Below the pieces are notes generated by a model. The model did not search any database, was not told the origin of the DNA, and worked only from the letters and a program-made list of their open reading frames with translations. Shown piece after piece: positions 1 to 64,000 of a stretch of 64,000 bases of DNA. This stretch comes from Escherichia phage vB_EcoM_Skers: sequence record MW748999.1; one strand, written 5' to 3'. Made by a program: the position numbers and the translations under genes. How positions within the stretch are numbered: position 1 is the first letter of the stretch; each line of letters starts with the position of its first letter.

Positions 1-36
1 GTAATAAATAAAACGGGTACTATACGAGGACTTCTT

Positions 37-291
37 ATGACAGAAGACATTTTGTTAAAACTCTATGATCGTCTGGATAACGAATTAGCAACATTGCGGG
101 GTGAAGTTCTCTATTTGTCTAAATGCAATACAGATCTGCTTAAGCAGATTGCAGAAAGGGATGACCAAATAAAATCCCTTTCAGGTGCATTACGTGATCG
201 CGACAAGGCATTAGAGATTTTACAGCGTGTTACCAATAAGGAAGAATTAAAAGACTTCTTACATGGTTATGCTCATGCTATCGATCTATAA
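37..291 (+). CDS. hypothetical small coiled-coil protein (84 aa)
   Basis: ORF track; charged/leucine-rich heptad-like sequence; followed by hairpin terminator; no family recognised. Confidence 0.45.
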   Translation: MTEDILLKLYDRLDNELATLRGEVLYLSKCNTDLLKQIAERDDQIKSLSGALRDRDKALEILQRVTNKEELKDFLHGYAHAIDL

Positions 292-292
292 T

Positions 293-324
293 AAAAAAGC
301 CCGTCAATGACGGGCTTAATTTTA
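293..324. terminator. bidirectional rho-independent terminator between convergent genes
   Basis: A-run, 7-bp GC stem GCCCGTC/GACGGGC with 3-nt loop, T-run; lies between stop of + ORF 37..291 and stop of - ORF 322.. Confidence 0.6.
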
Positions 325-1350
325 ATATGTATCAGCTAATTTAATTATGTTATCAAGTTCCGTGATTGGTAAAGTTTCTGTGTATCCATCTTTCAACATG
401 GATTTATCAACAACGCCACAATGATAAGTTCTCTTTATTTCCTTTTCAAGTTCCCACGGAATCCTGCCATCAACACTTTGTTTGACGTAAACAAGTTTGT
501 GAACAAACTTAGATTTCTGCATATGTTGTTTCATTCTGGTTTCCGGTAATTCATTGGTTACACCAAACTTTATAAATTTATCATCTAACGTCTGGATATA
601 AAAATATCCCATCTCAGATGGACGATAGCCAGAAGAACTACATTTCGGACACCCTTTAGCATTTCTATTGAACGTACAATATCTTACAGAAAATTCTGCG
701 TCATGTTTTGTACATTTAAGTTTTATCCATGAATTTGCAGTACCTATCCATTCACCATCGACACCTATATATTCATACCCTAACTTTTTACATTTATCTT
801 CTATTCTAGATAGTGCATCTTCCACGGGAACGACATATTCCGTCTTAAATTGTTCAGCCGCACATTTCTTACAACCACATGTACCATGATTTTTAAAATC
901 AAAGAACTTTGTATTCTTCCAAATATGGTCATGTTTCTTGCATCTAAGAATCATCTTAGTAACTTGTGATTTCCAGCCACCAACAAATCCCAAAAATTCA
1001 TAATCAAGATCTTTACATTTTTCTTCAATGAATTTGGTTGCTTCCTCTTCTGTCATAACTCCCCTACATTGAGGGCAACCAACAATAACCTTTTTAGCAT
1101 AGAAACTATTACTGGAAACATCATAGACAGTTCCATGCTTATTGCATTGGATAACAGATCTAGTCAATTTTCCTTTCCATTCTCCAGAAAATCCTAAGAA
1201 TGTATGGTCGACAAGTTTACACCTTTCAATAACTTTATCCGCAAATTCTCTAGGAGATTTTGTTACCTTGTTTACTCTGTATTCTATTTTTTCCGGTTGA
1301 CGAAGATAATAAACGTGGGGATTGCTCCCCACGGAATTAATATTAAGCAT
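322..1350 (-). CDS. putative nuclease with three Cys/His zinc-ribbon repeats and C-terminal GIY-YIG/T5orf172-like domain (homing-endonuclease-like)
   Basis: ORF track 322..1452; probable start at internal Met (MLNINSV) overlapping stop of upstream gene; three repeats of FLGF-G-W...C-K-H...GCP-x-C; C-terminal GYFYIQ...KFGVTN...R...H pattern typical of GIY-YIG-like domains. Confidence 0.55.
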   Translation of the reverse strand: MLNINSVGSNPHVYYLRQPEKIEYRVNKVTKSPREFADKVIERCKLVDHTFLGFSGEWKGKLTRSVIQCNKHGTVYDVSSNSFYAKKVIVGCPQCRGVMTEEEATKFIEEKCKDLDYEFLGFVGGWKSQVTKMILRCKKHDHIWKNTKFFDFKNHGTCGCKKCAAEQFKTEYVVPVEDALSRIEDKCKKLGYEYIGVDGEWIGTANSWIKLKCTKHDAEFSVRYCTFNRNAKGCPKCSSSGYRPSEMGYFYIQTLDDKFIKFGVTNELPETRMKQHMQKSKFVHKLVYVKQSVDGRIPWELEKEIKRTYHCGVVDKSMLKDGYTETLPITELDNIIKLADTY

Positions 1351-2164
1351 CCTTCCACACCTTCCTTGCATCATAGTTTTTACCTTTAGAAACAAATTTA
1401 TATGTGTTAAGGTAGATAATATTGCTCCAGTCTTTCGGGCTAATCTCAACAAGTTTTGTTTTAATGTGTCCCGGTAGATATGCTTTGATCATGTGATCAC
1501 TTCCACGCATACCTTTTACATCGCTCCATTTGATTTTTAAGCGTGTTTTATTGCTCAAGGTAGGAGTAGATGCATATTGCTTTAAAAGTGCTTCCAGAAA
1601 CTGCTGACGGGCTTTAGGTGTTACATAGTGTAAGTTAAGACCCAGCATTACAGTATTACCCGCCTTTGTCTTAGAATCACCCAGACAAATGATCAGCGGG
1701 AAAACATCCCAATATGGCAAAGTGTCTTTATACTTCGCATCATACATAAAGGTATAGATTCGCCCTACTTGCGGTTTTACAATCTGGTGTCCCTTTATTC
1801 CCGCTTTTATTGTTTTAGTAAACCACTCCTGTGATTTTTCTTTAGGACGACTCTTTGATACAGCACGCATAGACGCACGAAAATCATTAATCATCATCAT
1901 TGCGCGTTGCTGCTTATTGAGACCCTTTGCACCTTTCCCTTTTAGTTTTTCAACTTCTAATGCTGTTTTAATTTCGCTGGCATAACGAGACATACTTTTA
2001 GTGAAAGTCGCATAGGCTATTCCCTTAGAATCTGCAAATGCTTTAGCTGTCATGCCTTTGGCTTTTGCTTTCGCAAATTCTACACCCAATTCGACCCACT
2101 GTTTAGACTTTCTTTTTTGGGGAGACGGCTTTTCGTCTTCTGTGATTATTTCAAATACGCTCAT
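1343..2164 (-). CDS. 2: gp2-like DNA end protector protein (assignment by size and position)
   Basis: 273 aa, basic; sits next to gp4-like and divergent from gene 53 as in T4; no direct motif check possible. Confidence 0.5.
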   Translation of the reverse strand: MSVFEIITEDEKPSPQKRKSKQWVELGVEFAKAKAKGMTAKAFADSKGIAYATFTKSMSRYASEIKTALEVEKLKGKGAKGLNKQQRAMMMINDFRASMRAVSKSRPKEKSQEWFTKTIKAGIKGHQIVKPQVGRIYTFMYDAKYKDTLPYWDVFPLIICLGDSKTKAGNTVMLGLNLHYVTPKARQQFLEALLKQYASTPTLSNKTRLKIKWSDVKGMRGSDHMIKAYLPGHIKTKLVEISPKDWSNIIYLNTYKFVSKGKNYDARKVWKDA

Positions 2165-2175
2165 AATATTATCCT

Positions 2176-2649
2176 CTATTTGTTAAGCCCTTTAAAGCCA
2201 AACACTTTCTTTAATGCATGTTCGGTGATGATCTTAAACTCCATGTTATGCTTTTGGCATAATTTCACGGCAGCTAACCATTTTTCAGTATTTTTTGTGT
2301 ATGTCCATACTTCATGCATATATCGTTGCTTTGTCTTCGCGGTCATTCTTTTTGGCTTTTCCGGTGGCCTTGTCTCTTTAGCTGGTTTAACTTCCCATAA
2401 ATGCTCCTTGCCATCATCAAACTTAACGTAAAAATCCATAAAGTATCTGTGTCTTTTTCCGTCTGTTGATGACTCATAAGGAATTACTACGGTCTCAGAT
2501 CCCCATTTTGCAACTCTAGGATTGCGGTCTAGCCACTGCATGATCCATCTTTCCCAGCTTGAACGGTATGTGATTTTACGTATATCCCCTTTATACTTTT
2601 CCTTATTCTCAGGAACATACTTGCCCTTATAAGTGTTAGATCCTCCCAT
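2176..2649 (-). CDS. 4: gp4-like head completion protein (assignment by size and position)
   Basis: 157 aa; divergently oriented immediately upstream of gene 53 as in T4. Confidence 0.45.
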   Translation of the reverse strand: MGGSNTYKGKYVPENKEKYKGDIRKITYRSSWERWIMQWLDRNPRVAKWGSETVVIPYESSTDGKRHRYFMDFYVKFDDGKEHLWEVKPAKETRPPEKPKRMTAKTKQRYMHEVWTYTKNTEKWLAAVKLCQKHNMEFKIITEHALKKVFGFKGLNK

Positions 2650-2663
2650 TTTAGCACCCTTTA

Positions 2664-2673
2664 TTATAAATAC
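2664..2673 (+). promoter_or_regulatory. T4-type late promoter TATAAATA upstream of gene 53
   Basis: exact TATAAATA about 35 nt upstream of the gene 53 start; coordinates approximate. Confidence 0.5.
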
Positions 2674-2704
2674 ATAATACTATTTATCAATTGAGGGTGA
2701 TAAA

Positions 2705-3259
2705 ATGCTCTTTTCTTTCTTCCCTGCCATTGAATACAACGGCAAGATGATTACTGACATTGTGCGCAATTACCGCGCATATTTCAACGCAATAATTTCT
2801 GATTATAACATACAAACATATTACATTCAAGGTAGTCCACGACCGGAACAAGTTGCATATGAAGTATACGGAAACCAACAACTTTATTGGATCTTGCTGA
2901 TGCTTAATGACGTATACGATCCGTTCCATGACTGGATCACCGATCAAGAGACAGCATATGAATCAGCCGAACAACGATATGCAAACGTAGGAGGAAATCA
3001 AGTATTATACCACGTTGATATTGACGGAAACAAGTATTGGAATCTTACCGAATATCCGAAAGGATCAAGCAATTGGTATGATAAAGGGGATATTCATCAC
3101 CGTTATTTGCAGTTTCAGGGTGCATTATCGGCAGTAGACACACTGGAAGATGCGATCCTCCGTAATGAGGAACGACGCAAGATCAAGATCATAGATCCTA
3201 CACAAATTAAACAATTTATTAACGCATTCATTCGAGAAATGGAAAAGGCTGATGTGTAA
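2705..3259 (+). CDS. 53: gp53 baseplate wedge protein
   Basis: 184 aa immediately upstream of gene 5; N-terminus MLFSFF..NYRAYFNAIISDYN resembles T4 gp53 as remembered. Confidence 0.7.
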   Translation: MLFSFFPAIEYNGKMITDIVRNYRAYFNAIISDYNIQTYYIQGSPRPEQVAYEVYGNQQLYWILLMLNDVYDPFHDWITDQETAYESAEQRYANVGGNQVLYHVDIDGNKYWNLTEYPKGSSNWYDKGDIHHRYLQFQGALSAVDTLEDAILRNEERRKIKIIDPTQIKQFINAFIREMEKADV

Positions 3260-3270
3260 GGTGATTAATT

Positions 3271-5070
3271 ATGCTAATGTTTAATAACTCCGTTAAATGG
3301 TTTACCGGAATTGTAGAAAACAGGGAAGACCCATTAATGCTGGGGCGTGTTCAGGTTAGGATTCATGGTATACATCCCTCGCTATCCGCACACGGTGACA
3401 TTCAAGGTCTTCCAACCGAAGATCTATTATGGATTACGCCAGTACAAGATATTACAAGCGCGGCGATCTCCGGTATAGGTCAAAGCCCTACTGGTATTGT
3501 TGAAGGTTCAATGGTATTTGGTTTGGCTTTAGATGAACGTTATTTAAACTGCGTTATTCTGGGTACTATTGCCGGACAATATACAGAGAAACCACTCACT
3601 ACAGAAGGTTTTTGCGACCCTTCTGGTGCATATCCTCGTTATATTGGTAATGATGTTAATATTCTTGCTCGTGGCGGTATTAACCCAGAAACCGGACAAA
3701 CAACAAAACCTGATAGTGTCTATATTCGAGATGAAAACACTGGAGTTGCAGTAAATCCAGACGACGAGCCATTAGACCAAATTCCGGTTGATGATAATCC
3801 TGATTTTACAATAGAAAAAATGCTGCGGGGCGATGAGGGGTATCGCGAGAAATGGTATCTTGATTCAGAAGGATATCCGACAATAGGCATCGGTCATTTG
3901 ATCATTTATAAGAAAACCAGTGATCTTGGTATTATCAATAATGAACTTTCTAAGCTGGTAGGGCGTGAAGTTACAAACGGAAGACTTACAGCCGAAGAAG
4001 TTAGTAAAGTATTTGCTGACGATATAGAAAAGACTCGTCGTGATATGCGCAAACATCCACGAATTGCACCTGTCTATAATAAATGTAATGCCTCACGTCG
4101 TATGGCATTAGAAAATATGGCGTTTCAAATGGGTGTTGGTGGATTGGGTAAATTTAAGAATAGTCTTGCTGCGATGTTAGCGGAAGAATGGAAACAAGCC
4201 TATGATGGATTACGTCAATCTGTATGGGCTAATCAAACTCCAGGACGGTCAAGCCGTGTTTCTAAAATTATTTTAACTGGTAACTTAGAATCATATGGCG
4301 TAATTGCTCCAAAGAAAGAGGAATCAATTTCTGATGATCCGCGAGCACGTTTGAGAAATGCCCGTATTGCTGCCTATAAGACGCAGAGAGCAGAAGAAGA
4401 CCCAGAAGCACCGTTTACCCCACAAGACACACGAATCATGTTTAAAGAGCCTAAGAGTTCGTATTCTGCAAGGTATCCATATAACCATGTATACGAGTCA
4501 GAGAGCGGTCATATTATCGAGATTGATGATACTCCGTCTCATGAGCGATATCATCGTAAACATCCTTCGGGTACATTTGAAGAAACCAGACCGGACGGAA
4601 CGAGGGTAGAAAAGATCGAAGGTGATGATTATCTGATCGTTAAACAAGGCCGGAAAGTAAACGTTAAGGGTAATTTGCAAGTTGTTGTTGAAGGTGACGC
4701 GCAAGTTTATTATATGGGTAATGTGATACAAACCGTTGATGGTAACGTCACTGAATTTATTCGTGGTAATGTTAATCAGACCGTTGAAGGTACTGCTAAC
4801 ATGCATGTTGTAGGTGATGTTATCGCACAGCTTGACGCTAATTTGACGGCTAATGTCAAGGGTAATGCTGAATTAATGATCGAGGGTAACACTACCGAAA
4901 CAATTAAAGGTAACTATGATTTAACCGTTGAGGGTAATTTTAATATGACCGTCAATGGCACTAAATCAGATCAGGTTAATGGTGACTGGTCCCGTAATTG
5001 TGGTGCAAGCGTTAAAGATATTGCATCTGGTACAGTTAAAATTGATGGTAGCCGTATTGATCTTGGGTGA
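3271..5070 (+). CDS. 5: gp5 baseplate hub subunit / tail-associated lysozyme (cell-puncturing device)
   Basis: 599 aa; N-terminal OB domain; central T4-lysozyme-like segment (DEGYREKWYLDSEGYPTIGIGHLI); C-terminal V-x-G-N octapeptide beta-helix repeats. Confidence 0.9.
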   Translation: MLMFNNSVKWFTGIVENREDPLMLGRVQVRIHGIHPSLSAHGDIQGLPTEDLLWITPVQDITSAAISGIGQSPTGIVEGSMVFGLALDERYLNCVILGTIAGQYTEKPLTTEGFCDPSGAYPRYIGNDVNILARGGINPETGQTTKPDSVYIRDENTGVAVNPDDEPLDQIPVDDNPDFTIEKMLRGDEGYREKWYLDSEGYPTIGIGHLIIYKKTSDLGIINNELSKLVGREVTNGRLTAEEVSKVFADDIEKTRRDMRKHPRIAPVYNKCNASRRMALENMAFQMGVGGLGKFKNSLAAMLAEEWKQAYDGLRQSVWANQTPGRSSRVSKIILTGNLESYGVIAPKKEESISDDPRARLRNARIAAYKTQRAEEDPEAPFTPQDTRIMFKEPKSSYSARYPYNHVYESESGHIIEIDDTPSHERYHRKHPSGTFEETRPDGTRVEKIEGDDYLIVKQGRKVNVKGNLQVVVEGDAQVYYMGNVIQTVDGNVTEFIRGNVNQTVEGTANMHVVGDVIAQLDANLTANVKGNAELMIEGNTTETIKGNYDLTVEGNFNMTVNGTKSDQVNGDWSRNCGASVKDIASGTVKIDGSRIDLG

Positions 5071-5078
5071 GGTAACTA

Positions 5079-5645
5079 ATGGTTGAAATTCTTCCGATGA
5101 GTTCAAAATTGGAGGATATCAGCGAGCGAGAAATCTTTGAGGTGGTGTTCTCTTATAAAGCAACGCCACCGGATGCAAATACCACATACACGATTAAAGA
5201 GTTTAAGATAAGCGAGTATCGCCCTAATAAGGGCGTTACCGTTGAAGAAACTAAAATATCTGGTGAGTATAGGGATAGTTTTTCGCTTGGCGCGGATTCT
5301 CTTAAATATATAACGAAAGATAGAATTAAAAAATCTGCCGGAAGTTTTGATGATTTACCAGATCCAACTACCGCAGATCTATATTATTTTAACGCTCCTA
5401 CACGTCTACAGGAGGTTTATACTTATAAAGTCACCCTAACCTATATCCAATCTGTTTCAGAGTCTTCTGGTGGTTCTGGTGAAGGAAATAGTGGTGGTTC
5501 CAATATCCGAGAGGGTGCTGGTGAAACTAATCCGCCTCCGGTAGTAACCGCACACACAATAGAGAAAGTTTATACTCAAACCGTTTTTGGAAATTGGGAT
5601 GTGTGGAGTAAACAGTTAAGAGATTATGTACATAGGGGTGTTTAA
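5079..5645 (+). CDS. gp5.1-like protein (by position)
   Basis: 188 aa ORF directly after gene 5; Gly/Ser-rich segment; no motif recognised. Confidence 0.45.
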   Translation: MVEILPMSSKLEDISEREIFEVVFSYKATPPDANTTYTIKEFKISEYRPNKGVTVEETKISGEYRDSFSLGADSLKYITKDRIKKSAGSFDDLPDPTTADLYYFNAPTRLQEVYTYKVTLTYIQSVSESSGGSGEGNSGGSNIREGAGETNPPPVVTAHTIEKVYTQTVFGNWDVWSKQLRDYVHRGV

Positions 5646-6452
5646 TGGCTGGCGGGTGTCGATGCCCCGCCGTCATAAATAGTTATATAATGATTTAATA
5701 TGAGGTGTTTTATGATTAAAGTGCATGACGATTTCAAAGAACTTTATAATGTATGCTCTGAACGTTTTTATTATGATGAAACGAGCGGAACAATTAGACG
5801 AAAATATGATTGTAAGAGCAATCATTATAAAGCGGGTGATGTAGTAGGATATAAAAGAAAACAAAAAAGAACAAATAGTGAAGATGATGTGTTCTATCTG
5901 TTTACTAAGATTGATGGAGTTTCTTATTCAATTCAACAAATTGTCTTCTTGCTTACCGAAGGGTATATACCCAATTGCATCGATCACATTAACAGAGACA
6001 CACTAGATAATCACCGTGAAAATCTTCGTGATGCATCGCGAAGCGGAAATGCTCGCAATAAATGCAAGGTATATAAAAATGGTTTCGCCTCTTCCGATTA
6101 CATTGGTGTGTCTAAGCGGGGTTCTGGATTTAGGTGTCGTATTAGAATAGACCATGTTATTGCATATGATGAAACGTTCGAAAATGAAACATCTGCTGCA
6201 TATGCATATAACGTAGAATGTATAAAATTAGGTGTCAGTGAATATACCAACTTTAATAAATTTGAAGACGAAGAATCTGTTAGGAAACTTTACGAAAAAG
6301 AGAAAGAAAATAAAGAGTTTCAAGAATATTGGAAGGGAACACATAAACAGGGTAAACGATGGGGTGCTAAAGTTAAGAGTGTGCGTTTGGGTACATTCGA
6401 AACAAGGGAAGAAGCTAGACTAGCTATAATTCGCTACAAAGAGGGGTTTTGA
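5646..6452 (+). mobile_element. free-standing homing-endonuclease insertion (hairpin plus HNH-AP2 endonuclease gene) between genes 5.1 and 5.4
   Basis: HNH endonuclease gene sits between two conserved baseplate genes, preceded by GGCGGG...CCCGCC hairpin and its own SD. Confidence 0.5.
5712..6452 (+). CDS. HNH homing endonuclease with AP2-type DNA-binding domains
   Basis: ORF track 5700..6452; start moved to second ATG, which has a GAGGTG SD; HNH motif [27 protein letters not shown]; two AP2-like segments ([15 protein letters not shown] and [19 protein letters not shown]). Confidence 0.8.
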
Positions 6453-6745
6453 TGGCTGGTTTATCATATGACAAAGCAAAAACTACTGGACATGGTAATT
6501 ACGGTCCGACAATAATTAATGCAACTCAATCTAAGGTATTTGTTGAGGGTATCCCTGTATTAGTCGAAGGAGACCCAATTACACCACATACAAAAACAAC
6601 AAAGCCTTATGATACACACGGGGGAACTACGGTCGCCAGTACCCCGAAAGTATTTGTTACCGGAAAGAAAGCAATTCAAATGGCAGATCGTATTAGCTGT
6701 GGCGATACCGTCGCTATGGCATCACCGAAGGTATTCATAAAATGA
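6449..6745 (+). CDS. 5.4: gp5.4 PAAR-repeat spike-tip protein
   Basis: 98 aa; PAAR-like repeats ([18 protein letters not shown] ... KVFVTGKK ... SPKVFIK); located between gene 5 region and gene 6. Confidence 0.8.
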
Positions 6746-8646
6746 CAAAGCAAAAGATTACACAAATTCCTGATATTTTTAATGCTGCTACATTCGATGA
6801 AATTAAAAGCGCATTAACAGACTGGATGAGAAACCAGGAAGAATTTAAAGATTTTGATTTTAATGGTGCTGGTATTAACGTATTGATGGACTTGCTCGCA
6901 TATAACACTCTGTATATTCAGCAATTCGCCAACGCCGCTCTATATGAATCTTTTATCAGAACGGCAATTAAGCGTAGTTCAGTTGTTCAAGCCGCGCAAG
7001 ATTTAGGATATTTGCCAGCAAGTAAAACTAGTGCATCGACTACAATTATGTTGCACGTATCCCATCCGCGAAATCCGGCAAGTATTCGAATCCCACGAGG
7101 AACTAAATTTATTGCAAGTGTGGATCGCCAGACGTCTTACCCGTTTGTGACTACAGAAGACGTTGTGAGTGTTTTAGGTTCAAATGGTTTATATACGCCT
7201 ATGCTTAAAGTCGCACAAGGTCGTATTGTTCGTACAGAAATGTTATTTGATCCGAAGAAACAAATTCTGATCCGTGATCCTGATATTGACCGCGCTCAGG
7301 TTAAATTGTGGGTAGATGGTGCTGAATGGAAAGACTGGACGCGAGAAAGCATTGTTAATGCAACTGGCGCTAGTAATATTTTCTATATGCGTGAAACCGT
7401 AGACGGCCATACAGAAATCTTCTTTGGTGAAGGTGAATCAACTTTATCTGCTGCTGGTGGGGCGCTGGAAGCAAATTATATTGGTGGGCTTAAGCCGTCA
7501 ACTGGTGCTAATATTGTTATCGAATATATCAGCACGAAGGGCGCGGAAGCAAACGGTTCAGTTAATTTTACATATGCGGATACCCTTGCATCTATCTCTA
7601 TTGTTAAAATTATTGAGAATCCGACAAATGATCGTGATTATGTCGGCGCAGATGGTGGTGGTGATCCTGAATCAATCGAACGTATCCGTGAACTTGCTCC
7701 GGTAATGCGTGAATCTCAGCGTCGTTGTGTTACTGCTTCCGACTATGAGGCTTTTGTGTCTAGCCGGTTTGGTAGTATTGTTCAGGCGGTACAATGTTTC
7801 ACCGACCGAGAAAAACCGGGTTATGCTTTTGTTGCGGTTAAGCCTAAATCTGGCTTGCGCTTGACAACTGTTCAAAAAGAAGATATGCGGGATTATCTGG
7901 CAAAATATAATCTTGCCCCTATCACTCCGAGCATCATTGACCCTAACTATCTGTATATTAAACAGAATATTAAAGTTTCCTATTCAATCAATGACTTGTC
8001 AGAATCAGAGCAGTGGTTGCGCGGTGCGGTTATTGATCAGATTGATGCATATTATACCGACGAAGTGGAAATTTTTAACCAGACCTTTAGTAAGTCTAAA
8101 ATGCTTGCGCGTATTGACAAAGCTGATGTATCTGTGATAGGTTCTAGTGCAGAAATCGAGATGGTGCGAGAGATCGACAACTTCTATAAAGCACCGATGG
8201 CTGGAATCAAGTTTTTAAACCAGTATAAGAGCGGAATCAAGTCTAGTTCGTTCAACTTCGAAAAGGACGGTAAACAATACCCGATCCATTATGTAAGTAC
8301 AGAAATGAAAAAAGAATCCGGTTTAGCTAAATTGCTGGTTGGACCTTTCCCTGTTGGTTCTGCAATCGCTTTACCGCACTATTCCGGCACTGATTTTGAT
8401 AAAGAGGTTATCGACGGTGCGGACCTATACTTTGAGGTTGGAGAGGTTCAGCATTATGAAGACCTTATTTCATGGGATCTGGGTAAACTGAATATCAATA
8501 GCGATCGCTTTACTGGTTCATATATTGAGTTGACAGCTAAACCGATTGCTGATAACATTTTTACTAAAGACGGTTCTTTGATCGTGTTTGAAAACGATCT
8601 CCGTCCTCAGTACACAACTATTAGTCTGGAGGCAATTGCTCAATGA
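6742..8646 (+). CDS. 6: gp6 baseplate wedge subunit
   Basis: 634 aa, size and position as T4 gp6; start overlaps gp5.4 stop. Confidence 0.85.
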
Positions 8647-11600
8647 TTAAAGCGCCTAGTGTAACTAGCTTGACAATAGAAAAATTGTCTGCTAATCAGG
8701 CGTATATCACATGGGATGACGTAGGCGAAAACTTCTTTTATTTTGTGGAGTTAGCCGAAACCAGAACACGAGACGGGGAGATCATCCCCGTCGATGAGTT
8801 AAGCTGGGTAAACCTGGGATATACTGCCGAACAAAACTGGTTTGAGGATAAAAACCTTTTTCCAGAATATTATTACAAGTTTCGTGTAGCAGTAGCCGCA
8901 GAAGGATTTGAACAAAGTAAATGGGTTGAAACAGAAGAGTTTCAGACATTTAAAACAAACGCATATAATTTTTCTATGATGCGAGAGTTCAACCTTGCAA
9001 ATGAGTTTATAAAGGAAAAATTTACATACGATAATCGAGAGTATGTCAAGTTTAATACCGACCTTATTCAAGCATCATTGATGAAGGAAGATTTTGTCTT
9101 TAGTCCTGAATATGCAAACATGACAAATATCTCAAACTACATTGTAGTTGATGAGAACTTTCATGAAATACAGGATCACATAGAAAAAGTTTGTACTGAT
9201 ATAAACCGCACTATGTTAGCGGAAATGAACGGTGTTTTGTACCTTTTCGAACGGTTCCAGCCGATCGTGAAAGTGTCAAATGATAAAGGTCAATCATGGA
9301 AAGCATACAAGGCTTTTAATGATCGTGTCGGCAATCCGGTTTCCCGTACATGCGTTTATCAGTCTAAGACTACTACTTACGTTTTAGGATATGACCGTAT
9401 CTTTTACGGACGACAAGCGAGCGATACTCGATGGAGCGCGGATGATGTTCGATTTAGTGATGATACGATCACTTTTGCAAAGGTTGGTGACGAAAACGAC
9501 TTAGGGTTTGACGTTGAGGTCTTTGGTGTATTTTCCAGATTAACAGGTGATACCACAAAATACGCCGAAGCTATGGCGTGCAGTGATGACTATTTGTGGG
9601 TTGGTGCTAAAGATGTTATTCGCCGGATTCGTCTTAAGAATACTCCAGTTGATACCGTACAGGGTTCGCCTACGTTTGGCGAAAAAATATTCGATCCTGA
9701 TGTTATCCGAGTAACAGGAAATGATAAAGCTGTCATTCAGAAAATGGATGTTATCGACGGTAAATTGCTTGTATTTGTTACGGGTGAAGTTAAACAGCGT
9801 TATCAAGATCCGACTAAACCTGAAAACGTTGTCCCATCAGACGATGCGGGTGTATACTTAATTGGGAGTGATGGCCTGTCTTTTCAGCGTGTATTTGGTA
9901 ATACTCCGCAAGAAAGAGAATATATTCAGCACGGATTTAGTAATATGTCAACAAACGGTGATGAGGTGTTCATAAGCCATTATAATCATCACTTCGAAAG
10001 CATTTTACCAGATCCAGAAACTGCCGCGAAATATGAATTGGGCGAAGCTGTAAAATATTCTCAGGAGCCAACTTATCTAACTGATAAGAAAATACATCAA
10101 ACTACTTTCAGAGCAAGTTATGATGATTTGCGTGTTTGGGAGTTAGGACCGCAAGCGTATTATAATGAGGCCGACTATACATGGATGCGTCGAAATGGTG
10201 TTCGTGTGTGGATCACAAATGATAATCGCCCGTTGGTTGTTTATCCAGAGGTTATCTATACTCAAGAAGTTGATACATCTGGCATTCTTGACCAAAATAG
10301 GGTTAACCGAGAAGTTTATGATAAAGGGACCGTGACCTGTTATCTTAACAATGTTAAATTTGAAGGATTCAAACAATATGCATCCGGTGTAATGTTCCAT
10401 AAAAACACAGGAGAGATCATAGGATTCTATCAATTTAACTATCGCGTTCGTGATCAGGTTGGTGTATATTGGAAACCTACAAATGTAGCATTTGTTGCTG
10501 AATTGCAAAATCAGGTTCGAGAGGTTCCCTGGGTTCCGGTTCACTACGATCGAGAGCAAGATCCAGATTTGCGGCCTTTACTGAATAAGATGACCCCTGA
10601 TAGCTTTTTACTTGAGAACGAAAATTTCAGAAAATTCTCTGAATATTATCTGCAATTCTTAAGCGATGGTTCAGGAACATATTATAATAAACTAAAAAAT
10701 CTGATTAAAAACAAATATCCACGCGAGAAAGATGCATATGAGTATCTTTGGTCAGAGATGAACAAACGAAACATCTATGCAGATAAAAACAAGCGAGATG
10801 CGGTAGTAAGATTCTTTGAATCCCGCAAATCAGATTTTTATTCCACTAAGGGCGTGGAGGCTTCTTATAAGTTCTTGTTTAAGTTACTTTATAATGAAGA
10901 TGTGGAAATTGAGGTTGAATCACAAGCCGGACTAGAGTATGATATTGTTGTTAGTTCAACGAACATTGACGAGGATATCGTAGGTCGCACGATTTATACT
11001 CCAACCGGACGGGCTAACGTGACGTATCTTGAAAGGGAATATGAAGGTGGTCGCCTACGCTGGCGAGTAACCATTCATAACCTGATCGGGCGGTTCGAAG
11101 AAGGACAAGTGATCAAATCAGAGAAAACAGCGTTTGAAGGGATGATCCTTGTTGGTGTACGTGGTAAAGAGTTGTTGAGTAGTTCAATCGACTATATCAA
11201 CCGCTCACGAAGCCAATACACCATGAAGATTAAAAGTGCATTGCCAGTTTCGCGCTATGCAAATGATGTAATGCGATTCGTTCATCCTGTCGGCTTTGGG
11301 TTTATCGGTGTTACCCTGCTTACGATGTTCATTAACAGCGGGTTGAGCATGAAGCACACCGAGACGATAATTCAATCTCTGAAAAATTATAAGTTTGACA
11401 GCGGATTTCCTAGCGTGTATCCTGATCGGGTGGCAGACCTTGACGTTGACGGAAACATTAAGAAAGACCCGCTTACCGGAAAAGCATTATATTTGACTTC
11501 ACCTTTAATCGGTGATGAATTTCCGGTTCCTCCTGAATATGATCAGGAGAACAGCGAATTGTTCCACGGACTTAAAGCAAGCGAACGAAGATTTGCAATG

Positions 11601-11729
11601 AGTCCACTGTTTGACCAGTCGGCGGTAACATTCTCTATGTTCCGTGAGCTTGTGGATAAACGGTTGAAGGATAATATAGGGAATCCACGCGATCCGAAGA
11701 ATCCGACACAGAGGAAAATTAATGGCTAA
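8643..11729 (+). CDS. 7: gp7 baseplate wedge initiator
   Basis: 1028 aa (T4 gp7 is about 1030 aa); between 6 and 8. Confidence 0.85.
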   Translation: MIKAPSVTSLTIEKLSANQAYITWDDVGENFFYFVELAETRTRDGEIIPVDELSWVNLGYTAEQNWFEDKNLFPEYYYKFRVAVAAEGFEQSKWVETEEFQTFKTNAYNFSMMREFNLANEFIKEKFTYDNREYVKFNTDLIQASLMKEDFVFSPEYANMTNISNYIVVDENFHEIQDHIEKVCTDINRTMLAEMNGVLYLFERFQPIVKVSNDKGQSWKAYKAFNDRVGNPVSRTCVYQSKTTTYVLGYDRIFYGRQASDTRWSADDVRFSDDTITFAKVGDENDLGFDVEVFGVFSRLTGDTTKYAEAMACSDDYLWVGAKDVIRRIRLKNTPVDTVQGSPTFGEKIFDPDVIRVTGNDKAVIQKMDVIDGKLLVFVTGEVKQRYQDPTKPENVVPSDDAGVYLIGSDGLSFQRVFGNTPQEREYIQHGFSNMSTNGDEVFISHYNHHFESILPDPETAAKYELGEAVKYSQEPTYLTDKKIHQTTFRASYDDLRVWELGPQAYYNEADYTWMRRNGVRVWITNDNRPLVVYPEVIYTQEVDTSGILDQNRVNREVYDKGTVTCYLNNVKFEGFKQYASGVMFHKNTGEIIGFYQFNYRVRDQVGVYWKPTNVAFVAELQNQVREVPWVPVHYDREQDPDLRPLLNKMTPDSFLLENENFRKFSEYYLQFLSDGSGTYYNKLKNLIKNKYPREKDAYEYLWSEMNKRNIYADKNKRDAVVRFFESRKSDFYSTKGVEASYKFLFKLLYNEDVEIEVESQAGLEYDIVVSSTNIDEDIVGRTIYTPTGRANVTYLEREYEGGRLRWRVTIHNLIGRFEEGQVIKSEKTAFEGMILVGVRGKELLSSSIDYINRSRSQYTMKIKSALPVSRYANDVMRFVHPVGFGFIGVTLLTMFINSGLSMKHTETIIQSLKNYKFDSGFPSVYPDRVADLDVDGNIKKDPLTGKALYLTSPLIGDEFPVPPEYDQENSELFHGLKASERRFAMSPLFDQSAVTFSMFRELVDKRLKDNIGNPRDPKNPTQRKING

Positions 11730-12717
11730 TGAAAATAGTGTGATCTATCGCTCAATCATTACTAGCAAATTCAGAACAGAAAAACTTCTGAACTTCTATA
11801 ATTCTGTAGGCGATGGGGCAAATCAAATTACAATTTATGGAACGTTTGGACGTTCGGAGCCGTGGTCAGAAAACGAAAAAGAGGTGGGCTTTGCCCCACC
11901 TTATCCGACCGATTCAACGGCTGGTGTTGTTGACATGTGGACCCATATGATGGGGGCGGTTAAGATTAACAAATCACTTCTTGATGCGGTTATCCCTCGT
12001 AAAGATTGGGGTGATACCGGACAGGATAACCCGCGCACGTTCTTTATCAATGACATTGTTGTCGTAAACTCAGCACCATATAACCGAACTGATGTTGGTA
12101 GCGGCTGGATGGTGTATCGCGTAACCGATGTTCCTGATCGCGGTTACTGCTCGATTTCAAGCATTGACGCTAAAGTAGAGTGTTTGAAGTTGGGCGGAAA
12201 GTGGACACCCACTCATGAATCAATTGCGCCACCTGTAGGAAAGGGCGATTCTATTGATATGGGTGACGGATATCGTTGGGAATATCTGTACACAATTCCA
12301 CCTGATGCGGCGATCAACCGTTGCACCAATGAACATATTGTTGTACCGTTCCCCGATGAACTGCGACAAGATCCGGCGCGTTGGGGCTATGACAATGTGA
12401 TCACCTGGTATAATGACTATAATCTGCTTTATCGGCTGAAAGTAGTAACTTTGCGTTTTCAGGCTTATATGGACTCTGCGCAATTCCCAACTACCGCGTT
12501 AGTGGGTAATACTGGTTTCCGTCAGTTAAGCATTATCCTTAACCCATTGGAAAAGAAAGCACGCCCTAGCGATCCAGACGTTAAAGCGGTTAAAGATAAG
12601 TACCGACCGCAAGACTTAGAGCCACACTCAGGCGAAATGATCTACATGGAAAACCGACAACCTATCGTTCGGTCATTAGATCAAACAGAACTTGTTTCTG
12701 TATTGTTTGAGTTCTAA
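11722..12717 (+). CDS. 8: gp8 baseplate wedge subunit
   Basis: 331 aa (T4 gp8 about 334 aa); follows gene 7 with overlap. Confidence 0.8.
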   Translation: MANENSVIYRSIITSKFRTEKLLNFYNSVGDGANQITIYGTFGRSEPWSENEKEVGFAPPYPTDSTAGVVDMWTHMMGAVKINKSLLDAVIPRKDWGDTGQDNPRTFFINDIVVVNSAPYNRTDVGSGWMVYRVTDVPDRGYCSISSIDAKVECLKLGGKWTPTHESIAPPVGKGDSIDMGDGYRWEYLYTIPPDAAINRCTNEHIVVPFPDELRQDPARWGYDNVITWYNDYNLLYRLKVVTLRFQAYMDSAQFPTTALVGNTGFRQLSIILNPLEKKARPSDPDVKAVKDKYRPQDLEPHSGEMIYMENRQPIVRSLDQTELVSVLFEF

Positions 12718-12730
12718 GTGTATGATTTTA

Positions 12731-12760
12731 AAAGCCAATTCGAGAGAGTTGGCTTTTTCC
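12731..12760 (+). terminator. rho-independent terminator after gene 8
   Basis: stem AAGCCAA/TTGGCTT followed by T-run. Confidence 0.6.
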
Positions 12761-12770
12761 ATTTTTGGTG

Positions 12771-12798
12771 TTGACAATCTTATTTGGTAAGGTATAAT
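12771..12798 (+). promoter_or_regulatory. sigma70-type promoter (TTGACA - 16/17 nt - TATAAT)
   Basis: perfect -35 and -10 hexamers read directly; AGGAGG-like SD (ACGGAGG) before ATG at 12828. Confidence 0.65.
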
Positions 12799-12827
12799 AC
12801 ACACATCTAAACAACGGAGGATAAATT

Positions 12828-13072
12828 ATGGCACGTCGTAAATTTACAGATAATTGTGAAGCAATTCAGGTATCCCCTTGCGGTTGGGATGTGATCGCGA
12901 ACGGTGAAAAGATCGGAGAGATCATCGATCATACTCATTCATCATTAGCCGATTACACCGATGAACTATGGGAGGGTATCAACTTCATGAATGACACTAA
13001 ACGATTCAAGACTATCGACGAAGCTATCTATTTTGTGTATAATCCAACTTTCGGTATGTGGGGAACTAGAAA

Positions 13073-13085
<13 letters not shown>
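12828..13085 (+). CDS. hypothetical protein (85 aa), early-promoter-driven
   Basis: ORF track; strong promoter and SD; no recognised family. Confidence 0.5.
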
Positions 13086-15226
<2,141 letters not shown>

Positions 15227-15256
15227 GATAATGCATAAAAAGATGAGGAAATTCTA

Positions 15257-17254
15257 ATGACTCTATTATCACCGGGTTTCGAAACGAAAGAAACTACTCT
15301 CTCCACTACCATTGTGCAATCTGCGACTGGTCGCGCGGCGCTGGTAGGTAAATTTCAATGGGGTCCAGCTTTCCAGATTGTTCAAGTAACTAATGAAGTT
15401 GAATTAGTTAATAAATTTGGTCAGCCGGATAATAACACCGCAGACTATTTCATGAGCGGGGCTAACTTCCTCCAGTATGGCAATGACCTGCGTGTTGTTC
15501 GTGTACTCAATAAAGAAAAAGCAAAAAACGCAACTGCCCTAGCTGGTAACGTAGAATTTAGTATTACCAACGAAGGTTCTAACTACAAAGTAGGCGATTC
15601 AATTAAAGTAAAATACAACCGTCAGGAAGTTGAAACCGCTGGCAAAGTAACCAAAGTAGATACAGAGGGTAAAATTAAAGGTATTTTCATCCCAACCGGG
15701 AAAATCATTGCTCTGGCTAAATCCGTTGGCGTTTATCCTAATCTTGGGAATTTCACTGTAGAAATCACTTCCGGTACTGGTAACTCAAATGCGGCAATTA
15801 CCATTTCTAAAATTGTTACTGATTCTGGTCTTCTCTTAACGGATCTGGAAACTTCCCGCGCCAATATCACCAATCAAGAATTTTTGACTAAGCTCAAAAA
15901 GTATGATATGCCAGCGGTAAGTGCAATCTATGCTGGTGAGATCGGCAACTCTCTGGAAGTTGAAATTCTGGCACGTAGCGCGTTCAGTGGCGCGGCAGCA
16001 CCTGAATTAACTAGGTATCCGTTCGGTGGAACTCGTGCCGCAGCACGCAACCTAATTCCATATGCACCGCAGAATGATAATCAATATGCGTTTATTGTTC
16101 GTCGAGATGGTGTTGTGGTAGAATCCTATGTACTGTCTACTCTGAAAGGGGATAAAGACGTATACGGTAATTCTATCTATATGGACGACTTCTTTGCTCG
16201 TGGTTCTAGCCAGTACATCTATGCAACCGCTCAGGGTTGGGTAAACGGTTTCAGTGGTATCATCTCTTTGGTTGGTGGTGTGTCTGCTAACGAAGCAACT
16301 TCTGGTGTTGGTGCTGATCCGTTCATTGGTGCGATGATGCAAGGTTGGGATCTGTTTGCTGAACGAGAATCTATTCACGTAAACCTGTTGATTGCTGGTG
16401 CATGTGCTGGCGAAGGTGATGCATTCTCTACTGTACAGAAACATGCTGTTTCCATCGGTGACGAGCGTCAGGATTGCTTAGTGATGGTTTCTCCTCCGCG
16501 TAGCACTGTTGTTAATATTCCGGTCACTACCGCAATCGATAATCTGATCGCATGGCGAGAAGGAAATAGCAATTATTCAGACAACAACATGAACATTAAT
16601 ACCACTTACGCGGTTATTGATGGTAACTACAAGTATCAGTATGACAAATACAACGATGTAAACCGTTGGGTTCCGTTGGCTGCTGATATTGCTGGCTTAT
16701 GTGCTCGAACTGATGTGGTATCTCAACCGTGGATGAGTCCGGCAGGTTATAACCGTGGTCAGATCATGAACGTGGTTAAACTGGCAATTGAGCCTCGCAA
16801 GGCGCACCGCGATCGTCTGTATCAGGCCGCAATTAACCCGGTAATCGGTGCTGGTGGTGAAGGGTTTATCCTAATGGGTGATAAAACCGCTACGACTGTT
16901 CCTAGCCCGTTTGACCGCATTAACGTTCGTCGTCTGTTTAACATGCTGAAAAAGAATATCGGCGATTCAAGCAAATACAAACTGTTTGAAAACAACGATA
17001 ACTTTACTCGCGCTTCCTTCCGTATGGAGGTTTCGCAATATCTCAGCACGATTCGCTCTCTGGGTGGCATTTATGACTTCCGAGTACAATGCGACACCAC
17101 GAACAACACGCCGGATGTAATTGATCGTAACGAATTTGTTGCTAGTATGTTCATCAAACCAGCAAAATCGATCAACTATATCATGCTCAATTTCACTGCT
17201 GTTGCAACTGGTGCTGATTTTGACGAAATTATCGGTCCAGCTAACCAGGCATAA
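15257..17254 (+). CDS. 18: gp18 tail sheath protein
   Basis: 665 aa (T4 gp18 659 aa); follows terminase and precedes tail tube. Confidence 0.9.
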   Translation: MTLLSPGFETKETTLSTTIVQSATGRAALVGKFQWGPAFQIVQVTNEVELVNKFGQPDNNTADYFMSGANFLQYGNDLRVVRVLNKEKAKNATALAGNVEFSITNEGSNYKVGDSIKVKYNRQEVETAGKVTKVDTEGKIKGIFIPTGKIIALAKSVGVYPNLGNFTVEITSGTGNSNAAITISKIVTDSGLLLTDLETSRANITNQEFLTKLKKYDMPAVSAIYAGEIGNSLEVEILARSAFSGAAAPELTRYPFGGTRAAARNLIPYAPQNDNQYAFIVRRDGVVVESYVLSTLKGDKDVYGNSIYMDDFFARGSSQYIYATAQGWVNGFSGIISLVGGVSANEATSGVGADPFIGAMMQGWDLFAERESIHVNLLIAGACAGEGDAFSTVQKHAVSIGDERQDCLVMVSPPRSTVVNIPVTTAIDNLIAWREGNSNYSDNNMNINTTYAVIDGNYKYQYDKYNDVNRWVPLAADIAGLCARTDVVSQPWMSPAGYNRGQIMNVVKLAIEPRKAHRDRLYQAAINPVIGAGGEGFILMGDKTATTVPSPFDRINVRRLFNMLKKNIGDSSKYKLFENNDNFTRASFRMEVSQYLSTIRSLGGIYDFRVQCDTTNNTPDVIDRNEFVASMFIKPAKSINYIMLNFTAVATGADFDEIIGPANQA

Positions 17255-17287
17255 TCAGTAAATTAGCATAGATTAAAAGTTAAATCA

Positions 17288-17310
17288 AGCGGGGATTTTC
17301 TCCCCGCTCT
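17288..17310 (+). terminator. GC-rich hairpin (GCGGGGA-TTTTC-TCCCCGC) after gene 18, terminator/attenuator-like
   Basis: 7-bp GC stem read directly; weak T-tract, so probably partial terminator or RNA-stability element. Confidence 0.45.
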
Positions 17311-17327
17311 ATTAAGGAATATCAATT

Positions 17328-17822
17328 ATGGCACTCGATTTGAATGATATTACACGCGGTTTCGAGTCTGGCGATTTTGCTCGTCCTAACCTGTTTGAAG
17401 TTGAGATCCCGTATCTGGGGCAAAACTTTAAGCTGATGTGTAAGGCTGCGACTGTCCCGGCTGCTACCGTAGAAAAAATTGCTGTAGGCTATCAAAACCG
17501 TAAAATTAACATCGCTGGCGACCGTGTATACGACGACTGGACCATCACTGTATTCAACGATGACGCACACAAGATCCGTGATGCTATCGTTGCATGGAGC
17601 GATCAGACACATGGCACAGGTTCGGCGATCACTGGTGCAACTCCTGCACAATATAAGAAACAAGCTATTGTTCGTCAACTTAACCGTAACACCGAATCAA
17701 CTAGCGAAAAAACATTGTACGGTATTTTCCCGACCAACGTTGGTGAAGTAACCCTCGATTGGGAACAAAACAACGAAGTTGAAACGTTTGAAGTTACTTT
17801 TGCTATCGATTGGGTAGAATAA
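17328..17822 (+). CDS. 19: gp19 tail tube protein
   Basis: 164 aa (T4 gp19 163 aa); position between sheath and portal. Confidence 0.9.
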   Translation: MALDLNDITRGFESGDFARPNLFEVEIPYLGQNFKLMCKAATVPAATVEKIAVGYQNRKINIAGDRVYDDWTITVFNDDAHKIRDAIVAWSDQTHGTGSAITGATPAQYKKQAIVRQLNRNTESTSEKTLYGIFPTNVGEVTLDWEQNNEVETFEVTFAIDWVE

Positions 17823-17834
17823 ATATATTATCAT

Positions 17835-17853
17835 GCGGGGAGAAGTTCCCCGC
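17835..17853 (+). terminator. GC-rich hairpin (GCGGGGA-GAAGT-TCCCCGC) after gene 19
   Basis: same stem sequence as the hairpin after gene 18; followed by TTAATTTCTCC. Confidence 0.45.
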
Positions 17854-17880
17854 TTAATTTCTCCCAATTCGAGGTGAATA

Positions 17881-19446
17881 ATGTTTAGTAGATTAAAAAT
17901 GCTTGCGCGTTGGGCTGATTTTGACAACGACAAATACGAAGAACAAATTAAAGATAAAGCAGAGTCTATCGCCGCACCTAAAAACAATGATGGTGCTACG
18001 GAAGTAGAAATTAACGATAATTCACCTGCTAGCTCGTGGAACTCTCTTACCCAGCAATTTTACAGCACCGACCAGAAAATCAGCACAACTAAGCAATTAG
18101 TTAACACATATCGCGGTTTGATGAATAACCATGAAGTCGAAAACGCTGTACAAAATATAGTTAACGATGCGATTGTATTTGAAGAAGGTTATGAAGTTGT
18201 TTCATTAAATCTTGAGGCGACTGGCTTTAGTGAATCTGTAAAAGAGCGCATTCATGAAGAATTTAAAGATCTTTTAAACACTATCCAGTTTGATAGGCGC
18301 GGTCAGGATATGTTCCGTCGCTGGTATGTCGATTCGCGTATTTTCTTCCATAAAATCATCGGCAAAAATCCAAAAGATGGTATCGTAGAATTACGCCAGC
18401 TTGACCCACGAAATCTTGAATATGTTCGCGAGATCATTACAGAAGACACACCGGAAGGTAAAATTTATAAAGCAACGAAAGAATATTTCATTTACACCGT
18501 AGGTAATAGCTCTTATTGCGCAGGTGGTCAAGTATTCTCTCCTAATAGTCGCGTTAAAATCCCGCGTAGTGCTATTACATACGCTCACAGCGGCTTGATG
18601 GATTGCGATGATAAATATATCATTGGTTATTTGCATCGGGCTGTTAAGCCAGCAAACCAGCTTAAACTGTTGGAAGACGCAATGGTCGTTTATCGTATCA
18701 CGCGTGCACCGGAACGCCGAGTGTTCTTTATTGATACCGGAAACATGAACAACCGCAAGGCTGCACAGCACATGAACTCAGTGGCACAGTCTTTTAAAAA
18801 CCGCGTTGTTTATGATGCATCGACTGGTAAACTTAAAAACCAGCAAGCAAATCTATCAATGACAGAGGACTACTGGTTACAGCGTCGAGATGGTAAAGCA
18901 ATCACCGACGTTACTACTTTACCCGGTGCATCCGGTATGAGTGATATCGATGATATTCGCTACTTTAACCGTAAATTGTATGAAGCGTTGCGTGTGCCAT
19001 TGTCACGCAGCAATCTCTCCGATGCTAATATGGTGATCGGTGGTGATGGTTCAGAAATTACTCGCGATGAGTTGGAATTTTCGAAATTCATTAGAACTCT
19101 GCAATCACAGTTTTCGGAAGTATTGCGCGATCCTCTGAAATATAATCTGATTCTCAAAAATGTAATTACGGAAGACGATTGGGATCGTGAAATAAATAAT
19201 ATCAAGGTGGTTTTCCATCGGGACTCTTACTATACAGAAGTTAAAGACGCGGAAATTTTAGAACGTCGAATCGGTCTAATCGAACGTATTACACCTTACA
19301 TTGGTAAATATTTCTCTAACCAGACAGTGATGCGTGACATTCTGAAATATACCGATGACCAGATGGACACCGAGAAGAAACAGATCGAAGAAGAAGCGAA
19401 CGATCCGCGCTTTAAACAAACTCCCGATGAAATAGAGGATTTTTAA
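17881..19446 (+). CDS. 20: gp20 portal vertex protein
   Basis: 521 aa (T4 gp20 524 aa); conserved position. Confidence 0.9.
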   Translation: MFSRLKMLARWADFDNDKYEEQIKDKAESIAAPKNNDGATEVEINDNSPASSWNSLTQQFYSTDQKISTTKQLVNTYRGLMNNHEVENAVQNIVNDAIVFEEGYEVVSLNLEATGFSESVKERIHEEFKDLLNTIQFDRRGQDMFRRWYVDSRIFFHKIIGKNPKDGIVELRQLDPRNLEYVREIITEDTPEGKIYKATKEYFIYTVGNSSYCAGGQVFSPNSRVKIPRSAITYAHSGLMDCDDKYIIGYLHRAVKPANQLKLLEDAMVVYRITRAPERRVFFIDTGNMNNRKAAQHMNSVAQSFKNRVVYDASTGKLKNQQANLSMTEDYWLQRRDGKAITDVTTLPGASGMSDIDDIRYFNRKLYEALRVPLSRSNLSDANMVIGGDGSEITRDELEFSKFIRTLQSQFSEVLRDPLKYNLILKNVITEDDWDREINNIKVVFHRDSYYTEVKDAEILERRIGLIERITPYIGKYFSNQTVMRDILKYTDDQMDTEKKQIEEEANDPRFKQTPDEIEDF

Positions 19447-19686
19447 ATGAAACAATTTATCGAAGCAATTAAAACTCGCGATCTAACGCTGATCGAAAAA
19501 GAATTTGATAAGATCATGGAGGCTAAAAAAGCCCAGATCATCGAATCCCAGCGTGTCGAAATCGCATCCAGTGTCATGATCGAAGGTGAAGAAGAAAAAG
19601 ACCGCGATGATGAAGATATGGATTATGAGGACGACGAAGACGAAGATCGCAAAGACGATAAAAAAGACAAAGAAGACGACGAATAA
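19447..19686 (+). CDS. 67: gp67 prohead core protein
   Basis: 79 aa with highly acidic C-terminus; position between 20 and 68. Confidence 0.65.
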   Translation: MKQFIEAIKTRDLTLIEKEFDKIMEAKKAQIIESQRVEIASSVMIEGEEEKDRDDEDMDYEDDEDEDRKDDKKDKEDDE

Positions 19687-19698
19687 TAGGAAGCCAAC

Positions 19699-20106
19699 AT
19701 GATTAAAGATTTTACTCCTAAAGCTGACTTAGAAACTTTTCTGCCGGAAGCACAGGAAAAATTGGACATGTTGGCTATGTTTGAGTCAGAAGAACTATTG
19801 AAAATCGTTGAAGGTATCTCCGAGGATGAGCCTGAACTGGCGGTAGCAATGCTGTCTATCATCGACGGAATTACTGTAAATGAAGCAATGGTTAAACATG
19901 TAAACGCACGCGGGGAAGTTGCACGTAAGAAAGATCGCAAAACCCGTGAGCGTAATGCTTACATGACTACTGGCCTAAGCAAAGCTAAACGCCGTCAAAT
20001 TGCCCGTCGTGCTGCAAAAACCAAACGTGCAAATCCATCTATCGAACGTCATGCGGAACGTAAGCGCAAAAAAGCAATGCGTAAACGTAAGGCGTTAGGA
20101 TTATAA
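19699..20106 (+). CDS. 68: gp68 prohead core protein
   Basis: 135 aa, basic C-terminus; position between 67 and 21. Confidence 0.65.
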   Translation: MIKDFTPKADLETFLPEAQEKLDMLAMFESEELLKIVEGISEDEPELAVAMLSIIDGITVNEAMVKHVNARGEVARKKDRKTRERNAYMTTGLSKAKRRQIARRAAKTKRANPSIERHAERKRKKAMRKRKALGL

Positions 20107-20117
20107 CAGGAAACAAC

Positions 20118-20813
20118 ATGGAAAAGAACGAATTACTGATCGAACAATGGGGCGTTCCTTGTGCTCGCGGTAGTTCGTCATTGCTTGAATCATTTGATGA
20201 TAAGGCTACAGGAAATCTCTATATTCAAGGGATTTTCCTGCAAGCCGAAACAGTAAACCGCAATAAACGCTGGTATCCTCGCAGTGTTCTAGAAAATGCG
20301 GTTACTAAATACATACATGAACAAGTTGAGACACATCAAGCTCTAGGCGAACTTAATCACCCAGCAAGAGCAATGCCAGATCCATCTAATGCTTGCATCA
20401 TAATTGAAAAATTATGGTGGGAAGGTAATAACGTGATGGGTAAAGCCCGTGTTATTGAAGGGGATAAAGGCGCAGGTGATAAACTTGCTGCACTGATTCG
20501 CGCTGGCTGGATTCCTGGCGTTTCATCCCGTGGATTGGGTCGTTTGAAAGACTCAGGTCGCGGATACAATATTGTACAGGAAGGTTTTGTGTTGACGGTT
20601 GGTGTTGATGTTGTATGGGGTCCGAGCGCACCGGATGCGTGGGTAACTCCGGTGGTTGAGTCAACGGATAGCGATTCTAGCGCGTCAGACGCACCAGAAA
20701 GCGATAAAACCGAAAAAGTGACTAACCCTACAGCCTCACAACAAAACATCGTAGAATCGAATAATAGCGCGTTTATGGCGCTCGCAGAAGCGTTATCTAA
20801 ACGCTATAAATAA
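20118..20813 (+). CDS. 21: gp21 prohead core scaffold / maturation protease
   Basis: 231 aa; strong similarity to T4 gp21 as remembered (GIFLQAE.VNRNKR.YP..LGELNHP..ARVIEGD.G.GDKLAA.IRAGWIPGVSSRGLG..VWGPSAPDAWVTP). Confidence 0.9.
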   Translation: MEKNELLIEQWGVPCARGSSSLLESFDDKATGNLYIQGIFLQAETVNRNKRWYPRSVLENAVTKYIHEQVETHQALGELNHPARAMPDPSNACIIIEKLWWEGNNVMGKARVIEGDKGAGDKLAALIRAGWIPGVSSRGLGRLKDSGRGYNIVQEGFVLTVGVDVVWGPSAPDAWVTPVVESTDSDSSASDAPESDKTEKVTNPTASQQNIVESNNSAFMALAEALSKRYK

Positions 20814-20844
20814 TAACGTCGTTATCAACAAGAAGGTTATAACC

Positions 20845-21639
20845 ATGCTTAAAGAAATGCTGCTCGAAGAAGCAAAACAGATCACCGTAGACGTTGCTCT
20901 CGATGACCTGTTTGAATCCGTCGAACTGTCGCCGGAAGTAAAAGAAAATTTTGGTACTATCTACGCTCAGGCGGTAAAAGCTAATGCTGTTGCTCTGGCA
21001 GAAAGCCACATTGAAAAAATCGCCGCTAAAGCCGATGAACTGGTAGAATCAAAGGTCGAAGAAGCACGCACCGAGATTGAAACCAAACTGTACGAAGATG
21101 CAGATAAATTCCTGAATCACTTAGGCGCTAAATGGCTGGCAGAAAATAAAGAAGCCGTTACCCGTAATATTAAAGCGGATCTGTGCGAATCCCTGATTGG
21201 TTCTCTGAAAGATGTTTTCGTTACTCACAATGTTGTAGTACCGGAAGAATCTGTAGACGTTGTTGCTGAACTTGACGAAGCACTCAAAGAAGAAAAAGAA
21301 AAAACCTCTGAACTCTTTGATGCCAAACTGCAACTTGAAAGCGAAATTCGTGGCATGAAGCGCGAACAAGCGATCAATGAAAGCACTCGTGATCTTTCCG
21401 ATACTCAGAAAGAAAAAGTAACCGCGCTGATTGAAGGACTGGAATATAGCGAAACTTTCGATAAGAAATTAACTGCAATTGTCGAAATGGTTGCTAAGAA
21501 AGAAGACAAACCAGCGAAGATTGAAGAATCACTAAATACTGATGCCGACAAGCTGAATGTTATTGCAGAAGCTGTTGAAGAATCAGAGAAAAAGGCAACT
21601 GTAGATTCCGGCGTATCCCGCTACCTGAATTTCATCTAA
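20845..21639 (+). CDS. 22: gp22 prohead core scaffold protein
   Basis: 264 aa, Glu/Lys-rich helical; position before major capsid gene. Confidence 0.75.
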   Translation: MLKEMLLEEAKQITVDVALDDLFESVELSPEVKENFGTIYAQAVKANAVALAESHIEKIAAKADELVESKVEEARTEIETKLYEDADKFLNHLGAKWLAENKEAVTRNIKADLCESLIGSLKDVFVTHNVVVPEESVDVVAELDEALKEEKEKTSELFDAKLQLESEIRGMKREQAINESTRDLSDTQKEKVTALIEGLEYSETFDKKLTAIVEMVAKKEDKPAKIEESLNTDADKLNVIAEAVEESEKKATVDSGVSRYLNFI

Positions 21640-21656
21640 TGTAATTCAAATCTACT

Positions 21657-21666
21657 TTATAAATAC
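21657..21666 (+). promoter_or_regulatory. T4-type late promoter TATAAATA upstream of gene 23
   Basis: exact TATAAATA about 35 nt upstream of gene 23 ATG; coordinates approximate. Confidence 0.6.
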
Positions 21667-21698
21667 TTTAGGTTAACAACAAACAAGGTTTAAAGAAC

Positions 21699-23285
21699 AT
21701 GAAAACTACCAAAGAACTGATGGAAAAATGGTCCCCGCTGCTGGAGAACGAAAAACTGCCGGAAATCGCAACTGCGTCTAAGCAGAAACTGGTTGCTAAA
21801 ATTCTGGAATCTCAGGAAGCGGATTTTGCTGTAGACCCGATCTATAAGGATGAAAAAGTTGTTGAAGCATTCGGTGGCTTTATCGCAGAAGCAGAAGTTG
21901 CTGGCGACCACGGTTATGATGCATCTCAGATCGCGGCTGGTCAGACTACTGGTGCAATCACCAACGTAGGTCCGGCTGTTATCGGTATGGTTCGCCGTGC
22001 TATCCCTAACCTGATCGCATTTGATATTTGTGGCGTTCAGCCGATGAGCACTCCGACCAGCCAGATCTTTGCAATCCGTTCTGTATACGGTCCAGATCCT
22101 CTGAAATCTGGTGCTCGTGAAGCATTCCATCCGATGTATGCACCTGATGCGTTCCATAGCTCTCTTGCTGCTAAAGGTGCATCTGTAGGTTCTCCGACCG
22201 GGACTCCGTTTGCTAAACTAACTATCAATACTCAGATTGAAGCAGGTGATATTGTACACCACACCTTCGCAGAAACTGGCATTGCATATCTGCAAAACGT
22301 TACCACTGGCGCAGTAACCCCGACCAAAGCTGGCAGCGAGTCAGATGATGAAGTTGTCATGAAGCTGATGGAAGAAGGTAAACTGGCTGAAATCGCTTTC
22401 GGTATGGCGACTTCCATTGCCGAAATTCAGGAAGGCTTTAACGGTTCCAGCAATAACCCGTGGGCTGAAATGTCAATGCGTATTGACAAACAGGTTGTTG
22501 AAGCGAAATCTCGCCAACTGAAAGCCCGTTACTCTATCGAAGTTGCGCAGGATCTGCGTGCTGTACACGGTATGGATGCTGACGCTGAACTGAATGCTAT
22601 CCTGGCTAACGAAGTTCTGCTGGAAATCAACCGTGAAATCGTTGACGTTATCAACTTTACCGCTCAGGTTGGTAAGACTGGTATGACTCAGACCGTTGGT
22701 TCTAAAGCTGGTGTATTTGACCTGCAAGACCCGATCGATACTCGCGGTGCTCGTTGGGCTGGTGAATCCTTCAAATCTCTGATCTACCAGATCGACAAAG
22801 AAGCTGCTGAAATCGCTCGTCAGACTGGTCGCGGTGCTGGTAACTTTGTTATCGCTTCCCGTAATGTTGTAAACATTCTGGCTTCTGCTGATCAGGGTAT
22901 CAGTCTTGCTATGCAGGGTGCTGCAAAAGGTCTGAATACCGACACCACTAAAGCTGTTTTCGCTGGTGTTCTGGCTGGTAAGTACAAAGTGTTCATCGAC
23001 CAGTATGCTCGTCAAGACTACTTCACCGTAGGTTACAAAGGCGACAACGAAATGGATGCTGGTATCTACTATGCTCCGTATGTTGCTCTGACTCCGCTGC
23101 GTGCAACTGATCCGCAGTCTTTCCACCCGGTTCTGGGCTTCAAGACTCGCTACGGCATCGGTATTAACCCGTTTGCAGACAGCAAATCCCAGGCACCGTC
23201 CGCTCGCATCACCTCCGGTATGTTGAGCAAAGACAGCGTAGGTAAAAACGCATACTTCCGTCGTGTATGGGTTAAAGGTTGCTAA
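21699..23285 (+). CDS. 23: gp23 major capsid protein
   Basis: 528 aa (T4 gp23 521 aa); typical gp23 segments (AIRSVYGPDP, YKVFIDQYARQDYFTVGYKGDNEMDAGIYYAPYVAL, RITSGMLSKD). Confidence 0.95.
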   Translation: MKTTKELMEKWSPLLENEKLPEIATASKQKLVAKILESQEADFAVDPIYKDEKVVEAFGGFIAEAEVAGDHGYDASQIAAGQTTGAITNVGPAVIGMVRRAIPNLIAFDICGVQPMSTPTSQIFAIRSVYGPDPLKSGAREAFHPMYAPDAFHSSLAAKGASVGSPTGTPFAKLTINTQIEAGDIVHHTFAETGIAYLQNVTTGAVTPTKAGSESDDEVVMKLMEEGKLAEIAFGMATSIAEIQEGFNGSSNNPWAEMSMRIDKQVVEAKSRQLKARYSIEVAQDLRAVHGMDADAELNAILANEVLLEINREIVDVINFTAQVGKTGMTQTVGSKAGVFDLQDPIDTRGARWAGESFKSLIYQIDKEAAEIARQTGRGAGNFVIASRNVVNILASADQGISLAMQGAAKGLNTDTTKAVFAGVLAGKYKVFIDQYARQDYFTVGYKGDNEMDAGIYYAPYVALTPLRATDPQSFHPVLGFKTRYGIGINPFADSKSQAPSARITSGMLSKDSVGKNAYFRRVWVKGC

Positions 23286-23369
23286 TATAAGCCATTCCTG
23301 AAAACTCCGGTCGGGTGCAATACCCGACTTATCATAAACCTTATGACAGTGTAAAGTGTTAATTCCAAA

Positions 23370-23400
23370 GGGAAGACTCGAAAGGGTCTTCCCTTTTTGC
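23370..23400 (+). terminator. strong rho-independent terminator after gene 23
   Basis: stem GGGAAGAC/GTCTTCCC with 7-nt loop followed by TTTTT; a second weaker hairpin lies about 50 nt upstream. Confidence 0.7.
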
Positions 23401-23413
23401 GTATTATAACCCG

Positions 23414-23423
23414 TTATAAATAA
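23414..23423 (+). promoter_or_regulatory. T4-type late promoter TATAAATA with no adjacent ORF
   Basis: exact TATAAATA directly after the gene 23 terminator; next plausible SD/ATG is about 360 nt downstream. Confidence 0.45.
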
Positions 23424-23782
23424 GGTTGCAAGCCTATATTCTATTGTGAGCGAAAATAGATACACACAACAAAGACAGGAAGATGCAGAACATCGGTGGG
23501 TTGCTAGCCTAAATCCGGTGGCTATGATATGTGATTTCTTTTGATGCTGGATTTATTAAAACACAACAAACAATTCCACCAATTTTCGTAGTAACTGCAT
23601 GGCAAAGGGACCAATGAATGAAATGAGCGTTCATGTTGATATTGGGTCGGATAGATTTGGTAGATATACAGATCTGATGTATGCCGACCTTGTTATGACA
23701 TTCCGGTGTGACGCTAGCGGTAATTTTTGGTTTTGGTACGCTGTTCCCTGAATTAACCCAAAATTCTCCATAAGGAGGAATG

Positions 23783-23935
23783 CATGAGTAAGAAAGAAAA
23801 CAGCTATGTTATGACTCGTAAGGAATACAACAAATTGATGTTAGCATTAGCTTATGCAATTATTCGTTCTGATCATGCAATTAATCTGGTAAACAAAGTT
23901 AACCGTAGCGTTGATAATGTTTCTAGGAAGAAGTA
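23783..23935 (+). CDS. hypothetical small protein (about 50 aa) between genes 23 and 24
   Basis: hand-translated (MSKKENSYVMTRKEYNKLMLALAYAIIRSDHAINLVNKVNRSVDNVSRKK); strong SD AAGGAGG 5 nt upstream; below ORF-track length cutoff. Confidence 0.35.
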
Positions 23936-23945
23936 AGTTTATTTT

Positions 23946-23973
23946 GGAATCCTTCGGATTCCTTTTTCTTTTT
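23946..23973 (+). terminator. rho-independent terminator upstream of gene 24
   Basis: stem GGAATCC/GGATTCC (loop TTCG) followed by TTTTTCTTTTT. Confidence 0.6.
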
Positions 23974-23983
23974 GTATAAATAT
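23974..23983 (+). promoter_or_regulatory. T4-type late promoter TATAAATA upstream of gene 24
   Basis: exact TATAAATA about 35 nt upstream of gene 24 ATG; coordinates approximate. Confidence 0.6.
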
Positions 23984-24018
23984 GATATATCCATTAAGCA
24001 AATACAGGATTCATAAAC

Positions 24019-25260
24019 ATGACTCATATTTTTACTGAACTGTTGCGGGAATCTACTTCCTCAGTAGCTAACCAGACAGCGCGACCGCAACTATTATCAT
24101 TAACTCGCGCGGTAAACAACCTGATTTTCTCTGATCTGGTAGCAATCCAGCCAACGGATCAACCAGTATCGGCATTGTACGGCCTACGTTATCTTAATCG
24201 TGATGGTCAGATGACTTTCCGAACTGCTGCGACCTACGGTGGCGCGGCTGGTGATCGCACAGAGATTGAAGAGTTTTCAAAAGAAAAATCTTATGACGAA
24301 GGCGCACTGTTCAAATCAGGCGATGTTGTATACGAAGTTGTGACCGCTGGTACAGTCGGTGAAGATGCCGAAACTCCAGAAGCTGCGATCTTTAAAGGCG
24401 TAATGACAAACAAAATTCGTTTCTATAGCGATTGTGCATCGGTAGAATACTTTGAAGATAAAAACACCGAAATTGCGTCTACCTCTATGCAGTTTGACAA
24501 GTGGCAAGTTAATGTAGGTTCTCGTAAACTGAAAACCTCGTTCACCACTGAATTAATGCAGGATCTTGAGGCAAGCCAAATCAACTCTGAAAACTCTGTA
24601 ATTGATCTTCTGGCTACTGTTGCTTCCGAAGAGATCAACAAAGATATTATTCAGAAGTTGATCACTGTATCATCTCGCTATAAAATTAAAGGGATCACCC
24701 CTGATGGCGTACTTTCTCTCGTTAGCGTTCAGGATGCACCAACACAAGCGCGTGAACTTTACCGCTATGCTTGCGAGATGAGCAATCAAATGTTGCGGAC
24801 TTCCTCCTTTGCTGGTACATACGTTTTGGCGTCTTCTCGCGTGGTTGGCCTCCTGCAATCTACCGGATGGATGGAAGAAACCGACAATGCTCTAAGCGAA
24901 GGTCGTCTACGTTGCGGTCTGGAAGTGTACGCAGACACGACAACACCTTTCGATTATATGCTCGTTGGTTGTAAGCACATGATCGGTGATATGGAGAGTG
25001 TAGGTTCTCTGTTCTACTCCCCATATACAGAAGCCGACGGCGCTGGCGCGTATAAGAGCGTAATTGACCCTAATAGCTTCCAGCATCATGTAGCTATTAT
25101 GAATCGTTATTCACTCTCTGTCAACCCATACACATCAAAAGTTGATCAGGAAGAACACCAGGTCATCAAGGGTGACGATTGGGGTAAAATGGCTGGACGT
25201 TCAGAAATGTCCTACATTTTAGGAATCGAACTGCCACCGCTTGAGATTGACAACGCTTAA
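24019..25260 (+). CDS. 24: gp24 head vertex protein
   Basis: 413 aa (T4 gp24 427 aa); gp23-like fold segments; position after gene 23. Confidence 0.9.
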   Translation: MTHIFTELLRESTSSVANQTARPQLLSLTRAVNNLIFSDLVAIQPTDQPVSALYGLRYLNRDGQMTFRTAATYGGAAGDRTEIEEFSKEKSYDEGALFKSGDVVYEVVTAGTVGEDAETPEAAIFKGVMTNKIRFYSDCASVEYFEDKNTEIASTSMQFDKWQVNVGSRKLKTSFTTELMQDLEASQINSENSVIDLLATVASEEINKDIIQKLITVSSRYKIKGITPDGVLSLVSVQDAPTQARELYRYACEMSNQMLRTSSFAGTYVLASSRVVGLLQSTGWMEETDNALSEGRLRCGLEVYADTTTPFDYMLVGCKHMIGDMESVGSLFYSPYTEADGAGAYKSVIDPNSFQHHVAIMNRYSLSVNPYTSKVDQEEHQVIKGDDWGKMAGRSEMSYILGIELPPLEIDNA

Positions 25261-25848
25261 CTAAATATCTAACCAAGACAAGTCAGATCCGCCCAAGATT
25301 TTTTCGACGGCGGATCTATTTTCTTGATGATATAAGTTAAAACATGGTATCCCATGTCTACGGGCAACATAAACAGCAATTCTAGTTCCTCCAGAAACGA
25401 TTCCATTAACTTCTTTCGCCCAGAATATCACACAATCTACAGGATCATCAAGTGTCTCACCTAAGACTTGAGCAACATTTCTAGAAAACAGATTTTGCAT
25501 GTATAACGGTATAGAACGAGGATTATCATAAACGTGTTCTAATTCATCCATCGCCAGATTTTTTTGTTCTAAGGTTTGCCATGCAATCACATCATGACCG
25601 TTATGCTTGTGGTCATAAAACTTCCAATTTGGAATGAAAATTTTTCTATAATCTGGATCGTAATACTTCATGAAAGCATTGTCCATACCGTAAGCCCCTC
25701 CAGAATGCGCTACAACGCGATTTTCTGACAATACCCTCCCAATGGTACTAGCCATTATCAAAATGTCGCTAGGCGCTTTTCTAGAGCCGATTAAAGCACA
25801 TCTACGAAGTTGTTTTACTCCAAATAGATCTTGTAACTGGTCAAACAT
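25261..25848 (-). CDS. DprA/Smf-like Rossmann-fold (SLOG superfamily) protein
   Basis: 195 aa; motif ALIGSRKAPSD...VVAHSGGAYGMDNAF resembles the DprA/LOG nucleotide-binding core (GSR-x-x-S ... SGGA-x-G-x-D); family assignment by motif only. Confidence 0.55.
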   Translation of the reverse strand: MFDQLQDLFGVKQLRRCALIGSRKAPSDILIMASTIGRVLSENRVVAHSGGAYGMDNAFMKYYDPDYRKIFIPNWKFYDHKHNGHDVIAWQTLEQKNLAMDELEHVYDNPRSIPLYMQNLFSRNVAQVLGETLDDPVDCVIFWAKEVNGIVSGGTRIAVYVARRHGIPCFNLYHQENRSAVEKILGGSDLSWLDI

Positions 25849-26002
25849 AATATTTCCTCCATAGAAAGCAATATCATACTACAAGTTAATAACAAATACA
25901 AGTATCCGCGTAGCGGAAGCGAGCACAGCGAGCAATAAAAACACTTCCAGTAATTGATTAATAAATGTTCGAAACAAATTTTTATTATTCTATAAGATAA
26001 GT

Positions 26003-26186
26003 CTTCGTTTTGATCATAATTTAATCATACATGTAAAAACTACACAAAAGGATATCGCTTCGCGAACTCCTACGGAGTATAACATTTGTGTTACAATATG
26101 TAGTGATTAATAATTAACCAAAGATACATTTTCTATGTTCTAAAGATCTTTCTTCGTTTTGATCATAATTTAATCAAACAGTATTA
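26003..26186. repeat. two copies of a 25-bp direct repeat (CTTCGTTTTGATCATAATTTAATCA) about 159 bp apart in a 410-bp intergenic region
   Basis: identical 25-mers at about 26003-26027 and 26162-26186, each followed by a CATGTAAA-containing segment; read directly. Confidence 0.6.
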
Positions 26187-26230
26187 ACATTGTGCACATG
26201 TAAACTAAAATTATGTTAATAACAGATACA

Positions 26231-26254
26231 AAAAAGCCGTCCCGAAGGACGGCT
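26231..26254 (-). terminator. rho-independent terminator after minus-strand gene 26263..26700
   Basis: minus-strand reading GCCGTCC-TTCG-GGACGGC followed by TTTTTTG. Confidence 0.7.
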
Positions 26255-26262
26255 AATGTTAA

Positions 26263-26700
26263 TTATTTGTTGATAACGATCTGATTTCGGCGAATGGTAA
26301 CATTACTCTTAGAGATGATCAGATCATCCGGCACTACGTTAGTTTTGTATGGCTGGAAGCGAACAAGCATCTGATTGCGTTTAGACCCTTCCTTAATCTT
26401 GATTTCCATCTGGATATTGTTGCCTACGTGAGCAACCGCAATTTCACCTTTATTCTCATAGACCCACTTGCTGGTAACGTCTCCAGCAAAAGCCTTAATA
26501 ACTTGCAATGCTTCGTCGTATGCGGTAGAGCTATGAACTTTCAGAAGGCCAGCCGTAGCAAGACGGGAGCAGGTGATCGCCGGAGATTGCCAAACATCAA
26601 CATTAATTTGCTCAATCAGAGTAACACCGCCTTGATCAACTGCTTTGAATGCTTCGAACATTGCCTTTTTCATTGCTACGTGGTTTTTACGGAATTTCAT
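26263..26700 (-). CDS. hypothetical protein (145 aa)
   Basis: ORF track; followed by a clear terminator; no family recognised. Confidence 0.5.
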   Translation of the reverse strand: MKFRKNHVAMKKAMFEAFKAVDQGGVTLIEQINVDVWQSPAITCSRLATAGLLKVHSSTAYDEALQVIKAFAGDVTSKWVYENKGEIAVAHVGNNIQMEIKIKEGSKRNQMLVRFQPYKTNVVPDDLIISKSNVTIRRNQIVINK

Positions 26701-26746
26701 AATTAGTCACCTCTATTGATTAGTTATTCAGAATATTAATTACAAA

Positions 26747-27022
26747 TCAGGACATTGCCCGTTTGAATGCGTCCATTATAACAGTGTTATTTGGCTTGTC
26801 AACACGTTTTTGAACTTTATTTTTAAATTTTTTGTTGATGTGGTGTTTACGATAAACAACCTTTTCACGGTTGGCGTAAGCCTCGCGTGCATCTTTTACC
26901 ATCAACCATGCCTTAGCCGCATCTTGTCCGCTGATCCCGCCAATCTTCTTAGCAATATCAACAAAATTAAGACCGTGGTCTTCGCGTAGCATGTAAACCC
27001 TTAACGCTGTTTTCTTGTCCAT
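26747..27022 (-). CDS. hypothetical basic protein with helix-turn-helix-like segment (about 91 aa)
   Basis: ORF track 26747..27130; start placed at internal Met (MDKKTALRV) forming a TGATG stop/start overlap with the upstream ORF; LNFVDIAKKIGGISGQDAAKAW resembles an HTH. Confidence 0.4.
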   Translation of the reverse strand: MDKKTALRVYMLREDHGLNFVDIAKKIGGISGQDAAKAWLMVKDAREAYANREKVVYRKHHINKKFKNKVQKRVDKPNNTVIMDAFKRAMS

Positions 27023-27219
27023 CACTTCGCCCCATTGACGATTAACAGGATAGTGATCAGTACCGGAAACTGGATCATGACAGTACCAATAAACCGGATA
27101 AACGCATTTTCTGACTTCCACACATGACATGCGACTAGCTGATAGACCATTGTTGCAACCAAAGCCAGAAAATACATCTCGATTGGTGCTTCTTTGATCA
27201 ATCGTACAATCTCATTCAT
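27022..27219 (-). CDS. hypothetical small membrane protein (65 aa)
   Basis: ORF track; hydrophobic stretches (YFLALVATMVYQLVA, VMIQFPVLITILLIV); GAGGTGA SD upstream. Confidence 0.4.
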   Translation of the reverse strand: MNEIVRLIKEAPIEMYFLALVATMVYQLVACHVWKSENAFIRFIGTVMIQFPVLITILLIVNGAK

Positions 27220-27375
27220 ACTTCACCTCATACATTCATAAACACAACAACGAATAGGACAGTAACAGTTATTAAAGCCATTTTCAACCCCATATTCATA
27301 ATATTTTCCTCATAAGGTAACGCCCTGTTGATGTGTGCCATTATAAGCCACTAAATCACACTGTCAAGCACTAAA

Positions 27376-27407
27376 AACAAAAAAGCCACCCCGAAGGATG
27401 GCTGATA
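27376..27407 (-). terminator. rho-independent terminator after hoc
   Basis: minus-strand reading GCCATCC-TTCG-GGGTGGC followed by TTTTTTGTTTTT. Confidence 0.7.
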
Positions 27408-27414
27408 GATTTCA

Positions 27415-28629
27415 TTAAGCAGGATGCGTTTCACGAATGCGTAGAACTCGCTCTAACGTATCTCGGTCCAGTTTATGTAACTCTTTGGAATGATACATGA
27501 AACCATTGCGAGATTCCATGCAAGTGCAATCACTATATTTTTCTTCCGCTGCCGCGATTGTCTCCAGATCTTTGGCGTACTTGCTGGTAGAATAAACTTC
27601 TCGGTCACGCCACTCTAACCCAGCCTCATTGAATTTAACAATCTCGTCAAATACCCACCATCCAATGTAGATAAATGAAGTTTTGCGCCACGGGATCGGG
27701 TGTACGTAACGAAACATTTTAACAACTTCCATTGAACATTTTCTACTTGTACTTGTTGCAACTTCTACTGTTTCATCTTCGATCTGTTGATATAGTTTAG
27801 CAACACACCAGAATTTGGCTGTGTCATCGTAAGTAGCACTCTCTTTGAACAGATGACCGTCTGGCATGATAGAAAATCCTTCCAGTGCTTCGCCGACCTC
27901 ACTACCGATTAGAGTCGGTGACATTTGCCCTTCGCGCTGCAAATACCAGTTATATTTGATCGTCAAATTAGGCATACCGCTAGAATCGCCTACAATGTCC
28001 TCTGACACAACATAATTAAGTAAGATCTCATTACCTAGTGCCACGGTCTTTGATTCCACCACATCCTGTTCTACGTTCATTGTTGCCAGCATGATTTTAG
28101 TCGATGCGCTAGCGGCTGAATCTTCCGACTCACCCCACACTTTTACAGTATACACGCCGTTTTTATCTGCTGTAAATTCTTGGATTGTAATGTCCTGTTT
28201 TGTGTCTATAACTTCTTCGCCCTTACTCCAACTATAATGTAGTTCATAGTCGTCTGCTGGAGTCTTCCCACCCGAAAATTTTACTGTTGCATGTAATTCT
28301 ACGTCTTTTTGTGATGATACGTAGAAATGCTGCGGTTCGGTGATATTTACGATTAATTCAGCTTCTTCCATGAGGAAAACGTCAGATTCTACTGATTCCA
28401 TCGTATCGGTATCTTGTACCGTTACTTTATAGCTACCCGCATTTTCACTTGTTGCACCTACTACAGATAGCGTAGCTGTGCTATTTTCATGTGGTTGGTC
28501 GTCTTTTGTCCATGTATATGTCAAATTGCTGGGTAATGGTTCGTCACCCGCTACAGTCGCCGTTAAGGTGAAACCATCTCCAGCAAGAAAGCATCTTTTG
28601 TCAGATTTAATTGATACTGTGAAAGCCAT
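27415..28629 (-). CDS. hoc: Hoc-like head outer capsid decoration protein with Ig-like domains
   Basis: 404 aa; tandem Ig-like segments (LTYTWTKDDQ..SENAGSYKVTV; YELHYSWSKGEE..KNGVYTVKVWG); position between gene 24 region and uvsW as in T4. Confidence 0.7.
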   Translation of the reverse strand: MAFTVSIKSDKRCFLAGDGFTLTATVAGDEPLPSNLTYTWTKDDQPHENSTATLSVVGATSENAGSYKVTVQDTDTMESVESDVFLMEEAELIVNITEPQHFYVSSQKDVELHATVKFSGGKTPADDYELHYSWSKGEEVIDTKQDITIQEFTADKNGVYTVKVWGESEDSAASASTKIMLATMNVEQDVVESKTVALGNEILLNYVVSEDIVGDSSGMPNLTIKYNWYLQREGQMSPTLIGSEVGEALEGFSIMPDGHLFKESATYDDTAKFWCVAKLYQQIEDETVEVATSTSRKCSMEVVKMFRYVHPIPWRKTSFIYIGWWVFDEIVKFNEAGLEWRDREVYSTSKYAKDLETIAAAEEKYSDCTCMESRNGFMYHSKELHKLDRDTLERVLRIRETHPA

Positions 28630-28893
28630 ATAAAGCCACTCCCATAGAAAATCCGAATTTAATTAATTGAAATAGTTGATTGCCATCAACCAGATAACCA
28701 TTGCGAGATTCCAATACATGAGTATTAGAATAGTGATGCAACGAGGCCGAAATAGTATCGATCACGTCTGGGTATTTGTTCTGTTTGATGTAATACATTG
28801 ATTTTGTTAGACATGTAGTATCCTCTTTTAATTGCATAACGGAACTACAATTAAAATTATAACAAATATTTCACAACTTTTATCACCCAAAAA

Positions 28894-29619
28894 TTACTTG
28901 AGTGTGTGGAATTGGCTATGTTTAGTCTCTCGCACCTTGACAGACCCATCGCGTTTGATATAATAGATCAGTGACTTGAGGGTGTCGTGTACATACGCGT
29001 GCGGGAAACGCTCTGGATACTTCTTCCAATCTGGAGTATTAACGATCCAGTCGAAAATCCACCACGGGCAGGAGTAGTAACCACGACCGCCACCGATCAA
29101 GCAAATGGTCGGACGGAAGCCAGTAAGATCGCAAAATGAATCAGTGTCATTTGCTGGGGAACGATGTTCTGCTTCGTCAGAGAAAATGTTTGCTACCGGA
29201 GATTCCACTTTAACTTCCTGTGCTTCTTCAACATCTGACTTAACTTCTTCGACCACTGGTTCAACTGCTGGAGATTCTTCTTTTGTTTCTTCAATGACGA
29301 TCTCAGGTTCTTTCATTGCTTCAACCAGAGACGGGTCAACTTCGTCGAATACCACTTTATCATCTGCGGTGTCTGCTGCCAGAATAAGATCGTTAATACC
29401 GGTTCCTTCTGCCGGAGTTTCTTCTTCCATTTCGGAAGCAAGTTTAGTTAATTCGGTTTCTACGAACTCGATCATGTTCTCTAGTGATAAAGTCTTTTTG
29501 ACCTTGATATCAAATTGTTTGGCATAATCAGCTAATTCTGTTTTAGCGGTTTTCTGTGCTTCTTTGTCGTCGGACGCCGCAATAGCGCGGAGTTCTTCGA
29601 AATATTCTTTATCAAACAT
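28894..29619 (-). CDS. hypothetical acidic protein at the T4 inh position
   Basis: 241 aa with acidic central region; located between hoc and uvsW where T4 has inh; similarity to Inh not verified. Confidence 0.45.
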   Translation of the reverse strand: MFDKEYFEELRAIAASDDKEAQKTAKTELADYAKQFDIKVKKTLSLENMIEFVETELTKLASEMEEETPAEGTGINDLILAADTADDKVVFDEVDPSLVEAMKEPEIVIEETKEESPAVEPVVEEVKSDVEEAQEVKVESPVANIFSDEAEHRSPANDTDSFCDLTGFRPTICLIGGGRGYYSCPWWIFDWIVNTPDWKKYPERFPHAYVHDTLKSLIYYIKRDGSVKVRETKHSQFHTLK

Positions 29620-29644
29620 GTTATTCTCCTGATTGGGGGTGTTT

Positions 29645-29654
29645 GTATAAATAT
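29645..29654 (+). promoter_or_regulatory. T4-type late promoter TATAAATA upstream of uvsW
   Basis: exact TATAAATA about 40 nt upstream of uvsW ATG; coordinates approximate. Confidence 0.55.
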
Positions 29655-29689
29655 TTGTATACTGTATTTATTGAGTGAGGCTATTCGCT

Positions 29690-31192
29690 ATGCAAGATAT
29701 TAAAATTCACTTTCTGAACTACTCCCATGTTCAAATTGAATGTAGCGATTCAATTTTATTAGAAATGCGAGATTATTTTAGTTTTGAAGTCGAGGGAGCG
29801 CGGTTTCAAAAAAGATTTAAGTATGGTGGATGGGATGGGCGTATTCGTCTTTTAGATTACAACGGAAAGCTGCCAATCGGCCTAACTAAAACTGTGGGAA
29901 TCTTCGCTAAAAATATGGGCTATAGCGTATGGGTAGATCCTCGCTTATTCGAAAAAGAACAAGTTACAGAAGAAGAAATTACAAAATGGTGTAATAACTT
30001 AGAATTATATTCCGGTGCTAACAGGATCACCCCGCATTGGTATCAATCAAAGGCCGTCTTTGAAGGTATTCATCATAAACGCCGCATGTTAGTTTTGCCT
30101 ACGTCCGCTGGTAAATCTGCGATTGCTTGTATGTTGTCTCGTTGGTACTTAGAGAACTACGAAGGGAAAGTGTTGATCATCGTTCCTACCACGTCGCTAG
30201 TGCTGCAAATGCGTGATGACTTTGTTGATTATCGCCAGTTTCCTTATGAAGCAATTCATACTATCATGAGCGGTACTAGTAAACACGTAGGTGATCGCCT
30301 GATCGTTGTTAGTACGTGGCAATCAGCATGTAAACAGCCTCGTGAGTGGTTCCAACAATTTGGGATGGTAATTGTTGATGAATGTCACAAAGCCACTGCT
30401 AAAAACCTGCTAAACATCGTTACTGATATGGATCATTGCCAATTTAAGATCGGCATGACTGGTTCCCCTCGTGACGGGAAAGCTAACATGATGCAGTATG
30501 TCGGGCTTTTCGGTGATATTTCTAAGATCGTGAGTATTGACCGCCTGATGGAAGAAGGGCAGGTGACAAAACTGAAAATTAACTGTCTTTTCCTTCGTTA
30601 TACCGATGAGGAATGTAGCGCGGTTAAGGGTAGAGAATATGCGGAAGAGATCAAGTATATTACGTCTAACCCACGACGTAATAAGTTTGCTTGTAATTTG
30701 GCGCTAAAACTCGCTAAGAAGGGCGAAAACGTATTCCTGATGTTCCGCAACACTAAGCACGGAAAACTTATGTATGATGCGTTACAGAAGGTACACGACA
30801 AGGTTTATTATATTGACGGTGGAGTTAAGACAGAAGAACGTGATGAATTTAAGAAAATGGCGGAGGGTGACACCGGGATCATTTGTGTTGCGTCTTATGG
30901 TGTGTTCTCTACTGGTGTTTCAATTAAGAATTTGCACCATGTTATTTTCGGTCATCCAGTGAAGGAATCAACTATCGTTCGTCAGAGTATCGGTCGTGCA
31001 TTGCGTAAACATGGTTCTAAGGATATTGCAACGGTCTGGGATCTTATAGATCATCTGGCGGTGAAGACAAAGAGCAAGAATGCTAAGAAACAGTTTAGTC
31101 ACCTTAATTATGCTCTTAAACATGCCCTTGAAAGAATAAAAATTTACAACACCGACCGATTCGAATATGTCACGAAAACCATCGAGATTTAA
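29690..31192 (+). CDS. uvsW: UvsW DNA/RNA helicase (SF2)
   Basis: track ORF 29675 starts at GTG; ATG at 29690 aligns with the T4 UvsW N-terminus (MDIKVHF); near-collinear similarity to T4 UvsW as remembered (PTSAGKS Walker A, DECH box, VASYGVFSTG.S.KNLHHV, GRALRKHGSK). Confidence 0.95.
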   Translation: MQDIKIHFLNYSHVQIECSDSILLEMRDYFSFEVEGARFQKRFKYGGWDGRIRLLDYNGKLPIGLTKTVGIFAKNMGYSVWVDPRLFEKEQVTEEEITKWCNNLELYSGANRITPHWYQSKAVFEGIHHKRRMLVLPTSAGKSAIACMLSRWYLENYEGKVLIIVPTTSLVLQMRDDFVDYRQFPYEAIHTIMSGTSKHVGDRLIVVSTWQSACKQPREWFQQFGMVIVDECHKATAKNLLNIVTDMDHCQFKIGMTGSPRDGKANMMQYVGLFGDISKIVSIDRLMEEGQVTKLKINCLFLRYTDEECSAVKGREYAEEIKYITSNPRRNKFACNLALKLAKKGENVFLMFRNTKHGKLMYDALQKVHDKVYYIDGGVKTEERDEFKKMAEGDTGIICVASYGVFSTGVSIKNLHHVIFGHPVKESTIVRQSIGRALRKHGSKDIATVWDLIDHLAVKTKSKNAKKQFSHLNYALKHALERIKIYNTDRFEYVTKTIEI

Positions 31193-31235
31193 TAAATAGG
31201 GGCTTTAATGCCCCTTTATTCTACGGAGATTAAAA

Positions 31236-31472
31236 ATGATTAGCTTTAAACGTTTTTTGGTTGAGGCCGCTATTGACGGTTTCATGCGTAAGATTTATTC
31301 TTGTAATACTATCGAGGGATTAAATGAACTTGAGGCATATTATGAGAAGCGCAAGAAAGAAACAGAATTGAAACCTGCTGATGATATTTCGATCCGTGAT
31401 GCCATCGCTGGACGCCGTAAGCAATTGGAAGCGGACAACGAGCCAGAAGATGAGCCGGAAGAGGATTTTTAA
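31236..31472 (+). CDS. uvsW.1: UvsW.1-like small acidic protein
   Basis: 78 aa immediately downstream of uvsW, acidic C-terminus. Confidence 0.65.
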   Translation: MISFKRFLVEAAIDGFMRKIYSCNTIEGLNELEAYYEKRKKETELKPADDISIRDAIAGRRKQLEADNEPEDEPEEDF

Positions 31473-31477
31473 GATAT

Positions 31478-31510
31478 AAAAAAGCCCCATCAATGATGGG
31501 GCAAAATAAA
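31478..31510. terminator. bidirectional hairpin terminator between convergent uvsW.1 and uvsY transcripts
   Basis: stem GCCCCATC/GATGGGGC flanked by A-run and T-run. Confidence 0.6.
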
Positions 31511-31535
31511 CCAATTAAAATCGGTTATCAACAAA

Positions 31536-31712
31536 TTACATTAACAGCATTGTTTGCTCTACGAGTTGTTCTTGTTCTTCGCCGTTCGCATCTTCACTAA
31601 TCGAACGTTCTGTTACTAGCTGTAAGCAGTAGCCAGTGTGAACAACGCCGTTTTCTGTCTGGACGGCTAACGCATCCTCGACAGGTTGTTTACAACAAAT
31701 ACAGATTTTCAT
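31536..31712 (-). CDS. hypothetical small Cys-rich protein (about 58 aa) downstream of uvsY
   Basis: hand-translated (MKICICCKQPVEDALAVQTENGVVHTGYCLQLV...); SD GCAGGAGG 6 nt upstream; position of T4 uvsY.-1. Confidence 0.35.
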   Translation of the reverse strand: MKICICCKQPVEDALAVQTENGVVHTGYCLQLVTERSISEDANGEEQEQLVEQTMLLM

Positions 31713-31732
31713 AAAATTCCTCCTGCATGTAT

Positions 31733-32140
31733 TTAGCGACCAGATTCAAGCATACGCAATTCTATAGCATTCTTGATCGCAAATCCACGAGATTTAACGA
31801 TATCAAGTGCGCGACCAGCGAAATCCATTACCATCTGGTAGTATGCAATTTTCGTATCAAGTGGTAAGATCTCGTCGTCTGCTGCCATGACAACTTTCAA
31901 TTCTGATTTCTCATACTCAGCGCGACACCAGTCATCACTACGGTTAGTGTAAAAGTCAAGACGATTTTTCATAGCCTTTTTCTTTTTAGCCTCAAGAGCA
32001 ATCGTCTCTCTTTTCGCCTCGCTGTAAATCCTTAACCACTTTGAGTATACTACCGGATTATTCAGCGCCTCCCATTGCAACTTAGTCGCATCGATCTTCA
32101 TGTCAGCTTCTAATTGTTCTTTCAAATCGTTTAGGTCCAT
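31733..32140 (-). CDS. uvsY: UvsY recombination mediator protein
   Basis: 135 aa; similarity to T4 UvsY as remembered (KLQ.EA.NN...YSKWL, KSRGFAIK). Confidence 0.9.
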   Translation of the reverse strand: MDLNDLKEQLEADMKIDATKLQWEALNNPVVYSKWLRIYSEAKRETIALEAKKKKAMKNRLDFYTNRSDDWCRAEYEKSELKVVMAADDEILPLDTKIAYYQMVMDFAGRALDIVKSRGFAIKNAIELRMLESGR

Positions 32141-32187
32141 AATATCCCCTTATTCACACTAAGACCTATATCATATCACACACAAAA

Positions 32188-32586
32188 TCACTTTGCAAGT
32201 CTTATGCGTAGTTGTTCAAGATCATCTGGGTTATCTATTACTGAAAAGTAGATTGATACTATGATTGAGTTATCGTCGTACTGCGGAGTTACTTCTACTG
32301 TCAGGTTTCGGACCCGTGGTTCATAGTTTCGGATCGCCTCATTGATGTTTTTTGATAAAGTGTCTACTGTCAGTGGGTTCATGTTCTCAAACAGTGATTT
32401 ATTGAGATCGCATCCAAACAGTGGATCAAATGGACGAGATCCCTTGCGAGTAGTCACGATCAGTAGAATAGAATCCTTAACCGCTTTAATCCCTATGTTC
32501 TTTTTAACGTCGTTATTCCACGATCTGGATATATTGAGATCCAAATCAGTATACATCTGATTAATAGTTGCCATGTTATACCTCAA
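32188..32586 (-). CDS. 25: gp25 baseplate wedge subunit (LysM-like sheath initiator)
   Basis: 132 aa (T4 gp25 132 aa); motif RPFDPLFGCDL; position next to gene 26. Confidence 0.85.
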   Translation of the reverse strand: MRYNMATINQMYTDLDLNISRSWNNDVKKNIGIKAVKDSILLIVTTRKGSRPFDPLFGCDLNKSLFENMNPLTVDTLSKNINEAIRNYEPRVRNLTVEVTPQYDDNSIIVSIYFSVIDNPDDLEQLRIRLAK

Positions 32587-33212
32587 AGAATTTTAAGGAA
32601 ACTGGATAGACCTGATAATGAATATACACCAGATTCCCCGCATTCGCACTTGATCGGTACTGCCAGCGTGATTTGATTTCTTGTTAGCTCGTCGATCACT
32701 TCTTCCACTTTATCCGTGGTAAGCATATCCAGCACGCGGTCAAAGTCCTGTGCGTTCAGGTCGTCTATATTGAATTGCTGATCGCCGATCACGATATATT
32801 CGATACATGCAATTACCATCTGCATAATATCAACATCTTCTGTAAATTTAGGTTGACGAAACTTGATTTTTACTTGTCCTAAGTCCAGAATATACGGTTC
32901 AACTTCTGGTATCTGTGTGCGTGAAACATCAAGAGAGTATACTTTCTCTTTATTGCATACACCACACACCCAAGTAGCATCAATTTTCATCTTATTGAGG
33001 CTGTGACACCATAAGAGAAGAAAAATATATTCTGCTTCGCATTTCTCTAGCTCTAATGCATTGATCCCCGTACATTCATGTATGATCTCTATAACAACCT
33101 CTGACAGCTTGCCAGTCTCTTTTGCTGCTACCAGTTTTTGAAATTCGCCGAAGGTGAAAGCACGGGCGTGTATCAACTTTTCGCCTAATTGGATCTTGAA
33201 AAAGTATTGCAT
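32583..33212 (-). CDS. 26: gp26 baseplate hub subunit
   Basis: 209 aa (T4 gp26 208 aa); divergent from gene 51 as in T4. Confidence 0.8.
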   Translation of the reverse strand: MQYFFKIQLGEKLIHARAFTFGEFQKLVAAKETGKLSEVVIEIIHECTGINALELEKCEAEYIFLLLWCHSLNKMKIDATWVCGVCNKEKVYSLDVSRTQIPEVEPYILDLGQVKIKFRQPKFTEDVDIMQMVIACIEYIVIGDQQFNIDDLNAQDFDRVLDMLTTDKVEEVIDELTRNQITLAVPIKCECGESGVYSLSGLSSFLKIL

Positions 33213-33253
33213 AATAAAACACCCTTTATAAACACATAGAATTATTTAGTATT

Positions 33254-33263
33254 TTATAAATAC
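33254..33263 (+). promoter_or_regulatory. T4-type late promoter TATAAATA upstream of gene 51
   Basis: exact TATAAATA about 20 nt upstream of gene 51 ATG; coordinates approximate. Confidence 0.55.
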
Positions 33264-33282
33264 CCGAAAGGGGGATTATACC

Positions 33283-34053
33283 ATGAATATTATCCGAATA
33301 AAACTACCGGAAGGTGTGCAGAGATTTAAACCATTCACGGTAAAAGATTATAGAGATTTCCTTCTGGTGTCAACTGAAATTAAGATGAATCCAGAAGAAG
33401 AACAAACGATTCTGGATGAGCTATTAGAAGAAATATATCCAGAAGTAGATCCGGCATTTCGTGAATATATTTTCCTGAATGTCTTTACTAGTTCAATCGG
33501 TAAAACTAAGATACCGCTTTGTTTTACTTGCCCGACTTGCAACAAAGAAAGAAAAATGTTGCTTAACTTACAGGTTGAAGCACTAAAACCAATCGTTCTA
33601 GAGGCCGCAGGGCTTAAAATAACTTTCCGGTATGTTAAACCATCAACCGACTATGCAAAAACGTTTCTGGATGCGATAGAGCGTGTATCTGATGGTATTA
33701 ATGATTATCTATGGACTGAATTACCGGAAGAAGTTAGAGAACAGGTTATCGATTCAATCTCATTTGCTGAATTTGAAGAAGTTGTTAAGCAGATGCACAC
33801 AATCAAGATCGAACAAAAGATATCTTGTTGTGAAAGTCATGACCTGAAATACATAGGTCTTCTTCCATTATTCAAATTGTTGTTGAATCCAGATGAGTTA
33901 TTCATCTTTTATCGAATAAACCATCTATTGGCAAAATCAAATTATTCTATCAGTGATCTTATGGATATGTTACCGATTGAGAGAAACATTGCACTGACAC
34001 TGGTCGAGAAAGACGTAAAAGAGGCAACTAATGCAAAGAACGGGGTTTCCTAA
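33283..34053 (+). CDS. 51: gp51 baseplate hub assembly catalyst
   Basis: 256 aa (T4 gp51 249 aa); position between 26 and 27. Confidence 0.7.
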   Translation: MNIIRIKLPEGVQRFKPFTVKDYRDFLLVSTEIKMNPEEEQTILDELLEEIYPEVDPAFREYIFLNVFTSSIGKTKIPLCFTCPTCNKERKMLLNLQVEALKPIVLEAAGLKITFRYVKPSTDYAKTFLDAIERVSDGINDYLWTELPEEVREQVIDSISFAEFEEVVKQMHTIKIEQKISCCESHDLKYIGLLPLFKLLLNPDELFIFYRINHLLAKSNYSISDLMDMLPIERNIALTLVEKDVKEATNAKNGVS

Positions 34054-35140
34054 TGTCTCAATAAAACTTTATCAGGATTATGAGGCATTTCTAAATCATC
34101 GCTTTATAGAGTTGGGTGCTACCTTTGTTACAATGACTCTGCGTGATTCGATTCGTGGGGTGAATGAAGGATTGTTGCAATTCTATGATAATAAGGCGAT
34201 GCATACAAAATTAAATGGGAGAGAGATCATTCAGATTTCGCTATCCACTGCTAATACAGATGAAGTGTTTAACCGAATCTATGGGATCTCTCATAGTAAT
34301 GTAACAATTGACCAAAAATCCGACAACATTTTAACATTCCAGTTAAAGAGCTATCACGAAACACTAAACCTTAAATTTTCTCGCTCATTAACAAATAACG
34401 CTGTTAATAACGTAACTAGCATGATTGATGCCATCTATAAGGAAGTTCCTTTATGGAAACCTACTATAAAGGGTGATAACGTTGTTATTCCTCGTTGTCC
34501 GTGGGTTAGTACCGTAAATGACTATATGGATTTTGTGAGGGCATACGGGCAAAGCGTAGAAACAGAGTCTTTCGTGTATTGCTGGGAAGATTTTGATGGT
34601 ATAACGATCGCTGGACACGATACATTATTAAAAAATGAGCCAATACCAGCTATAATCTGTGAGCCTAGACTCATGGGTCAATTTATTGATATGTCACCTA
34701 ATCTGATGGTTTTTAATTTCGAGTGGCAGACTAAGAGCAATGCTAAAGTCAAAAACTCGTTTAACAATGTGACATACACAGCTATTGATTTTGTTACTAA
34801 GCAGTATAATAAAATTGTTGTTGGTAATGGGGATAATATTGCACACTTTGCTCATGGTGGCGCTTATGGAGATTTAACTTATAAGAATGCGTTTTTGGAA
34901 GGTTCTAAACTTGCCACAATAGAACAATATGATTCGTATGCTACCGCCGTGTGTCACGGTAATTTTTCGTTGCGCCCCGGTATGGTTATTCGATTCTTTG
35001 ATGAGAAACAACAAGCACGCAATGATTTTATTGTTGACGAAGTTGTGCATGAAATTAGCCGAGAGCAATCATTAACTCACCTGTATATGATCGGTAACAG
35101 CGAAGAATTACAGGAAGTCAAATTTGAAGGTAAGATATAA
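34031..35140 (+). CDS. 27: gp27 baseplate hub subunit
   Basis: 369 aa (T4 gp27 391 aa); conserved position. Confidence 0.85.
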   Translation: MQRTGFPNVSIKLYQDYEAFLNHRFIELGATFVTMTLRDSIRGVNEGLLQFYDNKAMHTKLNGREIIQISLSTANTDEVFNRIYGISHSNVTIDQKSDNILTFQLKSYHETLNLKFSRSLTNNAVNNVTSMIDAIYKEVPLWKPTIKGDNVVIPRCPWVSTVNDYMDFVRAYGQSVETESFVYCWEDFDGITIAGHDTLLKNEPIPAIICEPRLMGQFIDMSPNLMVFNFEWQTKSNAKVKNSFNNVTYTAIDFVTKQYNKIVVGNGDNIAHFAHGGAYGDLTYKNAFLEGSKLATIEQYDSYATAVCHGNFSLRPGMVIRFFDEKQQARNDFIVDEVVHEISREQSLTHLYMIGNSEELQEVKFEGKI

Positions 35141-35658
35141 TGACAGAAACTAAACCTATGTTAAAATTTGTTGTTCCTGTAAAAAAATTAGAGATAAACG
35201 GGAAACATATTAAGATCCCAAAAATGGGGATTAAGCAACATCGATTATTAAAAGATGTTCGTAGCTGTGATGAAACATTAAAGATTCTTCTTGATTCAAT
35301 CTGTCCTGGGTTAAACGCTGCCGAGTCTGAATTGGTTATGCTTAACCTTTGTGCGTTTAATGGTAAGTGTCTGGAAGAAAAAGATGGTCTTAAGCTGTCT
35401 GATGTGTATATTTGTACAGAGACCGAATTTACTTTAAATGGTAAAGTCTTTAAATTTAAAAATCCAATGTATACTTCTGACCCCATTATCGATGACGCTG
35501 ATTTCTTGAGTCATCATTATCACGATCCTAGTGTAGACTTCCATGATTTCCCAGCTTTTATTATGGATTGGGCTACAGGATTAAGAAAAACTATTGCGCT
35601 GGATACGCCGGAAGGCACTATCTATGGTGGAATTAACATATTGGATCGCCTATCATGA
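35140..35658 (+). CDS. 28: gp28 baseplate hub distal subunit
   Basis: 172 aa (T4 gp28 177 aa); start overlaps gene 27 stop. Confidence 0.7.
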   Translation: MTETKPMLKFVVPVKKLEINGKHIKIPKMGIKQHRLLKDVRSCDETLKILLDSICPGLNAAESELVMLNLCAFNGKCLEEKDGLKLSDVYICTETEFTLNGKVFKFKNPMYTSDPIIDDADFLSHHYHDPSVDFHDFPAFIMDWATGLRKTIALDTPEGTIYGGINILDRLS

Positions 35659-37388
35659 ATGACGCATTAACATCATTTCGCGGGATGCGCAAGGAAGCGG
35701 AAGAAAATCCGATTGATAAACTTAACAAGTTAGATAAACTTGATTCTATTGATAATTTGCAAGCCGCTACCGAATTGGTGGCGGAGACAGTAGAACAAAA
35801 ATCTAATGAAGTTGTTGGTGCGGTAGAGGATAACACCGCAGCCAATGAATTGACGGCAGAGAATACCCAATCTACCGCTGGCAATACCCAAAAAACTTAT
35901 GAAGAATTGCAAAAACTCAATAATTTCTCTTCTCAGATGAATGAGAAATTACGTGGTTTTGGTGTTATGATGGAACGTAGATTTGGTGTTGTCAGTAAAA
36001 TGGCTAGCGGTATTGGTGCGATTGAAGAAGCACTGAAAAAACCTGAACAACCGCAAACAATGCCATCACCTCAGCCAGTTTTGCCTACTGTACCGGAACA
36101 GCCTAATAATGACAACTATCAAGGTCTTCCAAAGAAAAAACCAGATGTTGAGGAACGGAAGAAAAAGAACGCCGCAGATAAGCGCAATGCGGATTCTATG
36201 GAAAATCTTCTTAAAGTTGTTCGTGGAGGATTTAAAGAAACCATAGGTATCTCTAATAAGGTCTTAGGGATGTTATTTAAGATCACCTTGACCGCTATGG
36301 CAGAAGCCGCAAAATGGGGCGCTATTTTGATGGGTATTGTTTTTGCCATCGACACCCTTATGATTCATTTCAGATATTGGAGTGATTTATTCGAAACAAA
36401 ATTCGATGAATTTATGGATAAGGCCGGAGAATGGGCTGGACCAATTAGTGATATTCTAACAACTATTCGTCAAGTTCGAGATTATTGGTCTAAAGGTGAA
36501 TATGGAGAATTAATTAAATCTCTTGTTATGGGTATTGGTGATGCATTCTATAAAACCTTTATCCAACTTGATCGAATTATCACTACTGGTATTGCTAAAA
36601 TTCTTCGCATGATCCCTGGTATGGGTGATTATGCCGATAAGTTAGAATATGGTGCTTTAAAATCTGCTGTCGCTCAAGGCTATACGCCAAATGAAAGAGA
36701 ACTCGAATTAATGGATAAGGTCGAGTCTGAACACGAAGAGGACAAATACGGGGAGCGTACTGGCTGGACCGGAAAAGCCCGTGATATTGGTGAGGCTATC
36801 GGTGACTCCATTAAAGATAAAGTTAACGAGGGTCTTGTTAGTCTGGGCTGGAGAGATCAAAAGGATGTTGACGCAGAGAAGCGACAAGAAGAATTAAAAC
36901 GCGGGGAATATGAGTCTGTTTCTGCTGAACAGCGATCTGCTAGTCGTAAACTTAGAATTAAAAGCGAGGGCGCGATCAATAATATTAATGAAGTTATGGA
37001 GAACTTGAGCGGTGACTATGACAAAGAAAAAATTGGAGAGTTGAAAAAGGATATTGATGTTTACCGTGAGCAAGTTCAAGATCCTACATTAGTTGAAAGT
37101 GATCGTTCTCAGTTAGAGCGTCTTATTGAAAAATTTGATGAGATGTATGCTGATAAAACTAAGGGTGTGGTTCCAGCTAAATCTGTTCCGGCAACTGAAA
37201 CGGAAACAGCAAAACAAGCGGAACGTACTGAACAAATGCAGAAACAAGCTGCAATCCAGCAACAAACGACAAATCAGACCTCAAACGTAAATAATACACA
37301 AATTGTAACAAACAATAGAACTATTAAACAGGGTGCACCAACAACTAGAATTGATGCACCAGGTACAATTAATATGGGGAACTTTTAA
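35655..37388 (+). CDS. 29: gp29 baseplate hub / tail length determinator (tape-measure-like)
   Basis: 577 aa (T4 gp29 590 aa); long helical protein with hydrophobic central segment. Confidence 0.85.
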   Translation: MNDALTSFRGMRKEAEENPIDKLNKLDKLDSIDNLQAATELVAETVEQKSNEVVGAVEDNTAANELTAENTQSTAGNTQKTYEELQKLNNFSSQMNEKLRGFGVMMERRFGVVSKMASGIGAIEEALKKPEQPQTMPSPQPVLPTVPEQPNNDNYQGLPKKKPDVEERKKKNAADKRNADSMENLLKVVRGGFKETIGISNKVLGMLFKITLTAMAEAAKWGAILMGIVFAIDTLMIHFRYWSDLFETKFDEFMDKAGEWAGPISDILTTIRQVRDYWSKGEYGELIKSLVMGIGDAFYKTFIQLDRIITTGIAKILRMIPGMGDYADKLEYGALKSAVAQGYTPNERELELMDKVESEHEEDKYGERTGWTGKARDIGEAIGDSIKDKVNEGLVSLGWRDQKDVDAEKRQEELKRGEYESVSAEQRSASRKLRIKSEGAINNINEVMENLSGDYDKEKIGELKKDIDVYREQVQDPTLVESDRSQLERLIEKFDEMYADKTKGVVPAKSVPATETETAKQAERTEQMQKQAAIQQQTTNQTSNVNNTQIVTNNRTIKQGAPTTRIDAPGTINMGNF

Positions 37389-38446
37389 TGAAAATTAGTG
37401 TTATCAATGATGCCGTTGATAGCTTTAAAGCGGGGGTTAAAACCTCCGCTGGTTTTACCTCAAAAAATAAAGGGAAAACATTAACCGCTCAATTCCCCGC
37501 TGAACGTGCTAGCGGTAATGATGCTAGCGGTTATTATATCAACGACTTATATAATAATGGTCTGTTATTCACTGCATACGATTACACATCTCGTACTACT
37601 GGATCGTTGCGTGATTTCAGGAAAAAGAAAAATGTTGCTAGCGGTTTTGGTGGTAGCGTTAATATCGCTGGTTTTGATTTAAATTTGGGTGGGAGAAATG
37701 CTGCATTTGACCGAGAGGCAATTGCTAATATTCTTCTTCCTCGTAGTCAATCTGACGTTGACGCTGCCAGCCATAAGTTTAATGATGTTGGTGAATCTGT
37801 TATTTCTCGCGGCGGTGGTACTTTAGGCGGTGCTCTTTCTAATATGGCATCTACGGCCGTTTTTGGTGGTATCGAAAGTATTACTGGTGGATACCTTGCC
37901 GATCACGGTGAACAGATTTATAATACTGCGCGAAGCATGTATGCGGGTGCTGACGCACGAACGAAAAACTACGTATGGCATCTAACCCCACGTAGTATTG
38001 AAGACCTTCGCAATATTCTGATCATATACGAAACGTTTTTAGAGTTGTCTTATGGTTCTAGTGGTATTTCCAGCACCGCAAAAGAATTAAAAGCGGAAGT
38101 TGATGCGTGGTATAAAAATACACTATTGAGCAAATCCACTCCAGCCGAGGCAAAGAGAAATGATACGCTGTTTGAAGGGATCACCGATTTTCTATCAAAC
38201 GTAATTACTGTATCTAACCCGACAATATGGATGATATCTAACTTCGGTAAGCGTACATCGTTTGAAGGGCGTAGCGATGCATTTGGTCCCGCTCAGATCT
38301 CAAGTGTACGTCTGGACAAGTCGCCTGATGGTAAGTTTAATGGCCTTGCTATTTCTCCTAACTTGCCGAGTACCTTTGTTCTGGAAGTATCATTTAGAGA
38401 GATCTTGACACTTTCCCGTGGTACTATATTTGGGAGTGCGGCATAA
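37388..38446 (+). CDS. 48: gp48 baseplate tail-tube cap
   Basis: 352 aa (T4 gp48 364 aa); conserved position. Confidence 0.85.
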   Translation: MKISVINDAVDSFKAGVKTSAGFTSKNKGKTLTAQFPAERASGNDASGYYINDLYNNGLLFTAYDYTSRTTGSLRDFRKKKNVASGFGGSVNIAGFDLNLGGRNAAFDREAIANILLPRSQSDVDAASHKFNDVGESVISRGGGTLGGALSNMASTAVFGGIESITGGYLADHGEQIYNTARSMYAGADARTKNYVWHLTPRSIEDLRNILIIYETFLELSYGSSGISSTAKELKAEVDAWYKNTLLSKSTPAEAKRNDTLFEGITDFLSNVITVSNPTIWMISNFGKRTSFEGRSDAFGPAQISSVRLDKSPDGKFNGLAISPNLPSTFVLEVSFREILTLSRGTIFGSAA

Positions 38447-39378
38447 TGTTTGATTTAAATGACTTTAACGAACAAGCCGCTAACCTTGACTTTCAGCGAT
38501 CGAACTTATTCAGTGTGGCATTTGCCACCACTCCAAGTAATAAGACACAAGCGATCCTAGAAAGTATGGGCGGTGCGGTATATGATATTATACCAAATGC
38601 ATTAAATGACTATTTCGGGATTACTCGTGGTGATTATACTGACGCATTAACAAATCTTGCTGTACAGGGTGTTAGGCGTGCTGTTGATTCATCCGGTGTC
38701 AAAAAGTATCTTTTAGGTGCAATGTCATCCCGCGTAGTTCAATCTCTTCTGGGGCAATTTGATGTTGGTACATATGCGCTTGACTGGTTCAATATGGCAT
38801 ATAAGACAAGCGGTCTTCTGGTGTATGCTGTTAAGGTTCCAGAAAACAGATTGAATTATGAAATGGACCGTAACCACAATGCGCCGAACATTCGAATTAC
38901 CGGACGTGATTTTGATCCGCTTGTATTGAGCTTTAGAATGGACTCTAGCGCATCAAACTATAGAGCAATGCAGGATTGGGTTAACTCAGTAGAAGACCCC
39001 GTTACAGGGCTTCGTGCGCTTCCTGTTGACGTTGAAGCAGATATTCAGGTCAACTTACATAACCGAATGGGAGTTCCTCACACGATCATGATGTTTAATG
39101 GTTGTGTTCCTGTTGGTGTGAGTGCACCGGAATTAAACTATGAAAACAACAACGAAATCACAACATTCGATGTTACTTTCGCATATCGTTCTATGCAAAC
39201 TGGTGCTGTAGGAGAGCAAGCCGCGCGAGAATGGATTGAGGATAAGGCAATAAACGCAATAACAAACACTTTCGGCAATAATTTACTTGATAGTGGGTTA
39301 TCTGCTGCTGGTAATGCTTTATCGCGTCTAAATGGCGTTGGTGGGCGTGTGGTGAATACTGTCACTAACTGGTTCTGA
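38446..39378 (+). CDS. 54: gp54 baseplate tail-tube initiator
   Basis: 310 aa (T4 gp54 320 aa); tube-like C-terminal domain. Confidence 0.85.
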   Translation: MFDLNDFNEQAANLDFQRSNLFSVAFATTPSNKTQAILESMGGAVYDIIPNALNDYFGITRGDYTDALTNLAVQGVRRAVDSSGVKKYLLGAMSSRVVQSLLGQFDVGTYALDWFNMAYKTSGLLVYAVKVPENRLNYEMDRNHNAPNIRITGRDFDPLVLSFRMDSSASNYRAMQDWVNSVEDPVTGLRALPVDVEADIQVNLHNRMGVPHTIMMFNGCVPVGVSAPELNYENNNEITTFDVTFAYRSMQTGAVGEQAAREWIEDKAINAITNTFGNNLLDSGLSAAGNALSRLNGVGGRVVNTVTNWF

Positions 39379-39385
39379 TAAGCGA

Positions 39386-39416
39386 AAGGCGGGGATTATC
39401 CCCCGCCTTTTTATTT
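39386..39416 (+). terminator. strong rho-independent terminator after gene 54
   Basis: stem GGCGGGGAT/ATCCCCCGCC followed by TTTTTATTTT. Confidence 0.75.
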
Positions 39417-39899
39417 TGCTAAATCATTGCAATATTTTAGTGCCTTAGTTTGAAATTCTGCGCTGTTAAGTTCTTCATAACGGTCATAATCACCGTTTAA
39501 TGCTGCCTTTCTTGCTTCTTGCTCTATCTGCATGTCAGACATGATAATACAGCGATCCCGTGCTTTCATCTTCTCAAGTTGTATAGACTCTTCTTTCTGT
39601 TTGCGCAATTCTTCTTGACGCTTCTTTTCTTCTCGTGCTTTCTCTTCCCGCGCTTCTTTGATTGCATCCTTGAACATCTGCGTTTGTGGTGCTAAACCAA
39701 CTTTAACGCGATCCACGTCTCGACGTTCCATTTTAGAAATAAAGCATGATTCGATCTGACCATCACTTGCATATGCTGCTTTACATTCACGAAGCAAGAA
39801 AACCGGATCTGATTTAGCCTTCATCATAGCTTCCATGTTAGCACAACCATTAAGCATAGCCACTAAAGCCGCAAGACCAATTAGTTTAATCATTTTCAT
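39411..39899 (-). CDS. putative lipoprotein (162 aa) with signal peptide and lipobox
   Basis: N-terminus MKMIKLIGLAALVAMLNGC (lipobox L-N-G-C); Lys/Glu-rich helical middle; start overlaps stop of the upstream ADP-ribosyltransferase gene. Confidence 0.55.
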   Translation of the reverse strand: MKMIKLIGLAALVAMLNGCANMEAMMKAKSDPVFLLRECKAAYASDGQIESCFISKMERRDVDRVKVGLAPQTQMFKDAIKEAREEKAREEKKRQEELRKQKEESIQLEKMKARDRCIIMSDMQIEQEARKAALNGDYDRYEELNSAEFQTKALKYCNDLAK

Positions 39900-40720
39900 T
39901 TAGTCACCTCACCGAAAATTGTAAATTGTCTACGATTCTCATCGCCGAAAGATTCTACTACGTCGTTTACCTTGACGCAAGTCCCGCGCGGTAAAATTAC
40001 TTCACATTCGCAAGGATTCCATGCAATCGACCCAACAACAAAACCTTTATGATCTTTTACGTCAATTACCCATGATACATTACAAGAATGTTGCATCTTT
40101 CCGGTCATCGATTCATATCGATTCTCACAATAAAGGCTAGTGCTATTTGAAAGCCAGCCTCCAAAGATGATTGGTGTCATGCTGGTTGATACAAAGTTTT
40201 TAAAGGTAAATTCCTTATCTTCAATAATACGCTCTATTGTTTGAATGTCAAGATGTTGACCACGATAAAGAGTACCGTTTAACTTTTCGGTTTTATCCAT
40301 GACGCAATCCATCAAATCAACAATTTCGGATATCTCGTCGGTCATGTCTTCTTCCCCTAAGAGAGCACCATTTACCCATTCGTATTGTTCAGACACATAA
40401 TCACAGATTGCATTATATTCTGCTGGGGTTATGTTGTTATGTTTGTAATGTTTGAATACATTATCTCCAAAATCTTCGGAGTGTACTTCATACATCACAT
40501 TAATGATTTTCTTGATAAATCCATAATCTTGTGTCTCACGCTCAAGGAAGCGGATAACCTTCACATAATCATCAAAGTTAATCTGATCACTGATCATCTC
40601 AGTGATCATGTAACCATTAATCCCCTCAATGTCATATGTTTCGATGTAATTATCCATACGTTCCATCATTGATTCGCGTGATTCTTCTGAAAGACGAAAA
40701 TCCTGTAATTTCTTGAACAT
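39896..40720 (-). CDS. second ADP-ribosyltransferase (Alt/Mod-like paralog, 274 aa)
   Basis: R-S-E triad in order: TLYRGQ (Arg), FVSTSM (STS), CECEVILPRG (catalytic Glu), matching the same motifs in the adjacent full-length Alt. Confidence 0.7.
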   Translation of the reverse strand: MFKKLQDFRLSEESRESMMERMDNYIETYDIEGINGYMITEMISDQINFDDYVKVIRFLERETQDYGFIKKIINVMYEVHSEDFGDNVFKHYKHNNITPAEYNAICDYVSEQYEWVNGALLGEEDMTDEISEIVDLMDCVMDKTEKLNGTLYRGQHLDIQTIERIIEDKEFTFKNFVSTSMTPIIFGGWLSNSTSLYCENRYESMTGKMQHSCNVSWVIDVKDHKGFVVGSIAWNPCECEVILPRGTCVKVNDVVESFGDENRRQFTIFGEVTK

Positions 40721-40797
40721 TTTAAACCTCCCATATAACAGAAAACGGGGCTAGTATAAAACTAGTCCCCGTTTGAGTCAACCATTATTTCTTAAAA
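40721..40797 (-). promoter_or_regulatory. early promoter with embedded terminator hairpin (PeSL-like cassette) between alt and the ART paralog
   Basis: minus-strand reading TTGACT - 17 nt - TATACT; the spacer/-10 region forms hairpin CGGGGACTAGT/ACTAGCCCCG followed by TTTTCTG; GGGAGG SD before ATG. Confidence 0.6.
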
Positions 40798-42849
40798 TTA
40801 CATTTTAAATTTATCTGGCATTGCGTCTACAGATACCAGATCAGCGATAAGCTGACGTAGAGTTGCCTTATCTGCTTTCTTACGTTCGGTTTTAGCTTCG
40901 GTAATAAAGCTGGAGAAAGACAGGTCAGAAGCAGGTTTAATAACACCTTCACGGATGAATGCATCACCGTCAGCGATCATCTCGCCAGATTCTTGTAATG
41001 CTGCCAGTTCATTTTTGTTCATAATATGTGCCTCAATGTAATAAGTTTCTTGTGAATCCGTCGATGCCGTAGCACGAGTTACCGTATCAAAGGATAGCAC
41101 AACACCGCGAGGAAGTAAAATCTCGCATTCTTTGTAAGCAAATGCTTTGTTACCTACTGGCAATACAGGGATGTTTTCCGCGCCAGCAATGGAGAAAGCA
41201 ACATTAGCGCCACCTTCACCGCGAGAGCCAGCCATAGAATCAACACCAGCAACGGCACTAGCCACGTTTGCATTCCAGCCGCCAAAAATGTTAGGTGCAA
41301 GGGAAGTGCTCACATAGTTTTTAAAGTAAAACGCTTTTTGCTTACGTGCAGTTTCCCACATTTGCGAACGGAAGTCCATACCACGATACAGAATAGTACC
41401 CGGATCAAGTTTAACGCCATAGTTAGAGAAGGCATTATCCAGTGCATCGCACATCTTGACCAATTCTTCTGGATCTGCGATGCCGTCAAACTCTTCCAGC
41501 TTACGGTCGGTTAGGAAGTTGTTCATATTGATGTATGCTGCATCGGCATATTCGCTCAACACAAAACCTTCCGCGCCCGGCAGATCAAGATCAATATCTG
41601 CCATCATTTCACCCATGTTGCTAGCAATTGCTTCAAACATACCGGAAGCAACATTACGTAGGGCATCGGTTTTAATCTGTGTGATGTGACTACGCAACAT
41701 TTCAGCTTTTACATCTGCTGGCATAGACTGGTCTACTCGATCCATTGCTATGGCAGTGATCTTGTTTTCGAATACGTCCTCGCTCATGATTTCTTTTAAG
41801 CGTTTGATTGATGCTGCGATAACTTCCGCAGACAACGGATCATATTGATCCTGAACTTTTACCAGTTCGCTTACTGCGTATTTTGCATCGGCTTCGCTTT
41901 CAAAAATAGTACGCATGAAACCATAGCGAGTGATAATATCACTTGTCCAGTCATTCAGAGAACGAGCGGTTGAACGTTCTAAGGCTTGACGATCAATCAG
42001 AGTATTAAACTGTTTCTTAGGTTCTGCTTCGGTGATATCTTCTTCCGGTTTAAGATTAATTTTTTCTGGATGATTCACATAGTCGCTGTTATAGGTCGCT
42101 TGAGTTTTCAGCATTTCTTCTTTAGTCAAACGAGATTTAGCCGCTACGCGTTGTTCTGCTTCCGCGTTTCGTTCTTCTTCTGACACAAGACTAGCCGCAT
42201 ATGCCTCATCTTTAGTCAGAGATTCACCAGTAGCCTTAGATACCCAGCGATCACCTAAATCACTTTCTACTTTAGTGAACAAGGATTCATCAAGTTTAAT
42301 CCCTTTAATCTTATCAATCGCCATCCCGCGACGCTTGACAACAACTAAAGCGATCTTTTTGCTGGTCATTACTTCCTGCTGGAATACTTCAAACTTCGGT
42401 GTACGACGCACCAAACGCTCTATAACGCGCTTAACCAGTTCGGTCTTACCCTTCATACGGGATACGTTAAAACGGAACATAACAGCGTCTAATTGCGCTT
42501 TACGGGCTGTTTCCATAACCACATCAAAAGCACTTGCCATAACTGCAATCGGGTTATCGCCTAGACCATTTTTAAGCTGTACAATACGACCGCTTTTGTT
42601 CATTTCGCACAGTACAACATGTGCGGTCTTGTCACCCATACGAATGATTTTAGGTGTTTTGTTGGTGAAGTTACAAAGACGGACAATCACATCTTTATCG
42701 CGTGTCTGTACTGCAAAAAGCTGTTTAGGATTCTGCTTAGGCTTTAAGCACTGTACCGGAGCAATACTGCCAAAGTTTTCTTCCTCTTCCGTCAACAGCC
42801 ATTTCTCGAAAGATTCAATCATTAGATCGTCGATTTCTAAGTTAAACAT
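40798..42849 (-). CDS. alt: Alt ADP-ribosyltransferase (injected head protein)
   Basis: 683 aa (T4 Alt 682 aa); C-terminal ART motifs ILYRGM, YVSTSL, KECEILLPRG; located after gene 54 as in T4. Confidence 0.85.
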   Translation of the reverse strand: MFNLEIDDLMIESFEKWLLTEEEENFGSIAPVQCLKPKQNPKQLFAVQTRDKDVIVRLCNFTNKTPKIIRMGDKTAHVVLCEMNKSGRIVQLKNGLGDNPIAVMASAFDVVMETARKAQLDAVMFRFNVSRMKGKTELVKRVIERLVRRTPKFEVFQQEVMTSKKIALVVVKRRGMAIDKIKGIKLDESLFTKVESDLGDRWVSKATGESLTKDEAYAASLVSEEERNAEAEQRVAAKSRLTKEEMLKTQATYNSDYVNHPEKINLKPEEDITEAEPKKQFNTLIDRQALERSTARSLNDWTSDIITRYGFMRTIFESEADAKYAVSELVKVQDQYDPLSAEVIAASIKRLKEIMSEDVFENKITAIAMDRVDQSMPADVKAEMLRSHITQIKTDALRNVASGMFEAIASNMGEMMADIDLDLPGAEGFVLSEYADAAYINMNNFLTDRKLEEFDGIADPEELVKMCDALDNAFSNYGVKLDPGTILYRGMDFRSQMWETARKQKAFYFKNYVSTSLAPNIFGGWNANVASAVAGVDSMAGSRGEGGANVAFSIAGAENIPVLPVGNKAFAYKECEILLPRGVVLSFDTVTRATASTDSQETYYIEAHIMNKNELAALQESGEMIADGDAFIREGVIKPASDLSFSSFITEAKTERKKADKATLRQLIADLVSVDAMPDKFKM

Positions 42850-42884
42850 TTTATATCCTCTAGTTGATAACCTATAAACCTATA

Positions 42885-42910
42885 TTTATGAAAAAGGGGC
42901 TTAACGCCCC
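42885..42910 (-). terminator. rho-independent terminator upstream of alt (ends the early small-gene transcripts)
   Basis: minus-strand reading GGGGCGTTAAGCCCC followed by TTTTTC; a CATAAATA late-promoter-like octamer lies just downstream. Confidence 0.65.
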
Positions 42911-42915
42911 ATTTA

Positions 42916-43128
42916 TTATAATGCACCATCGAGCAATTGCTCTAAGGTGTATCCTGAATAGTCTTTTTCAATCAGGATATATTTTCCTACTCGTTTAATA
43001 CAACCACGCATTTCAACGTATTCTGCGTAGTTGATGGTACGAGTTGTTCCATCTTCCAGTAATGCAGTACCGATTTCGTTAATGCGGTCATAAGTTACGT
43101 CGGTAATGATGATTTCGATGTTAGCCAT
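42916..43128 (-). CDS. hypothetical protein (70 aa)
   Basis: ORF track; preceded by PeSL-like promoter cassette. Confidence 0.5.
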   Translation of the reverse strand: MANIEIIITDVTYDRINEIGTALLEDGTTRTINYAEYVEMRGCIKRVGKYILIEKDYSGYTLEQLLDGAL

Positions 43129-43199
43129 TTGATACTCCTTAGTAGTTCGTTTCGGTATGGGTGTATTATGATATACACCCTCTGTTATGTCAACAACTT
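43129..43199 (-). promoter_or_regulatory. PeSL-like early promoter cassette
   Basis: minus-strand TTGACA - 17 nt - CATAAT; hairpin GGGTGTAT/ATACACCC around -10; leader ends AAGGAGTATCAA-ATG. Confidence 0.6.
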
Positions 43200-43379
43200 T
43201 TAGAACATTTTTGAAATTAATTCTGCTTTGATTTCGCAGAGAACATCTAAAGATTTCTCGTCACCTGCTTTTGCGGCTTCTGCTTGCATTTTTGAAATGG
43301 CTTCAATGTCAGTGCAATTATAAGCCGCTTGAACTTTAGCGATTGCGATGATTGCCGATTCGATGGTTAAGTGTTTCAT
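43200..43379 (-). CDS. hypothetical small protein (about 59 aa)
   Basis: hand-translated (MKHLTIESAIIAIAKVQAAYNCTDIEAISKMQ...); flanked by PeSL cassettes on both sides; below track cutoff. Confidence 0.4.
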   Translation of the reverse strand: MKHLTIESAIIAIAKVQAAYNCTDIEAISKMQAEAAKAGDEKSLDVLCEIKAELISKMF

Positions 43380-43447
43380 GTTTGATTCTCCTTTCGTTTC
43401 GGTATGTGTGTATTATAGGGGATCGATGATCCCCTGTCAACAACTTT
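43380..43447 (-). promoter_or_regulatory. PeSL-like early promoter cassette
   Basis: minus-strand TTGACA - GGGGATCATCGATCCCC (palindromic 17-nt spacer) - TATAAT; leader ...GGAGAATCAAAC-ATG. Confidence 0.65.
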
Positions 43448-44002
43448 TTAGTTATTTTTTAATTGCTCATCTTGCAATAGGGCAATCACATGCTGGCGAT
43501 GCTCTTCCGATTGAGGCACACCGAAAAAGTTTGTTTTGTAGAAATACTCTAATCGGTCTTCTCGTGTGCTCTCTTCCATCATGATCGCTGGTAGTCCGAG
43601 ATTTCGGAAACGTCGCTTTTCTGCTGGAGTAAAATCACTGTAATACAACATAGAATCATCATTACCAGCAATGCTAAACTCATCCTTCATAAAGGAGAAT
43701 ATTGCGTTTAAACGCTGTTTACCGTCCACGATTTCGATCTCATAGCGAGAGCCATCATCAATCTTAGCCATTGCGATAGCACCAACCGGAAAATCATTAA
43801 TAAGGTTTTCGATAAACATACGTTTGTTTTCTGTGTCCCATACTAAAGGACGCTGATAATCTGGGTTCATGTTGATATAGCCATCTTCTAACCATGCATC
43901 ATAAACAGAGATGACAAAGTTTTTAGTATTGGTATAGTAACGGCGTTTAGGCGTTAAACGGTTCATGTTATAGTCTCCTGAATGGATCATCACGTAAATC
44001 AA
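43448..44002 (-). CDS. DUF262 / ParB-Srx-superfamily protein (DGxQR motif)
   Basis: motifs PDYQRPLVWDTENKRMFIENLINDFPVG and IVDGKQRLNAI match the DUF262/ParB-like N-terminal domain pattern; true start may be an internal Met near 43966. Confidence 0.6.
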   Translation of the reverse strand: MIYVMIHSGDYNMNRLTPKRRYYTNTKNFVISVYDAWLEDGYINMNPDYQRPLVWDTENKRMFIENLINDFPVGAIAMAKIDDGSRYEIEIVDGKQRLNAIFSFMKDEFSIAGNDDSMLYYSDFTPAEKRRFRNLGLPAIMMEESTREDRLEYFYKTNFFGVPQSEEHRQHVIALLQDEQLKNN

Positions 44003-44300
44003 TATCTTTTAAGAACTCCTCCCATGAATGGCGGATATTGTTCTTAATTCTCCAGATAAGAGCAGGGATTGAACGCTCTCCCATCTGGAAGTATGGATCA
44101 TATGATCCATATGCCCAATATGCTACTACAATTCCACAATCAGCGCAATAATATTCTATTTCACTTGCTGGCGACCAAAGTCCATCAATATGATCGGTGA
44201 TCTTGCTTTCGATGTTATGGCTATGACAATCAGGGCAACGGATGCAATGACCTTGTTTATCGTAATTTGACGTTAGAGAATACTTAAACAATCTCATCAT
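43968..44300 (-). CDS. hypothetical zinc-ribbon protein (110 aa)
   Basis: two CxxC pairs (CIRCPDC ... CADCG); co-oriented and overlapping neighbours. Confidence 0.5.
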   Translation of the reverse strand: MMRLFKYSLTSNYDKQGHCIRCPDCHSHNIESKITDHIDGLWSPASEIEYYCADCGIVVAYWAYGSYDPYFQMGERSIPALIWRIKNNIRHSWEEFLKDIDLRDDPFRRL

Positions 44301-45013
44301 AGATCCTTATTTGCTTCAAATACTGCCTTTGCGAATCCTCGCGGGGTAAGTGACCTTATAGTCTTTGTTTTCGTTCCTTTCCCGCCTAGCTTAGAATGCT
44401 GTTTACTGTACCCTTTATTAATCTGCAAAGGTTTCTTTTCTGGCATTATAAAGCCTTGTCCGGTCCATAAGCAAGTCTTTTTCGGGTACATATCACGGGC
44501 GGCAATATACTCAGGAAACGTAGGATGCTTATCATCTTCCGGCAAATAACCGCCATATTCCCACGGATGGAACATATAATCAGGCTTACGCCACATGCTA
44601 GAGATAACGCTTACAGGATTCTCTATCATGTAGGGAACTCCTAGCCATTCACCCAAATACGCGGTTATTTTGGCTGCCCTTACATCATGAACTTGAATCA
44701 ATGGTCCTTGTTCTCGTTTCTTTCGTTCAAAGTGCGCAGCGCCACTAACAGCTAAATTGGTGCACGGTGGGAATGCAAAGATAATATCCGGTTTCCCCCA
44801 TTCAAGGTCCATTGCTCTTTCCAGCCAGTTCAAATCAATCCAGGTGTTTACATAGGTAATGTTTGGATGTTCAAATCGGGTATTATACTTTTTGTATGTG
44901 CCGTGGTCGGCGTCATCCGCATTAAAGCAGACTACCTTATGACCTGCTTTAGCCCATTCTAGCCCCATTATCCCCGATCCGTCAAAGTTGCAGAATATTA
45001 ATTTTTGTTTCAT
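44297..45013 (-). CDS. truncated DNA C5-cytosine methyltransferase-like protein (238 aa; motifs I, IV, VI only)
   Basis: FCNFDGSG (motif I F-x-G-x-G-like), FPPCTNLAVSGA (motif IV Pro-Cys), MIENP (motif VI ENV-like); no recognisable target-recognition domain or motifs VIII-X. Confidence 0.55.
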   Translation of the reverse strand: MKQKLIFCNFDGSGIMGLEWAKAGHKVVCFNADDADHGTYKKYNTRFEHPNITYVNTWIDLNWLERAMDLEWGKPDIIFAFPPCTNLAVSGAAHFERKKREQGPLIQVHDVRAAKITAYLGEWLGVPYMIENPVSVISSMWRKPDYMFHPWEYGGYLPEDDKHPTFPEYIAARDMYPKKTCLWTGQGFIMPEKKPLQINKGYSKQHSKLGGKGTKTKTIRSLTPRGFAKAVFEANKDL

Positions 45014-45255
45014 ATACGCCCCTTTAATCCAACACAGATTTTAGAAGGTTCTTTGCCGTGCCACATTAAGTAAAGTCCGTTAATGCGGCCTTGTTTTGTA
45101 TATGATTCTTTTCTGATCTTCTTATAGTGTCGTGCTTCCTCAACCGATTGTTTAGAATACCAATCATAAAGGAAGAGGCACAAAGGCCAACCATTAGCGG
45201 CCTTAATGCAGTTATTAAGAAATTCCTTATTGCGTTTAATTAATTTTCTTTTCAC
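45010..45255 (-). CDS. hypothetical basic protein (81 aa)
   Basis: ORF track; start overlaps upstream gene stop. Confidence 0.45.
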   Translation of the reverse strand: MKRKLIKRNKEFLNNCIKAANGWPLCLFLYDWYSKQSVEEARHYKKIRKESYTKQGRINGLYLMWHGKEPSKICVGLKGRI

Positions 45256-45503
45256 GCTGCCCCCATTGGTTTGATAGTAACAGAATCTAAAAGACCTTTG
45301 TTAGCCAGTTCGCGGCAAGTTTTCAGATCCGCAACTTCCCAGCCAGCCGCAATCAGGTTATCAATGAGGCTGTTAGCAACTTCTTCGCTCATGAAAGAGC
45401 ACTGTTTGCCGATGGTGTAGCGTACACGCTGTAATTTCAGTTTACGGAAGCCTTTAACGTTCAGGTCTTTAGCGATTTTCTTTGCGGTTTCGATGTTAGC
45501 CAT
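45252..45503 (-). CDS. hypothetical protein (83 aa), first gene of a five-gene operon
   Basis: ORF track; directly downstream of a PeSL-like promoter cassette. Confidence 0.5.
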   Translation of the reverse strand: MANIETAKKIAKDLNVKGFRKLKLQRVRYTIGKQCSFMSEEVANSLIDNLIAAGWEVADLKTCRELANKGLLDSVTIKPMGAA

Positions 45504-45586
45504 TGTTTGATTCTCCTAAGTGGTATCTCGTCTTGATGGTTGTATTGTAGGGGAGTTATCCTCCCCTGTCAACACTTTTTATAAAA
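45504..45586 (-). promoter_or_regulatory. PeSL-like early promoter cassette
   Basis: minus-strand TTGACA - GGGGAGGATAACTCCCC (palindromic spacer) - TACAAT; leader ...TAGGAGAATCAAACA-ATG. Confidence 0.6.
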
Positions 45587-45754
45587 TCATTTGTTAATTT
45601 CTGGTGCGTTGCTAGGATAGTAACCTTCTTTAACTCCGAGGTATTTCGCAACCATCCCTACAATCTTCTGTGCTACTACAATGTCAAATTTCAGATAATC
45701 TTCGCCGTGGGTTTCAATGATATATGCTTCACATGCTGCTTTCGTCTCGAACAT
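45587..45754 (-). CDS. hypothetical small protein, copy A of duplicated 55-aa gene (MFETKAACEAY...)
   Basis: ORF track 45587..45802, start placed at internal Met directly after the PeSL leader; about 85 percent identical at protein level to hand-translated copy B. Confidence 0.55.
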   Translation of the reverse strand: MFETKAACEAYIIETHGEDYLKFDIVVAQKIVGMVAKYLGVKEGYYPSNAPEINK

Positions 45755-45829
45755 TTTGATTCTCCTATATCTCGTTGGTATGTGTGTAGTATAGGGGATC
45801 ACCGATCCCCGTCAACAACTTTTTTAAAA
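45755..45829 (-). promoter_or_regulatory. PeSL-like early promoter cassette
   Basis: minus-strand TTGACG - GGGATCGGTGATCCCC - TATACT; leader ACACACATACCAACGAGATATAGGAGAATCAAA-ATG. Confidence 0.65.
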
Positions 45830-46111
45830 TTATTCGTGATTAGTTTCGATGTTGTGCATTTTGCACCAGTTCAGCCAATCGCCCAGATCCTGATAGTTGA
45901 TGCTTTTATCTGCTGCCATCGTTTTTGTCTTGATACCCATATGTGCGTTATGAGTAAGCATTTTTACAGTGAACTCGATTTTATCGCCTTTAGCTTTAAC
46001 ATCAACCAGTTTGGTCCACTGGCTACCAGCGCCGCGAATGTTCATACCAACGATGTTTCCGATGTATGCTTCTTTGTTTTTCAGGATTTCGGTTGCTTTG
46101 ATGAATTTCAT
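45830..46111 (-). CDS. hypothetical protein (93 aa)
   Basis: ORF track; PeSL cassette immediately upstream. Confidence 0.5.
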   Translation of the reverse strand: MKFIKATEILKNKEAYIGNIVGMNIRGAGSQWTKLVDVKAKGDKIEFTVKMLTHNAHMGIKTKTMAADKSINYQDLGDWLNWCKMHNIETNHE

Positions 46112-46183
46112 TGTTTGATTCTCCAGTTCGTTTCGGTATGGGTGTATTATGCTATGTTCTTACTTTGGTGTCAACAACTTTTT
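46112..46183 (-). promoter_or_regulatory. PeSL-like early promoter cassette
   Basis: minus-strand TTGACA followed by spacer and CATAAT; leader CACCCATACCGAAACGAACTGGAGAATCAAACA-ATG. Confidence 0.6.
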
Positions 46184-46453
46184 TTAGATATTTTCAGAAA
46201 TAAATTTTAAAACTTGACGTAAATGTTTCTCATCTTTGATAGTCGCCGGAAGTTCTTCTTTTACTTCCTGTGCAAGATAGATATTTCCGTTCCAAGTGAA
46301 AGATCCGTCTTCGTTTACGCGATAGCTGAACATCCACTCGCAATCATTTTCGATTTCATATACACACAGAAGGGTGTAATCGTTAAAGCTATTGATTTCA
46401 AGGTCGAAGCCGTGGCGTTTTGCAAAGTTGGTAGTGGTTTTAGTCAGTGCCAT
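46184..46453 (-). CDS. hypothetical protein (89 aa)
   Basis: ORF track; PeSL cassette immediately upstream. Confidence 0.5.
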   Translation of the reverse strand: MALTKTTTNFAKRHGFDLEINSFNDYTLLCVYEIENDCEWMFSYRVNEDGSFTWNGNIYLAQEVKEELPATIKDEKHLRQVLKFISENI

Positions 46454-46530
46454 TGTTTGATTCTCCTAAGTGGTATCTCGTTTCGATGTGTGTATTATGC
46501 TATAGGCGTGATCTGGTGTCAACAACTTTT
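46454..46530 (-). promoter_or_regulatory. PeSL-like early promoter cassette
   Basis: minus-strand TTGACA - 17 nt - CATAAT; leader ...CGAAACGAGATACCACTTAGGAGAATCAAACA-ATG. Confidence 0.6.
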
Positions 46531-46546
46531 TTAATTTTTTGGAAAT

Positions 46547-46571
46547 AAAAAAAGCCGACACTAAGGTCGGC
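46547..46571 (-). terminator. rho-independent terminator after gene 46580..46891
   Basis: minus-strand GCCGAC-CTTAGT-GTCGGC followed by TTTTTTT. Confidence 0.7.
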
Positions 46572-46579
46572 TAATAAAA

Positions 46580-46891
46580 TCATTTAGACAAATAATCATT
46601 CTGTGCAATCCGGTCAGCATGTTCCGGCGTTACGTCAATTGCAATCACTTTAACGCGCGCTTTCTTGACTGAATTTTCTCGTAGCCAGTGCGTGTGAGCG
46701 TGCACATTTTTATATTTTGATGCTGATGCGGTTTCAAAGGTACGGATCGGACCAGGGTAATCAGCGTAAAGGATCTCTAGGTCATCGGTGATGTAAAAAT
46801 ATACATCATAATTACTGTTCTCTAGTTTAAGCAGAGACTTTCGGAACATTGGGAGATTTTCGCGGGTAAATTCAAAGATATTATCTTTCAT
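46580..46891 (-). CDS. H-x-H-W family small protein, member 1 (103 aa)
   Basis: shares YDVYFYITDDLEI and HAHTHW...VKVIAIDVTPEHAD motifs with five other ORFs in this region. Confidence 0.6.
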   Translation of the reverse strand: MKDNIFEFTRENLPMFRKSLLKLENSNYDVYFYITDDLEILYADYPGPIRTFETASASKYKNVHAHTHWLRENSVKKARVKVIAIDVTPEHADRIAQNDYLSK

Positions 46892-46923
46892 AGTATTATC
46901 CTCAATAGTTGGATGAAAAGGGG

Positions 46924-46946
46924 CGTTAACGCCCCCATATATTAAA
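46924..46946 (-). terminator. hairpin terminator overlapping the stop of gene 46942..47229
   Basis: minus-strand GGGGGCGTTAACGCCCC followed by TTTTCAT. Confidence 0.55.
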
Positions 46947-47229
46947 ACAGTCCTTCCTGTACACCGTAGTAGAGTTCATCGCTGATAATTTCATTAATGC
47001 GACGGTGTGCATATTCCTGATTTGCGAAGTTATCAGCAAGTTCTACTTTAGTTTCGCCGTCATGAGTCCATTTAGTGATAACTTTACCATCTGCAAATTT
47101 GAAGTTGAACTCTTTAGCTACCGCATCGCGTACCAGACGTGCAAACTTATTGTTGCGGATTGCATTGTCGGTTTCGTGTGCAGCGTGAGCGAATTTGTTA
47201 ACTTTCAGGGTGATAGTAATGTATGCCAT
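46942..47229 (-). CDS. hypothetical protein (95 aa)
   Basis: ORF track; PeSL cassette immediately upstream. Confidence 0.5.
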   Translation of the reverse strand: MAYITITLKVNKFAHAAHETDNAIRNNKFARLVRDAVAKEFNFKFADGKVITKWTHDGETKVELADNFANQEYAHRRINEIISDELYYGVQEGLF

Positions 47230-47310
47230 AATTTGATTCTCCTAGTTAGAAAGTGTATCTCGTTTCGATGGGTGTATTATGCTATACACCCGATCTTATG
47301 TCAACACTTT
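47230..47310 (-). promoter_or_regulatory. PeSL-like early promoter cassette
   Basis: minus-strand TTGACA - 17 nt - CATAAT, hairpin GGGTGTATAGCATAATACACCC enclosing the -10; leader ...CTAACTAGGAGAATCAAATT-ATG. Confidence 0.6.
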
Positions 47311-47589
47311 TTATAAAATAATTTTTTGATATTTTTCTATGATGTTCGTGTAAGTCACATCAACCGCTAGCACCGTTGCTTCGAATCCACCGTTTAGCCA
47401 ATGGCTATGATCATGATCGTGAAAGAAACCTAGACCAGTACGAAGACCTTCTTTATATTCTGCGCGTACATTCAGTTTGTCGTCGATAAACAGATAAAAC
47501 CATGAATTTTTACTAGGATTGATGATACAACCTTTCAGATTAGGGAGAATATCACGACTAAGAATAAACTTATCACCTACTTTGAACAT
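47311..47589 (-). CDS. H-x-H-W family small protein, member 2 (92 aa)
   Basis: motifs WFYLFIDDKLNV and HDHDHSHW...ATVLAVDVT. Confidence 0.6.
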   Translation of the reverse strand: MFKVGDKFILSRDILPNLKGCIINPSKNSWFYLFIDDKLNVRAEYKEGLRTGLGFFHDHDHSHWLNGGFEATVLAVDVTYTNIIEKYQKIIL

Positions 47590-47603
47590 AATATTTTCCT
47601 CAC

Positions 47604-47912
47604 TTATAAAGTTTGACCGTTGTTTTTCGCATAATGCTTAATGCGTGCTTGATCTGCTTCCGCTGGTGATAGATTCCATGCAACCACTACAACTTCTGAC
47701 GCATCATGATCATTATCACTTACCCAATGATTATGATTCATACAATTGTTTGCTATCGCGTGAGTAAATGATCTCATTACCGGAGACGTATAATCATAGT
47801 AACGGATTTTCAGATTTTCATCAACGTACAAGTAGATCGTATACGGCTTATATTCAGTAACCAGTAACAGACAGTTACGCAATTCTGGGAAAATCTTTTT
47901 AGTTAATTTCAT
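47604..47912 (-). CDS. H-x-H-W family small protein, member 3 (about 102 aa)
   Basis: ORF track 47604..47993; start placed at internal Met (MKLTKK) just after the upstream stop; motifs YTIYLYVDENLKI and MNHNHW...VVVVAWNLSPAEAD. Confidence 0.55.
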   Translation of the reverse strand: MKLTKKIFPELRNCLLLVTEYKPYTIYLYVDENLKIRYYDYTSPVMRSFTHAIANNCMNHNHWVSDNDHDASEVVVVAWNLSPAEADQARIKHYAKNNGQTL

Positions 47913-47913
47913 T

Positions 47914-48123
47914 TTATAATCCTCGGTCGCGGCTATAGTACACTGTACGCCATACAATTTCATGTTTCGTGTCGCTCCAGCACACGATCTCATTTACTCT
48001 TAAATCTTTGTTATCAACAAAAGATGAACATTGTGACGCTTCTTTCATCATTTTATCTGCTGTTTTCTCATCAAATACAGCACAGATTTCTTTATACACT
48101 CGATAATCTTTAAACTTGCTCAT
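47914..48123 (-). CDS. hypothetical small protein, MSKFKDY paralog 1 (about 69 aa)
   Basis: ORF track 47914..48135 with start at internal Met; N-terminus MSKFKDYRVYKEI...ADKMMKEASQCSSF parallels the adjacent paralog. Confidence 0.5.
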   Translation of the reverse strand: MSKFKDYRVYKEICAVFDEKTADKMMKEASQCSSFVDNKDLRVNEIVCWSDTKHEIVWRTVYYSRDRGL

Positions 48124-48125
48124 AA

Positions 48126-48335
48126 TTAACACCAATCAAGAGTTTTTGAAAACACATCTATCCATTGTTGAGTATATGCGGTTTCTTTCCATGACACAAT
48201 ACCAGTCGAATAATGGTTTTTGTTTCCAGAAAAGGACGGGCATTTTGATGCATCTTCCATCATCTTTTCGGCGAACTCTGGTGCGTATACTCGCAGGATC
48301 TGTTGATATGCTTTATAGTCTTTAAATTTGCTCAT
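48126..48335 (-). CDS. hypothetical small protein, MSKFKDY paralog 2 (69 aa)
   Basis: MSKFKDYKAYQQI...AEKMMEDASKCPSF; tandem with paralog 1. Confidence 0.5.
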   Translation of the reverse strand: MSKFKDYKAYQQILRVYAPEFAEKMMEDASKCPSFSGNKNHYSTGIVSWKETAYTQQWIDVFSKTLDWC

Positions 48336-48600
48336 AATCGTTAACTACCTTATCAGCTTCTTTTATTGTTTTTACATCAACTGCGATAATCCGTAAAGGT
48401 TCGTCGAAGGTCCACCAGTGGTCATGAATATCAGCTTGTGATTTATCACCAAAGGAATCACGAATATCATTTTTACATTTATAGCTAATGTGACCTTCAT
48501 AGTCAACATAAAGGTAATTATCGAAAATCGGCGTTTTTAAGATCATACCGAAAAATCTTTCTTTGTGTGTCTTATCCAGTGTTGCAGTAATTCGCATCAT
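48322..48600 (-). CDS. H-x-H-W family small protein, member 4 (92 aa)
   Basis: motifs NYLYVDYEGHI and HDHWW...RIIAVDVKTIKEAD. Confidence 0.6.
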   Translation of the reverse strand: MMRITATLDKTHKERFFGMILKTPIFDNYLYVDYEGHISYKCKNDIRDSFGDKSQADIHDHWWTFDEPLRIIAVDVKTIKEADKVVNDYEQI

Positions 48601-48612
48601 AATATATTCCTC

Positions 48613-48792
48613 TTAGAAAGGGATGGTCATTTCTTGAGCTTGTACATTCTCGTTAGGATTAAACTTCATCCAACCGATATTGTCTACCAGCATATGCACA
48701 TTTTTATCATATCCTACGTGAGTAGTCAACACTAAATGTGCTTTACCTTCAACGATGATTTCCATGTACTTCTGAACTTCGATAGCTTTCAT
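48613..48792 (-). CDS. hypothetical small protein (about 59 aa)
   Basis: hand-translated (MKAIEVQKYMEIIVEGKAHLVLTTHVGYDKNVHMLVDNIGWMKF...); directly downstream of a PeSL leader; below track cutoff. Confidence 0.4.
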   Translation of the reverse strand: MKAIEVQKYMEIIVEGKAHLVLTTHVGYDKNVHMLVDNIGWMKFNPNENVQAQEMTIPF

Positions 48793-48857
48793 TTTTGATT
48801 CTCCGTTTGTTGTCTTGATGGGAGTATATTACTACTCCCTTTAATCATTGTCAACTA
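48793..48857 (-). promoter_or_regulatory. PeSL-like early promoter cassette
   Basis: minus-strand TTGACA - 17 nt - TAATAT, hairpin GGGAGTAGTAATATACTCCC over -10; leader ...CAAACGGAGAATCAAAA-ATG. Confidence 0.6.
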
Positions 48858-49025
48858 TTATTTGTTAATTTCCGGTGCGTTGCTCGGATAGTAACCTTCT
48901 TTAACACCCAGATATTTCGCAACCATTCCGGTGATCTTCTGTGCTACTACGATATCGAATTTCAGGTAGTCTTCACCGTGGTTTGCTACAATGTATGCTT
49001 CGCATTCTGCTTTAGTCTGGAACAT
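48858..49025 (-). CDS. hypothetical small protein, copy B of duplicated 55-aa gene (MFQTKAECEAY...)
   Basis: hand-translated; protein about 85 percent identical to copy A at 45587..45754; below track cutoff. Confidence 0.5.
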   Translation of the reverse strand: MFQTKAECEAYIVANHGEDYLKFDIVVAQKITGMVAKYLGVKEGYYPSNAPEINK

Positions 49026-49096
49026 TTTTGATTCTCCTATATCTCGTTGGTATGTGTGTAGTATAGGGGATCACCGATCCCCTGTCAACAACTTTT
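49026..49096 (-). promoter_or_regulatory. PeSL-like early promoter cassette (near-identical to the one at 45755..45829)
   Basis: minus-strand TTGACA - GGGGATCGGTGATCCCC - TATACT; leader identical to the cassette upstream of copy A. Confidence 0.65.
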
Positions 49097-49399
49097 TTAT
49101 TCTTCGTCTTTATCTTTATATGCGTATTTCATAAATTTGTCTGCTACTTCATCGGCATGTTCCGATTCTACGTCGGATTCGAGAACAATAGCAAGATCGG
49201 TTTCGTCGTTTCCGTCATACCAATGATTATGGGTATCGTTTTCTTCGATATAGAATGAGTCATTTGGAGTTGGACGACAATATACATCTAAATTCTCATC
49301 GATGTAAAAGATCCAATCTTCGTAAAGAATAACCGTATTAGCCAGATTTTTATTGCCTTCAACGAAAGGTTCAGCTACAAATAGCTTAGTTTGTTCCAT
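49097..49399 (-). CDS. H-x-H-W family small protein, member 5 (about 100 aa)
   Basis: ORF track 49097..49456 with start at internal Met (MEQTKLF); motifs WIFYIDENLDV and THNHW...LAIVLESDVESEHAD. Confidence 0.55.
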   Translation of the reverse strand: MEQTKLFVAEPFVEGNKNLANTVILYEDWIFYIDENLDVYCRPTPNDSFYIEENDTHNHWYDGNDETDLAIVLESDVESEHADEVADKFMKYAYKDKDEE

Positions 49400-49415
49400 A
49401 ATATTTTCCTCAAAA

Positions 49416-49607
49416 TTATACAGCTTCGTAAACTTCCCAATGTTCAGCGCCAGCACGCTTAACGAAAAGGTTTTCTTTGATGTTATTCATAAACGTCTGG
49501 ATGGATTTAATGCGGTTGGAAGGTTTCCAGTCTTCGTTGGAATTGCGTCGATACATCATAACATTACCAGATCGCTTATATTCAGCAACCATTTTAAGAC
49601 CACACAT
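49416..49607 (-). CDS. hypothetical basic protein (63 aa)
   Basis: ORF track; own promoter-like element upstream. Confidence 0.45.
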   Translation of the reverse strand: MCGLKMVAEYKRSGNVMMYRRNSNEDWKPSNRIKSIQTFMNNIKENLFVKRAGAEHWEVYEAV

Positions 49608-49685
49608 AATATTATCCTCAATTTGTGGGAGAGTATTACCCTCCCGATTATTGTTATACTACATTACGCAAAATGGCGTGTCAAT
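49608..49685 (-). promoter_or_regulatory. sigma70-like promoter with 5'-leader stem-loop
   Basis: minus-strand TTGACA - 17 nt - TAGTAT overlapping the 3' end of the upstream gene, then hairpin GGGAG...CTCCC and GAGGATAATATT-ATG. Confidence 0.5.
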
Positions 49686-49966
49686 GCTTCTTTTGCTGTT
49701 CCGCTAAGATTCTCGATCTCTCCTGGCATAACATCAACCGCCAGAACTTCTACAACATCCTCTGATCCTAACCAGTGAGTATGACCTTTGTAGAACTTGA
49801 TATCCCATTTATCGCTATCGCTAGCCCACCACACATCACCGTCGATAAAGTTGATGTAAAGCACACTACGACACATTGAATTAATTACTTTCAATACTGC
49901 GCCTTTCATATCTTCCACGGTATGGTCTTCCATTTTGAAGACCTCACCTACCTGAACTTTTGCCAT
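49664..49966 (-). CDS. H-x-H-W family small protein, member 6 (100 aa)
   Basis: motifs VLYINFIDGDV and GHTHW...VVEVLAVDVMPGE. Confidence 0.55.
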   Translation of the reverse strand: MAKVQVGEVFKMEDHTVEDMKGAVLKVINSMCRSVLYINFIDGDVWWASDSDKWDIKFYKGHTHWLGSEDVVEVLAVDVMPGEIENLSGTAKEALTRHFA

Positions 49967-49983
49967 TTAGTCACCTCTCTTTA

Positions 49984-50163
49984 TTACATAACAATCACGC
50001 CAGCCGTTGAAAGTTGATGTTTCAACTGAGCATTTTCTGCTACTGTCAAATCAATGATTTCTTGTGACGCTGCAATCATATAGCCATTGGTGATATTGTT
50101 TTTCATCAGTTCAATGGTTTCTTCGTTGTAGCGGATTTTAGCGATGATTTCGTTGAAGTTCAT
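49984..50163 (-). CDS. hypothetical small protein (about 59 aa)
   Basis: ORF track 49984..50229 with start at internal Met (MNFNEI) directly after the PeSL leader. Confidence 0.45.
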   Translation of the reverse strand: MNFNEIIAKIRYNEETIELMKNNITNGYMIAASQEIIDLTVAENAQLKHQLSTAGVIVM

Positions 50164-50239
50164 GTTTGATTCTCCTAGTTCGTTTCGGTATGTGTGTAGT
50201 ATAGGGGATCGGTGATCCCCTGTCAACAACTTTTTTGAA
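50164..50239 (-). promoter_or_regulatory. PeSL-like early promoter cassette
   Basis: minus-strand TTGACA - GGGGATCACCGATCCCC - TATACT; leader ACACACATACCGAAACGAACTAGGAGAATCAAAC-ATG. Confidence 0.65.
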
Positions 50240-50716
50240 TTATTTTTCTTGATGCTCGCGCTCGTACTTTTCGAAATAAAATTCTACTGGCTGGTCGTGG
50301 ATTGACAGTAAGCCAAAGCGTTTAGCCGCTCGCAATCCCATATTGCGCTGAATGTACTTCTGGAAGTTCTCGCGTATACACTTACGCCAGTATTCTAAGC
50401 CCATACAGCTTTTATAAAGATTGCATTGCACACATGCCGGATTCATGTTATCAAGTATATCATGCTCCGGTTTATGCATTCCTACAACCTTATACTTCCA
50501 CGATCCATCATCATTACGGGCAATTCGTCCATTTTCATCATAGACTACCTTTGAGCGTCGCAATACTGGTTTGATGTGGTCTGCGTGCCAGCGATCCCCT
50601 AGTTCCTCGCCACAATAGGCACAACGTCCACCATATTTCATTTTCAGGATCTGGCGTTGCTCTTTCTTTGACAATTTTTTAGGTTTAGGGGCTTTCGCCC
50701 CTTCATTATCACACAT
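50240..50716 (-). CDS. HNH endonuclease (free-standing, homing-endonuclease-like)
   Basis: 158 aa; HNH core GRCAYCGEEL...WHADHIKPV...NMNPACVQCN (Cys pair, His-x-Asp-His, Asn, Cys pair); start overlaps DNA ligase stop. Confidence 0.75.
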   Translation of the reverse strand: MCDNEGAKAPKPKKLSKKEQRQILKMKYGGRCAYCGEELGDRWHADHIKPVLRRSKVVYDENGRIARNDDGSWKYKVVGMHKPEHDILDNMNPACVQCNLYKSCMGLEYWRKCIRENFQKYIQRNMGLRAAKRFGLLSIHDQPVEFYFEKYEREHQEK

Positions 50717-52208
50717 CGAATACCTCTTTTACTGTATTTGCAGTGGTCTTGTCGTAGCGAATACGTTTGATGATCGGGAGAAATAAAGAGAACTCTGGTT
50801 CATCTTCTTTACGTGATTTGCTGCGGATATACCCGTTGCATGTCATCTCAATGACTTTTCCAATCAGGTTATGACGGTCAGCCCATAACATTTCTCGGTC
50901 AAGTTCATTTCTACGATCGAACGGAATCACACGTTCAATACCATCATCTTTTTCGGTTGTAGTGTCGGTCAATCCCGATCCGGTGTTGGTCATCATTCGT
51001 CCGCACGCACTACGGACAGTAAAACCGCCTACCTTATTAGGATCTTTACTATGCGGATATACATCAACAATTTCCGCGTCGAAGTCAATCACTTCTTTAA
51101 ATTTAACCTGATCTTTACTACGGCGATCTTCAAATACACCATGTAAATTTTTAAGGATAATACCTTCTAAGCCCATGTTTACATAGCGATGATATACTTC
51201 GCGAGCTTCATCTATATTGTTAACTACAGTGTTTTCGATTATCTGAACACGAGGATCGTTAAGTTCTTCAACAATCTGTTTTAGTTCTTCGAATCGATCT
51301 TTATATTGCTTCGTTGCTTTCTCGTTTCCGTAATACACATCACGGTCGATAACATCCCAGACAGTGTAAACAATACATTGGGCTTCTTCTTTTGGAATAG
51401 TTCCTTTCAGTGATTTGTTGAGGATACCATTTCCGGTCTGACGATCTGCAACAACGGATTCTTTTACTGCTTCCGCTACTGGCGTTAATGGCATTTCCTC
51501 TTCTTCAAATATCCATGACAGAGTACCATCATAAACGCTTTCAACGAAGTTCTGCGCTGGTGTTTGCGAAAGGGTAGGCATATATACCAATTCCCCATCT
51601 AGAACAATTCCACGGCCTCGTAGACGCTCTAAAACAGCAAACAAATCATCCAGCCCCTGATAGGTATTACCTGAACGGGTATAGATTGCTAATGTTTCCC
51701 CGTCAATATCAGCCATCCCACGAGCGCCATCGCTTTTAAGTTGTGCATACGCCGGATACTTGATATTAGCAATAGTCTTATCAGAACATGACGATGCAAG
51801 GTGGCACGGTTGCTGAGGGATCAGTTTCTTCCATACCTTGTTTGCAGTGGTAGCGGAACAACCGCATTCCAGATCACGATTCAGGACCATCATTGCAACT
51901 TTAGCATCATCTTCTGACAAGCAAGTCAGAGTATCGGTAACTAGCTGTAATGCTGCATTACCAGTTACTTGACGCGTGGCAAGTTTATTTTTAAAGACCT
52001 GTAATGCACCGGATAAAGACAATACAGACGAATAACGCGATGGTTTATCGTATTTCTTTACGCCAAACGTAACCTGTTTGCAATATGCCAGATAAAAACA
52101 TTCTTTCAGTGTTTCATTGCTTGCAGATTCTTTCAGGATCTTTTCTTTCAGCGATGTTTTGTCTGTTGCTGCAAGCTGGTTAATGATATTAAGAATTGAC
52201 ATTTTCAC
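50709..52208 (-). CDS. 30: gp30 ATP-dependent DNA ligase
   Basis: 499 aa (T4 ligase 487 aa); motif I lysine in AQLKSDGARG (KxDG); located after alt region as in T4. Confidence 0.9.
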   Translation of the reverse strand: MKMSILNIINQLAATDKTSLKEKILKESASNETLKECFYLAYCKQVTFGVKKYDKPSRYSSVLSLSGALQVFKNKLATRQVTGNAALQLVTDTLTCLSEDDAKVAMMVLNRDLECGCSATTANKVWKKLIPQQPCHLASSCSDKTIANIKYPAYAQLKSDGARGMADIDGETLAIYTRSGNTYQGLDDLFAVLERLRGRGIVLDGELVYMPTLSQTPAQNFVESVYDGTLSWIFEEEEMPLTPVAEAVKESVVADRQTGNGILNKSLKGTIPKEEAQCIVYTVWDVIDRDVYYGNEKATKQYKDRFEELKQIVEELNDPRVQIIENTVVNNIDEAREVYHRYVNMGLEGIILKNLHGVFEDRRSKDQVKFKEVIDFDAEIVDVYPHSKDPNKVGGFTVRSACGRMMTNTGSGLTDTTTEKDDGIERVIPFDRRNELDREMLWADRHNLIGKVIEMTCNGYIRSKSRKEDEPEFSLFLPIIKRIRYDKTTANTVKEVFDV

Positions 52209-52668
52209 CTCGTTTTGTTAAACGTTCACGAATATCATTGAGGATACTACAAAATTCCGATTCAGTCAATATAGTCTTTAACGGATCAGTTCCACCTATG
52301 CTATGTCGCAATTTCTTATTTCCGGTCGCGAGTAATGCTTTACAAAATTCTGGGTTATTCCGTGCCATCGTAACAAATGCCAGATGTACCAGTCTGTAAT
52401 AATGCTCACTCATTCGATGAATCGGGCGACCCTGAAAATATAACATGTGATTCTCAATCTTTTCAGTTCTTCCGGTTCTTTTTGCTTTGCCACCGTGCAT
52501 CAAAAAGATTTCTCTTTGTCTCTGAGGGTTCTTAAATCTTAGCCCCTGTAAAAATCCTTCTGTGCTGTTAATATCGCAACCAAATAGACGGAATGGTCTT
52601 TTATTGAAATTACTCAATTCACCCGATGGATAAGGTCCACCCGCATAGATATCAATTTCAGAAGTCAT
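52189..52668 (-). CDS. NADAR (YbiA/DUF1768) domain protein
   Basis: 159 aa; patterns ELSNF...PF, NSTEGFLQGLRF and KALLATG parallel E. coli YbiA segments (DFSNF, PTSEHYFQAQKF, ALLLAT) as remembered. Confidence 0.6.
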   Translation of the reverse strand: MTSEIDIYAGGPYPSGELSNFNKRPFRLFGCDINSTEGFLQGLRFKNPQRQREIFLMHGGKAKRTGRTEKIENHMLYFQGRPIHRMSEHYYRLVHLAFVTMARNNPEFCKALLATGNKKLRHSIGGTDPLKTILTESEFCSILNDIRERLTKRGENVNS

Positions 52669-52822
52669 TGAAACTAATCTCGCTAATCAGAGAGAACGGA
52701 TCATAATCGTCATTAGGAATATCGATAGTAATCGAATGAGGATTTACCCATACACCAAACTGGTCTTCTTCGGTGAATACTTCGGTATGGATTTCGTGGA
52801 TGTTTACATTCATAGTTTTCAT
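52658..52822 (-). CDS. hypothetical small acidic protein (about 54 aa)
   Basis: hand-translated (MKTMNVNIHEIHTEVFTEEDQFGVWVNPHS...); SD AAGGAA upstream; 3' end overlaps NADAR gene start; below track cutoff. Confidence 0.3.
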   Translation of the reverse strand: MKTMNVNIHEIHTEVFTEEDQFGVWVNPHSITIDIPNDDYDPFSLISEISFNDF

Positions 52823-52861
52823 AATAAAATTCCTTAATAATCAATAACTTACAAAATCATA

Positions 52862-52893
52862 TAGCCAAAATATAGGCGGGATTATTTCCCGCC
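52862..52893 (-). terminator. rho-independent terminator after gene 31
   Basis: minus-strand GGCGGGAAATAATCCCGCC followed by TATATTTTGG. Confidence 0.6.
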
Positions 52894-52904
52894 GTTTAAA
52901 ATCA

Positions 52905-53228
52905 TTAACCGTAAACTACCACAATATTCTGTTTGTGCGTTACAGTCCATTTCAGGTCGATCTCTTCTTCCTTCTTAACGCCGTTAATAACGTCTGGATG
53001 AGGAACTTTATTCATCTTTCCATGTGGCAGTAGAACAGTTTTACCCAGCAATTCTTTATCTACCGTTTCACCAATATCAATAATCTTACCTACCAGCGGA
53101 ATCTCGCCCATAGTGCGCTTTTGCTCAATAATGATCCCCATAGAGCTTTTTACTTCGGTCCCTGCGCTTTCTGCTTTAGCTTCGATAATTACATAATCAC
53201 CAAGTGCTTTAGGAGTTTTAACGGTCAT
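52905..53228 (-). CDS. 31: gp31 head assembly co-chaperonin (GroES-like)
   Basis: 107 aa (T4 gp31 111 aa); GroES-like pattern (YVIIEAKAESAG, KVPHPDV parallel to T4 NVPHPFV). Confidence 0.75.
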   Translation of the reverse strand: MTVKTPKALGDYVIIEAKAESAGTEVKSSMGIIIEQKRTMGEIPLVGKIIDIGETVDKELLGKTVLLPHGKMNKVPHPDVINGVKKEEEIDLKWTVTHKQNIVVVYG

Positions 53229-53270
53229 AATTTTTATTACCTCTTCAAATCAATACAGTTTAATGATGAA

Positions 53271-53591
53271 TTATTTATAAATTTCGACGATCTGCGCTGG
53301 AGTCAGCCCGTCTACATTAATCAGACTATCAAGCCCAAAACTACGGAAACCTTCAACTGCAATTTCATATACTGGCAAAGATGTTTCTGATTCTTTACGC
53401 GGTTTTTCAACATTAGGAACTAACCACTTTTCGTATGTTTCAAACGGCATCAGTGCCGGATCTCGCGTGGCGAACATCTCACGGACAGTACCATCTTTCT
53501 TAGTAAACTGTAAAGAGTGAGTACCTACAGCAAGCATTTTCTTTAGTGCTTCACGAAGTGCGATATTATCAATTTGTTCAGTCATTATCAA
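53271..53591 (-). CDS. hypothetical protein (106 aa)
   Basis: ORF track; overlaps cd stop; no family recognised. Confidence 0.5.
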   Translation of the reverse strand: MIMTEQIDNIALREALKKMLAVGTHSLQFTKKDGTVREMFATRDPALMPFETYEKWLVPNVEKPRKESETSLPVYEIAVEGFRSFGLDSLINVDGLTPAQIVEIYK

Positions 53592-54084
53592 TACCCTTCA
53601 AATCAGTCAATAATGCTTTTGGAATACGCGTAACCGTAATGTCGGCTTTATCCAAAATATCAGCCCAATCACGCCCACCATTTCGGTCGTATGTATCGCA
53701 ATAGTATAGATGTTTAATACCACTGTTTGCAATTGCTTTAGCGCAATCTGGACACGGTGAAGCAGTACACCACATACTAGCGCCTTCAATCGATACACCG
53801 CTACGGGCAGCAAACAAAATAGCATTTAATTCAGCGTGGATCTCGTTTTTCTGTGACCATGCACTATGTTCTGGTCGTTTTTCTGGGATCATTTTACCGT
53901 CACCATCCAGCCAACCGCTTTTATGTGCATGACAGCTACAATTTACTTGCCCTGCTGGAGTGCCATTAAATCCAGTAGAAATGATTCGCCCGTCTTTTTC
54001 AATTAGTGCGCCTACCTTCCACGAAACACATTTAGAGTTCTTTGCGATTAGATAGGCGATCTGCATGTAAGTTTGTGACAACAT
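53578..54084 (-). CDS. cd: dCMP deaminase
   Basis: 168 aa; cytidine/deoxycytidylate deaminase zinc motifs HAELNAI and PCPDCAKAI. Confidence 0.9.
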   Translation of the reverse strand: MLSQTYMQIAYLIAKNSKCVSWKVGALIEKDGRIISTGFNGTPAGQVNCSCHAHKSGWLDGDGKMIPEKRPEHSAWSQKNEIHAELNAILFAARSGVSIEGASMWCTASPCPDCAKAIANSGIKHLYYCDTYDRNGGRDWADILDKADITVTRIPKALLTDLKGIDND

Positions 54085-54105
54085 AATATAATCCTCACAT
54101 ATTAA

Positions 54106-54309
54106 TTAACCGTATACGCGAAAGTATTCTACTGATCCGTCGCTATATTGTTTTACATTGAATGTATTCACGCCATGATCATTGCTCATAATGACATACA
54201 CACTGCGACGCTCATCACTAAACGGGTTAACTGGTGCTGGTTCAATTTCAACATTAAAACCACGTTTAGCAAGTGCTTCGCCTAATTGCTTGAGTTTATC
54301 GGTAAACAT
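54106..54309 (-). CDS. hypothetical small protein (67 aa)
   Basis: ORF track; between cd and pseT. Confidence 0.45.
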   Translation of the reverse strand: MFTDKLKQLGEALAKRGFNVEIEPAPVNPFSDERRSVYVIMSNDHGVNTFNVKQYSDGSVEYFRVYG

Positions 54310-55187
54310 TAAAAGTCTCCGTAGTTAACCTGAAAACATTCTACACCAATTGAGCGGTACATGTCAACCACTTGATCACGGTCATCTACTGCCAAAACAA
54401 CATGATATCGCGGTGCAATTTCAGAGAAGAAAATCTCTTTCTTTACTTCATGATCAGGACGACGATCATTAGTTTCACGTTGAAAGTGATCACTAGGTTC
54501 AATACCCTGTTCACGCAACCATTGCAGAGTATCTTCTTCGCAAACATCCTCACGCCCTGAGCATGTAATGATACGATAGCCATTATCACGATACAGTTTA
54601 AGCATTTCGACCACTTGCTGACGTGGTTTATCTTCTTTGACCTTTGTCCAGTCAAACGGATGACGACCGCCCTTATCCGCTAATGTTCCATCAATATCAA
54701 AGATCACTGCCTTTGGCAGCATAGTATTCGGTTTGTATACTTCTTGACCCATATATTCCTGCATCAGATAAAATTGGTTACGCAAATGAGAAAGTGGAAT
54801 TGCTTTCTCGCCGCGATAGAAATTACGTTTCTTTAGTGTCTCAAACGGTTCATTGAACACTTGTTCAGTATACACCGCGTTAAATTCTTTTGCAAGTTCT
54901 TTGTAGAATACACGATGTTTTTCTTTCAGGTTGGTATCAGAGATAATGATACTCAATCCGCGTGATAGAGTCTCGCGAGCAATCATTCTCTGAATAGACT
55001 CTACCAGCTTTTCCTTTTCCTTAGTATATTTGTATTTCAAAAGTGAGTCAACACCAAACAACATAAGACGAAGGTCATCACGATTCACATTACGATAATT
55101 ACTAAACCTTTTACATGTTTCCATAGCCCATGTAGTTTTACCGGACCCAGAACAACCAACGGTTAAAATCACTTCACATTTCGGCAT
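54309..55187 (-). CDS. pseT: polynucleotide 5'-kinase / 3'-phosphatase
   Basis: track ORF 54309..55208; start at internal Met (MPKCEVIL) with GAAGGAG SD; kinase P-loop GCSGSGKTT and HAD phosphatase motif VIFDIDGTLADKG. Confidence 0.9.
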   Translation of the reverse strand: MPKCEVILTVGCSGSGKTTWAMETCKRFSNYRNVNRDDLRLMLFGVDSLLKYKYTKEKEKLVESIQRMIARETLSRGLSIIISDTNLKEKHRVFYKELAKEFNAVYTEQVFNEPFETLKKRNFYRGEKAIPLSHLRNQFYLMQEYMGQEVYKPNTMLPKAVIFDIDGTLADKGGRHPFDWTKVKEDKPRQQVVEMLKLYRDNGYRIITCSGREDVCEEDTLQWLREQGIEPSDHFQRETNDRRPDHEVKKEIFFSEIAPRYHVVLAVDDRDQVVDMYRSIGVECFQVNYGDF

Positions 55188-55639
55188 TATTTCTCCTTCG
55201 GTTTGCACCGTTCCTCATTAAGTTCTTTTCGATAATAACACATGATCAACTTACTTTCAAGTGTATATCTCTTAATATCCGCAAGCCAGACTCTGAATTT
55301 TTGGGAGTCCTCCCACGACATAGAAACTCTAGGTTTACCGTCTATTGTATCCACTTTCAGGTCAATGTCAACTTTTTCTATTGGTGCTGGTAGTGGAGGA
55401 TGTAATTTCGGTTCCTGTGAATAATGGTCCATTGTACACGAAGAAAGAGCAAATACAATAGGTACAGCGCAGACATGGATTATGGCGGTCTGAAAATTCT
55501 TATGTGCTTTCTTAAACATCCAGTGTATCACGAAAATTGAAAACACCATCAGGATAATAATGCTTGCACCTATCCCCAGATAATCAACAAGATTAAAATT
55601 GTTTATCTGCTCTTGCGTAGACAATATTTCTATGCTCAT
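55187..55639 (-). CDS. hypothetical membrane protein (150 aa)
   Basis: TM segment LGIGASIIILMVFSIFVIHWMF; second hydrophobic segment ending in Cys. Confidence 0.5.
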   Translation of the reverse strand: MSIEILSTQEQINNFNLVDYLGIGASIIILMVFSIFVIHWMFKKAHKNFQTAIIHVCAVPIVFALSSCTMDHYSQEPKLHPPLPAPIEKVDIDLKVDTIDGKPRVSMSWEDSQKFRVWLADIKRYTLESKLIMCYYRKELNEERCKPKEK

Positions 55640-55959
55640 TTAGTCGCCTCCTTTAATTCTTCGGTAAACTCCTTAAATGAATCATTAAGCTGTTTCTCTA
55701 CCAACTTGGGTTTTTGTGCTACTACATAGCCTCGTGTAGCGTCTTTCATTGCTTTGTTTTGTTCTTCTGCAAACTTAGTTCTTATTCCGTACATCTCCTT
55801 TTGTAGTGAGTCTACGACCTTCATCTTTTCATCTGTCTTTTTCTTATATTCTGTAAATTCCTGATTCAGTCGATCTACCTCTTTTTTATTTTCCCACCAC
55901 ATATTGCCACCCACCCCCAGCAATACAGATATGATAACAATGTATATCAGCTTTGACAT
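55636..55959 (-). CDS. hypothetical membrane-anchored coiled-coil protein (about 107 aa)
   Basis: track ORF 55636..56010; start at internal Met (MSKLIYIVIISVLL) preceded by GGGGGTAAT SD and located after the rnlA terminator. Confidence 0.5.
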   Translation of the reverse strand: MSKLIYIVIISVLLGVGGNMWWENKKEVDRLNQEFTEYKKKTDEKMKVVDSLQKEMYGIRTKFAEEQNKAMKDATRGYVVAQKPKLVEKQLNDSFKEFTEELKEATK

Positions 55960-55969
55960 ATTACCCCCA

Positions 55970-55997
55970 ACGACAAAAGGCGGGGAACTAGCCCCGC
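55970..55997 (-). terminator. rho-independent terminator after rnlA
   Basis: minus-strand GCGGGG-CTAGTT-CCCCGC followed by CTTTTGTCG. Confidence 0.6.
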
Positions 55998-56003
55998 TTA
56001 TTA

Positions 56004-57173
56004 TTACCAATCAATCTTATCAGCCGGAATAAGTTTCTTATAATTCCGTAGATAGTAAGTTTTCATTGAATCCATAATACGGTCATAATCAAGACCATCA
56101 AATGCAATCATCAGACACATGAAAATATATGCTTGTGCATCACCGTGTTTACGTGATTCGATAGTCGCATTTGATGCATATGTCTTTCTGTCTTCTCCCG
56201 CGTGTGCGTTATAAAATTCTGTTGCTGTCGTGAAGGCATTGCGAAGAATAGACCTGAATGCTTCCTCGAATAGCTCGATTCGTTCCATTGCTTCCGGTTC
56301 GCCTTCATATGCAGCACGCAAATCATCGGTTTCGCTTTCTACGACATAGTAGATCAGGTTATTAGGAAACATCGATGTGTTTTTAATGTTGTGCACACCA
56401 ATATACCATTCACTCTTCACTTTGAACATTTGACCGTCTTTAGTGCGGGCAACAATTCCTTCGATACCTTCTGCGATCCTAACTTCATCAAGAATATTGC
56501 TAAAACGCGCTGAATCAACCTGTAACGCATTTACCAGATGAGGACGTAGGATTGCGTCAGCAAATAGCATTTGATGCGGTACGTACTCTCCTGTGACGTT
56601 ATGGCGTACATTCAGAAGTGTTAGCGACGGTTCAGAATATTCTACAACAATTCGGTTGCTGGGTGCTGTATATTCAAAGTTGAAAGTATAATCAGACCCA
56701 ATATCAGCAATCTTAGCGCGTAGATCCGCATACTTCTCTGAATACAGAAGACCGTTTGCTCTCTCTGCCTGGCTTGAGTACAAGGCCGCTTTAGACTTCA
56801 ACTGAACATAGCCGTTATCAATGTATGTGCTTACTAGACTACCGTCCATTTTGTCCATGACCATTTCCACATCTTCCGGCTTAAAGCGAGCGCGATCATT
56901 CTCGCCCAAATTAAAAAACTTCTCCATAGGACGAGATGCGATGCGGACCGGACGACCTTTATCGTCAATTTCAAACATGATCCCGCGACACTCTAACGCA
57001 TCTGGTTTATTCCACATTTCCGGTTTGCTCAAGTACAGATAGCTAAAAATGCGCATACGGGTTTGCATCGCCGTAATTTCATCTTTGTAATAGAACGTAT
57101 CAGATCCGTCACATAGTGCCATCAGATTTTTGAACAATGCTAAAACTTTTTTGTTGTTTTCTTTTGTTGACAT
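56004..57173 (-). CDS. rnlA: RNA ligase 1
   Basis: 389 aa (T4 Rnl1 374 aa); long similarity to T4 Rnl1 as remembered (LFKNLMALC, PDALECRGIMFE, PVRIASRPMEKFFNL, KMDGSLVSTY, ILLNVR.N.TGEY, IEGIVA..KDG..FK.KS.WY, GEDRKTYA, FLKNYKK). Confidence 0.9.
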   Translation of the reverse strand: MSTKENNKKVLALFKNLMALCDGSDTFYYKDEITAMQTRMRIFSYLYLSKPEMWNKPDALECRGIMFEIDDKGRPVRIASRPMEKFFNLGENDRARFKPEDVEMVMDKMDGSLVSTYIDNGYVQLKSKAALYSSQAERANGLLYSEKYADLRAKIADIGSDYTFNFEYTAPSNRIVVEYSEPSLTLLNVRHNVTGEYVPHQMLFADAILRPHLVNALQVDSARFSNILDEVRIAEGIEGIVARTKDGQMFKVKSEWYIGVHNIKNTSMFPNNLIYYVVESETDDLRAAYEGEPEAMERIELFEEAFRSILRNAFTTATEFYNAHAGEDRKTYASNATIESRKHGDAQAYIFMCLMIAFDGLDYDRIMDSMKTYYLRNYKKLIPADKIDW

Positions 57174-57570
57174 AATTTGTGTTCCATTCTGGTTTAAATT
57201 TGGTGATCAAAACAGGTTCTTCGATATCGGCAGTGCTTATAATATCTTTACCCGTTGGATTCTCAATATATAACTCAAAGCACTGGCGGTAATAGAATGT
57301 TACTGTCTTCCCTTCCTCTAGCGCCTTATGAATATTCTTACTCTTGCGAGTATCCGCCGTTGGTGTCTGTCTGTTAATGCTAGTCCGGTAATAATTGATC
57401 CGCTTTCTGAGATTAACAGTCTGACCAATATATACCAGTTCATCATCAACCACAATAGCGTAAAGAACATTTAAACGGTTCTTCTGAGGCGGTAGAATCA
57501 CATCACCATCTTTACACTCTAAACATGAATATTTAACGAATCCATAGTTTTCTATTAGCTCATTAATCAT
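57109..57570 (-). CDS. denA: endonuclease II (GIY-YIG family)
   Basis: 153 aa; GIY-YIG core VLYAIVVDDELVYIGQTVNLRKRINYYRTS matches T4 EndoII as remembered; 3' end overlaps rnlA start by about 65 nt. Confidence 0.75.
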   Translation of the reverse strand: MINELIENYGFVKYSCLECKDGDVILPPQKNRLNVLYAIVVDDELVYIGQTVNLRKRINYYRTSINRQTPTADTRKSKNIHKALEEGKTVTFYYRQCFELYIENPTGKDIISTADIEEPVLITKFKPEWNTNYVNKRKQQKSFSIVQKSDGTM

Positions 57571-57589
57571 TATCCTTTCCTCACGTCAC

Positions 57590-57613
57590 AACAAAGGCGG
57601 GATTTCTCCCGCC
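57590..57613 (-). terminator. rho-independent terminator upstream of denA
   Basis: minus-strand GGCGGGAGAAATCCCGCC followed by TTTGTTGTG. Confidence 0.6.
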
Positions 57614-57620
57614 CACCTTA

Positions 57621-58019
57621 TTAACTTTCCAGAATATCGCGAGCTTCGTTACGCTCCTTGATGATTTTCAGGACAAATTCCAGTTTTTCTTTGTTCAGTG
57701 TTCCGTTTTCCATTGCTTCTTTGACGGTAAACACTCCGCCACCTTGCCCGTATACAGTGACAGTGATTTCACCTAACATCGTGGTATGAAAACCGCCAAT
57801 TTTCGGTGATTCGAAAGAAACAATTACCTCGCGGACATTATTACCGTCGTTGATTTCTGAGAGGGTAATGTCGTTTTTGTAGGCGGTTGCTTTAACCATA
57901 CGGATCAGCATAGTCTGATCTGGGGAGATGGTCATTTTGTCCATTGCATGTTGCAATGCAGCGTAACCGAAAACTTTAACGAAGTCCAGAACGTCTTTGC
58001 GAGTTTGAAATTTAATCAT
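57621..58019 (-). CDS. hypothetical protein (132 aa)
   Basis: ORF track; PeSL cassette immediately upstream. Confidence 0.5.
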   Translation of the reverse strand: MIKFQTRKDVLDFVKVFGYAALQHAMDKMTISPDQTMLIRMVKATAYKNDITLSEINDGNNVREVIVSFESPKIGGFHTTMLGEITVTVYGQGGGVFTVKEAMENGTLNKEKLEFVLKIIKERNEARDILES

Positions 58020-58089
58020 CTTGATACTCCTTAGTAAGTTAGTTTCGTTTCGATGGGGGTATATTACTACCCCCGTTTCATGCTGTCAA
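58020..58089 (-). promoter_or_regulatory. PeSL-like early promoter cassette
   Basis: minus-strand TTGACA - 17 nt - TAATAT with hairpin GGGGGTAGTAATATACCCCC over -10; leader ...AACTTACTAAGGAGTATCAAG-ATG. Confidence 0.6.
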
Positions 58090-58308
58090 CTACTTTTTAA
58101 TGACAAGTTCGAATTTTGCTACCTTGCGTCCTCGTTTATTGAAAGCAACCCACGGACGGTTTTCAATGTAGAACAATTCTTCACCAATAATGAATACTGG
58201 CTGATTGTAAAGGCGACCCATCAGGTCACGCTGGCGAATGGTAGTAGATTCGTATACTTCTCCTACTACAAAGTGTTTGCTGATAGAGTCGGTGCAAGTA
58301 AATTTCAT
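58090..58308 (-). CDS. hypothetical small protein (72 aa)
   Basis: ORF track; shares FVVGEVYE segment with the ORF at 60713..60880 (FVVGDVYEA); PeSL upstream. Confidence 0.5.
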   Translation of the reverse strand: MKFTCTDSISKHFVVGEVYESTTIRQRDLMGRLYNQPVFIIGEELFYIENRPWVAFNKRGRKVAKFELVIKK

Positions 58309-58377
58309 TTTGATTCTCCTTTGTTTCGTTTCGATGGGGGTATATTACTACCCCCGTTATTCAGTGTCAACTACTTT
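58309..58377 (-). promoter_or_regulatory. PeSL-like early promoter cassette
   Basis: minus-strand TTGACA - spacer - TAATAT with hairpin GGGGGTAGTAATATACCCCC; leader ...CGAAACAAAGGAGAATCAAA-ATG. Confidence 0.6.
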
Positions 58378-58596
58378 TTACTTGTTGTATTCATTCCACC
58401 ATTGAGTGAGCTTATCAATTATTTTTGTGTTTCTATCCAACTTATCCCACCGTTTTCGAGGGTTTATCAACCGGAATAGGTAAGGTGTACTTGTTAAGTG
58501 GACTCGGTCAATATAGTGATTGATGTACTGTTTTTCGATTCTAAGTTTCATCTTTTTACGATGAAAATATGCAATGACTTGTTCTTCTGTTTCCAT
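58378..58596 (-). CDS. hypothetical small basic protein (72 aa)
   Basis: ORF track; PeSL-like promoter upstream. Confidence 0.5.
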   Translation of the reverse strand: METEEQVIAYFHRKKMKLRIEKQYINHYIDRVHLTSTPYLFRLINPRKRWDKLDRNTKIIDKLTQWWNEYNK

Positions 58597-58659
58597 ATGT
58601 TCCTCCGTTTCGATGTGCGTATTATGCTATGGCAAGATCCGATTATCAACACCCAATAA
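58597..58659 (-). promoter_or_regulatory. sigma70 early promoter (PeSL-like, no strong hairpin)
   Basis: minus-strand TTGATA - 17 nt - CATAAT; leader CGCACATCGAAACGGAGGAACAT-ATG. Confidence 0.55.
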
Positions 58660-58684
58660 CAAAAAAGTCGCCACTATGGGCGAC
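58660..58684 (-). terminator. rho-independent terminator after the HAD-like gene
   Basis: minus-strand GTCGCC-CATAGT-GGCGAC followed by TTTTTTGTT. Confidence 0.7.
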
Positions 58685-58696
58685 TTTGAACAAACA

Positions 58697-59173
58697 TTAA
58701 TCATGACCGTGATTTGCAATATCCGCTCGCGTCTTATCTTTGTGATTTCCTACGTCAAAGACACGATAACCATTTTCACGCAAAACTTTAATCACTTCTG
58801 GGTTATCCTCAAAGACTCCGACAACTTCATCTTTATCAAAGGATTTAATTACCTCTAATTTGATGTGATAATCTTTACGGGAATCGGTACGGCCTCTCAT
58901 AAAGATTTTATCAAAACACACCCCGTTAGAAATTAACCAATCAATTGTTTCCATGTAAGCATGTGAACTTCGTCCGGTGAGGATGTAAATCAAATGCCCG
59001 TTGTCGGAAAGAGCATTAATAACACGAATTACATCGTAAATGGGGGAATCTCCCCCACATGCCTTGTTATATTCGATCCATGACTCGACTTTATCAAGAT
59101 TTTCGGTTGGCATCTTTGCTAGTCGATGTGTTGGATCTGTGATCGTAAAATCTAAATCGACAAAATATATCAT
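58697..59173 (-). CDS. HAD-superfamily phosphatase-like protein
   Basis: 158 aa; HAD motif I FVDLDFTIT (D-x-D-x-T), ILTGRS, and C-terminal FEDNPE; follows nrdB. Confidence 0.6.
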   Translation of the reverse strand: MIYFVDLDFTITDPTHRLAKMPTENLDKVESWIEYNKACGGDSPIYDVIRVINALSDNGHLIYILTGRSSHAYMETIDWLISNGVCFDKIFMRGRTDSRKDYHIKLEVIKSFDKDEVVGVFEDNPEVIKVLRENGYRVFDVGNHKDKTRADIANHGHD

Positions 59174-60357
59174 AGATATTTACCGAATCGGTTGTAGTCA
59201 TCGTCTGTTAAATCGGTATTAACCTGAGACACCAGATACATAATCTCTACTTCTTGCGCCGCGTTTTGAACTTCGTCAGAGTTTAACCACTTACGCATCC
59301 ACGGTAACGGATGACGACGAACACTAAACGGGCTTTTCAGTCCGACAGCACGCATACGGGAATCTGCCAGGTATTCTACATAGGTTTTCAGAATTTCCGG
59401 TGACAGGTTAGGAATTGCCCCCATTGCGAATAGGTGGTCTACCCATTCTTTTTCTTGCTCGACAACATCCAGAAAGATTTTCGTTGCTTCGCCTTCAAGT
59501 TCTTCCGCAATCTGTTTCCACTCATCACCATCACCCCCCGTTTGCCATTGACGAATAATGTATTGTGTGCCTTTTAAATGAAGTTGTTCATCACGCGCAA
59601 TAAATTTCATGATCTTCGCGTTACCTTCCAGTAAACCACGTTCGGCAAAGCTGAAAGTACATGCAAAGGACACATAAAAACGGATTGCTTCCAGTGCATT
59701 GACGCAGTGTGCACACAGATAAATCGAAGCCATCAGATCTCGTTTTGTATCTTCAAAAAATCTTCTTGCATCATCTAATTCTGTCTGATCGTCTCGTTCT
59801 TCCCAATAGTGGTGGAGAACTTCTTCTTCCCAATAGCGGAGATCTTCTTTTGCATTCTCATACTTACGAATCCAATAAAGAACATCATCATAATATTTCC
59901 CGATAGATTCCGCTCGCTTCATGATAGCAGGGTTATCGATGATCTGGTCGAACTCACTAGCCGGATCAATGAAACAGTTACGCATAATGTGTGTATAGCT
60001 TCGGCTATGAATCGTTTCGCTGAATGTCCATGTTTGCAACCATGTATCGAGAGTTGGATCAGATACAATTGGACCAAATGCTGCGGACGGTGCGCGACCT
60101 TGAATAGAATCAAGTAATGTCTGATACTTCAAGTTTTCGGTAAAGAAACGCTTTTCAACGTCACCCATATTAAGATATTGTATGCGGTCGGTTGCAAGTG
60201 AAATCTCTTCGGGACGCCAGAAAAATGACAATTGCTTTTCGATCAGTTCTTCAAATACTTGATGACGCTGAATATCATAGCGAGCGATACCCAACCCACT
60301 ACCCAGAAACATCGGTTCGTTCATAATATCAACATGTTCGCGGTTAAATACGCTCAT
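59170..60357 (-). CDS. nrdB: ribonucleotide reductase class Ia small subunit
   Basis: 395 aa (T4 NrdB 388 aa); di-iron/tyrosyl radical protein pattern; continuous ORF with no sign of an intron. Confidence 0.95.
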   Translation of the reverse strand: MSVFNREHVDIMNEPMFLGSGLGIARYDIQRHQVFEELIEKQLSFFWRPEEISLATDRIQYLNMGDVEKRFFTENLKYQTLLDSIQGRAPSAAFGPIVSDPTLDTWLQTWTFSETIHSRSYTHIMRNCFIDPASEFDQIIDNPAIMKRAESIGKYYDDVLYWIRKYENAKEDLRYWEEEVLHHYWEERDDQTELDDARRFFEDTKRDLMASIYLCAHCVNALEAIRFYVSFACTFSFAERGLLEGNAKIMKFIARDEQLHLKGTQYIIRQWQTGGDGDEWKQIAEELEGEATKIFLDVVEQEKEWVDHLFAMGAIPNLSPEILKTYVEYLADSRMRAVGLKSPFSVRRHPLPWMRKWLNSDEVQNAAQEVEIMYLVSQVNTDLTDDDYNRFGKYL

Positions 60358-60372
60358 TAATTCACCTCACTA

Positions 60373-60540
60373 TCACTTTTTAACACAAAAGAACTTAGTA
60401 TTTCTGTTTATTTCGTTATCCTGTTGCAATTCCTGCACGGCTTCAAAACAGCTTTGATGTGATGAAAACTCCACGCTGGTAACAGTTCCTTTATTATATG
60501 ATCCTACGCTAACGGAAAGCAATAACCATAATGTAGCCAT
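60373..60540 (-). CDS. hypothetical small protein with hydrophobic N-terminus, tandem paralog 2 (about 55 aa)
   Basis: hand-translated (MATLWLLLSVSVGSYNKGTVTSVEFSSHQSCFEAV...FFCVKK); TAATG-coupled to upstream paralog; GAGGTGA SD of nrdB follows; below track cutoff. Confidence 0.4.
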   Translation of the reverse strand: MATLWLLLSVSVGSYNKGTVTSVEFSSHQSCFEAVQELQQDNEINRNTKFFCVKK

Positions 60541-60713
60541 TAGTTCACCTTTTGTTTTTCAACGCAATATAGATTCATAAAGCGTTTATTGTCTTCACGG
60601 ATAATCTCGCGAGCTTTAACGCAATCCTGCTTTGTTGCAAACTCAATGCTTGACATATTTCCGTAATTATACATTGAATTGCTTATTGCAATCAATAACC
60701 ATACAGTAGCCAT
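60540..60713 (-). CDS. hypothetical small protein with hydrophobic N-terminus, tandem paralog 1 (about 57 aa)
   Basis: hand-translated (MATVWLLIAISNSMYNYGNMSSIEFATKQDCVKAR...LYCVEK); TAATG overlap with stop of ORF 60713..60943. Confidence 0.4.
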   Translation of the reverse strand: MATVWLLIAISNSMYNYGNMSSIEFATKQDCVKAREIIREDNKRFMNLYCVEKQKVN

Positions 60714-60880
60714 TATCCTACAACCTCAAAACATTTATCATCGGGAAGAATAGCCCATTCTACGCCGTATTCATCCTCAACGTAGTAGCAAGTCCCATCA
60801 TATCGAGCCTCATATACATCACCGACAACAAAGCTATCAGCTAGCTCAAAATCTACAGCAACACATTTTAATTTGGTCAT
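60713..60880 (-). CDS. hypothetical small acidic protein (about 55 aa)
   Basis: track ORF 60713..60943 with start at internal Met (MTKLKCVAVDF) right after PeSL leader. Confidence 0.5.
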   Translation of the reverse strand: MTKLKCVAVDFELADSFVVGDVYEARYDGTCYYVEDEYGVEWAILPDDKCFEVVG

Positions 60881-60948
60881 AATAAAATCCTCACTTGTTT
60901 TTGATGGTTGTATTATAGCGGGGATTTCTCCCCGCGTCAACACTTATT
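60881..60948 (-). promoter_or_regulatory. PeSL-like early promoter cassette
   Basis: minus-strand TTGACG - CGGGGAGAAATCCCCGC (palindromic 17-nt spacer) - TATAAT; leader ...AAGTGAGGATTTTATT-ATG; spacer hairpin is nearly the same sequence as the hairpin after gene 18. Confidence 0.65.
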
Positions 60949-63192
60949 TTACAGCTTGCAAGATGAGCACTCGCTAGCGTCTTCCGTACCATCTGCACCG
61001 TCGCGAACGTTCGCATAATACAGGGTTTTCAGACCGTAATGTTGAGCGAACAACATATCATCTAACACATCAGCAATATCGACTTTACCAGTCTTATAAG
61101 TGCTTGGATCATAGGATGTATTGGAACTAATCGCCTGATCTACAAACTTCTGCATGATCGCTGCCAGTGTCAGATAGGGCTTGTTACCTTTCTTGATCAG
61201 TGTCCAAAGCAGGTCAATAACATCAGCATTATTCTCTACGTTCGGAATAACCTGATTAAATTGCCCTTCTTTCGATCCTTTAACCGATACAATCCCGCGA
61301 GGCGGTTCAATACCGTTTGTGCTGTTAGATACCTGAGAAGACGACTCACAAGGCATCAGAGCCGAAAGCGTACTATTACGAATGCCATATTTTTTCAGGT
61401 CTTCGCGCAGTTCTTCCCAATCCATCTCATACACAGGATCAACCAGTTCATCTACTGTCTTTTTGTACCAGTCGATAGGCAGTTCACCGCGTCCATAACG
61501 TGTTTCGTGCATCAGTTCGCAAGCACCCTTCTCTTTAGCCAGTTGCACACTAGCCTTAATCAGAGCATATTGCAAGCGTTCAAACGTTTTATGCGTAAAC
61601 TCGTTAGCGTCTTCATATGTGAAGAAATTATCCGCTAGATATGACGCAAAGTTAGTAACACCAACACCCAGAGAGCGACGTTTTTTGGCTGTCAGAGCTT
61701 GTTCTACAGGATAATCCTGATAATCTAACAGGTTGTCAAGTGCACGCACCATAACCATAGCAATGCGTTCTACTTCTTCCATGTTTTCGATATCGAAATT
61801 ACCTAAAACATATGCTGCCAAAGTACATAGGCTGATCTCTGAATCATCACGCCCCATCGGTTTAGTAGGCAGAGCAATTTCACAACACAGGTTAGATTGT
61901 TTAATTGGTGCTACATTACGAATAAACGCCCCGTGATTGTTCATGTTGTCTGTGAATGTTGGGTAGATTCGACCAGTGTTAAAACGTTCAATTGCCACCG
62001 CTAAAAACAGGTCTTCGGCTTTAACACGAGTTTTACGAACACTCGGATCTTTTTCCAGTTTTTCGTAAAGCTGGCGGAAACCTTCCTCATCTCGGAAGTA
62101 CAGATCCCACAACAAGCCACCTGCAACATCTGGACTAAACAGAGTAATGTAATCCCGTTTAAGGAATCGCTCTACCATCAGGTTATTAATCTGTACGCCG
62201 TAGTCAAGATGGCGAATGCGGTTATCTTCCACGCCCTTATTGTTCTTTAACACAATCAGACTTTCAAACTCTAAATGCCACATTGGGTAATAGAGAGTCG
62301 CCGCCCCGCCACGAATACCGCCTTGTGAGCATGACTTAACGGCAGTCTGAAAATGTTTCCAGAATGGGATAACGCCAGTATGACGAACTTCACCATGCCC
62401 GATCTTAGATCCTTCCGCGCGAATCATGCCAGCGTTGATACCGATACCAGCACGCTTGCTAATATACTTGATGATTGCATTTGCTGTTTCGTTGATGCCC
62501 TGCAATGAGTCATCACTTTCAATCACCACACACGAACTAAATTGTCGTGTTGGAGTACGCACACCCGCCATAATCGGAGTAGGCAGAGAGATTTGCTTAT
62601 TCGCAACAGCATTATAAAAATCAATCACATGTTCAAGTCGATTTTCTGTCTCTTCTTGATGCAAACACATACCAATCAGCATATACGCAAATTGCGGTGT
62701 TTCGATGATTTTCTTAGTGCTGCGATCCTGAACAAGATATTTCTCTTTTAACTGCATCGCACCAGCATAGGTCATTTTAAAATCAAGTTTATGGTCGATG
62801 AATTTCTCCAGATATTCCACTTCTTCACGGGAATATTTTTGCAGAATTTCGCGATCATATTTTCCGGTTGCAATATTACGCTCAATATGGCTATAAAAAT
62901 CAATAGGTTGGAATTGACCGTATACTGATTTACGAAGCGCGAACATTGCAAGGTTACTTGCTACATATTGATAATCAGGCGTTTCTACAGTAATGTTATC
63001 TGCGGCGACCTTAATCAATACTTTCTGGATATCATTGGTAGACATACCTTCTGTCAGAAGTGGTTCAACCATATCAAACAATTCATATGGATCAACGTTA
63101 TGACCTTCGGCTGCCGCTTCCAGAATTTTCATTACTTTTTCTTTTTCAAACGGAACAGTCAGACCGGAAGACTTAACAACATTTTTAATCAT
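60949..63192 (-). CDS. nrdA: ribonucleotide reductase class Ia large subunit
   Basis: 747 aa (T4 NrdA 754 aa); N-terminal ATP-cone, active-site segment SNLCCEIALP; continuous ORF. Confidence 0.95.
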   Translation of the reverse strand: MIKNVVKSSGLTVPFEKEKVMKILEAAAEGHNVDPYELFDMVEPLLTEGMSTNDIQKVLIKVAADNITVETPDYQYVASNLAMFALRKSVYGQFQPIDFYSHIERNIATGKYDREILQKYSREEVEYLEKFIDHKLDFKMTYAGAMQLKEKYLVQDRSTKKIIETPQFAYMLIGMCLHQEETENRLEHVIDFYNAVANKQISLPTPIMAGVRTPTRQFSSCVVIESDDSLQGINETANAIIKYISKRAGIGINAGMIRAEGSKIGHGEVRHTGVIPFWKHFQTAVKSCSQGGIRGGAATLYYPMWHLEFESLIVLKNNKGVEDNRIRHLDYGVQINNLMVERFLKRDYITLFSPDVAGGLLWDLYFRDEEGFRQLYEKLEKDPSVRKTRVKAEDLFLAVAIERFNTGRIYPTFTDNMNNHGAFIRNVAPIKQSNLCCEIALPTKPMGRDDSEISLCTLAAYVLGNFDIENMEEVERIAMVMVRALDNLLDYQDYPVEQALTAKKRRSLGVGVTNFASYLADNFFTYEDANEFTHKTFERLQYALIKASVQLAKEKGACELMHETRYGRGELPIDWYKKTVDELVDPVYEMDWEELREDLKKYGIRNSTLSALMPCESSSQVSNSTNGIEPPRGIVSVKGSKEGQFNQVIPNVENNADVIDLLWTLIKKGNKPYLTLAAIMQKFVDQAISSNTSYDPSTYKTGKVDIADVLDDMLFAQHYGLKTLYYANVRDGADGTEDASECSSCKL

Positions 63193-63239
63193 ATTACCTC
63201 ACTTCATATTTTAGCAGGAACAAGTTTATCCTCCATATT

Positions 63240-63256
63240 GGGGGCTTTCGCCCCCT
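63240..63256. other. GC hairpin (GGGGGC-TTTC-GCCCCC) in the td-nrdA intergenic spacer
   Basis: read directly; on the coding (minus) strand it is not followed by a U-run, so more likely an RNA processing/stability element than a terminator. Confidence 0.4.
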
Positions 63257-63261
63257 TTTGT

Positions 63262-64000
63262 TTATACTGCCATTTGAGCGGTGATTGCTGGATGGCTTTG
63301 ATAGTTGTGAATTTTAAAGTCTTTCGGAGTCTTTGTCAATACCTCATCTAAAGACTTAAATTCCGGCAACTCAATTGTTGGTTTATCAAACGGAACACGG
63401 CTTAACTGTTCCATAACTTGATCAAAATGGTTTTTGTAAATGTGGCAATCCCCACACTGATAAACCAGTTCGCCAACTTCTAACCCGCAAATCTTCGCGA
63501 TGATATGCGTTAACAGTGCATAGCTCGCTACGTTGAACGGATTCCCTAAAAAGAGATCATTCGAACGCATGAAAAATAAACAACTCAATTTGTTGTCGTT
63601 GGAAACATAAAACTGTACCATCGGATGACATACACCTAACACAGCATTATGCGTTTCCTGTACGTTCCATGAATCAATGATAATACGACGACTATACGGA
63701 TCATTCTTGATCATGTCAATAACTTTTTGTAACTGGTCTTCCCAAATCTTCGGGCGATAGACATATTCTTCATCGTCTTTAGTGCTTGATGTGTCTACGT
63801 CCATACTAGCAAAGATCGTGGTATCTGGTGCTAAAATATCCCCACCCAGATAATCACTATCAAGCAGATAACCGAAATAACCATCATCTACCCATTCCTG
63901 GAATCCCCACAAGCAATATGCATCATTAACAAAATTAGATTGAGTCTTCCAGTGATCGGCTACTAAGAATTGATTATATTCAGAATCAAACTCTTCATAA
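63262..64000 (-). CDS. td: thymidylate synthase (3' portion; gene continues beyond the window edge)
   Basis: TS-family motifs DPYSRRIIIDSWN, LGVCHPMVQFYV (catalytic Cys), MRSNDLFLGNPFNVASYALL, C-terminus KDFKIHNYQSHPAITAQMAV like T4 Td (KDFVLNNYVSHPPIKGKMAV); the TTG start in the track is an artefact, the frame stays open to position 64000; carries an insertion of about 40 aa relative to T4/E. coli TS. Confidence 0.85.
   Translation of the reverse strand, partial: YEEFDSEYNQFLVADHWKTQSNFVNDAYCLWGFQEWVDDGYFGYLLDSDYLGGDILAPDTTIFASMDVDTSSTKDDEEYVYRPKIWEDQLQKVIDMIKNDPYSRRIIIDSWNVQETHNAVLGVCHPMVQFYVSNDNKLSCLFFMRSNDLFLGNPFNVASYALLTHIIAKICGLEVGELVYQCGDCHIYKNHFDQVMEQLSRVPFDKPTIELPEFKSLDEVLTKTPKDFKIHNYQSHPAITAQMAV

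Follow-up and report, generated by a model that had tools for sequence, protein, structure and literature searches.

The cassettes that lie on the minus strand between alt and the DNA ligase gene are PeSL elements, which have been known since 2010 at the same locus of the close relatives RB49 and phi1; the finding is correct, and it is an ordinary one. The window, meaning the whole 64 kb stretch of DNA that was analysed, belongs to a Krischvirus (an RB49-like, T4-type coliphage) with ~96% identity over the region to FL37, ELT4, AV108, GEC-3S, phi1, and RB49. The array is bounded by alt (40798-42849) and DNA ligase (50709-52208), which corresponds to the interval from ORF184 (alt) to ORF213 (gp30) of RB49/phi1, while the region as a whole corresponds to ORF182-ORF213, and the gene order here matches RB49 ORF182-211 and phi1 ORF182-213 gene for gene. 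This is hyperplastic region 3 (HPR3) of RB49/phi1, the locus where PeSLs were defined in a study that tested the promoter and terminator activity of PeSL193/192, 206/205, and 211/210 and detected PeSL mini-circles, among them those of ORFan210 (Arbiol et al., 2010, Genome Biol Evol 2:140; PMC2839356). The promoters of the array are already annotated in the GenBank record of GEC-3S. The initial annotation, which named PeSL cassettes of the phi1/RB49 type, was right more literally than it supposed, as genus and locus are the same and the elements are orthologous. We consider it very probable that the cassettes are the counterparts of the HPR3 elements in this Krischvirus and that they function both as compact expression modules and as substrates for homologous recombination. 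The one new lead is that the invariant GGAGAATCAAA resembles the T4 RegB/S1 cleavage consensus.

Cassette design, copy number, and hairpins

Eleven minus-strand intergenic cassettes of one design, 65-85 bases in length, are present between alt and ligase together with one atypical element, and all of the at least eleven segments with a near-consensus sigma70 promoter that had been claimed beforehand were recovered at their places. In order, a cassette opens with an A-rich tract and (GTTG)TTGACA, continues through a spacer of 17 nt to a -10 similar to TATAAT and on to a leader rich in C and A, and ends with GGAGAATCAAA, which 9 of the 11 copies carry unchanged, and the ATG. Every cassette stands at the head of a unit made up of 1 to 7 small early genes, their function unknown. 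A G/C stem-loop lies in the spacer or around the -10 in nine copies, so that the GC-rich inverted repeat originally ascribed to every copy is absent from the promoters of two, with none at all in 46112-46183 and only an upstream terminator at 46454-46540. The conserved leader of the initial annotation likewise stands in part, as exact ACCGAAACGA is seen in four copies only, with CGAAACGA, CCAACGAGA, or CAAGACGA variants in others and no conserved leader in 40721-40797.

The design is far in excess of chance. Eight cassettes match at least 11 of 12 sigma70 consensus positions (TTGACA-N16-18-TATAAT, minus strand, 40700-50300) where 0.27 are expected (500 dinucleotide shuffles, mean 0.27, maximum 3). 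Allowing at most one mismatch, GGAGAATCAAA has 12 matches in the window against 1.85 expected, 11 of them on the minus strand and 10 in this region, and GTTGTTGACA has 19 against 5.5. A profile derived from the copies gives 14 matches over 64 kb, none of them on the plus strand or inside a gene; these are the same 14 sequences from which it was built. The window and 13 related genomes together yield 155 cassette matches, which represent 111 distinct sequences; among the latter, TTGACA is present in 97, GGAG[A/T]ATCAA in 102, and a promoter-internal hairpin of 6 bp or more in 81. The copy number between alt and ligase ranges from 6 (Cognac) to 13 (RB49 and MIZ6).

We propose that the A-rich tract and the near-consensus promoter would recruit the host sigma70 machinery immediately after infection. 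In most copies the G/C hairpin, whether in the spacer or around the -10, precedes the point at which the cassette's own transcript would begin. Only RNA that reads through from the unit before it would therefore contain the hairpin, which could terminate or attenuate that unit. The short, G-poor leader would then present the fixed ribosome site GGAGAATCAAA just 5' of the ATG. Promoter and terminator activity in the window is extrapolated from the three orthologous elements tested in RB49/phi1, and the putative terminator role of the spacer-type hairpins comes from one published reporter test. As in intrinsic terminators, a G/C stem is followed by a T-run at 40721-40797, 42896-42910, 46920-46936, and 46553-46572. 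In contrast to such rho-independent terminators, the spacer-type hairpins have the tail TATACTAC, and because they have no T-run they are not called in a simple intrinsic-terminator scan.

The RB49/phi1 PeSLs likewise have an AT-rich tract, a TTGACA-N17-TATAAT promoter, a Gn-loop-Cn hairpin that overlies the -10 or sits in the spacer, and a Shine-Dalgarno with its ATG, and they too are associated with ORFan indels; the difference is limited to the gene content of this isolate. The PeSLs and PmSLs of T4/PST and KVP40/nt-1 (Comeau, Arbiol, and Krisch, 2014, Genome Biol Evol 6:1611; PMC4122927) are also composite terminator/promoter motifs in hyperplastic regions that are tied to gene differences between close relatives. 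Their consensus sequences (TTTACW-N17-TAYWAT and TTGYVH-N17-TAWWAT) differ from the near-perfect sigma70 promoters shared by the window and RB49/phi1, and their stems are of other types, the stem-loop being placed immediately before the promoter, whereas the stems here are Gn-loop-Cn.

Individual cassettes along the array

All cassettes described here are on the minus strand. The PeSL between alt and ORF183 (40721-40797; TTGACT-17-TATACT, with its own ribosome site GGGAGG) is the most divergent copy, with 49-59% identity to the rest. Its 11-bp stem with one bulge encloses the TATACT -10 (centroid structure -20.6 kcal/mol) and is followed by UUUUCUGUU / TTTTCTGTT, and a GEC-3S promoter is annotated at its ortholog. 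With the -10 inside the stem and the tail behind it, this element would serve both as the alt terminator and as the ORF183 promoter, and the dual role suggested at the outset is consistent with the sequence. The PeSL ORF186/ORF185 (43129-43199; TTGACA-17-CATAAT) has the stem GGGTGTAT...ATACACCC around the -10 and the leader ACCGAAACGA, GGAGTATCAAATG, and it is a recombination endpoint in MIZ4, Cognac, and phiS. Its neighbor ORF187/ORF186 (43380-43447) has a perfect promoter (TTGACA-17-TATAAT, 12/12) with the spacer filled by GGGGATCATCGATCCCC and the leader ACCGAAACGA, GGAGAATCAAACATG; it is the endpoint of an ORF186 deletion in Cognac and phiS. The PeSL ORF191/ORF190 (45504-45586; TTGACA-17-TACAAT, GGGGAGGATAACTCCCC in the spacer, hairpin z -4.35) heads the ORF190-ORF187 operon, which includes a methyltransferase and a GmrSD_N protein, and is the endpoint of an ORF191 deletion in UPWr_E1.

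The PeSL ORF193/ORF191 (45758-45829; TTGACG-16-TATACT) has a GGGGATCGGTGATCCCC spacer hairpin and, through the loss of 1 nt, a spacer of 16 nt. At the ORFan192 site it represents the state seen in phi1, with a single PeSL; exactly here ORF192 is inserted in RB49 and MIZ6, and another gene in JSE. The same GGGGATCGGTGATCCCC hairpin is present in the PeSL ORF206/ORF205 (49026-49096; TTGACA-17-TATACT), a deletion endpoint in phiS and Cognac and the ortholog of the reporter-tested PeSL206/205, the wild-type clone of which gave ~13,000 Miller units (Arbiol et al., PMC2839356). These two near-identical cassettes lie 5' of the paralogs ORF191 (45587-45757, minus strand) and ORF205 (48858-49025, minus strand), which share 89% amino acid identity, so the duplicated unit is cassette plus gene, and the earlier claim that cassettes flank duplicated genes holds for this pair. 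Conservation is lower in the gene (~84%) than in the cassette that drives it (64/65 aligned positions). A third near-identical copy had been named at 50164-50239, but that element is closer to 43380-43447 (similarity 0.94) than to the other two (0.83-0.89).

Between these lie a promoter-only cassette, ORF194/ORF193 (46112-46183; TTGACA-17-CATAAT, leader ACCGAAACGA, GGAGAATCAAA; MFE -3.2 kcal/mol, z +0.82), and a terminator plus cassette, ORF197/ORF194 (46454-46579). In the latter the cassette proper (46454-46540; TTGACA-17-CATAAT, GGAGAATCAAA) is separate from a canonical terminator at 46553-46572 (AGCCGAC...GTCGGC followed by T7), and RB49, MIZ4, MIZ6, UPWr_E1, and GoldenSnicker have ORF195/196 inserted at this site, with a duplicated overlap of 97 nt. 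Stems around the -10 are seen in the PeSL ORF199/ORF198 (47230-47310; TTGACA-17-CATAAT, GGGTGTAT...ATACACCC, z -3.69) and in ORF205/ORF204 (48793-48857; TTGACA-17-TAATAT, GGGAGTA...TACTCCC, z -4.34). The atypical element ORF208/ORF207 (49608-49663) has its stem GGGAGGGTAATACTCTCCC 3' of the -10 (z -2.18), with TTGACA (49684) within the end of ORF208, a weak -10 (TAGTAT/TATAAC), and a ribosome site of the GAGGATAATATTATG class, unlike the other cassettes; it corresponds to the PeSL subclass with a stem-loop downstream of the -10 (Arbiol et al., PMC2839356). Outside the array, cassettes of the same family are found on the minus strand in the denA-nrdB ORFan cluster (58020-58104 and 58306-58385) and between nrdA and ORF233 (60880-60955; TTGACG-17-TATAAT, CGGGGAGAAATCCCCG in the spacer, GAGGATTTTATTATG ribosome site).

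Probable recombination between cassettes

The cassettes are in direct orientation, 0.2-2.5 kb apart, and with at least 11 copies sharing 50-100 nt of similarity they would be substrates for homologous recombination, which may delete, duplicate, or insert the intervening genes and leave a hybrid but functional cassette. The PeSL ORF212/ORF209 (50164-50239) is such a chimera, as its 5' half (TAATTCAAAAAAGTTGTTGACA...) matches the phi1 PeSL upstream of ORFan210 and its leader (ACCGAAACGAACTAGGAGAATCAA) the one downstream. ORFan210 is itself missing from the window, unlike in both RB49 and phi1, and the hybrid PeSL is left in its place, a layout shared with AV108 and UPWr_E1. A comparison of gene content had been suggested beforehand and was run on 13 Krischvirus genomes. 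All endpoints lie in cassettes in 10 of 16 distinct indel events, and in five of the nine deletions or replacements both ends coincide with cassette boundaries, where 0.17 per event would be expected (P = 0.0096). Six junctions were read base by base, and each is a chimera or a hybrid of cassette plus gene: the window's own 212/209, phiS 212/205, MIZ4 193/185, UPWr_E1 193/190, Cognac 187/185, and Cognac ORF206-to-ORF191/205. From sequence, the comparison supports cassette-to-cassette homologous recombination, in line with the recombination first suggested for the array.

It is rather unlikely that the cassettes are simply strong promoters for early expression joined to a well-optimised start of translation, alike through selection for expression and not specially mobile or recombinogenic, with indels clustering at them since only intergenic junctions that keep a promoter and a ribosome site give viable phage, and not through a higher rate of exchange at these sites. 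In favor of this reading, the remaining 6 of the 16 events are at gene junctions without a cassette, and for insertions taken by themselves the enrichment at cassettes is not significant (5/7, P = 0.12). In addition, the ORF207 deletion junction in UPWr_E1 is marked by another short repeat, the GAGGAWWATAYTATG ribosome site, as if any repeat will do, and the exact spacer-hairpin promoter pattern is found in a single IMG/VR contig of Krischvirus size, which gives no sign of spread outside the genus. Against it, each junction cassette is a precise hybrid whose crossover falls within the shared 50-100 nt, deletions with two cassette ends exceed the boundary-based expectation, and inverse PCR revealed circular excision products both in infected cells and in virions (Arbiol et al., PMC2839356). 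The two explanations differ in emphasis only, as homologous exchange at repeats is part of both. The intergenic DNA consists mostly of cassettes, and selection for viable junctions could yield part of the indel association.

The position of the crossovers bears on whether the G/C palindromes (GGGGATCnnnGATCCCC) are instead integron-attC-like sites for a recombinase or nuclease, with the HNH protein ORF212 as the candidate, such that cassettes would move by site-specific rather than homologous recombination. The HNH endonuclease gene (50240-50716) adjoins the array, both loop orientations of the hairpin are seen at orthologous sites, and one RB49 crossover was mapped in the hairpin loop (Arbiol et al., PMC2839356). 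Crossovers nevertheless fall in different parts of the cassette: those published map to the AT-rich tract, to the loop, and to the stretches that separate the -10 from the ribosome site or from the ATG (Arbiol et al., PMC2839356), and here that of phiS is at GGAGAATCAAAAATG and those of MIZ4, UPWr_E1, and Cognac come after the hairpin/-10 but before the leader. Junctions are also formed by cassettes that have no promoter hairpin (46475-46571), and a Pfam scan finds no integrase or recombinase domain in ten proteins of and around the interval. We regard site-specific movement as very improbable, and homologous exchange as the pathway that we infer.

The ribosome site and RegB

We tentatively suggest, as a somewhat doubtful possibility, that GGAGAATCAAA is both the ribosome site and a target of the phage RegB endoribonuclease acting with ribosomal protein S1. 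The strong T4 RegB/S1 sites, which are intergenic and belong to early genes, follow the consensus GG*AGRAYARAA (Uzan and Miller, 2010; PMC3014915). GGAGAATCAAA is likewise intergenic, at an early-gene Shine-Dalgarno, with GGAG followed by an A-rich tract, and it fits at 10 of 11 positions; the lone mismatch, C for A, is at a consensus position, making this a resemblance rather than demonstrated membership. T4 GGAG sites are not all cut (PMC3014915), no regB was located in the window, and the invariance of the 11-mer could stem from common descent and copy exchange among cassettes. If the RegB reading is true, each cassette would carry a built-in switch that inactivates the mRNA of its first gene soon after infection. 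RB49 has a diverged regB (PMC3014915), and RegB is unmentioned in either PeSL paper (PMC2839356, PMC4122927). The 11-mer is constant, although its spacing from the ATG differs by 3 nt among cassettes and the leader that precedes it is variable as well, and the genes internal to the units use GAGG-type ribosome sites without GGAG.

Cassette design and identity of the locus

The minus strand between alt (40798-42849) and the DNA ligase gene (50709-52208) carries eleven intergenic cassettes of one design and an atypical twelfth element (49608-49663), in agreement with the initial annotation, which had described at least eleven such segments. The eleven were found by a scan for TTGAC with a -10-like hexamer followed by extraction of the intergenic segments (minus strand, 40500-50500 read), and each separates two minus-strand ORFs of 55-172 aa, which are labelled hypothetical in relatives. 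When the copies are aligned, their common flanks extend beyond the -35 and -10 hexamers and the consensus reads AAAAAAGTTGTTGACA, a 17-nt spacer, TATAAT, ACACCCAT, CGAAACGA, a variable stretch, GGAGAATCAAA, 0-3 nt, and ATG. The -35 TTGACA lies directly 3' of TAA, four to seven A residues, and GTTG in most copies of the 11-cassette alignment. The match to the sigma70 consensus TTGACA-N17-TATAAT extends to at least 11 of 12 positions in eight of the cassettes and to 10 of 12 in the other three, and a ribosome site of the form GGAG(A/T)ATCAA, 6-9 nt 5' of the ATG, is found in all except the cassette at 40721-40797, where it is GGGAGG.

This design far exceeds chance. The minus strand of 40700-50300 has eight sites that agree with the sigma70 consensus in at least 11 of 12 positions, compared with a mean of 0.27 and a maximum of 3 in 500 dinucleotide shuffles, while GGAGAATCAAA and GTTGTTGACA, each with up to one mismatch, are matched 12 times (1.85 expected) and 19 times (5.5 expected), respectively. 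Weak sigma70-like sites (at least 9/12, 39000-52000) show no excess (42 against 37.1 in shuffles), and the claim therefore rests on the near-consensus class together with the shared flanks. A rigid pattern with fixed -35/-10/GGAG spacing has no matches because the leader lengths vary. A cassette profile matches 14 places in the 64 kb, every one of them intergenic and on the minus strand, but as these are the same 14 that were used to build it, all that follows is that the window has no other match. Further cassettes outside the alt-ligase array lie on the minus strand at 58020-58104 and 58306-58385, in the denA-nrdB ORFan cluster (in phi1 this cluster contains an extra 150-nt ORF226 that the window lacks), and at 60880-60955, between nrdA and ORF233. 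There are also perfect TTGACA-16-TATAAT promoters at 12771 (+), 27367 (-), 26802 (-), and 28937 (+), the first two with a ACACACAT-like start region, and none of these four is matched by the cassette profile (E < 1e-3). Rfam, searched at a permissive threshold over 40000-51000, gave no family and only a sub-threshold MicX hit (22 bits against a gathering cut-off of 75, E = 0.2). A scan of IMG/VR for the exact and narrow TTGACAGGGGATCNNNNGATCCCCTATA returned one contig of 164,706 bp, as large as a Krischvirus genome, and gave no evidence for spread outside the genus Krischvirus, the RB49-like phages.

The region is ~96% identical to the Krischvirus genomes FL37, ELT4, AV108, GEC-3S, phi1, RB49, JSE, and others, and it matches RB49 ORF182-211 and phi1 ORF182-213 gene for gene, with alt as ORF184 and the gp30 ligase as ORF213. 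In phi1 and RB49 the promoter-early stem-loop (PeSL) combines a sigma70-consensus early promoter, preceded by an AT-rich tract, with a stem-loop of polyG and polyC and a Shine-Dalgarno sequence with ATG. The stem-loop takes one of five positions and may lie between the -35 and -10, overlap a box, or sit just upstream or downstream (PMC2839356). There are ~52 PeSLs per genome, chiefly in hyperplastic regions and mostly directly 5' of ORFans, and they are tied to insertions, deletions, and replacements among close relatives with crossovers within the cassettes (PMC2839356). The elements tested were PeSL193/192, PeSL206/205, and PeSL211/210, each named for its upstream and downstream ORFs; the PeSL206/205 promoter gave ~13,000 Miller units in vivo, the PeSL211/210 stem-loop had terminator/attenuator activity comparable to that of rrnB T1, and PeSL mini-circles (circular excision products) were obtained for ORFan192 and ORFan210 (PMC2839356). 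ORFan192 was placed in hyperplastic region 3 (HPR3), with "eight PeSLs in an ~5-kb area" (PMC2839356). Judged by their ORF numbers, these three PeSLs and both ORFans belong to the alt-ligase interval, which corresponds to HPR3. Moreover, an alignment with RB49 and phi1 identifies the cassette at 49026-49096 as the ortholog of the tested PeSL206/205, and the GenBank record of GEC-3S has promoters with -35 and -10 signals annotated at ten cassette sites.

The promoter, AT tract, stem-loop, ribosome site, location, and indel association of the PeSL of Arbiol et al. (2010) are all found among the window cassettes. Hence the initial reading of the array as PeSLs of the phi1/RB49 type is supported by an identical locus, orthologous elements, and the GEC-3S annotation, and for the same reasons the array is already known. 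It carries little weight as a discovery, as a 2010 publication on sister phages had already described the elements at this very locus, along with their make-up, activity, and proposed role in modular gene shuffling, and at least one GenBank record lists the promoters. The literature was also searched for mapped transcripts of Krischvirus, with no relevant result.

The published PeSL model is the best explanation of the array; we hold the identity of the elements to be very likely and each functional step to be somewhat less so. According to this model, each cassette would start early transcription by the host RNA polymerase, most cassettes would stop or attenuate transcription arriving from upstream, and each would also provide a strong ribosome site. 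Being direct repeats, the cassettes would recombine, such that the small genes between them are deleted, duplicated, or inserted, and recombination would always leave a working promoter. For the window, promoter activity, terminator activity, and mini-circles are assigned by analogy with the RB49 and phi1 elements in the literature, and we infer the timing of expression, the roles of individual hairpins, and the recombination pathway.

Cassette hairpins and a candidate RegB/S1 site

Folding places a G/C hairpin in nine of the eleven cassettes. In five it occupies the promoter spacer, four being of the GGGGATC or GGGGATCnnnGATCCCC type (43380-43447, 45758-45829, 49026-49096, and 50164-50239) and the fifth being GGGGAGGATAACTCCCC at 45504-45586, and in four it encloses the -10 (40721-40797, 43129-43199, 47230-47310, and 48793-48857). 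The initial annotation had assigned a GC-rich inverted repeat to every copy, either in the spacer or around the -10, which is correct for these nine but not for the cassettes at 46112-46183 (MFE -3.2 kcal/mol, z +0.82) and 46454-46540, the latter being preceded by a canonical terminator (46553-46572) and having no hairpin inside the promoter. In the 14 genomes taken together, 111 distinct cassette copies were counted, 81 of them with a hairpin within the promoter.

Every cassette hairpin precedes the start site expected for its own promoter and so, from these positions, would be transcribed only in RNA reading through from upstream. A T-run after the stem is seen in the cassette at 40721-40797 and in the separate terminators 42896-42910 and 46553-46572. 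In the first of these a stem, a T-run, and a sigma70-like promoter are combined in one element, which fits its proposed double function as alt terminator and promoter of the next gene. The terminator scan did not call the spacer hairpins, the tail of which is TATACTAC with no T-run, and the idea that they are canonical intrinsic terminators is unsupported by sequence since no U-run follows the G/C stem. The spacer hairpin also exists in two exact reverse-complement forms, GGGGATCGGTGATCCCC and GGGGATCACCGATCCCC (49026-49096 and 45758-45829 versus 50164-50239; also 13528-13622 of L003 and 11177-11281 of L006, the alt-ligase intervals of two related genomes). Opposite forms are found at orthologous sites, namely GGT in the window and ACC in phi1 at 206/205, and ACC in the window and GGT in AV108 at 212/209. 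The difference could have arisen either by a flip of the loop (a small inversion or template switch) or by exchange of copies between cassettes.

The leader contains a further element of potential interest. The strong site of the T4 early-mRNA endoribonuclease RegB, acting with ribosomal protein S1, has the consensus GG*AGRAYARAA, lies in unstructured early-gene intergenic regions, and is cleaved after GG; a diverged regB is present in RB49 (PMC3014915). GGAGAATCAAA, present in 10 minus-strand copies, matches GGAGRAYARAA at 10 of 11 positions, and this 11-mer is fixed while the preceding leader and the spacing to the ATG vary. The internal genes of the early units have a GAGG-type ribosome site. 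RegB is mentioned in neither PeSL paper. We put forward as a tentative lead, and one that may well prove wrong, that GGAGAATCAAA is a RegB/S1 target. If so, a PeSL would perform three functions, starting transcription, stopping transcription from upstream, and limiting in time the translation of its first gene, and internal genes with GAGG-type sites would escape RegB.

Hybrid junctions and gene content in related genomes

The alt-ligase intervals of 13 Krischvirus genomes were compared by chaining BLAST matches to the window, and the junction sequences are stronger evidence for cassette recombination than are the event counts. The 5' half of the window cassette at 50164-50239 is that of the PeSL preceding ORFan210 in phi1 (the ORF212 stop codon, TAATTCAAAAAAGTTGTTGACA), while its leader is that of the PeSL following ORFan210 (ACCGAAACGAACTAGGAGAATCAA), and its sequence is what excision of ORFan210 would be expected to leave in the genome. 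Similarly, in MIZ4 the 5' half of PeSL193/191 is fused to the PeSL186/185 leader, in UPWr_E1 PeSL193/191 is fused to the PeSL191/190 leader, and in Cognac PeSL187/186 is fused to the PeSL186/185 leader. In phiS the whole PeSL212/210 leader precedes ORF205 with the crossover in GGAGAATCAAAAATG, and Cognac has a mosaic ORF191/205 gene behind PeSL206/205. These hybrids, in the window and in four relatives, argue for the cassette-mediated recombination that was initially suggested. The crossover positions vary from event to event and fall at several places in the cassette, a pattern consistent with homologous exchange and contrary to what a recombinase with a fixed site would produce; site-specific recombination of the integron attC type was rejected on this basis. 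The ten proteins scanned showed no recombinase domain.

The gene-content comparison is in accord with homologous exchange between cassettes. All endpoints fall in cassettes in 10 of 16 distinct indel events, a small count, uncorrected for phylogeny, from our own reading of the chained BLAST matches. They comprise the losses of ORF186 (Cognac, phiS), ORF186-191 (MIZ4), ORF191 (UPWr_E1), ORF193-205 (Cognac), and ORF206-209/210 (phiS); the insertion of ORF192 (RB49, MIZ6) or of another gene (JSE) at the upstream edge of the 45758-45829 cassette; the insertion of ORF195/196 variants in five genomes with a 97-nt duplicated overlap (46475-46571); and the presence of ORF210 (phi1, RB49, FL37, MIZ4, kaaroe, and MIZ6), with a 106-nt duplicated overlap (50148-50253), and of ORF211 at the upstream edge of the 50164-50239 cassette. 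Cassettes occupy 11 of the 26 gene junctions of the interval. Both ends coincide with cassette junctions in five of the nine deletions or replacements, where 0.17 is expected per event (P = 0.0096, with phylogeny ignored), and insertions are at cassette junctions in five of seven cases (P = 0.12, again ignoring phylogeny).

With 13 genomes rather than the two considered earlier, predicted products of cassette exchange, namely hybrid cassettes and the loss of ORFan210, ORF186, ORF191, ORF186-191, ORF193-205, and ORF206-209/210, are seen to recur in nature, which strengthens the published model and is of modest value. The model is limited, however, by a second short repeated ribosome-site motif and by indels at cassette-free junctions. 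The latter are the insertion between ORF187 and ORF188 in kaaroe, the loss or replacement of ORF189.1 in JSE, UPWr_E1, and phiS, the replacement of ORF199-201 in JSE, and, in UPWr_E1, the loss of ORF207 and an insertion between ORF208 and ORF209. The second translation-start motif, GAGGAWWATAYTATG, serves internal genes of early units and has eight exact matches where none is expected, all on the minus strand (2162-2176, 27297-27311, 46889-46903, 47587-47601, 48598-48612, 49397-49411, 49605-49619, and 54082-54096). The junction left by the ORF207 loss in UPWr_E1 lies exactly in GAGGAWWATAYTATG, and this motif too can therefore act as a recombination repeat.

Duplicated and neighbouring genes

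The cassettes were also thought to flank duplicated genes, and this is the case for ORF191 (45587-45757) and ORF205 (48858-49025), which share 89% protein and ~84% DNA identity and are each preceded by a cassette, the two cassettes being identical at 64 of 65 aligned positions. The duplicated unit is thus a cassette plus its gene, within which the cassette has stayed the more uniform part. Paralogs make up most of the hyperplastic region. ORF197, 199, 200, 206, and 208 (46580-46891, 47311-47589, 47604-47912, 49097-49402, and 49664-49966) form a family of ~100-aa proteins with a common H-x-H-W motif, and the tandem paralogs ORF201 and ORF202 (47914-48120 and 48126-48335) are 43% identical; Pfam has no match for either group.

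The cassette at 45504-45586 heads a five-gene unit (43448-45503, minus). ORF187 is a GmrSD_N/DUF262 protein and ORF188 has a weak zinc-ribbon match below the Pfam cut-off. ORF189 is annotated in relatives as a DNA (cytosine) methyltransferase, and over ~175 nt it shares about 80% identity with methyltransferase genes from Salmonella phages of 46-51 kb, suggestive of acquisition by horizontal transfer. ORF212 (50240-50716, minus) lies directly upstream of the first cassette, overlaps the end of the ligase gene, and has an HNH endonuclease motif; in relatives it occurs either in the 477-nt form of the window or in a 474-nt form followed by ORF211. Downstream of alt, ORF183 (39896-40720, minus) is a shorter paralog of the C-terminal ADP-ribosyltransferase domain of Alt (37% identity over 109 aa; Pfam ADPrib_exo_Tox) and has a predicted promoter cassette of its own.

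Follow-up and report, generated by a model that had tools for sequence, protein, structure and literature searches.

Does a compact early operon of Escherichia phage vB_EcoM_Skers encode one DNA-modification or modification-sensing module split over several genes, as an initial annotation proposed, or a set of accessory genes that share a promoter? We addressed this question in a 64,000-nucleotide stretch of sequence record MW748999.1 (the window), the whole of which is 97–98% identical to Krischvirus RB49. The locus itself aligned to RB49 positions 114793–117393 with 97.8% identity and the same five CDSs, and the phage that carries the operon is an RB49-like T4-type coliphage (Krischvirus). 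Open-reading-frame coordinates confirmed five tightly packed minus-strand genes at 43448–45503, corresponding to RB49p190, p189.1, p189, p188, and p187. The genes and the flanking promoter-early stem-loops (PeSLs) are, in the direction of transcription:

45504..45586, minus strand: upstream PeSL, with an A-rich UP region, −35 element, stem-loop, −10 element, and Shine–Dalgarno (SD) sequence
45252..45503, minus strand: gene 1 (RB49p190), 83 aa, basic (pI 9.5); PHROG 14908; confined to Krischvirus
45010..45255, minus strand: gene 2 (RB49p189.1), 81 aa, GTG start, very basic (pI 10.0); PHROG 7065
44297..45013, minus strand: gene 3 (RB49p189), 238 aa, miniature 'Dcm-like' C5-cytosine DNA methyltransferase; PHROG 757
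43968..44300, minus strand: gene 4 (RB49p188), 110 aa, CxxC(xxC)...CxxC zinc ribbon; PHROG 2993
43448..43966, minus strand: gene 5 (RB49p187), 172 aa, stand-alone DUF262 / ParB-Srx-fold domain
43380..43447, minus strand: downstream PeSL, TTGACA-GGGGATCATCGATCCCC-TATAAT, beginning a few bases past the gene 5 stop

The element at 45504..45586, from which the unit had been proposed to run, proved to be a genuine PeSL, and the unit is polycistronic. Its −35 (TTGACA, 45572–45567) and −10 (TACAAT, 45549–45544) hexamers match the sigma-70 consensus and are separated by a 17-nt spacer that holds a GGGGAGG...CCTCCCC stem; an AT-rich tract lies upstream, and the SD sequence AGGAGAATCAAAC immediately precedes the gene 1 ATG. 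The predicted RNA fold has an energy of −20.5 kcal/mol (z −3.7). The element is repeated in the genome, being alignable with four other PeSLs in the window, where PeSL-type promoter matches numbered 12 compared to 1.5 expected. The downstream PeSL marks the end of the unit and serves as the promoter of the 59-aa gene that follows (43379..43200). We found no terminator-like sites on the minus strand from 45544 to 43448, in agreement with the earlier description of a run without internal terminators, and neither an Rfam scan of 42800–46200 nor a search of the whole window for tRNAs returned anything meaningful. Other PeSLs of RB49 and phi1 show promoter and terminator activity in lacZ fusions (Arbiol et al. 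2010, PMC2839356) and, by analogy, the operon is likely to be expressed early from its consensus sigma-70 PeSL.

The description of five overlapping genes was correct for the first four, which overlap by 4 nt at the gene 1/2 (GTGA), 2/3 (ATGA), and 3/4 (ATGA) junctions, but not for the fifth. The most probable start of gene 5 is the ATG at 43966; this codon is preceded by GGAG, lies 1 nt past the gene 4 stop, and is the start annotated in RB49. The product is then 172 rather than 184 aa, and the gene clears gene 4. Genes 1 and 2 encode small basic proteins, as had been noted. Gene 2 has distant homologs in other T4-like and in T5-like phages, and amino-acid changes in it are about as frequent as silent ones between Krischvirus isolates. 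The corresponding comparisons gave 19 synonymous and 2 non-synonymous codon differences for gene 3, and 6–10 synonymous and 0–3 non-synonymous differences for gene 5; these differences are mostly synonymous, and both genes are therefore under selection.

Gene 3 had been called a truncated C5-methyltransferase without motifs VIII–X or a target-recognition domain (TRD). Fold comparison and PHROG 757 ('DNA methyltransferase'; E 8e-91, residues 1–237 on profile positions 12–220 of 247) established a C5-methyltransferase catalytic-domain fold with motif I (F10-D-G-S-G14), motif IV (P82-P-C84-T), and motif VI (E131-N-P133), and the protein is placed by these two means only. Its match to Pfam PF00145 (15.7 bits, residues 10–100 only) falls below the 22-bit cut-off, and it matched neither NCBIfam nor, as a single sequence or a 52-sequence profile, any PDB chain. 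The motifs quoted in the initial annotation (FDGSG, PPCT, and ENP) are real and invariant across 52 family members, in which 40 columns are invariant (including FxGSG, PPCT, ENP, KKT, LGGK, and IRS..R) and C84, E131, K178, and K179 are invariant or nearly so. The QxRxR of motif VIII is indeed absent, with a K178-K179-T-C strand where that motif would be, and a basic loop of about 28 residues (186–213) stands in place of a real TRD; a motif IX/X-like helix (IRSLTPRGFAKAV), however, is present at the C-terminus. The protein is also not truncated: the 7,314 protein clusters (90%) of homologs are all about 225–250 aa, which is the normal size of a family found in Drexlerviridae, Dhillonvirus, Vequintavirus, Webervirus, N15-like phages, and others.

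In two-subunit C5-methyltransferases of the M.AquI / M.EcoHK31I type, a second, adjacent polypeptide supplies the TRD or motifs IX–X. We rejected this arrangement for gene 3, which has its own IX/X-like helix and is followed by a gene 4 product that matches zinc-ribbon models only. Across 80 methylase neighborhoods, no conserved partner that could supply a TRD in trans was found; the most frequent neighbor family occurred at 28 of the 80 loci, and the recurring neighbor with a recognizable function was a Dam-like N6-methyltransferase.

Gene 3 aligned over its full length with a 236-aa protein of Hanrivervirus aaroes (56% identity, E 1e-92), whose residues C82, E128, K175, and K176 fall on PPC, ENP, and KK and correspond one-to-one to C84, E131, K178, and K179 of gene 3. 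The same four residues were mutated in the Dcm of phage K42, the product of a 711-bp gene like that of aaroes; expressed alone, K42 Dcm increased 5mC on Ec86 msDNA as determined by LC-MS, it triggers retron Ec86 (Retron-Eco1), retron-escape mutants were mapped to its gene, and the protein with all four substitutions was inert (bioRxiv 10.1101/2023.08.16.553469). This result has been accepted in later papers. Others have thus demonstrated 5mC formation, and its dependence on the catalytic residues, for an ortholog of gene 3, and by analogy the Skers protein may behave in the same way. CCWGG as the target of the family is an assumption of that study and not a measurement, and our literature search found no measured methylation motif for PHROG 757-type methylases. 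For gene 3 itself we infer activity, a target sequence, and an anti-restriction benefit, the last staying at that strength because in the BASEL study the methyltransferase genes carried by phages bore no simple relation to their resistance to restriction. E. coli B, on which Krischviruses are routinely propagated, natively carries retron Ec86; therefore, the phage may have a means of countering the retron, or the Ec86 site may not be a substrate of gene 3.

Published data on virion DNA limit what the enzyme could do. Krischvirus TB34 carries the same operon, and HPLC-MS detected no modified nucleoside in its virion DNA; RB49 DNA is cut by HpaII and NheI. Together these observations exclude bulk methylation, and they would also fit packaged DNA that is methylated little or not at all. 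BrxU cleaves 5mC-containing DNA, yet it does not restrict TB34. We also considered the operon as the source of the glucosyl-hmC phenotype of Krischvirus SAP. Across the operon, the only differences between SAP and TB34 are a duplicated PeSL and an indel of 1 bp; the proteins encoded here are identical in SAP and in TB34, which is unmodified, and the phenotype is therefore not due to these genes.

The zinc-ribbon assignment of gene 4 was confirmed (C19xxC22xxC25...C52xxC55), and its homologs in Nonagvirus 9g (gp22, 44% identity) and Felixounavirus have no adjacent methylase. The DUF262/ParB-Srx call for gene 5 was likewise borne out by PF03235 (E 4.8e-20, 72.9 bits against a cut-off of 33.2 bits) and by motif I (Y37-Q-R-x-x-V-W43), motif II (D81-G-K-Q-R85), and motif III (F142-x-x-x-N146), together with an invariant GVPQSEEH. 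A single helix follows motif III before the protein terminates at residue 172; it has no nuclease (DUF1524/HNH) or DNA-binding domain and is a complete ParB/Srx-fold domain belonging to a stand-alone family. A word-indexed search recovered only 7 homologs, and profile searches and exhaustive HMMER recovered more; almost all of the nearest 150 representatives are too short to hold a nuclease or have N-terminal extensions only. Gene 5 is not a GmrSD gene truncated by the downstream PeSL, as the RB43 and Matisse orthologs are full-length at 175–178 aa and have the same GVPQSEEH followed by an early stop. Two neighbors of the Matisse DUF262 gene, a 304-aa gene downstream and a 107–112-aa gene upstream, were rejected as gene 4 equivalents or nuclease partners, as they have no BLASTP similarity to gene 4 and neither is conserved. 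A function for phage DUF262-only proteins was not found in the literature.

We conclude that the locus is probably one PeSL-bounded early unit of five independently acquired accessory genes, in which gene 3 is an autonomous orphan C5-cytosine DNA methyltransferase and the others are separate. The unit would lie in a hyperplastic region of an RB49-like Krischvirus, and host sigma-70 polymerase would transcribe gene 3 immediately after infection, producing what is predicted to be a complete AdoMet-dependent catalytic Rossmann domain with a short basic loop in the TRD's place. This enzyme would flip the target cytosine, with Cys84 attacking C6, Glu131 protonating N3, and the SAM methyl group passing to C5. 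Methylation would be confined to a limited set of sites, so that phage DNA would acquire sparse 5mC during replication and undergo no bulk base replacement, and host DNA would be methylated incidentally. A plausible benefit would be protection against some host restriction enzymes, and the cost of such methylation, already known, would be that retron Ec86/Eco1 can sense it. The zinc-ribbon protein, the mini-DUF262 protein with its NTP-binding fold, and the two small basic proteins would be co-transcribed and functionally separate from the methylase.

Another role for gene 5, which we regard as unlikely, is counter-defense: an effector-less sensor or dimerization domain might titrate or poison GmrSD-type enzymes (BrxU, SspE, NsnA, and PD-T4-2), with its position behind the methylase protecting 5mC-marked DNA. 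However, the DUF262 family has no methylase linkage elsewhere, and a DndB-like regulator or a nucleotide-metabolism enzyme is equally possible. Moreover, one host type IV system includes the DUF262-only protein 'GmrS1' as a positive component, and an effector-less DUF262 therefore need not inhibit. It is quite improbable that the ~170-aa stand-alone proteins as a whole form a phage-borne family of effector-less ParB/Srx NTPase decoys or poisons against GmrSD, BrxU, SspE, and Menshen sensors, with co-transcription with a methylase letting 5mC-marked DNA escape restriction.

Linkage among the genes bears on the proposal that the operon is one DNA-modification or sensing machine, with gene 3 providing catalysis, the zinc ribbon targeting DNA in trans, and the DUF262 protein acting as an NTP-dependent sensor or loader. 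The 4-nt overlaps couple the genes translationally, gene order is kept in all ~56 Krischvirus records, gene 3 does lack a TRD, and phages are enriched in fusions of ParB-fold and methyltransferase domains (PMC12704722). The last point sustains only part of the pairing invoked in the initial annotation, as the fusions join PF02195 with N6/N4 methylases and not DUF262 with C5 enzymes (PMC12704722). The five genes are each distributed differently across 50,697 phage records (gene 1, 56; gene 2, 169; gene 3, 1,520; gene 4, 279; gene 5, 327), and all five co-occur solely in the ~56 Krischvirus genomes. Profile searches from both sides detected no linkage beyond Krischvirus: a DUF262 or zinc-ribbon gene was found within ±4 kb of 0 of 79 methylase loci (E ≤ 1), and a methylase or zinc ribbon around 0 of 78 mini-DUF262 loci. 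In addition, the K42 ortholog methylates when expressed alone, phage kaaroe has an additional ORF separating genes 4 and 5, and PeSL-shuffled hyperplastic regions are where unrelated ORFans accumulate (PMC2839356). We therefore consider a single machine very unlikely. Least probable, at a very small chance, is that gene 3 adds a non-methyl group (hydroxymethyl, carboxymethyl, or other) or has free nucleotides or RNA as its substrate, the non-canonical pyrimidine modifier suggested at the outset, as its 56%-identical ortholog family makes 5mC (LC-MS) in a manner requiring the PPC Cys, ENP Glu, and KK pair, and TB34 virion DNA has no detectable non-canonical nucleoside. Thus, the split-module and non-methylase readings are unsupported, because there is no reciprocal linkage and TB34 DNA is without a modified nucleoside.

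The locus is an ordinary five-gene early cassette and not an oddity, and the practical value of the analysis lies in a corrected annotation and corrected expectations. The methylase that had seemed truncated has the normal form for its family, one of the most common among phage methyltransferases, and experiment has already anchored that family as a trigger of retron Ec86/Eco1. Studies of CRISPR and of type IV restriction use RB49-type phages as 'unmodified-cytosine T4-like' controls, yet these phages would express a probable C5-methylase early.

Gene 5 shares the DUF262 ParB/Srx NTPase fold with GmrSD-family type IV enzymes (BrxU, SspE, and Eco94GmrSD), NsnA of Menshen, PD-T4-2 A, and DndB, and shares the motifs QRxxxW, DGxQR, and FxxxN with GmrSD-type and other DUF262 defense proteins. 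It has the N-terminal motifs I–III of GmrSD enzymes but not their C-terminal DUF1524/HNH nuclease; it consists of the 172-aa domain only, has no ParBDB DNA-binding domain, and is encoded in lytic phages rather than in a defense island. Compared to the catalytic domains of DNMT3A/DNMT3B and to bacterial type II C5-methyltransferases (M.HhaI, M.HaeIII, and M.MpeI), gene 3 is ~90–150 residues shorter, lacks the TRD, and has KKTC in place of the QxRxR of motif VIII. The Dcm of K42 and KarlJaspers (Hanrivervirus, Drexlerviridae) belongs to PHROG 757 like gene 3 and is of similar length (236 versus 238 aa), and both stand alone with no conserved partner; K42 Dcm comes from a T1-type siphovirus, whereas gene 3 lies within a PeSL cassette of a T4-type myovirus. 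That cassette has the architecture of the PeSL and ORFan cassettes of RB49 and phi1 (PMC2839356; Comeau et al. 2014, PMC4122927), here with a PeSL on both sides, and the tandem duplication of the downstream PeSL (43380..43447) in phage SAP is the type of PeSL-mediated rearrangement described in the same papers. Most of the cassettes described in RB49 and phi1 hold one or two ORFans, whereas this one holds five genes, one with an assignable enzymatic function.

The locus at 43200-45800 (2.6 kb) matches ~55 complete genomes of Krischvirus, the RB49-like "pseudo-T-even" coliphages, at 97–98% identity and aligns with 114793-117393 of RB49. It carries five genes, numbered g1–g5 in transcription order:

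g1, 45503..45252, minus strand, ORF
g2, 45255..45010, minus strand, ORF with a GTG start
g3, 45013..44297, minus strand, ORF of 238 aa
g4, 44300..43968, minus strand, ORF
g5, 43966..43448, minus strand, ORF of 172 aa from the ATG at 43966

RB49 RefSeq names these genes RB49p190, p189.1, p189, p188, and p187, with p189 annotated as "DNA methyltransferase"; other records label p189 "Dcm" or "putative C-5 cytosine DNA methylase," and one labels p187 "DUF262 domain protein." These genes had thus been called before. ORF calls, junctions, and promoter matches bore out the positions in the initial annotation and its description of a unit driven by a promoter-early stem-loop (PeSL). Its five overlapping genes were confirmed at the g1/g2, g2/g3, and g3/g4 junctions, which have 4-nt overlaps, but not at g4/g5, where the most likely g5 start is the ATG at 43966, preceded by GGAG, 1 nt past the g4 stop, and identical to the start annotated in RB49. 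The g1 and g2 products are basic, as proposed (pI 9.5 and 10.0), and a minus-strand search within the unit found no terminator-like sites, in agreement with the description of a unit without internal terminators.

The upstream cassette (45504..45586) is a true PeSL, as initially called, with a perfect TTGACA, a 17-nt spacer containing a GGGGAGG/CCTCCCC hairpin (-20.5 kcal/mol, z -3.7 by RNA folding), TACAAT, and then AGGAGAATCAAAC-ATG. The window holds 12 PeSL-type promoter matches versus 1.5 expected, and a ~90-bp alignment spans five of its PeSLs. Another PeSL (43380-43447) starts a few bases past the g5 stop, and the unit is therefore bounded on both sides. A second class of near-consensus early promoter, with a conserved 'ATAGCATAAT' or similar and a spacer that lacks a G/C hairpin, alternates with PeSLs along the hyperplastic region:

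43165-43193, minus strand, second-class early promoter, TTGACA-17-CATAAT
46146-46174, minus strand, second-class early promoter, TTGACA-17-CATAAT
46494-46522, minus strand, second-class early promoter, TTGACA-17-CATAAT
47276-47304, minus strand, second-class early promoter, TTGACA-17-CATAAT

The g3 protein had been described as a truncated C5-cytosine methyltransferase. Its Pfam match to PF00145 was sub-threshold (15.7 bits) and limited to residues 10–100, and searches of NCBIfam and PDB sequences returned no match; the whole protein falls in PHROGs family 757, "DNA methyltransferase" (E 8e-91). Homologs formed 7,314 clusters in a large protein database, essentially all of 225–250 aa; thus, 238 aa is the usual length across a very successful family, and g3 is not a truncation. 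By tblastn, the gene was present in 1,520 of 50,697 phage records, among them T1-like Drexlerviridae, Webervirus, Dhillonvirus, Vequintavirus, temperate phages of the N15-like and mEp021-like kinds, and many more. Invariant positions in a 52-sequence alignment included F10/G12/S13/G14 (motif I), P82-P83-C84-T85 (motif IV), E131-N132-P133 (motif VI), two residues of a KKTC strand (K178 and T180), and, toward the C terminus, the basic block LGGK..KTK.IRSLTPRG. With this alignment, AlphaFold2 predicted a seven-stranded Rossmann-like domain followed by three C-terminal helices (pLDDT 91.4, pTM 0.90), and the structures listed beside the model were a C5-carboxymethyltransferase, the prophage methylase 3g7u, DNMT3A, DNMT1, M.HhaI, EhMeth, M.MpeI, and M.HaeIII. 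Only ~28 residues (186–213) separate a motif-VIII-like strand from the C-terminal helices in the model; therefore, the statement that g3 lacks a target-recognition domain (TRD) is correct. The nearest structural analog of the predicted fold is DNMT3, the C5-methyltransferase with the smallest TRD.

An experimentally studied ortholog bears on the suggestion that g3 might be something other than a methylase. All mutants of Hanrivervirus K42 (95% identical to KarlJaspers/Bas06) that escape retron Ec86 disrupt a 711-bp gene, "dcm"; toxicity of this gene expressed alone needs the retron; and, by LC-MS, purified msDNA contained high 5mC with wild-type K42 Dcm but not with C82A/E128A/K175A/K176A K42 Dcm (bioRxiv 10.1101/2023.08.16.553469). 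The same authors modeled the protein on DNMT3A and assumed a CCWGG target, reasoning from host Dcm and from msDNA mutants, and later papers accept phage Dcm methylation of msDNA as the Retron-Eco1 trigger. In Hanrivervirus aaroes, the counterpart gene has the same length of 711 bp and encodes a protein 56% identical to g3 over the full length (E 1e-92). Residues 82, 128, 175, and 176 of that protein are the cysteine of PPC, the glutamate of ENP, and both lysines of KK, equivalent to C84, E131, K178, and K179 of g3. The K42 result is therefore direct evidence that this family has DNA C5-methyltransferase activity without a partner protein, and it does not support a non-methylase role. By homology, g3 is a member of an already characterized, very common phage methylase family.

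On the best-supported reading, g3 would be an orphan C5-cytosine DNA methyltransferase that acts autonomously and is expressed early. Its chemistry would be the standard cysteine addition followed by SAM transfer; a short basic loop, together with the C-terminal helix, would contact DNA, and methylation would be confined to a limited set of sites. We infer that it helps the phage escape certain restriction enzymes; in the BASEL survey, the methylases a phage encodes showed no simple correlation with its resistance to restriction. RB49, the MIZ isolates, and other Krischviruses are routinely grown on E. coli B or BL21-type strains, in which retron Ec86 is native. Carriers of g3 (44297-45013) thus grow on an Ec86-bearing host, although the orthologous K42 Dcm triggers Ec86; the reason may be a g3 specificity unlike that of K42 Dcm, insufficient strength of native Ec86, or a phage counter-measure.

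Published data on Krischvirus DNA constrain this activity. HpaII and NheI both digest RB49 DNA, which serves as an unmodified-cytosine control (PMC4041780). In a 2026 study, hydrolyzed virion DNA of TB34 had no detectable modified nucleoside, with the caveat that the host used for phage growth was dcm-positive, and BrxU, which cuts 5mC DNA, did not restrict TB34 (PMC13390438). TB34 has the g1–g5 operon at 97.7% identity to the window. These results rule out that cytosine is replaced in bulk or densely methylated, and they are compatible with sparse, site-specific 5mC; we estimate from base composition that methylation at a five-base site such as CCWGG would affect ~0.5% of cytosines in a 164-kb genome of 40% G+C. 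Phage SAP is 99.96% identical to TB34, yet it is reported as fully modified with glucosyl-hydroxymethyl-dC, for which no pathway is known, and TB34 is reported as unmodified (PMC13390438). All five coding sequences are identical in SAP and TB34, and the operon therefore cannot explain the SAP modification. Across the 3-kb locus, the sole differences were a 1-bp indel and a tandem duplication of the 79-bp downstream PeSL (window 43380-43447; 382-460 in L090, the stretch from Durham phage SAP, versus L091 from TB34). A SNP-based comparison could miss similar structural differences elsewhere in the two genomes.

The DUF262 identification of g5 stands, with a match to PF03235 (GmrSD_N) at E 4.8e-20 and matches to defense-system models including NsnA of Menshen (E 2e-20) and PD-T4-2_A. 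With a profile search, 2,870 relatives were recovered, of which the closest are proteins of 160–190 aa from T4-like phages of Enterobacterales. An exhaustive HMMER search yielded 441 representatives of clusters at E<1e-10; the 150 nearest were mostly ~160–190 aa, or ~250–295 aa with an N-terminal extension, and almost none had room for a C-terminal nuclease domain. The defining DUF262 motifs QRxxxW, DGxQR, and FxxxN (PMC12065111) are invariant in g5 alignments, and g5 differences comprise 6–10 synonymous versus 0–3 non-synonymous changes. Relatives' lengths, motif invariance, and synonymous excess argue that g5 is a complete, selected, effector-less protein of predicted ParB/Srx NTP-binding fold. 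The idea that the downstream PeSL truncates a GmrSD gene was rejected, as g5 aligns from end to end with RB43 ORF182c (178 aa) and with gp179 of Klebsiella phage Matisse (175 aa), at 35–38% identity and with the C-terminal "NF.GVPQSEEH" block in common. Our literature search found no publications on the role of stand-alone phage DUF262 proteins; one host type IV enzyme is described as having a DUF262-only component, "GmrS1." We consider it improbable that g5 is a decoy or poison of DUF262-type defense sensors. This effector-less family is the one loose thread of the operon. At ~10 Slopekvirus/Pseudotevenvirus loci, a gene for a ~300–320-aa protein of unknown function overlaps the mini-DUF262 stop (Matisse gp178, L083 4004-4918; another compared viral stretch, L107 4504-5463); RB43 keeps just a 41-aa remnant there, and no similarity of this protein to any g1–g5 gene was seen.

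The g4 protein has the CxxC...CxxC pattern of the zinc ribbon initially proposed, belongs to PHROG 2993, and weakly matches Zn_Ribbon_TF; its homologs, in Nonagvirus 9g (gp22, 44% identity) and Felixounavirus, occur in unrelated contexts. g2, which is under relaxed constraint, has distant homologs in other T4-like and T5-like phages (169 records), and g1 is confined to Krischvirus (56 records). A weak PADLOC match of g1 (45252-45503) to residues 722–785 of the UG35 defense-associated reverse transcriptase model (E 2.6e-5) may reflect a shared small domain or chance.

The initial annotation viewed the operon as one DNA-modification or modified-DNA-sensing module split over several genes. Distributions of g1–g5 differ >10-fold and overlap only in ~56 Krischvirus genomes. 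Among 80 viral contigs with a g3 relative and 4-kb flanks, a DUF262 or zinc-ribbon gene (tblastn; profile HMMs, E<=1) occurred only in the single Krischvirus contig; among 80 contigs with a mini-DUF262 relative, a methylase or zinc ribbon occurred only in the two from Krischvirus. Clustering of same-strand neighbors within 2.5 kb of g3-type genes gave no family at >28 of 80 loci, and no mini-DUF262 neighbor family exceeded 11 of 78. In phage kaaroe, an extra 59-aa ORF splits g4 from g5 (L088, its compared stretch, 1067-1246). The differing distributions, the lack of linkage from either side, and this insertion speak against the split-module claim; therefore, the operon is a set of independent accessory genes accreted in a PeSL cassette, as expected from the PeSL model, and not a split enzyme system.

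The recurring g3-type neighbor of recognizable function was a Dam-type N6-adenine methylase (DMAASD...NPPYSDP), found within 2.5 kb of the Dcm-like gene at ~24 of 80 loci (compared stretches L003-L081), a pattern suggestive of small "methylation islands" among T1-like and related siphoviruses. The extra 59-aa ORF between the zinc-ribbon and DUF262 genes is a feature of some Krischvirus isolates; several others (ELT3, ELT4, FL04, and FL37) have 200–900 bp of extra sequence inside the homologous stretch.

PeSLs were first defined in RB49 and phi1, where they were demonstrated to be strong early promoters and terminators and to mediate ORFan-cassette shuffling in hyperplastic regions (PMC2839356). 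The architecture of the g1–g5 cassette is the published PeSL architecture of this RB49/phi1 phage group.

Follow-up and report, generated by a model that had tools for sequence, protein, structure and literature searches.

Two 55-codon genes of phage vB_EcoM_Skers, found in a 64,000-nt stretch of sequence record MW748999.1 (hereafter the window), very probably belong to PeSL–ORFan cassettes that were duplicated long ago through PeSL exchange, have been kept by selection and are still recombining. PeSLs comprise a sigma70 promoter, a G/C stem-loop and a Shine–Dalgarno sequence, and were described in hyperplastic region 3 (HPR3) of phages RB49 and phi1 (Arbiol, Comeau, Kutateladze, Adamia & Krisch 2010, PMC2839356) and later extended to other T4-likes (Comeau et al. 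2014, PMC4122927). The window matches 58 Krischvirus records at 93–96% identity and derives from a Krischvirus, an RB49/phi1-like T4-type coliphage, and both 55-codon genes sit in HPR3, the region in which PeSLs were defined. Ten cassettes cluster here at 43.1–50.2 kb, between alt and gene 30. The duplicated cassette is an ordinary, well-documented case of PeSLs shuffling small genes, and the system is already known.

Two copies of a gene and its PeSL

Copy A (45587..45754, minus strand) is orthologous to RB49 ORF191 (RB49p191), phi1 ORF191 and GEC-3S BN201_0197, and copy B (48858..49025, minus strand) to RB49 ORF205 (RB49p205), phi1 ORF205 and GEC-3S BN201_0208; each encodes a 55-aa early ORFan of PHROG 8009. 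The initial annotation of this DNA had reported two ORFs about 85% identical, and both lie where it placed them, but the proteins are 89% identical (49 of 55 residues; BLASTP E = 1e-37) and its figure is nearer the nucleotide value of 84% (141 of 168 nt). The mechanically called ORF of copy A reaches further, as far as a GTG (45802). Annotations of RB49, phi1 and GEC-3S place the start at the ATG (45754), which shows the GGAGAATCAAA Shine–Dalgarno spacing. Pairwise alignment with flanks, the check proposed in the annotation, shows that similarity starts at the A-tract upstream of the −35 box and ends at the stop codon, so that it is not confined to promoters placed before unrelated coding regions. 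The repeat unit is a PeSL plus its CDS, about 240 bp long, and the copies are 3,271 bp apart. A tblastn search found no third copy of the gene within the 64-kb window. Ten small ORFs, homologues of ORF193–204 (45830..48792, minus strand), are bracketed by the two direct repeats.

The copy-A PeSL (‘193/191’; 45755..45829, minus strand) carries a −35 box TTGACG (45815..45810), a −10 box TATACT (45793..45788) and a Shine–Dalgarno GGAG (45765..45762), with a stem-loop GGGGATC-GGT-GATCCCC (45810..45794) filling its 16-nt spacer; it is chimeric, joining an A-type 5′ end to a B-type loop and leader. The copy-B PeSL, an orthologue of PeSL206/205 (49026..49096, minus strand), has TTGACA (49088..49083) and TATACT (49065..49060) separated by a 17-nt spacer, a GGAG Shine–Dalgarno and a stem-loop (49082..49066) between −35 and −10, a position that marks one of the five published PeSL subclasses, which are distinguished by where the stem-loop lies (PMC2839356). 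As predicted promoters, copy B (TTGACA-17-TATACT) scores 11/12 and copy A (TTGACG-16-TATACT) 10/12. Upstream lies an AT-rich tract containing the stop codon of the preceding gene (TAATTTTAAAAAAGTTGTTGAC in copy A, GAATAAAAAAGTTGTTGAC in copy B), and both PeSLs end in GGAGAATCAAA(A)ATG, the Shine–Dalgarno sequence and start codon of the ORFan. From AAAAAAGTTGTTGAC to the ATG the two cassettes are identical at 65 of 67 positions, with no substitutions and only two 1-nt indels, which bears out their description in the annotation as nearly identical; at 76/81 they are the closest of the 66 pairs among 12 promoter cassettes compared from the window (median 0.70).

The stem-loop GGGGATC-GGT-GATCCCC appears in both MFE and centroid folds, and GGGGATCNNNGATCCCC occurs four times in the window against 0 expected; the whole cassettes fold no better than shuffled sequence (z = −0.6 and −1.2). 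This PeSL subtype was rejected as a canonical intrinsic terminator, since its stem is not followed by a T-run; the stem-loop is also absent from the output of the terminator scan. The published test of stem-loop termination used another PeSL, 211/210 (PMC2839356). No Rfam family was detected over 43–51 kb at gathering thresholds. PeSL206/205 of RB49/phi1, upstream of ORF205, yielded about 13,000 Miller units (PMC2839356), and the core of the copy-B PeSL differs from that of RB49 only at and just after the −10 box (TATACTA versus TATAATG), the A-tract upstream of −35 differing as well. Going by the sequence and by this lacZ assay on the orthologous PeSL, each of the two genes is expected to be transcribed on its own by host RNA polymerase as infection begins. 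Each cassette consists of an A-rich tract with the upstream stop codon, a predicted near-consensus sigma70 early promoter whose −35/−10 spacer is a 7-bp G/C stem-loop, a GGAG leader and the 55-codon gene.

The 12 cassettes compared from the window share the PeSL consensus. Downstream of copy A, the ‘191/190’ PeSL (45504..45586, minus strand) is predicted to drive an 83-aa ORF190 homologue and has a stem-loop GGGGAG-GATAA-CTCCCC, on the minus strand, between TTGACA (−35) and TACAAT (−10). Downstream of copy B, the ‘205/204’ PeSL (48793..48857, minus strand) is of another subtype, with a stem-loop GGGAGTA-GTAATA-TACTCCC overlapping the −10 box. The subtype of copies A and B recurs at 50166..50239 (minus strand; GGGGATC-ACC-GATCCCC on the coding strand), where it is 86% identical to the copy-B PeSL and precedes an unrelated 59-aa ORF (49984..50165), and at 43378..43447 (minus strand; loop ATC on the coding strand, perfect TTGACA-17-TATAAT), before another unrelated 59-aa ORF. 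Because the same subtype also precedes unrelated genes, with identities of up to 86–90%, the cassette is the published PeSL, an element that recombines and is shared among genes instead of belonging to the 55-aa gene alone.

Age and origin of the pair

Judged by the divergence of its coding sequences, the copying event is old, not recent. The two CDSs differ at 27 of 168 nt (Sd 19, Nd 7; dS about 1.05, dN 0.055, dN/dS 0.05), with synonymous sites close to saturated; orthologues across genomes differ by merely 0–9 nt, and flanking genes are 95–100% identical between Krischvirus genomes. In the window and in all eight of the other two-copy genomes examined, the two sites are the same and hold separate A-type and B-type orthologues, and tblastn place counts imply two copies in 51 of 58 genomes and one copy in the remaining 7. 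Both lineages have most likely been kept by purifying selection. The second copy would most likely have arisen long ago by homologous exchange within conserved PeSL sequences, candidate routes being unequal crossing-over, the return of an excised PeSL mini-circle by integration, and uptake of a diverged homologue carried by another phage. A mini-circle carrying ORFs 191–194 has been sequenced (PMC2839356).

The same divergence can be read as a sign that the copies are xenologues, A or B having been captured from another phage by PeSL-targeted recombination, through a mini-circle or co-infection, instead of being duplicated within the lineage. The PeSL model explicitly allows such capture (PMC2839356), the A/B divergence (16% of nucleotides, dS about 1) far exceeds the 0–5% of surrounding Krischvirus genes, and relatives of the gene occur in unrelated siphophages and, as a 78%-identical lineage, in metagenomes. 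We nevertheless consider this origin improbable: A and B share 89% of residues, far more than the roughly 50–78% seen with the outside homologues recovered, no donor with an A-type gene was found, and the mechanics and outcome would otherwise be the same as those of a duplication.

The initial annotation took the pair as direct evidence that a promoter-plus-gene unit had been copied within the genome; read as a recent block duplication in situ, this makes the near-identical cassette an untouched relic. The anatomy of this proposal holds, in that the repeat covers exactly the PeSL and CDS and the cassettes are identical at 65 of 67 positions, but a CDS dS of about 1.05 beside 67 non-coding nt that lack substitutions, together with A and B lineages that are orthologous in the eight other two-copy genomes (and 51 two-copy genomes implied), makes recent copying very hard to sustain.

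Probable gene conversion between the PeSLs

The identity of the A and B PeSLs is 97% in vB_EcoM_Skers versus 84–91% in seven other genomes, where PeSL divergence is about that of the CDS. In the window, the copy-A PeSL combines a GGT loop of B type with the B-specific leader CCAACGAGATAT, whereas six of the seven other A-PeSLs have CCGAAACGAAAT; the A-PeSL of phage Whisky has the B-type leader and lacks the B-type loop. The presence of B-specific bases in the copy-A PeSL indicates recent gene conversion, which would have overwritten about 45 nt of this cassette with copy-B sequence. Conversion patches are also seen in the CDS of kaaroe_A, Cognac and Brandy_B, suggesting that short conversions hit coding sequence in other phages too. 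The near-identity of the cassettes is therefore no relic of the duplication, and since PeSLs undergo gene conversion, cassette identity is a poor guide to duplication age.

A purely functional explanation, in which ordinary paralogues have similar cassettes through constraint on strong early promoters and no cassette recombination takes place, draws on the strong consensus of all PeSLs and the 86–90% identity of same-subtype PeSLs before unrelated genes, but is highly implausible, as it leaves unexplained the transfer of the non-consensus, B-specific CCAACGAGATAT onto copy A in vB_EcoM_Skers and Whisky and is contradicted by hybrid PeSLs at the Cognac, FL04, Brandy, JK32 and UPWr_E1 junctions.

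Probable copy loss in related phages

Recombination at these cassettes is recorded in genomes that have a single copy. Five related phages are without copy A (Brandy, JK32, UPWr_E1, MIZ4 and MIZ5). At the junctions of Brandy, JK32 and UPWr_E1 the sequence passes from the 5′ half of the 193/191 PeSL into the 3′ half of the 191/190 PeSL; the MIZ4 junction is also a chimeric PeSL, although the block removed there is larger, and MIZ5, a single-copy phage near-identical to MIZ4, presumably lost the larger block likewise. A divergent sub-lineage behind the absence of copy A was rejected, as flanking genes in these phages are 95–99% similar to those of the window, as in two-copy genomes. The locus of Cognac and FL04 runs in the order ORF206, hybrid PeSL, A-type CDS and ORF190, with ORF193–204 absent together with one repeat copy. 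The Cognac/FL04 and Brandy-type junctions were checked and fall inside PeSL sequence, and published PeSL-linked indels have crossovers between the −10 box and the ATG (PMC2839356).

Under the duplication and exchange that we favour, PeSL-internal crossovers would account for the loss of copy A by itself in Brandy, JK32 and UPWr_E1, and for that of all 3.3 kb between the copies in Cognac and FL04. As excision and integration give the same chimeras, the junction reads equally as loss or as gain of copy A; what favours loss is parsimony and the A-type patch in Brandy_B. PeSLs would continue to feed the homology-driven recombination of the phage, keeping the A/B pair in interaction.

It is also conceivable, if rather unlikely, that the homogenised direct repeats bracket the ten-ORFan 3.3-kb block as a unit excisable as a multi-gene PeSL mini-circle, forming a homology-driven, integron-like array. 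If so, the circle could be lost, re-inserted or packaged, Cognac and FL04 would be natural ‘empty-site’ products, and the frequency with which the block is shed or moved would be tuned by PeSL gene conversion.

Relation to known systems

The cassettes agree with the RB49/phi1 PeSLs in genus, locus and the orthology of ORF191 and ORF205, in their layout (an A-tract with the upstream stop, sigma70 boxes with a GGGG...CCCC stem-loop between them, a Shine–Dalgarno sequence and the ATG) and in their association with indels that cross over between the −10 box and the ATG. What is added to the PeSL papers is the B-to-A PeSL conversion in vB_EcoM_Skers, the patches of conversion in coding sequence and the deletions from one copy to the other in Cognac/FL04, and the paralogy of ORF191 and ORF205 is not mentioned in PMC2839356 or PMC4122927, in which ‘paralog’ and ‘duplicat’ do not occur in that sense. 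Our analysis illustrates a published mechanism at the locus of its first description and leaves current understanding unchanged: conserved promoter/stem-loop cassettes provide portable homology with which T4-type phages shuffle, duplicate and delete small early genes. Its modest additions are the old paralogy of ORF191 and ORF205, both PeSL-bounded, the occurrence of gene conversion in PeSLs, and the presence in natural isolates of the deletion predicted from recombination between the two genes.

Morons and integron cassettes offer partial parallels. Morons, reportedly described by Hendrix and colleagues in 2000, are single accessory phage genes with their own promoter and terminator, for whose accretion illegitimate recombination has reportedly been proposed. 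The PeSL units are likewise small non-essential genes with their own promoter between other genes, and the Skatevirus homologue of the 55-aa gene resembles a classic moron, having its own predicted TTGACG/TAGAAT promoter and a divergent orientation. Unlike in morons, the PeSL regulatory cassette is itself the recombination substrate and is common to many neighbouring genes. Integron cassettes share with PeSLs the small ORF supplied with a promoter, possible circles and insertion at a conserved site, an analogy drawn by the PeSL authors themselves (PMC2839356); they differ in that PeSL exchange proceeds by general homologous recombination and every PeSL cassette has its own promoter. No integrase or attC/attI is annotated in the 14–16 kb loci of GEC-3S, RB49 and phi1. 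The sole nuclease near the locus is an HNH endonuclease.

The 55-aa protein family

Both proteins match the PHROG 8009 profile over all 55 residues (1–55; E = 7e-38 and 1e-38), and neither matches Pfam at E up to 10. All 5 clusters that a word-indexed search turned up among 5.8 billion proteins came from Krischvirus-like or chimeric assemblies, and an exhaustive HMMER profile search of 1.84 billion representatives added only two further small homologues (P0006 and P0007), other matches being short stretches within long proteins, which were left out. Homologues also occur in unrelated siphophages (Skatevirus SeSz-2, D10 and Pu29; E. coli swi2; Aeromonas Avpd1), and the metagenomic sequences, 78% identical, form a third lineage. 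AlphaFold2, run on a 5-sequence alignment, gave a poor model (pLDDT 64) of two helices and a disordered tail, with which Foldseek found no match in BFVD at E < 2. Our best guess is that the protein is a putative small early host-interaction factor acting in takeover or anti-defence, and that it is built, as far as can be guessed, as a two-helix hairpin with a conserved EGYYPSNAPEINK tail, the paralogues differing chiefly in helix 1.

Two copies of a promoter-plus-gene unit between alt and gene 30

Every gene at about 43–52 kb of the window lies on the minus strand, including two 55-amino-acid ORFs: copy A, ending at 45587 with an ATG at 45754, and copy B, at 48858..49025. The mechanical start of the copy A ORF is a GTG at 45802, and the ATG at 45754 has GGAGAATCAAA before it. 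The two proteins are identical at 49/55 positions (89%; BLASTP, E = 1e-37) and the coding sequences at 141/168 nucleotides; the figure of 85 percent in the initial annotation therefore describes the nucleotide identity but not the protein identity. Alignment of both units with their flanks places the 5′ limit of the repeat at the A-tract that immediately precedes GTTGTTGAC and the 3′ limit at the stop codon (TGA in copy A, TAA in copy B), with promoter, leader and coding sequence covered without a break and unrelated flanks on both sides. Bounded in this way, the repeat unit is about 240 bp, and the copies are 3,271 bp apart. Between GTTGTTGAC and the ATG, the two cassettes differ by a pair of 1-nt indels and are free of substitutions (65/67 identical). 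ORF listing, BLASTP and flank alignment thus bear out the report of two similar ORFs with near-identical upstream cassettes, and the similarity extends through the coding sequence rather than being confined to the promoter. No third copy was found by tblastn within the 64-kb window.

A search with the 4.2-kb stretch returned 58 phage records at 93–96% identity, all of them (58/58) from Krischvirus and including RB49, phi1, JSE, GEC-3S and relatives. Annotated records carry copy A as RB49p191, phi1p191 and BN201_0197 and copy B as RB49p205, phi1p205 and BN201_0208. Both genes fall in the interval from alt to the DNA ligase gene (gene 30), and in the GEC-3S record each is preceded by an annotated promoter with −35 and −10 signals. 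This locus is 'HPR3' of Arbiol et al. 2010, the paper that defined promoter/stem-loop cassettes, or PeSLs (PMC2839356). A PeSL opens with an AT-rich tract holding the upstream stop codon, continues with a sigma70-consensus early promoter and ends in the Shine–Dalgarno (SD) sequence and ATG of an ORFan; its GGGG...CCCC stem-loop can occupy five positions, one of them between −35 and −10 (PMC2839356). The cassette before copy B, PeSL206/205, was cloned and gave about 13,000 Miller units, and a sequenced mini-circle with ORFs 191–194 had recombined within its flanking PeSLs, at a point 3′ of the −10 and 5′ of the ATG (Arbiol et al. 2010, PMC2839356). The duplicated unit is an instance of this published system of PeSL/ORFan modular shuffling, at its type locus.

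In the window, the promoters read TTGACA-17-TATACT for copy B and TTGACG-16-TATACT for copy A, and the spacer of each consists of the hairpin GGGGATC-GGT-GATCCCC, found in minimum free energy and centroid folds. The hairpin has no T-run after it and is absent from the terminator-scan list. The window contains four occurrences of GGGGATCNNNGATCCCC, where none is expected; the two that do not belong to copies A and B precede unrelated ORFs of 59 aa, at 43.4 and 50.2 kb. A pattern census identified twelve cassettes with the RB49-type consensus AAAAAGTTGTTGACA...TATAATACACACATACCGAAACGAA...GGAGAATCAAA-ATG, 10 of which fall within 43.1–50.2 kb. Directly 3′ of each gene copy lies another PeSL of a different subtype (191/190 after copy A, 205/204 after copy B), and each copy is therefore a PeSL–ORF–PeSL module.

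The 3-nt loop of the GGGGATC...GATCCCC hairpins (45794..45810, 49066..49082 and 50204..50220) varies among phages at orthologous PeSLs, where GGT, its reverse complement ACC, GGGA, ATC and TGT all occur. At copy B the loop is GGT in RB49, JSE and the window, and ACC in phi1, GEC-3S and MIZ4. Such loop polymorphism would be compatible with flipping of the hairpin through intrastrand template switching at a perfect palindrome.

A mobile family of small proteins

Both copies match PHROG 8009 (annotated as unknown function) over their full length, and neither matches Pfam. Searches of very large protein sets added nothing beyond close relatives, a third lineage at 78% identity and two small homologues at greater distance. 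By tblastn the family also has members in siphophages that are unrelated, namely Skatevirus SeSz-2, D10 and Pu29, E. coli phage swi2 and Aeromonas Avpd1. The homologue in SeSz-2, a 45-kb Skatevirus siphophage of Salmonella, has 51 aa ending in EGYYPSNAY (2501..2656 of the fetched locus), is divergently oriented, adjoins the large terminase gene and has its own sigma70-like promoter (TTGACG/TAGAAT) without the G/C hairpin; its presence there shows that the family moves between unrelated phage groups. A weak AlphaFold model (pLDDT 64) has helices at residues 5–16 and 18–38 and leaves the conserved C-terminal tail EGYYPSNAPEINK unstructured, and Foldseek with this model returned nothing significant. 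Promoter class and genomic neighbourhood suggest a putative small early host-interaction protein.

An ancient gene pair with a recently converted cassette

Copies A and B differ at 27 nucleotides, with 19 synonymous and 7 non-synonymous differences (dS = 1.05, dN = 0.055, dN/dS = 0.05), and both are under purifying selection. Across ten other genomes, A orthologues are 1–8 nt apart and B orthologues 0–9 nt apart, whereas A and B differ by 16–29 nt. Six amino-acid positions separate the lineages (3, 7, 13, 14, 15 and 32), and in most genomes five of them are fixed within A and within B; the exception is position 15, with T in every A copy and N or T among B copies. Together with flanking genes that are 95–100% identical among the genomes compared, these distances make the A/B split much older than the diversification of sequenced Krischviruses. 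Whether the second gene arose by duplication or by capture of a diverged homologue, the event is ancient.

In GEC-3S, RB49, phi1, JSE, kaaroe, E26 and Whisky, the A and B PeSL cores of the same genome are 84–91% identical, about equal to the coding sequences (84–87%); in the window the cores are 97% identical. The leader of the B PeSL, CATACCAACGAGATATAGGAG, is distinctive; in six of the seven genomes (all but Whisky) the A PeSL carries the general PeSL consensus CATACCGAAACGAAATAGGAG in its place. The A PeSL of the window is A-type at its ends (GAC-GGGG, lacking the extra A, and AAA-ATG) but B-type in its loop (GGT) and leader, a signature that points to B-to-A gene conversion over roughly 45 nt rather than an untouched duplication. 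In Whisky, the A PeSL has a B-type leader and a loop that is still A-type. Short conversion patches also occur in coding sequences, with B-type bases at positions 98–119 of kaaroe_A and 113–131 of Cognac, and A-type bases at positions 50–74 of Brandy_B. The initial proposal that a promoter-plus-gene unit was copied within the genome thus holds for the content of the repeat, but the near-identity of the cassettes reflects recent conversion inside a shared cassette family, superimposed on an ancient gene pair.

Probable loss of gene copies by exchange between cassettes

Counts of tblastn match locations imply two copies in 51/58 Krischvirus records and one in 7/58. The seven single-copy genomes are all identified; the loci of six were examined, and MIZ5 was assessed from hit tables only. 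Brandy, JK32 and UPWr_E1 lack copy A alone, and their ORF193/ORF190 intergenic region holds one chimeric PeSL, with a 5′ half from the 193/191 cassette and a 3′ half from the 191/190 cassette that meet between the −10 and the SD. MIZ4 has a bigger PeSL-to-PeSL deletion extending to the ORF185 cassette; the near-identical MIZ5 genome, which shows the same lone match, presumably shares this deletion. The entire ORF186–191 block, methyltransferase included, is missing from MIZ4.

Cognac and FL04 keep one 55-aa gene, with an A-type coding sequence, between ORF206 (the upstream neighbour of B) and ORF190 (the downstream neighbour of A), and lack ORF193–204. Their hybrid PeSLs switch from B-type to A-type between the −35 and the loop in FL04 and between leader and start codon in Cognac. 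Such arrangements are what homologous exchange between the A and B cassettes would be expected to produce. Neither of the two PeSL papers (PMC2839356, PMC4122927) appears to mention that ORF191 and ORF205 are paralogues, that conversion has occurred or that Cognac and FL04 carry these deletions; the additions are incremental.

Other small genes and insertion points

Six paralogous ORFs of 92–103 aa, all on the minus strand (46580..46891, 47311..47589, 47604..47912, 48322..48600, 49097..49399 and 49664..49966), are interleaved with PeSLs and 22–33% identical to one another. In all six, an invariant H-x-H-W motif precedes a hydrophobic (V/I)xA(V/I)DV segment; none has a convincing Pfam match, and two weakly match phrog_9345 besides their own PHROGs. 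The set resembles an ORFan family that has expanded locally and may bind metal. The block contains one more small duplicated gene, a tandem pair of 69-aa paralogues starting MSKFKDY (47914..48123 and 48126..48335, minus strand; ORF201/202 homologues, phrog_8471), with no PeSL between its copies.

The gene just upstream of copy A, beyond the PeSL at 45755..45829, is ORF193 in the window, phi1 and GEC-3S, ORFan192 in RB49 (PeSL at 7196..7270 of the fetched locus) and the 312-nt ORF EpJSE_00199 in JSE (PeSL at 8196..8263 of the fetched locus); these differences suggest that this PeSL is a repeatedly used insertion point. On the minus strand downstream of copy A lie a DNA methyltransferase homologue (ORF189, 44297..45013) and, after it, an ORF of 184 aa (43448..44002) whose N-terminus has a DUF262/ParB-like motif, DGKQR. 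At the other end of the block, an HNH endonuclease gene (50240..50716, minus strand) overlaps the start of the gene 30 DNA ligase (50709..52208). An extra 345-nt ORF (ORF211) lies upstream of the endonuclease gene in RB49, JSE, E26 and Cognac, and is absent from the window, phi1 and GEC-3S.
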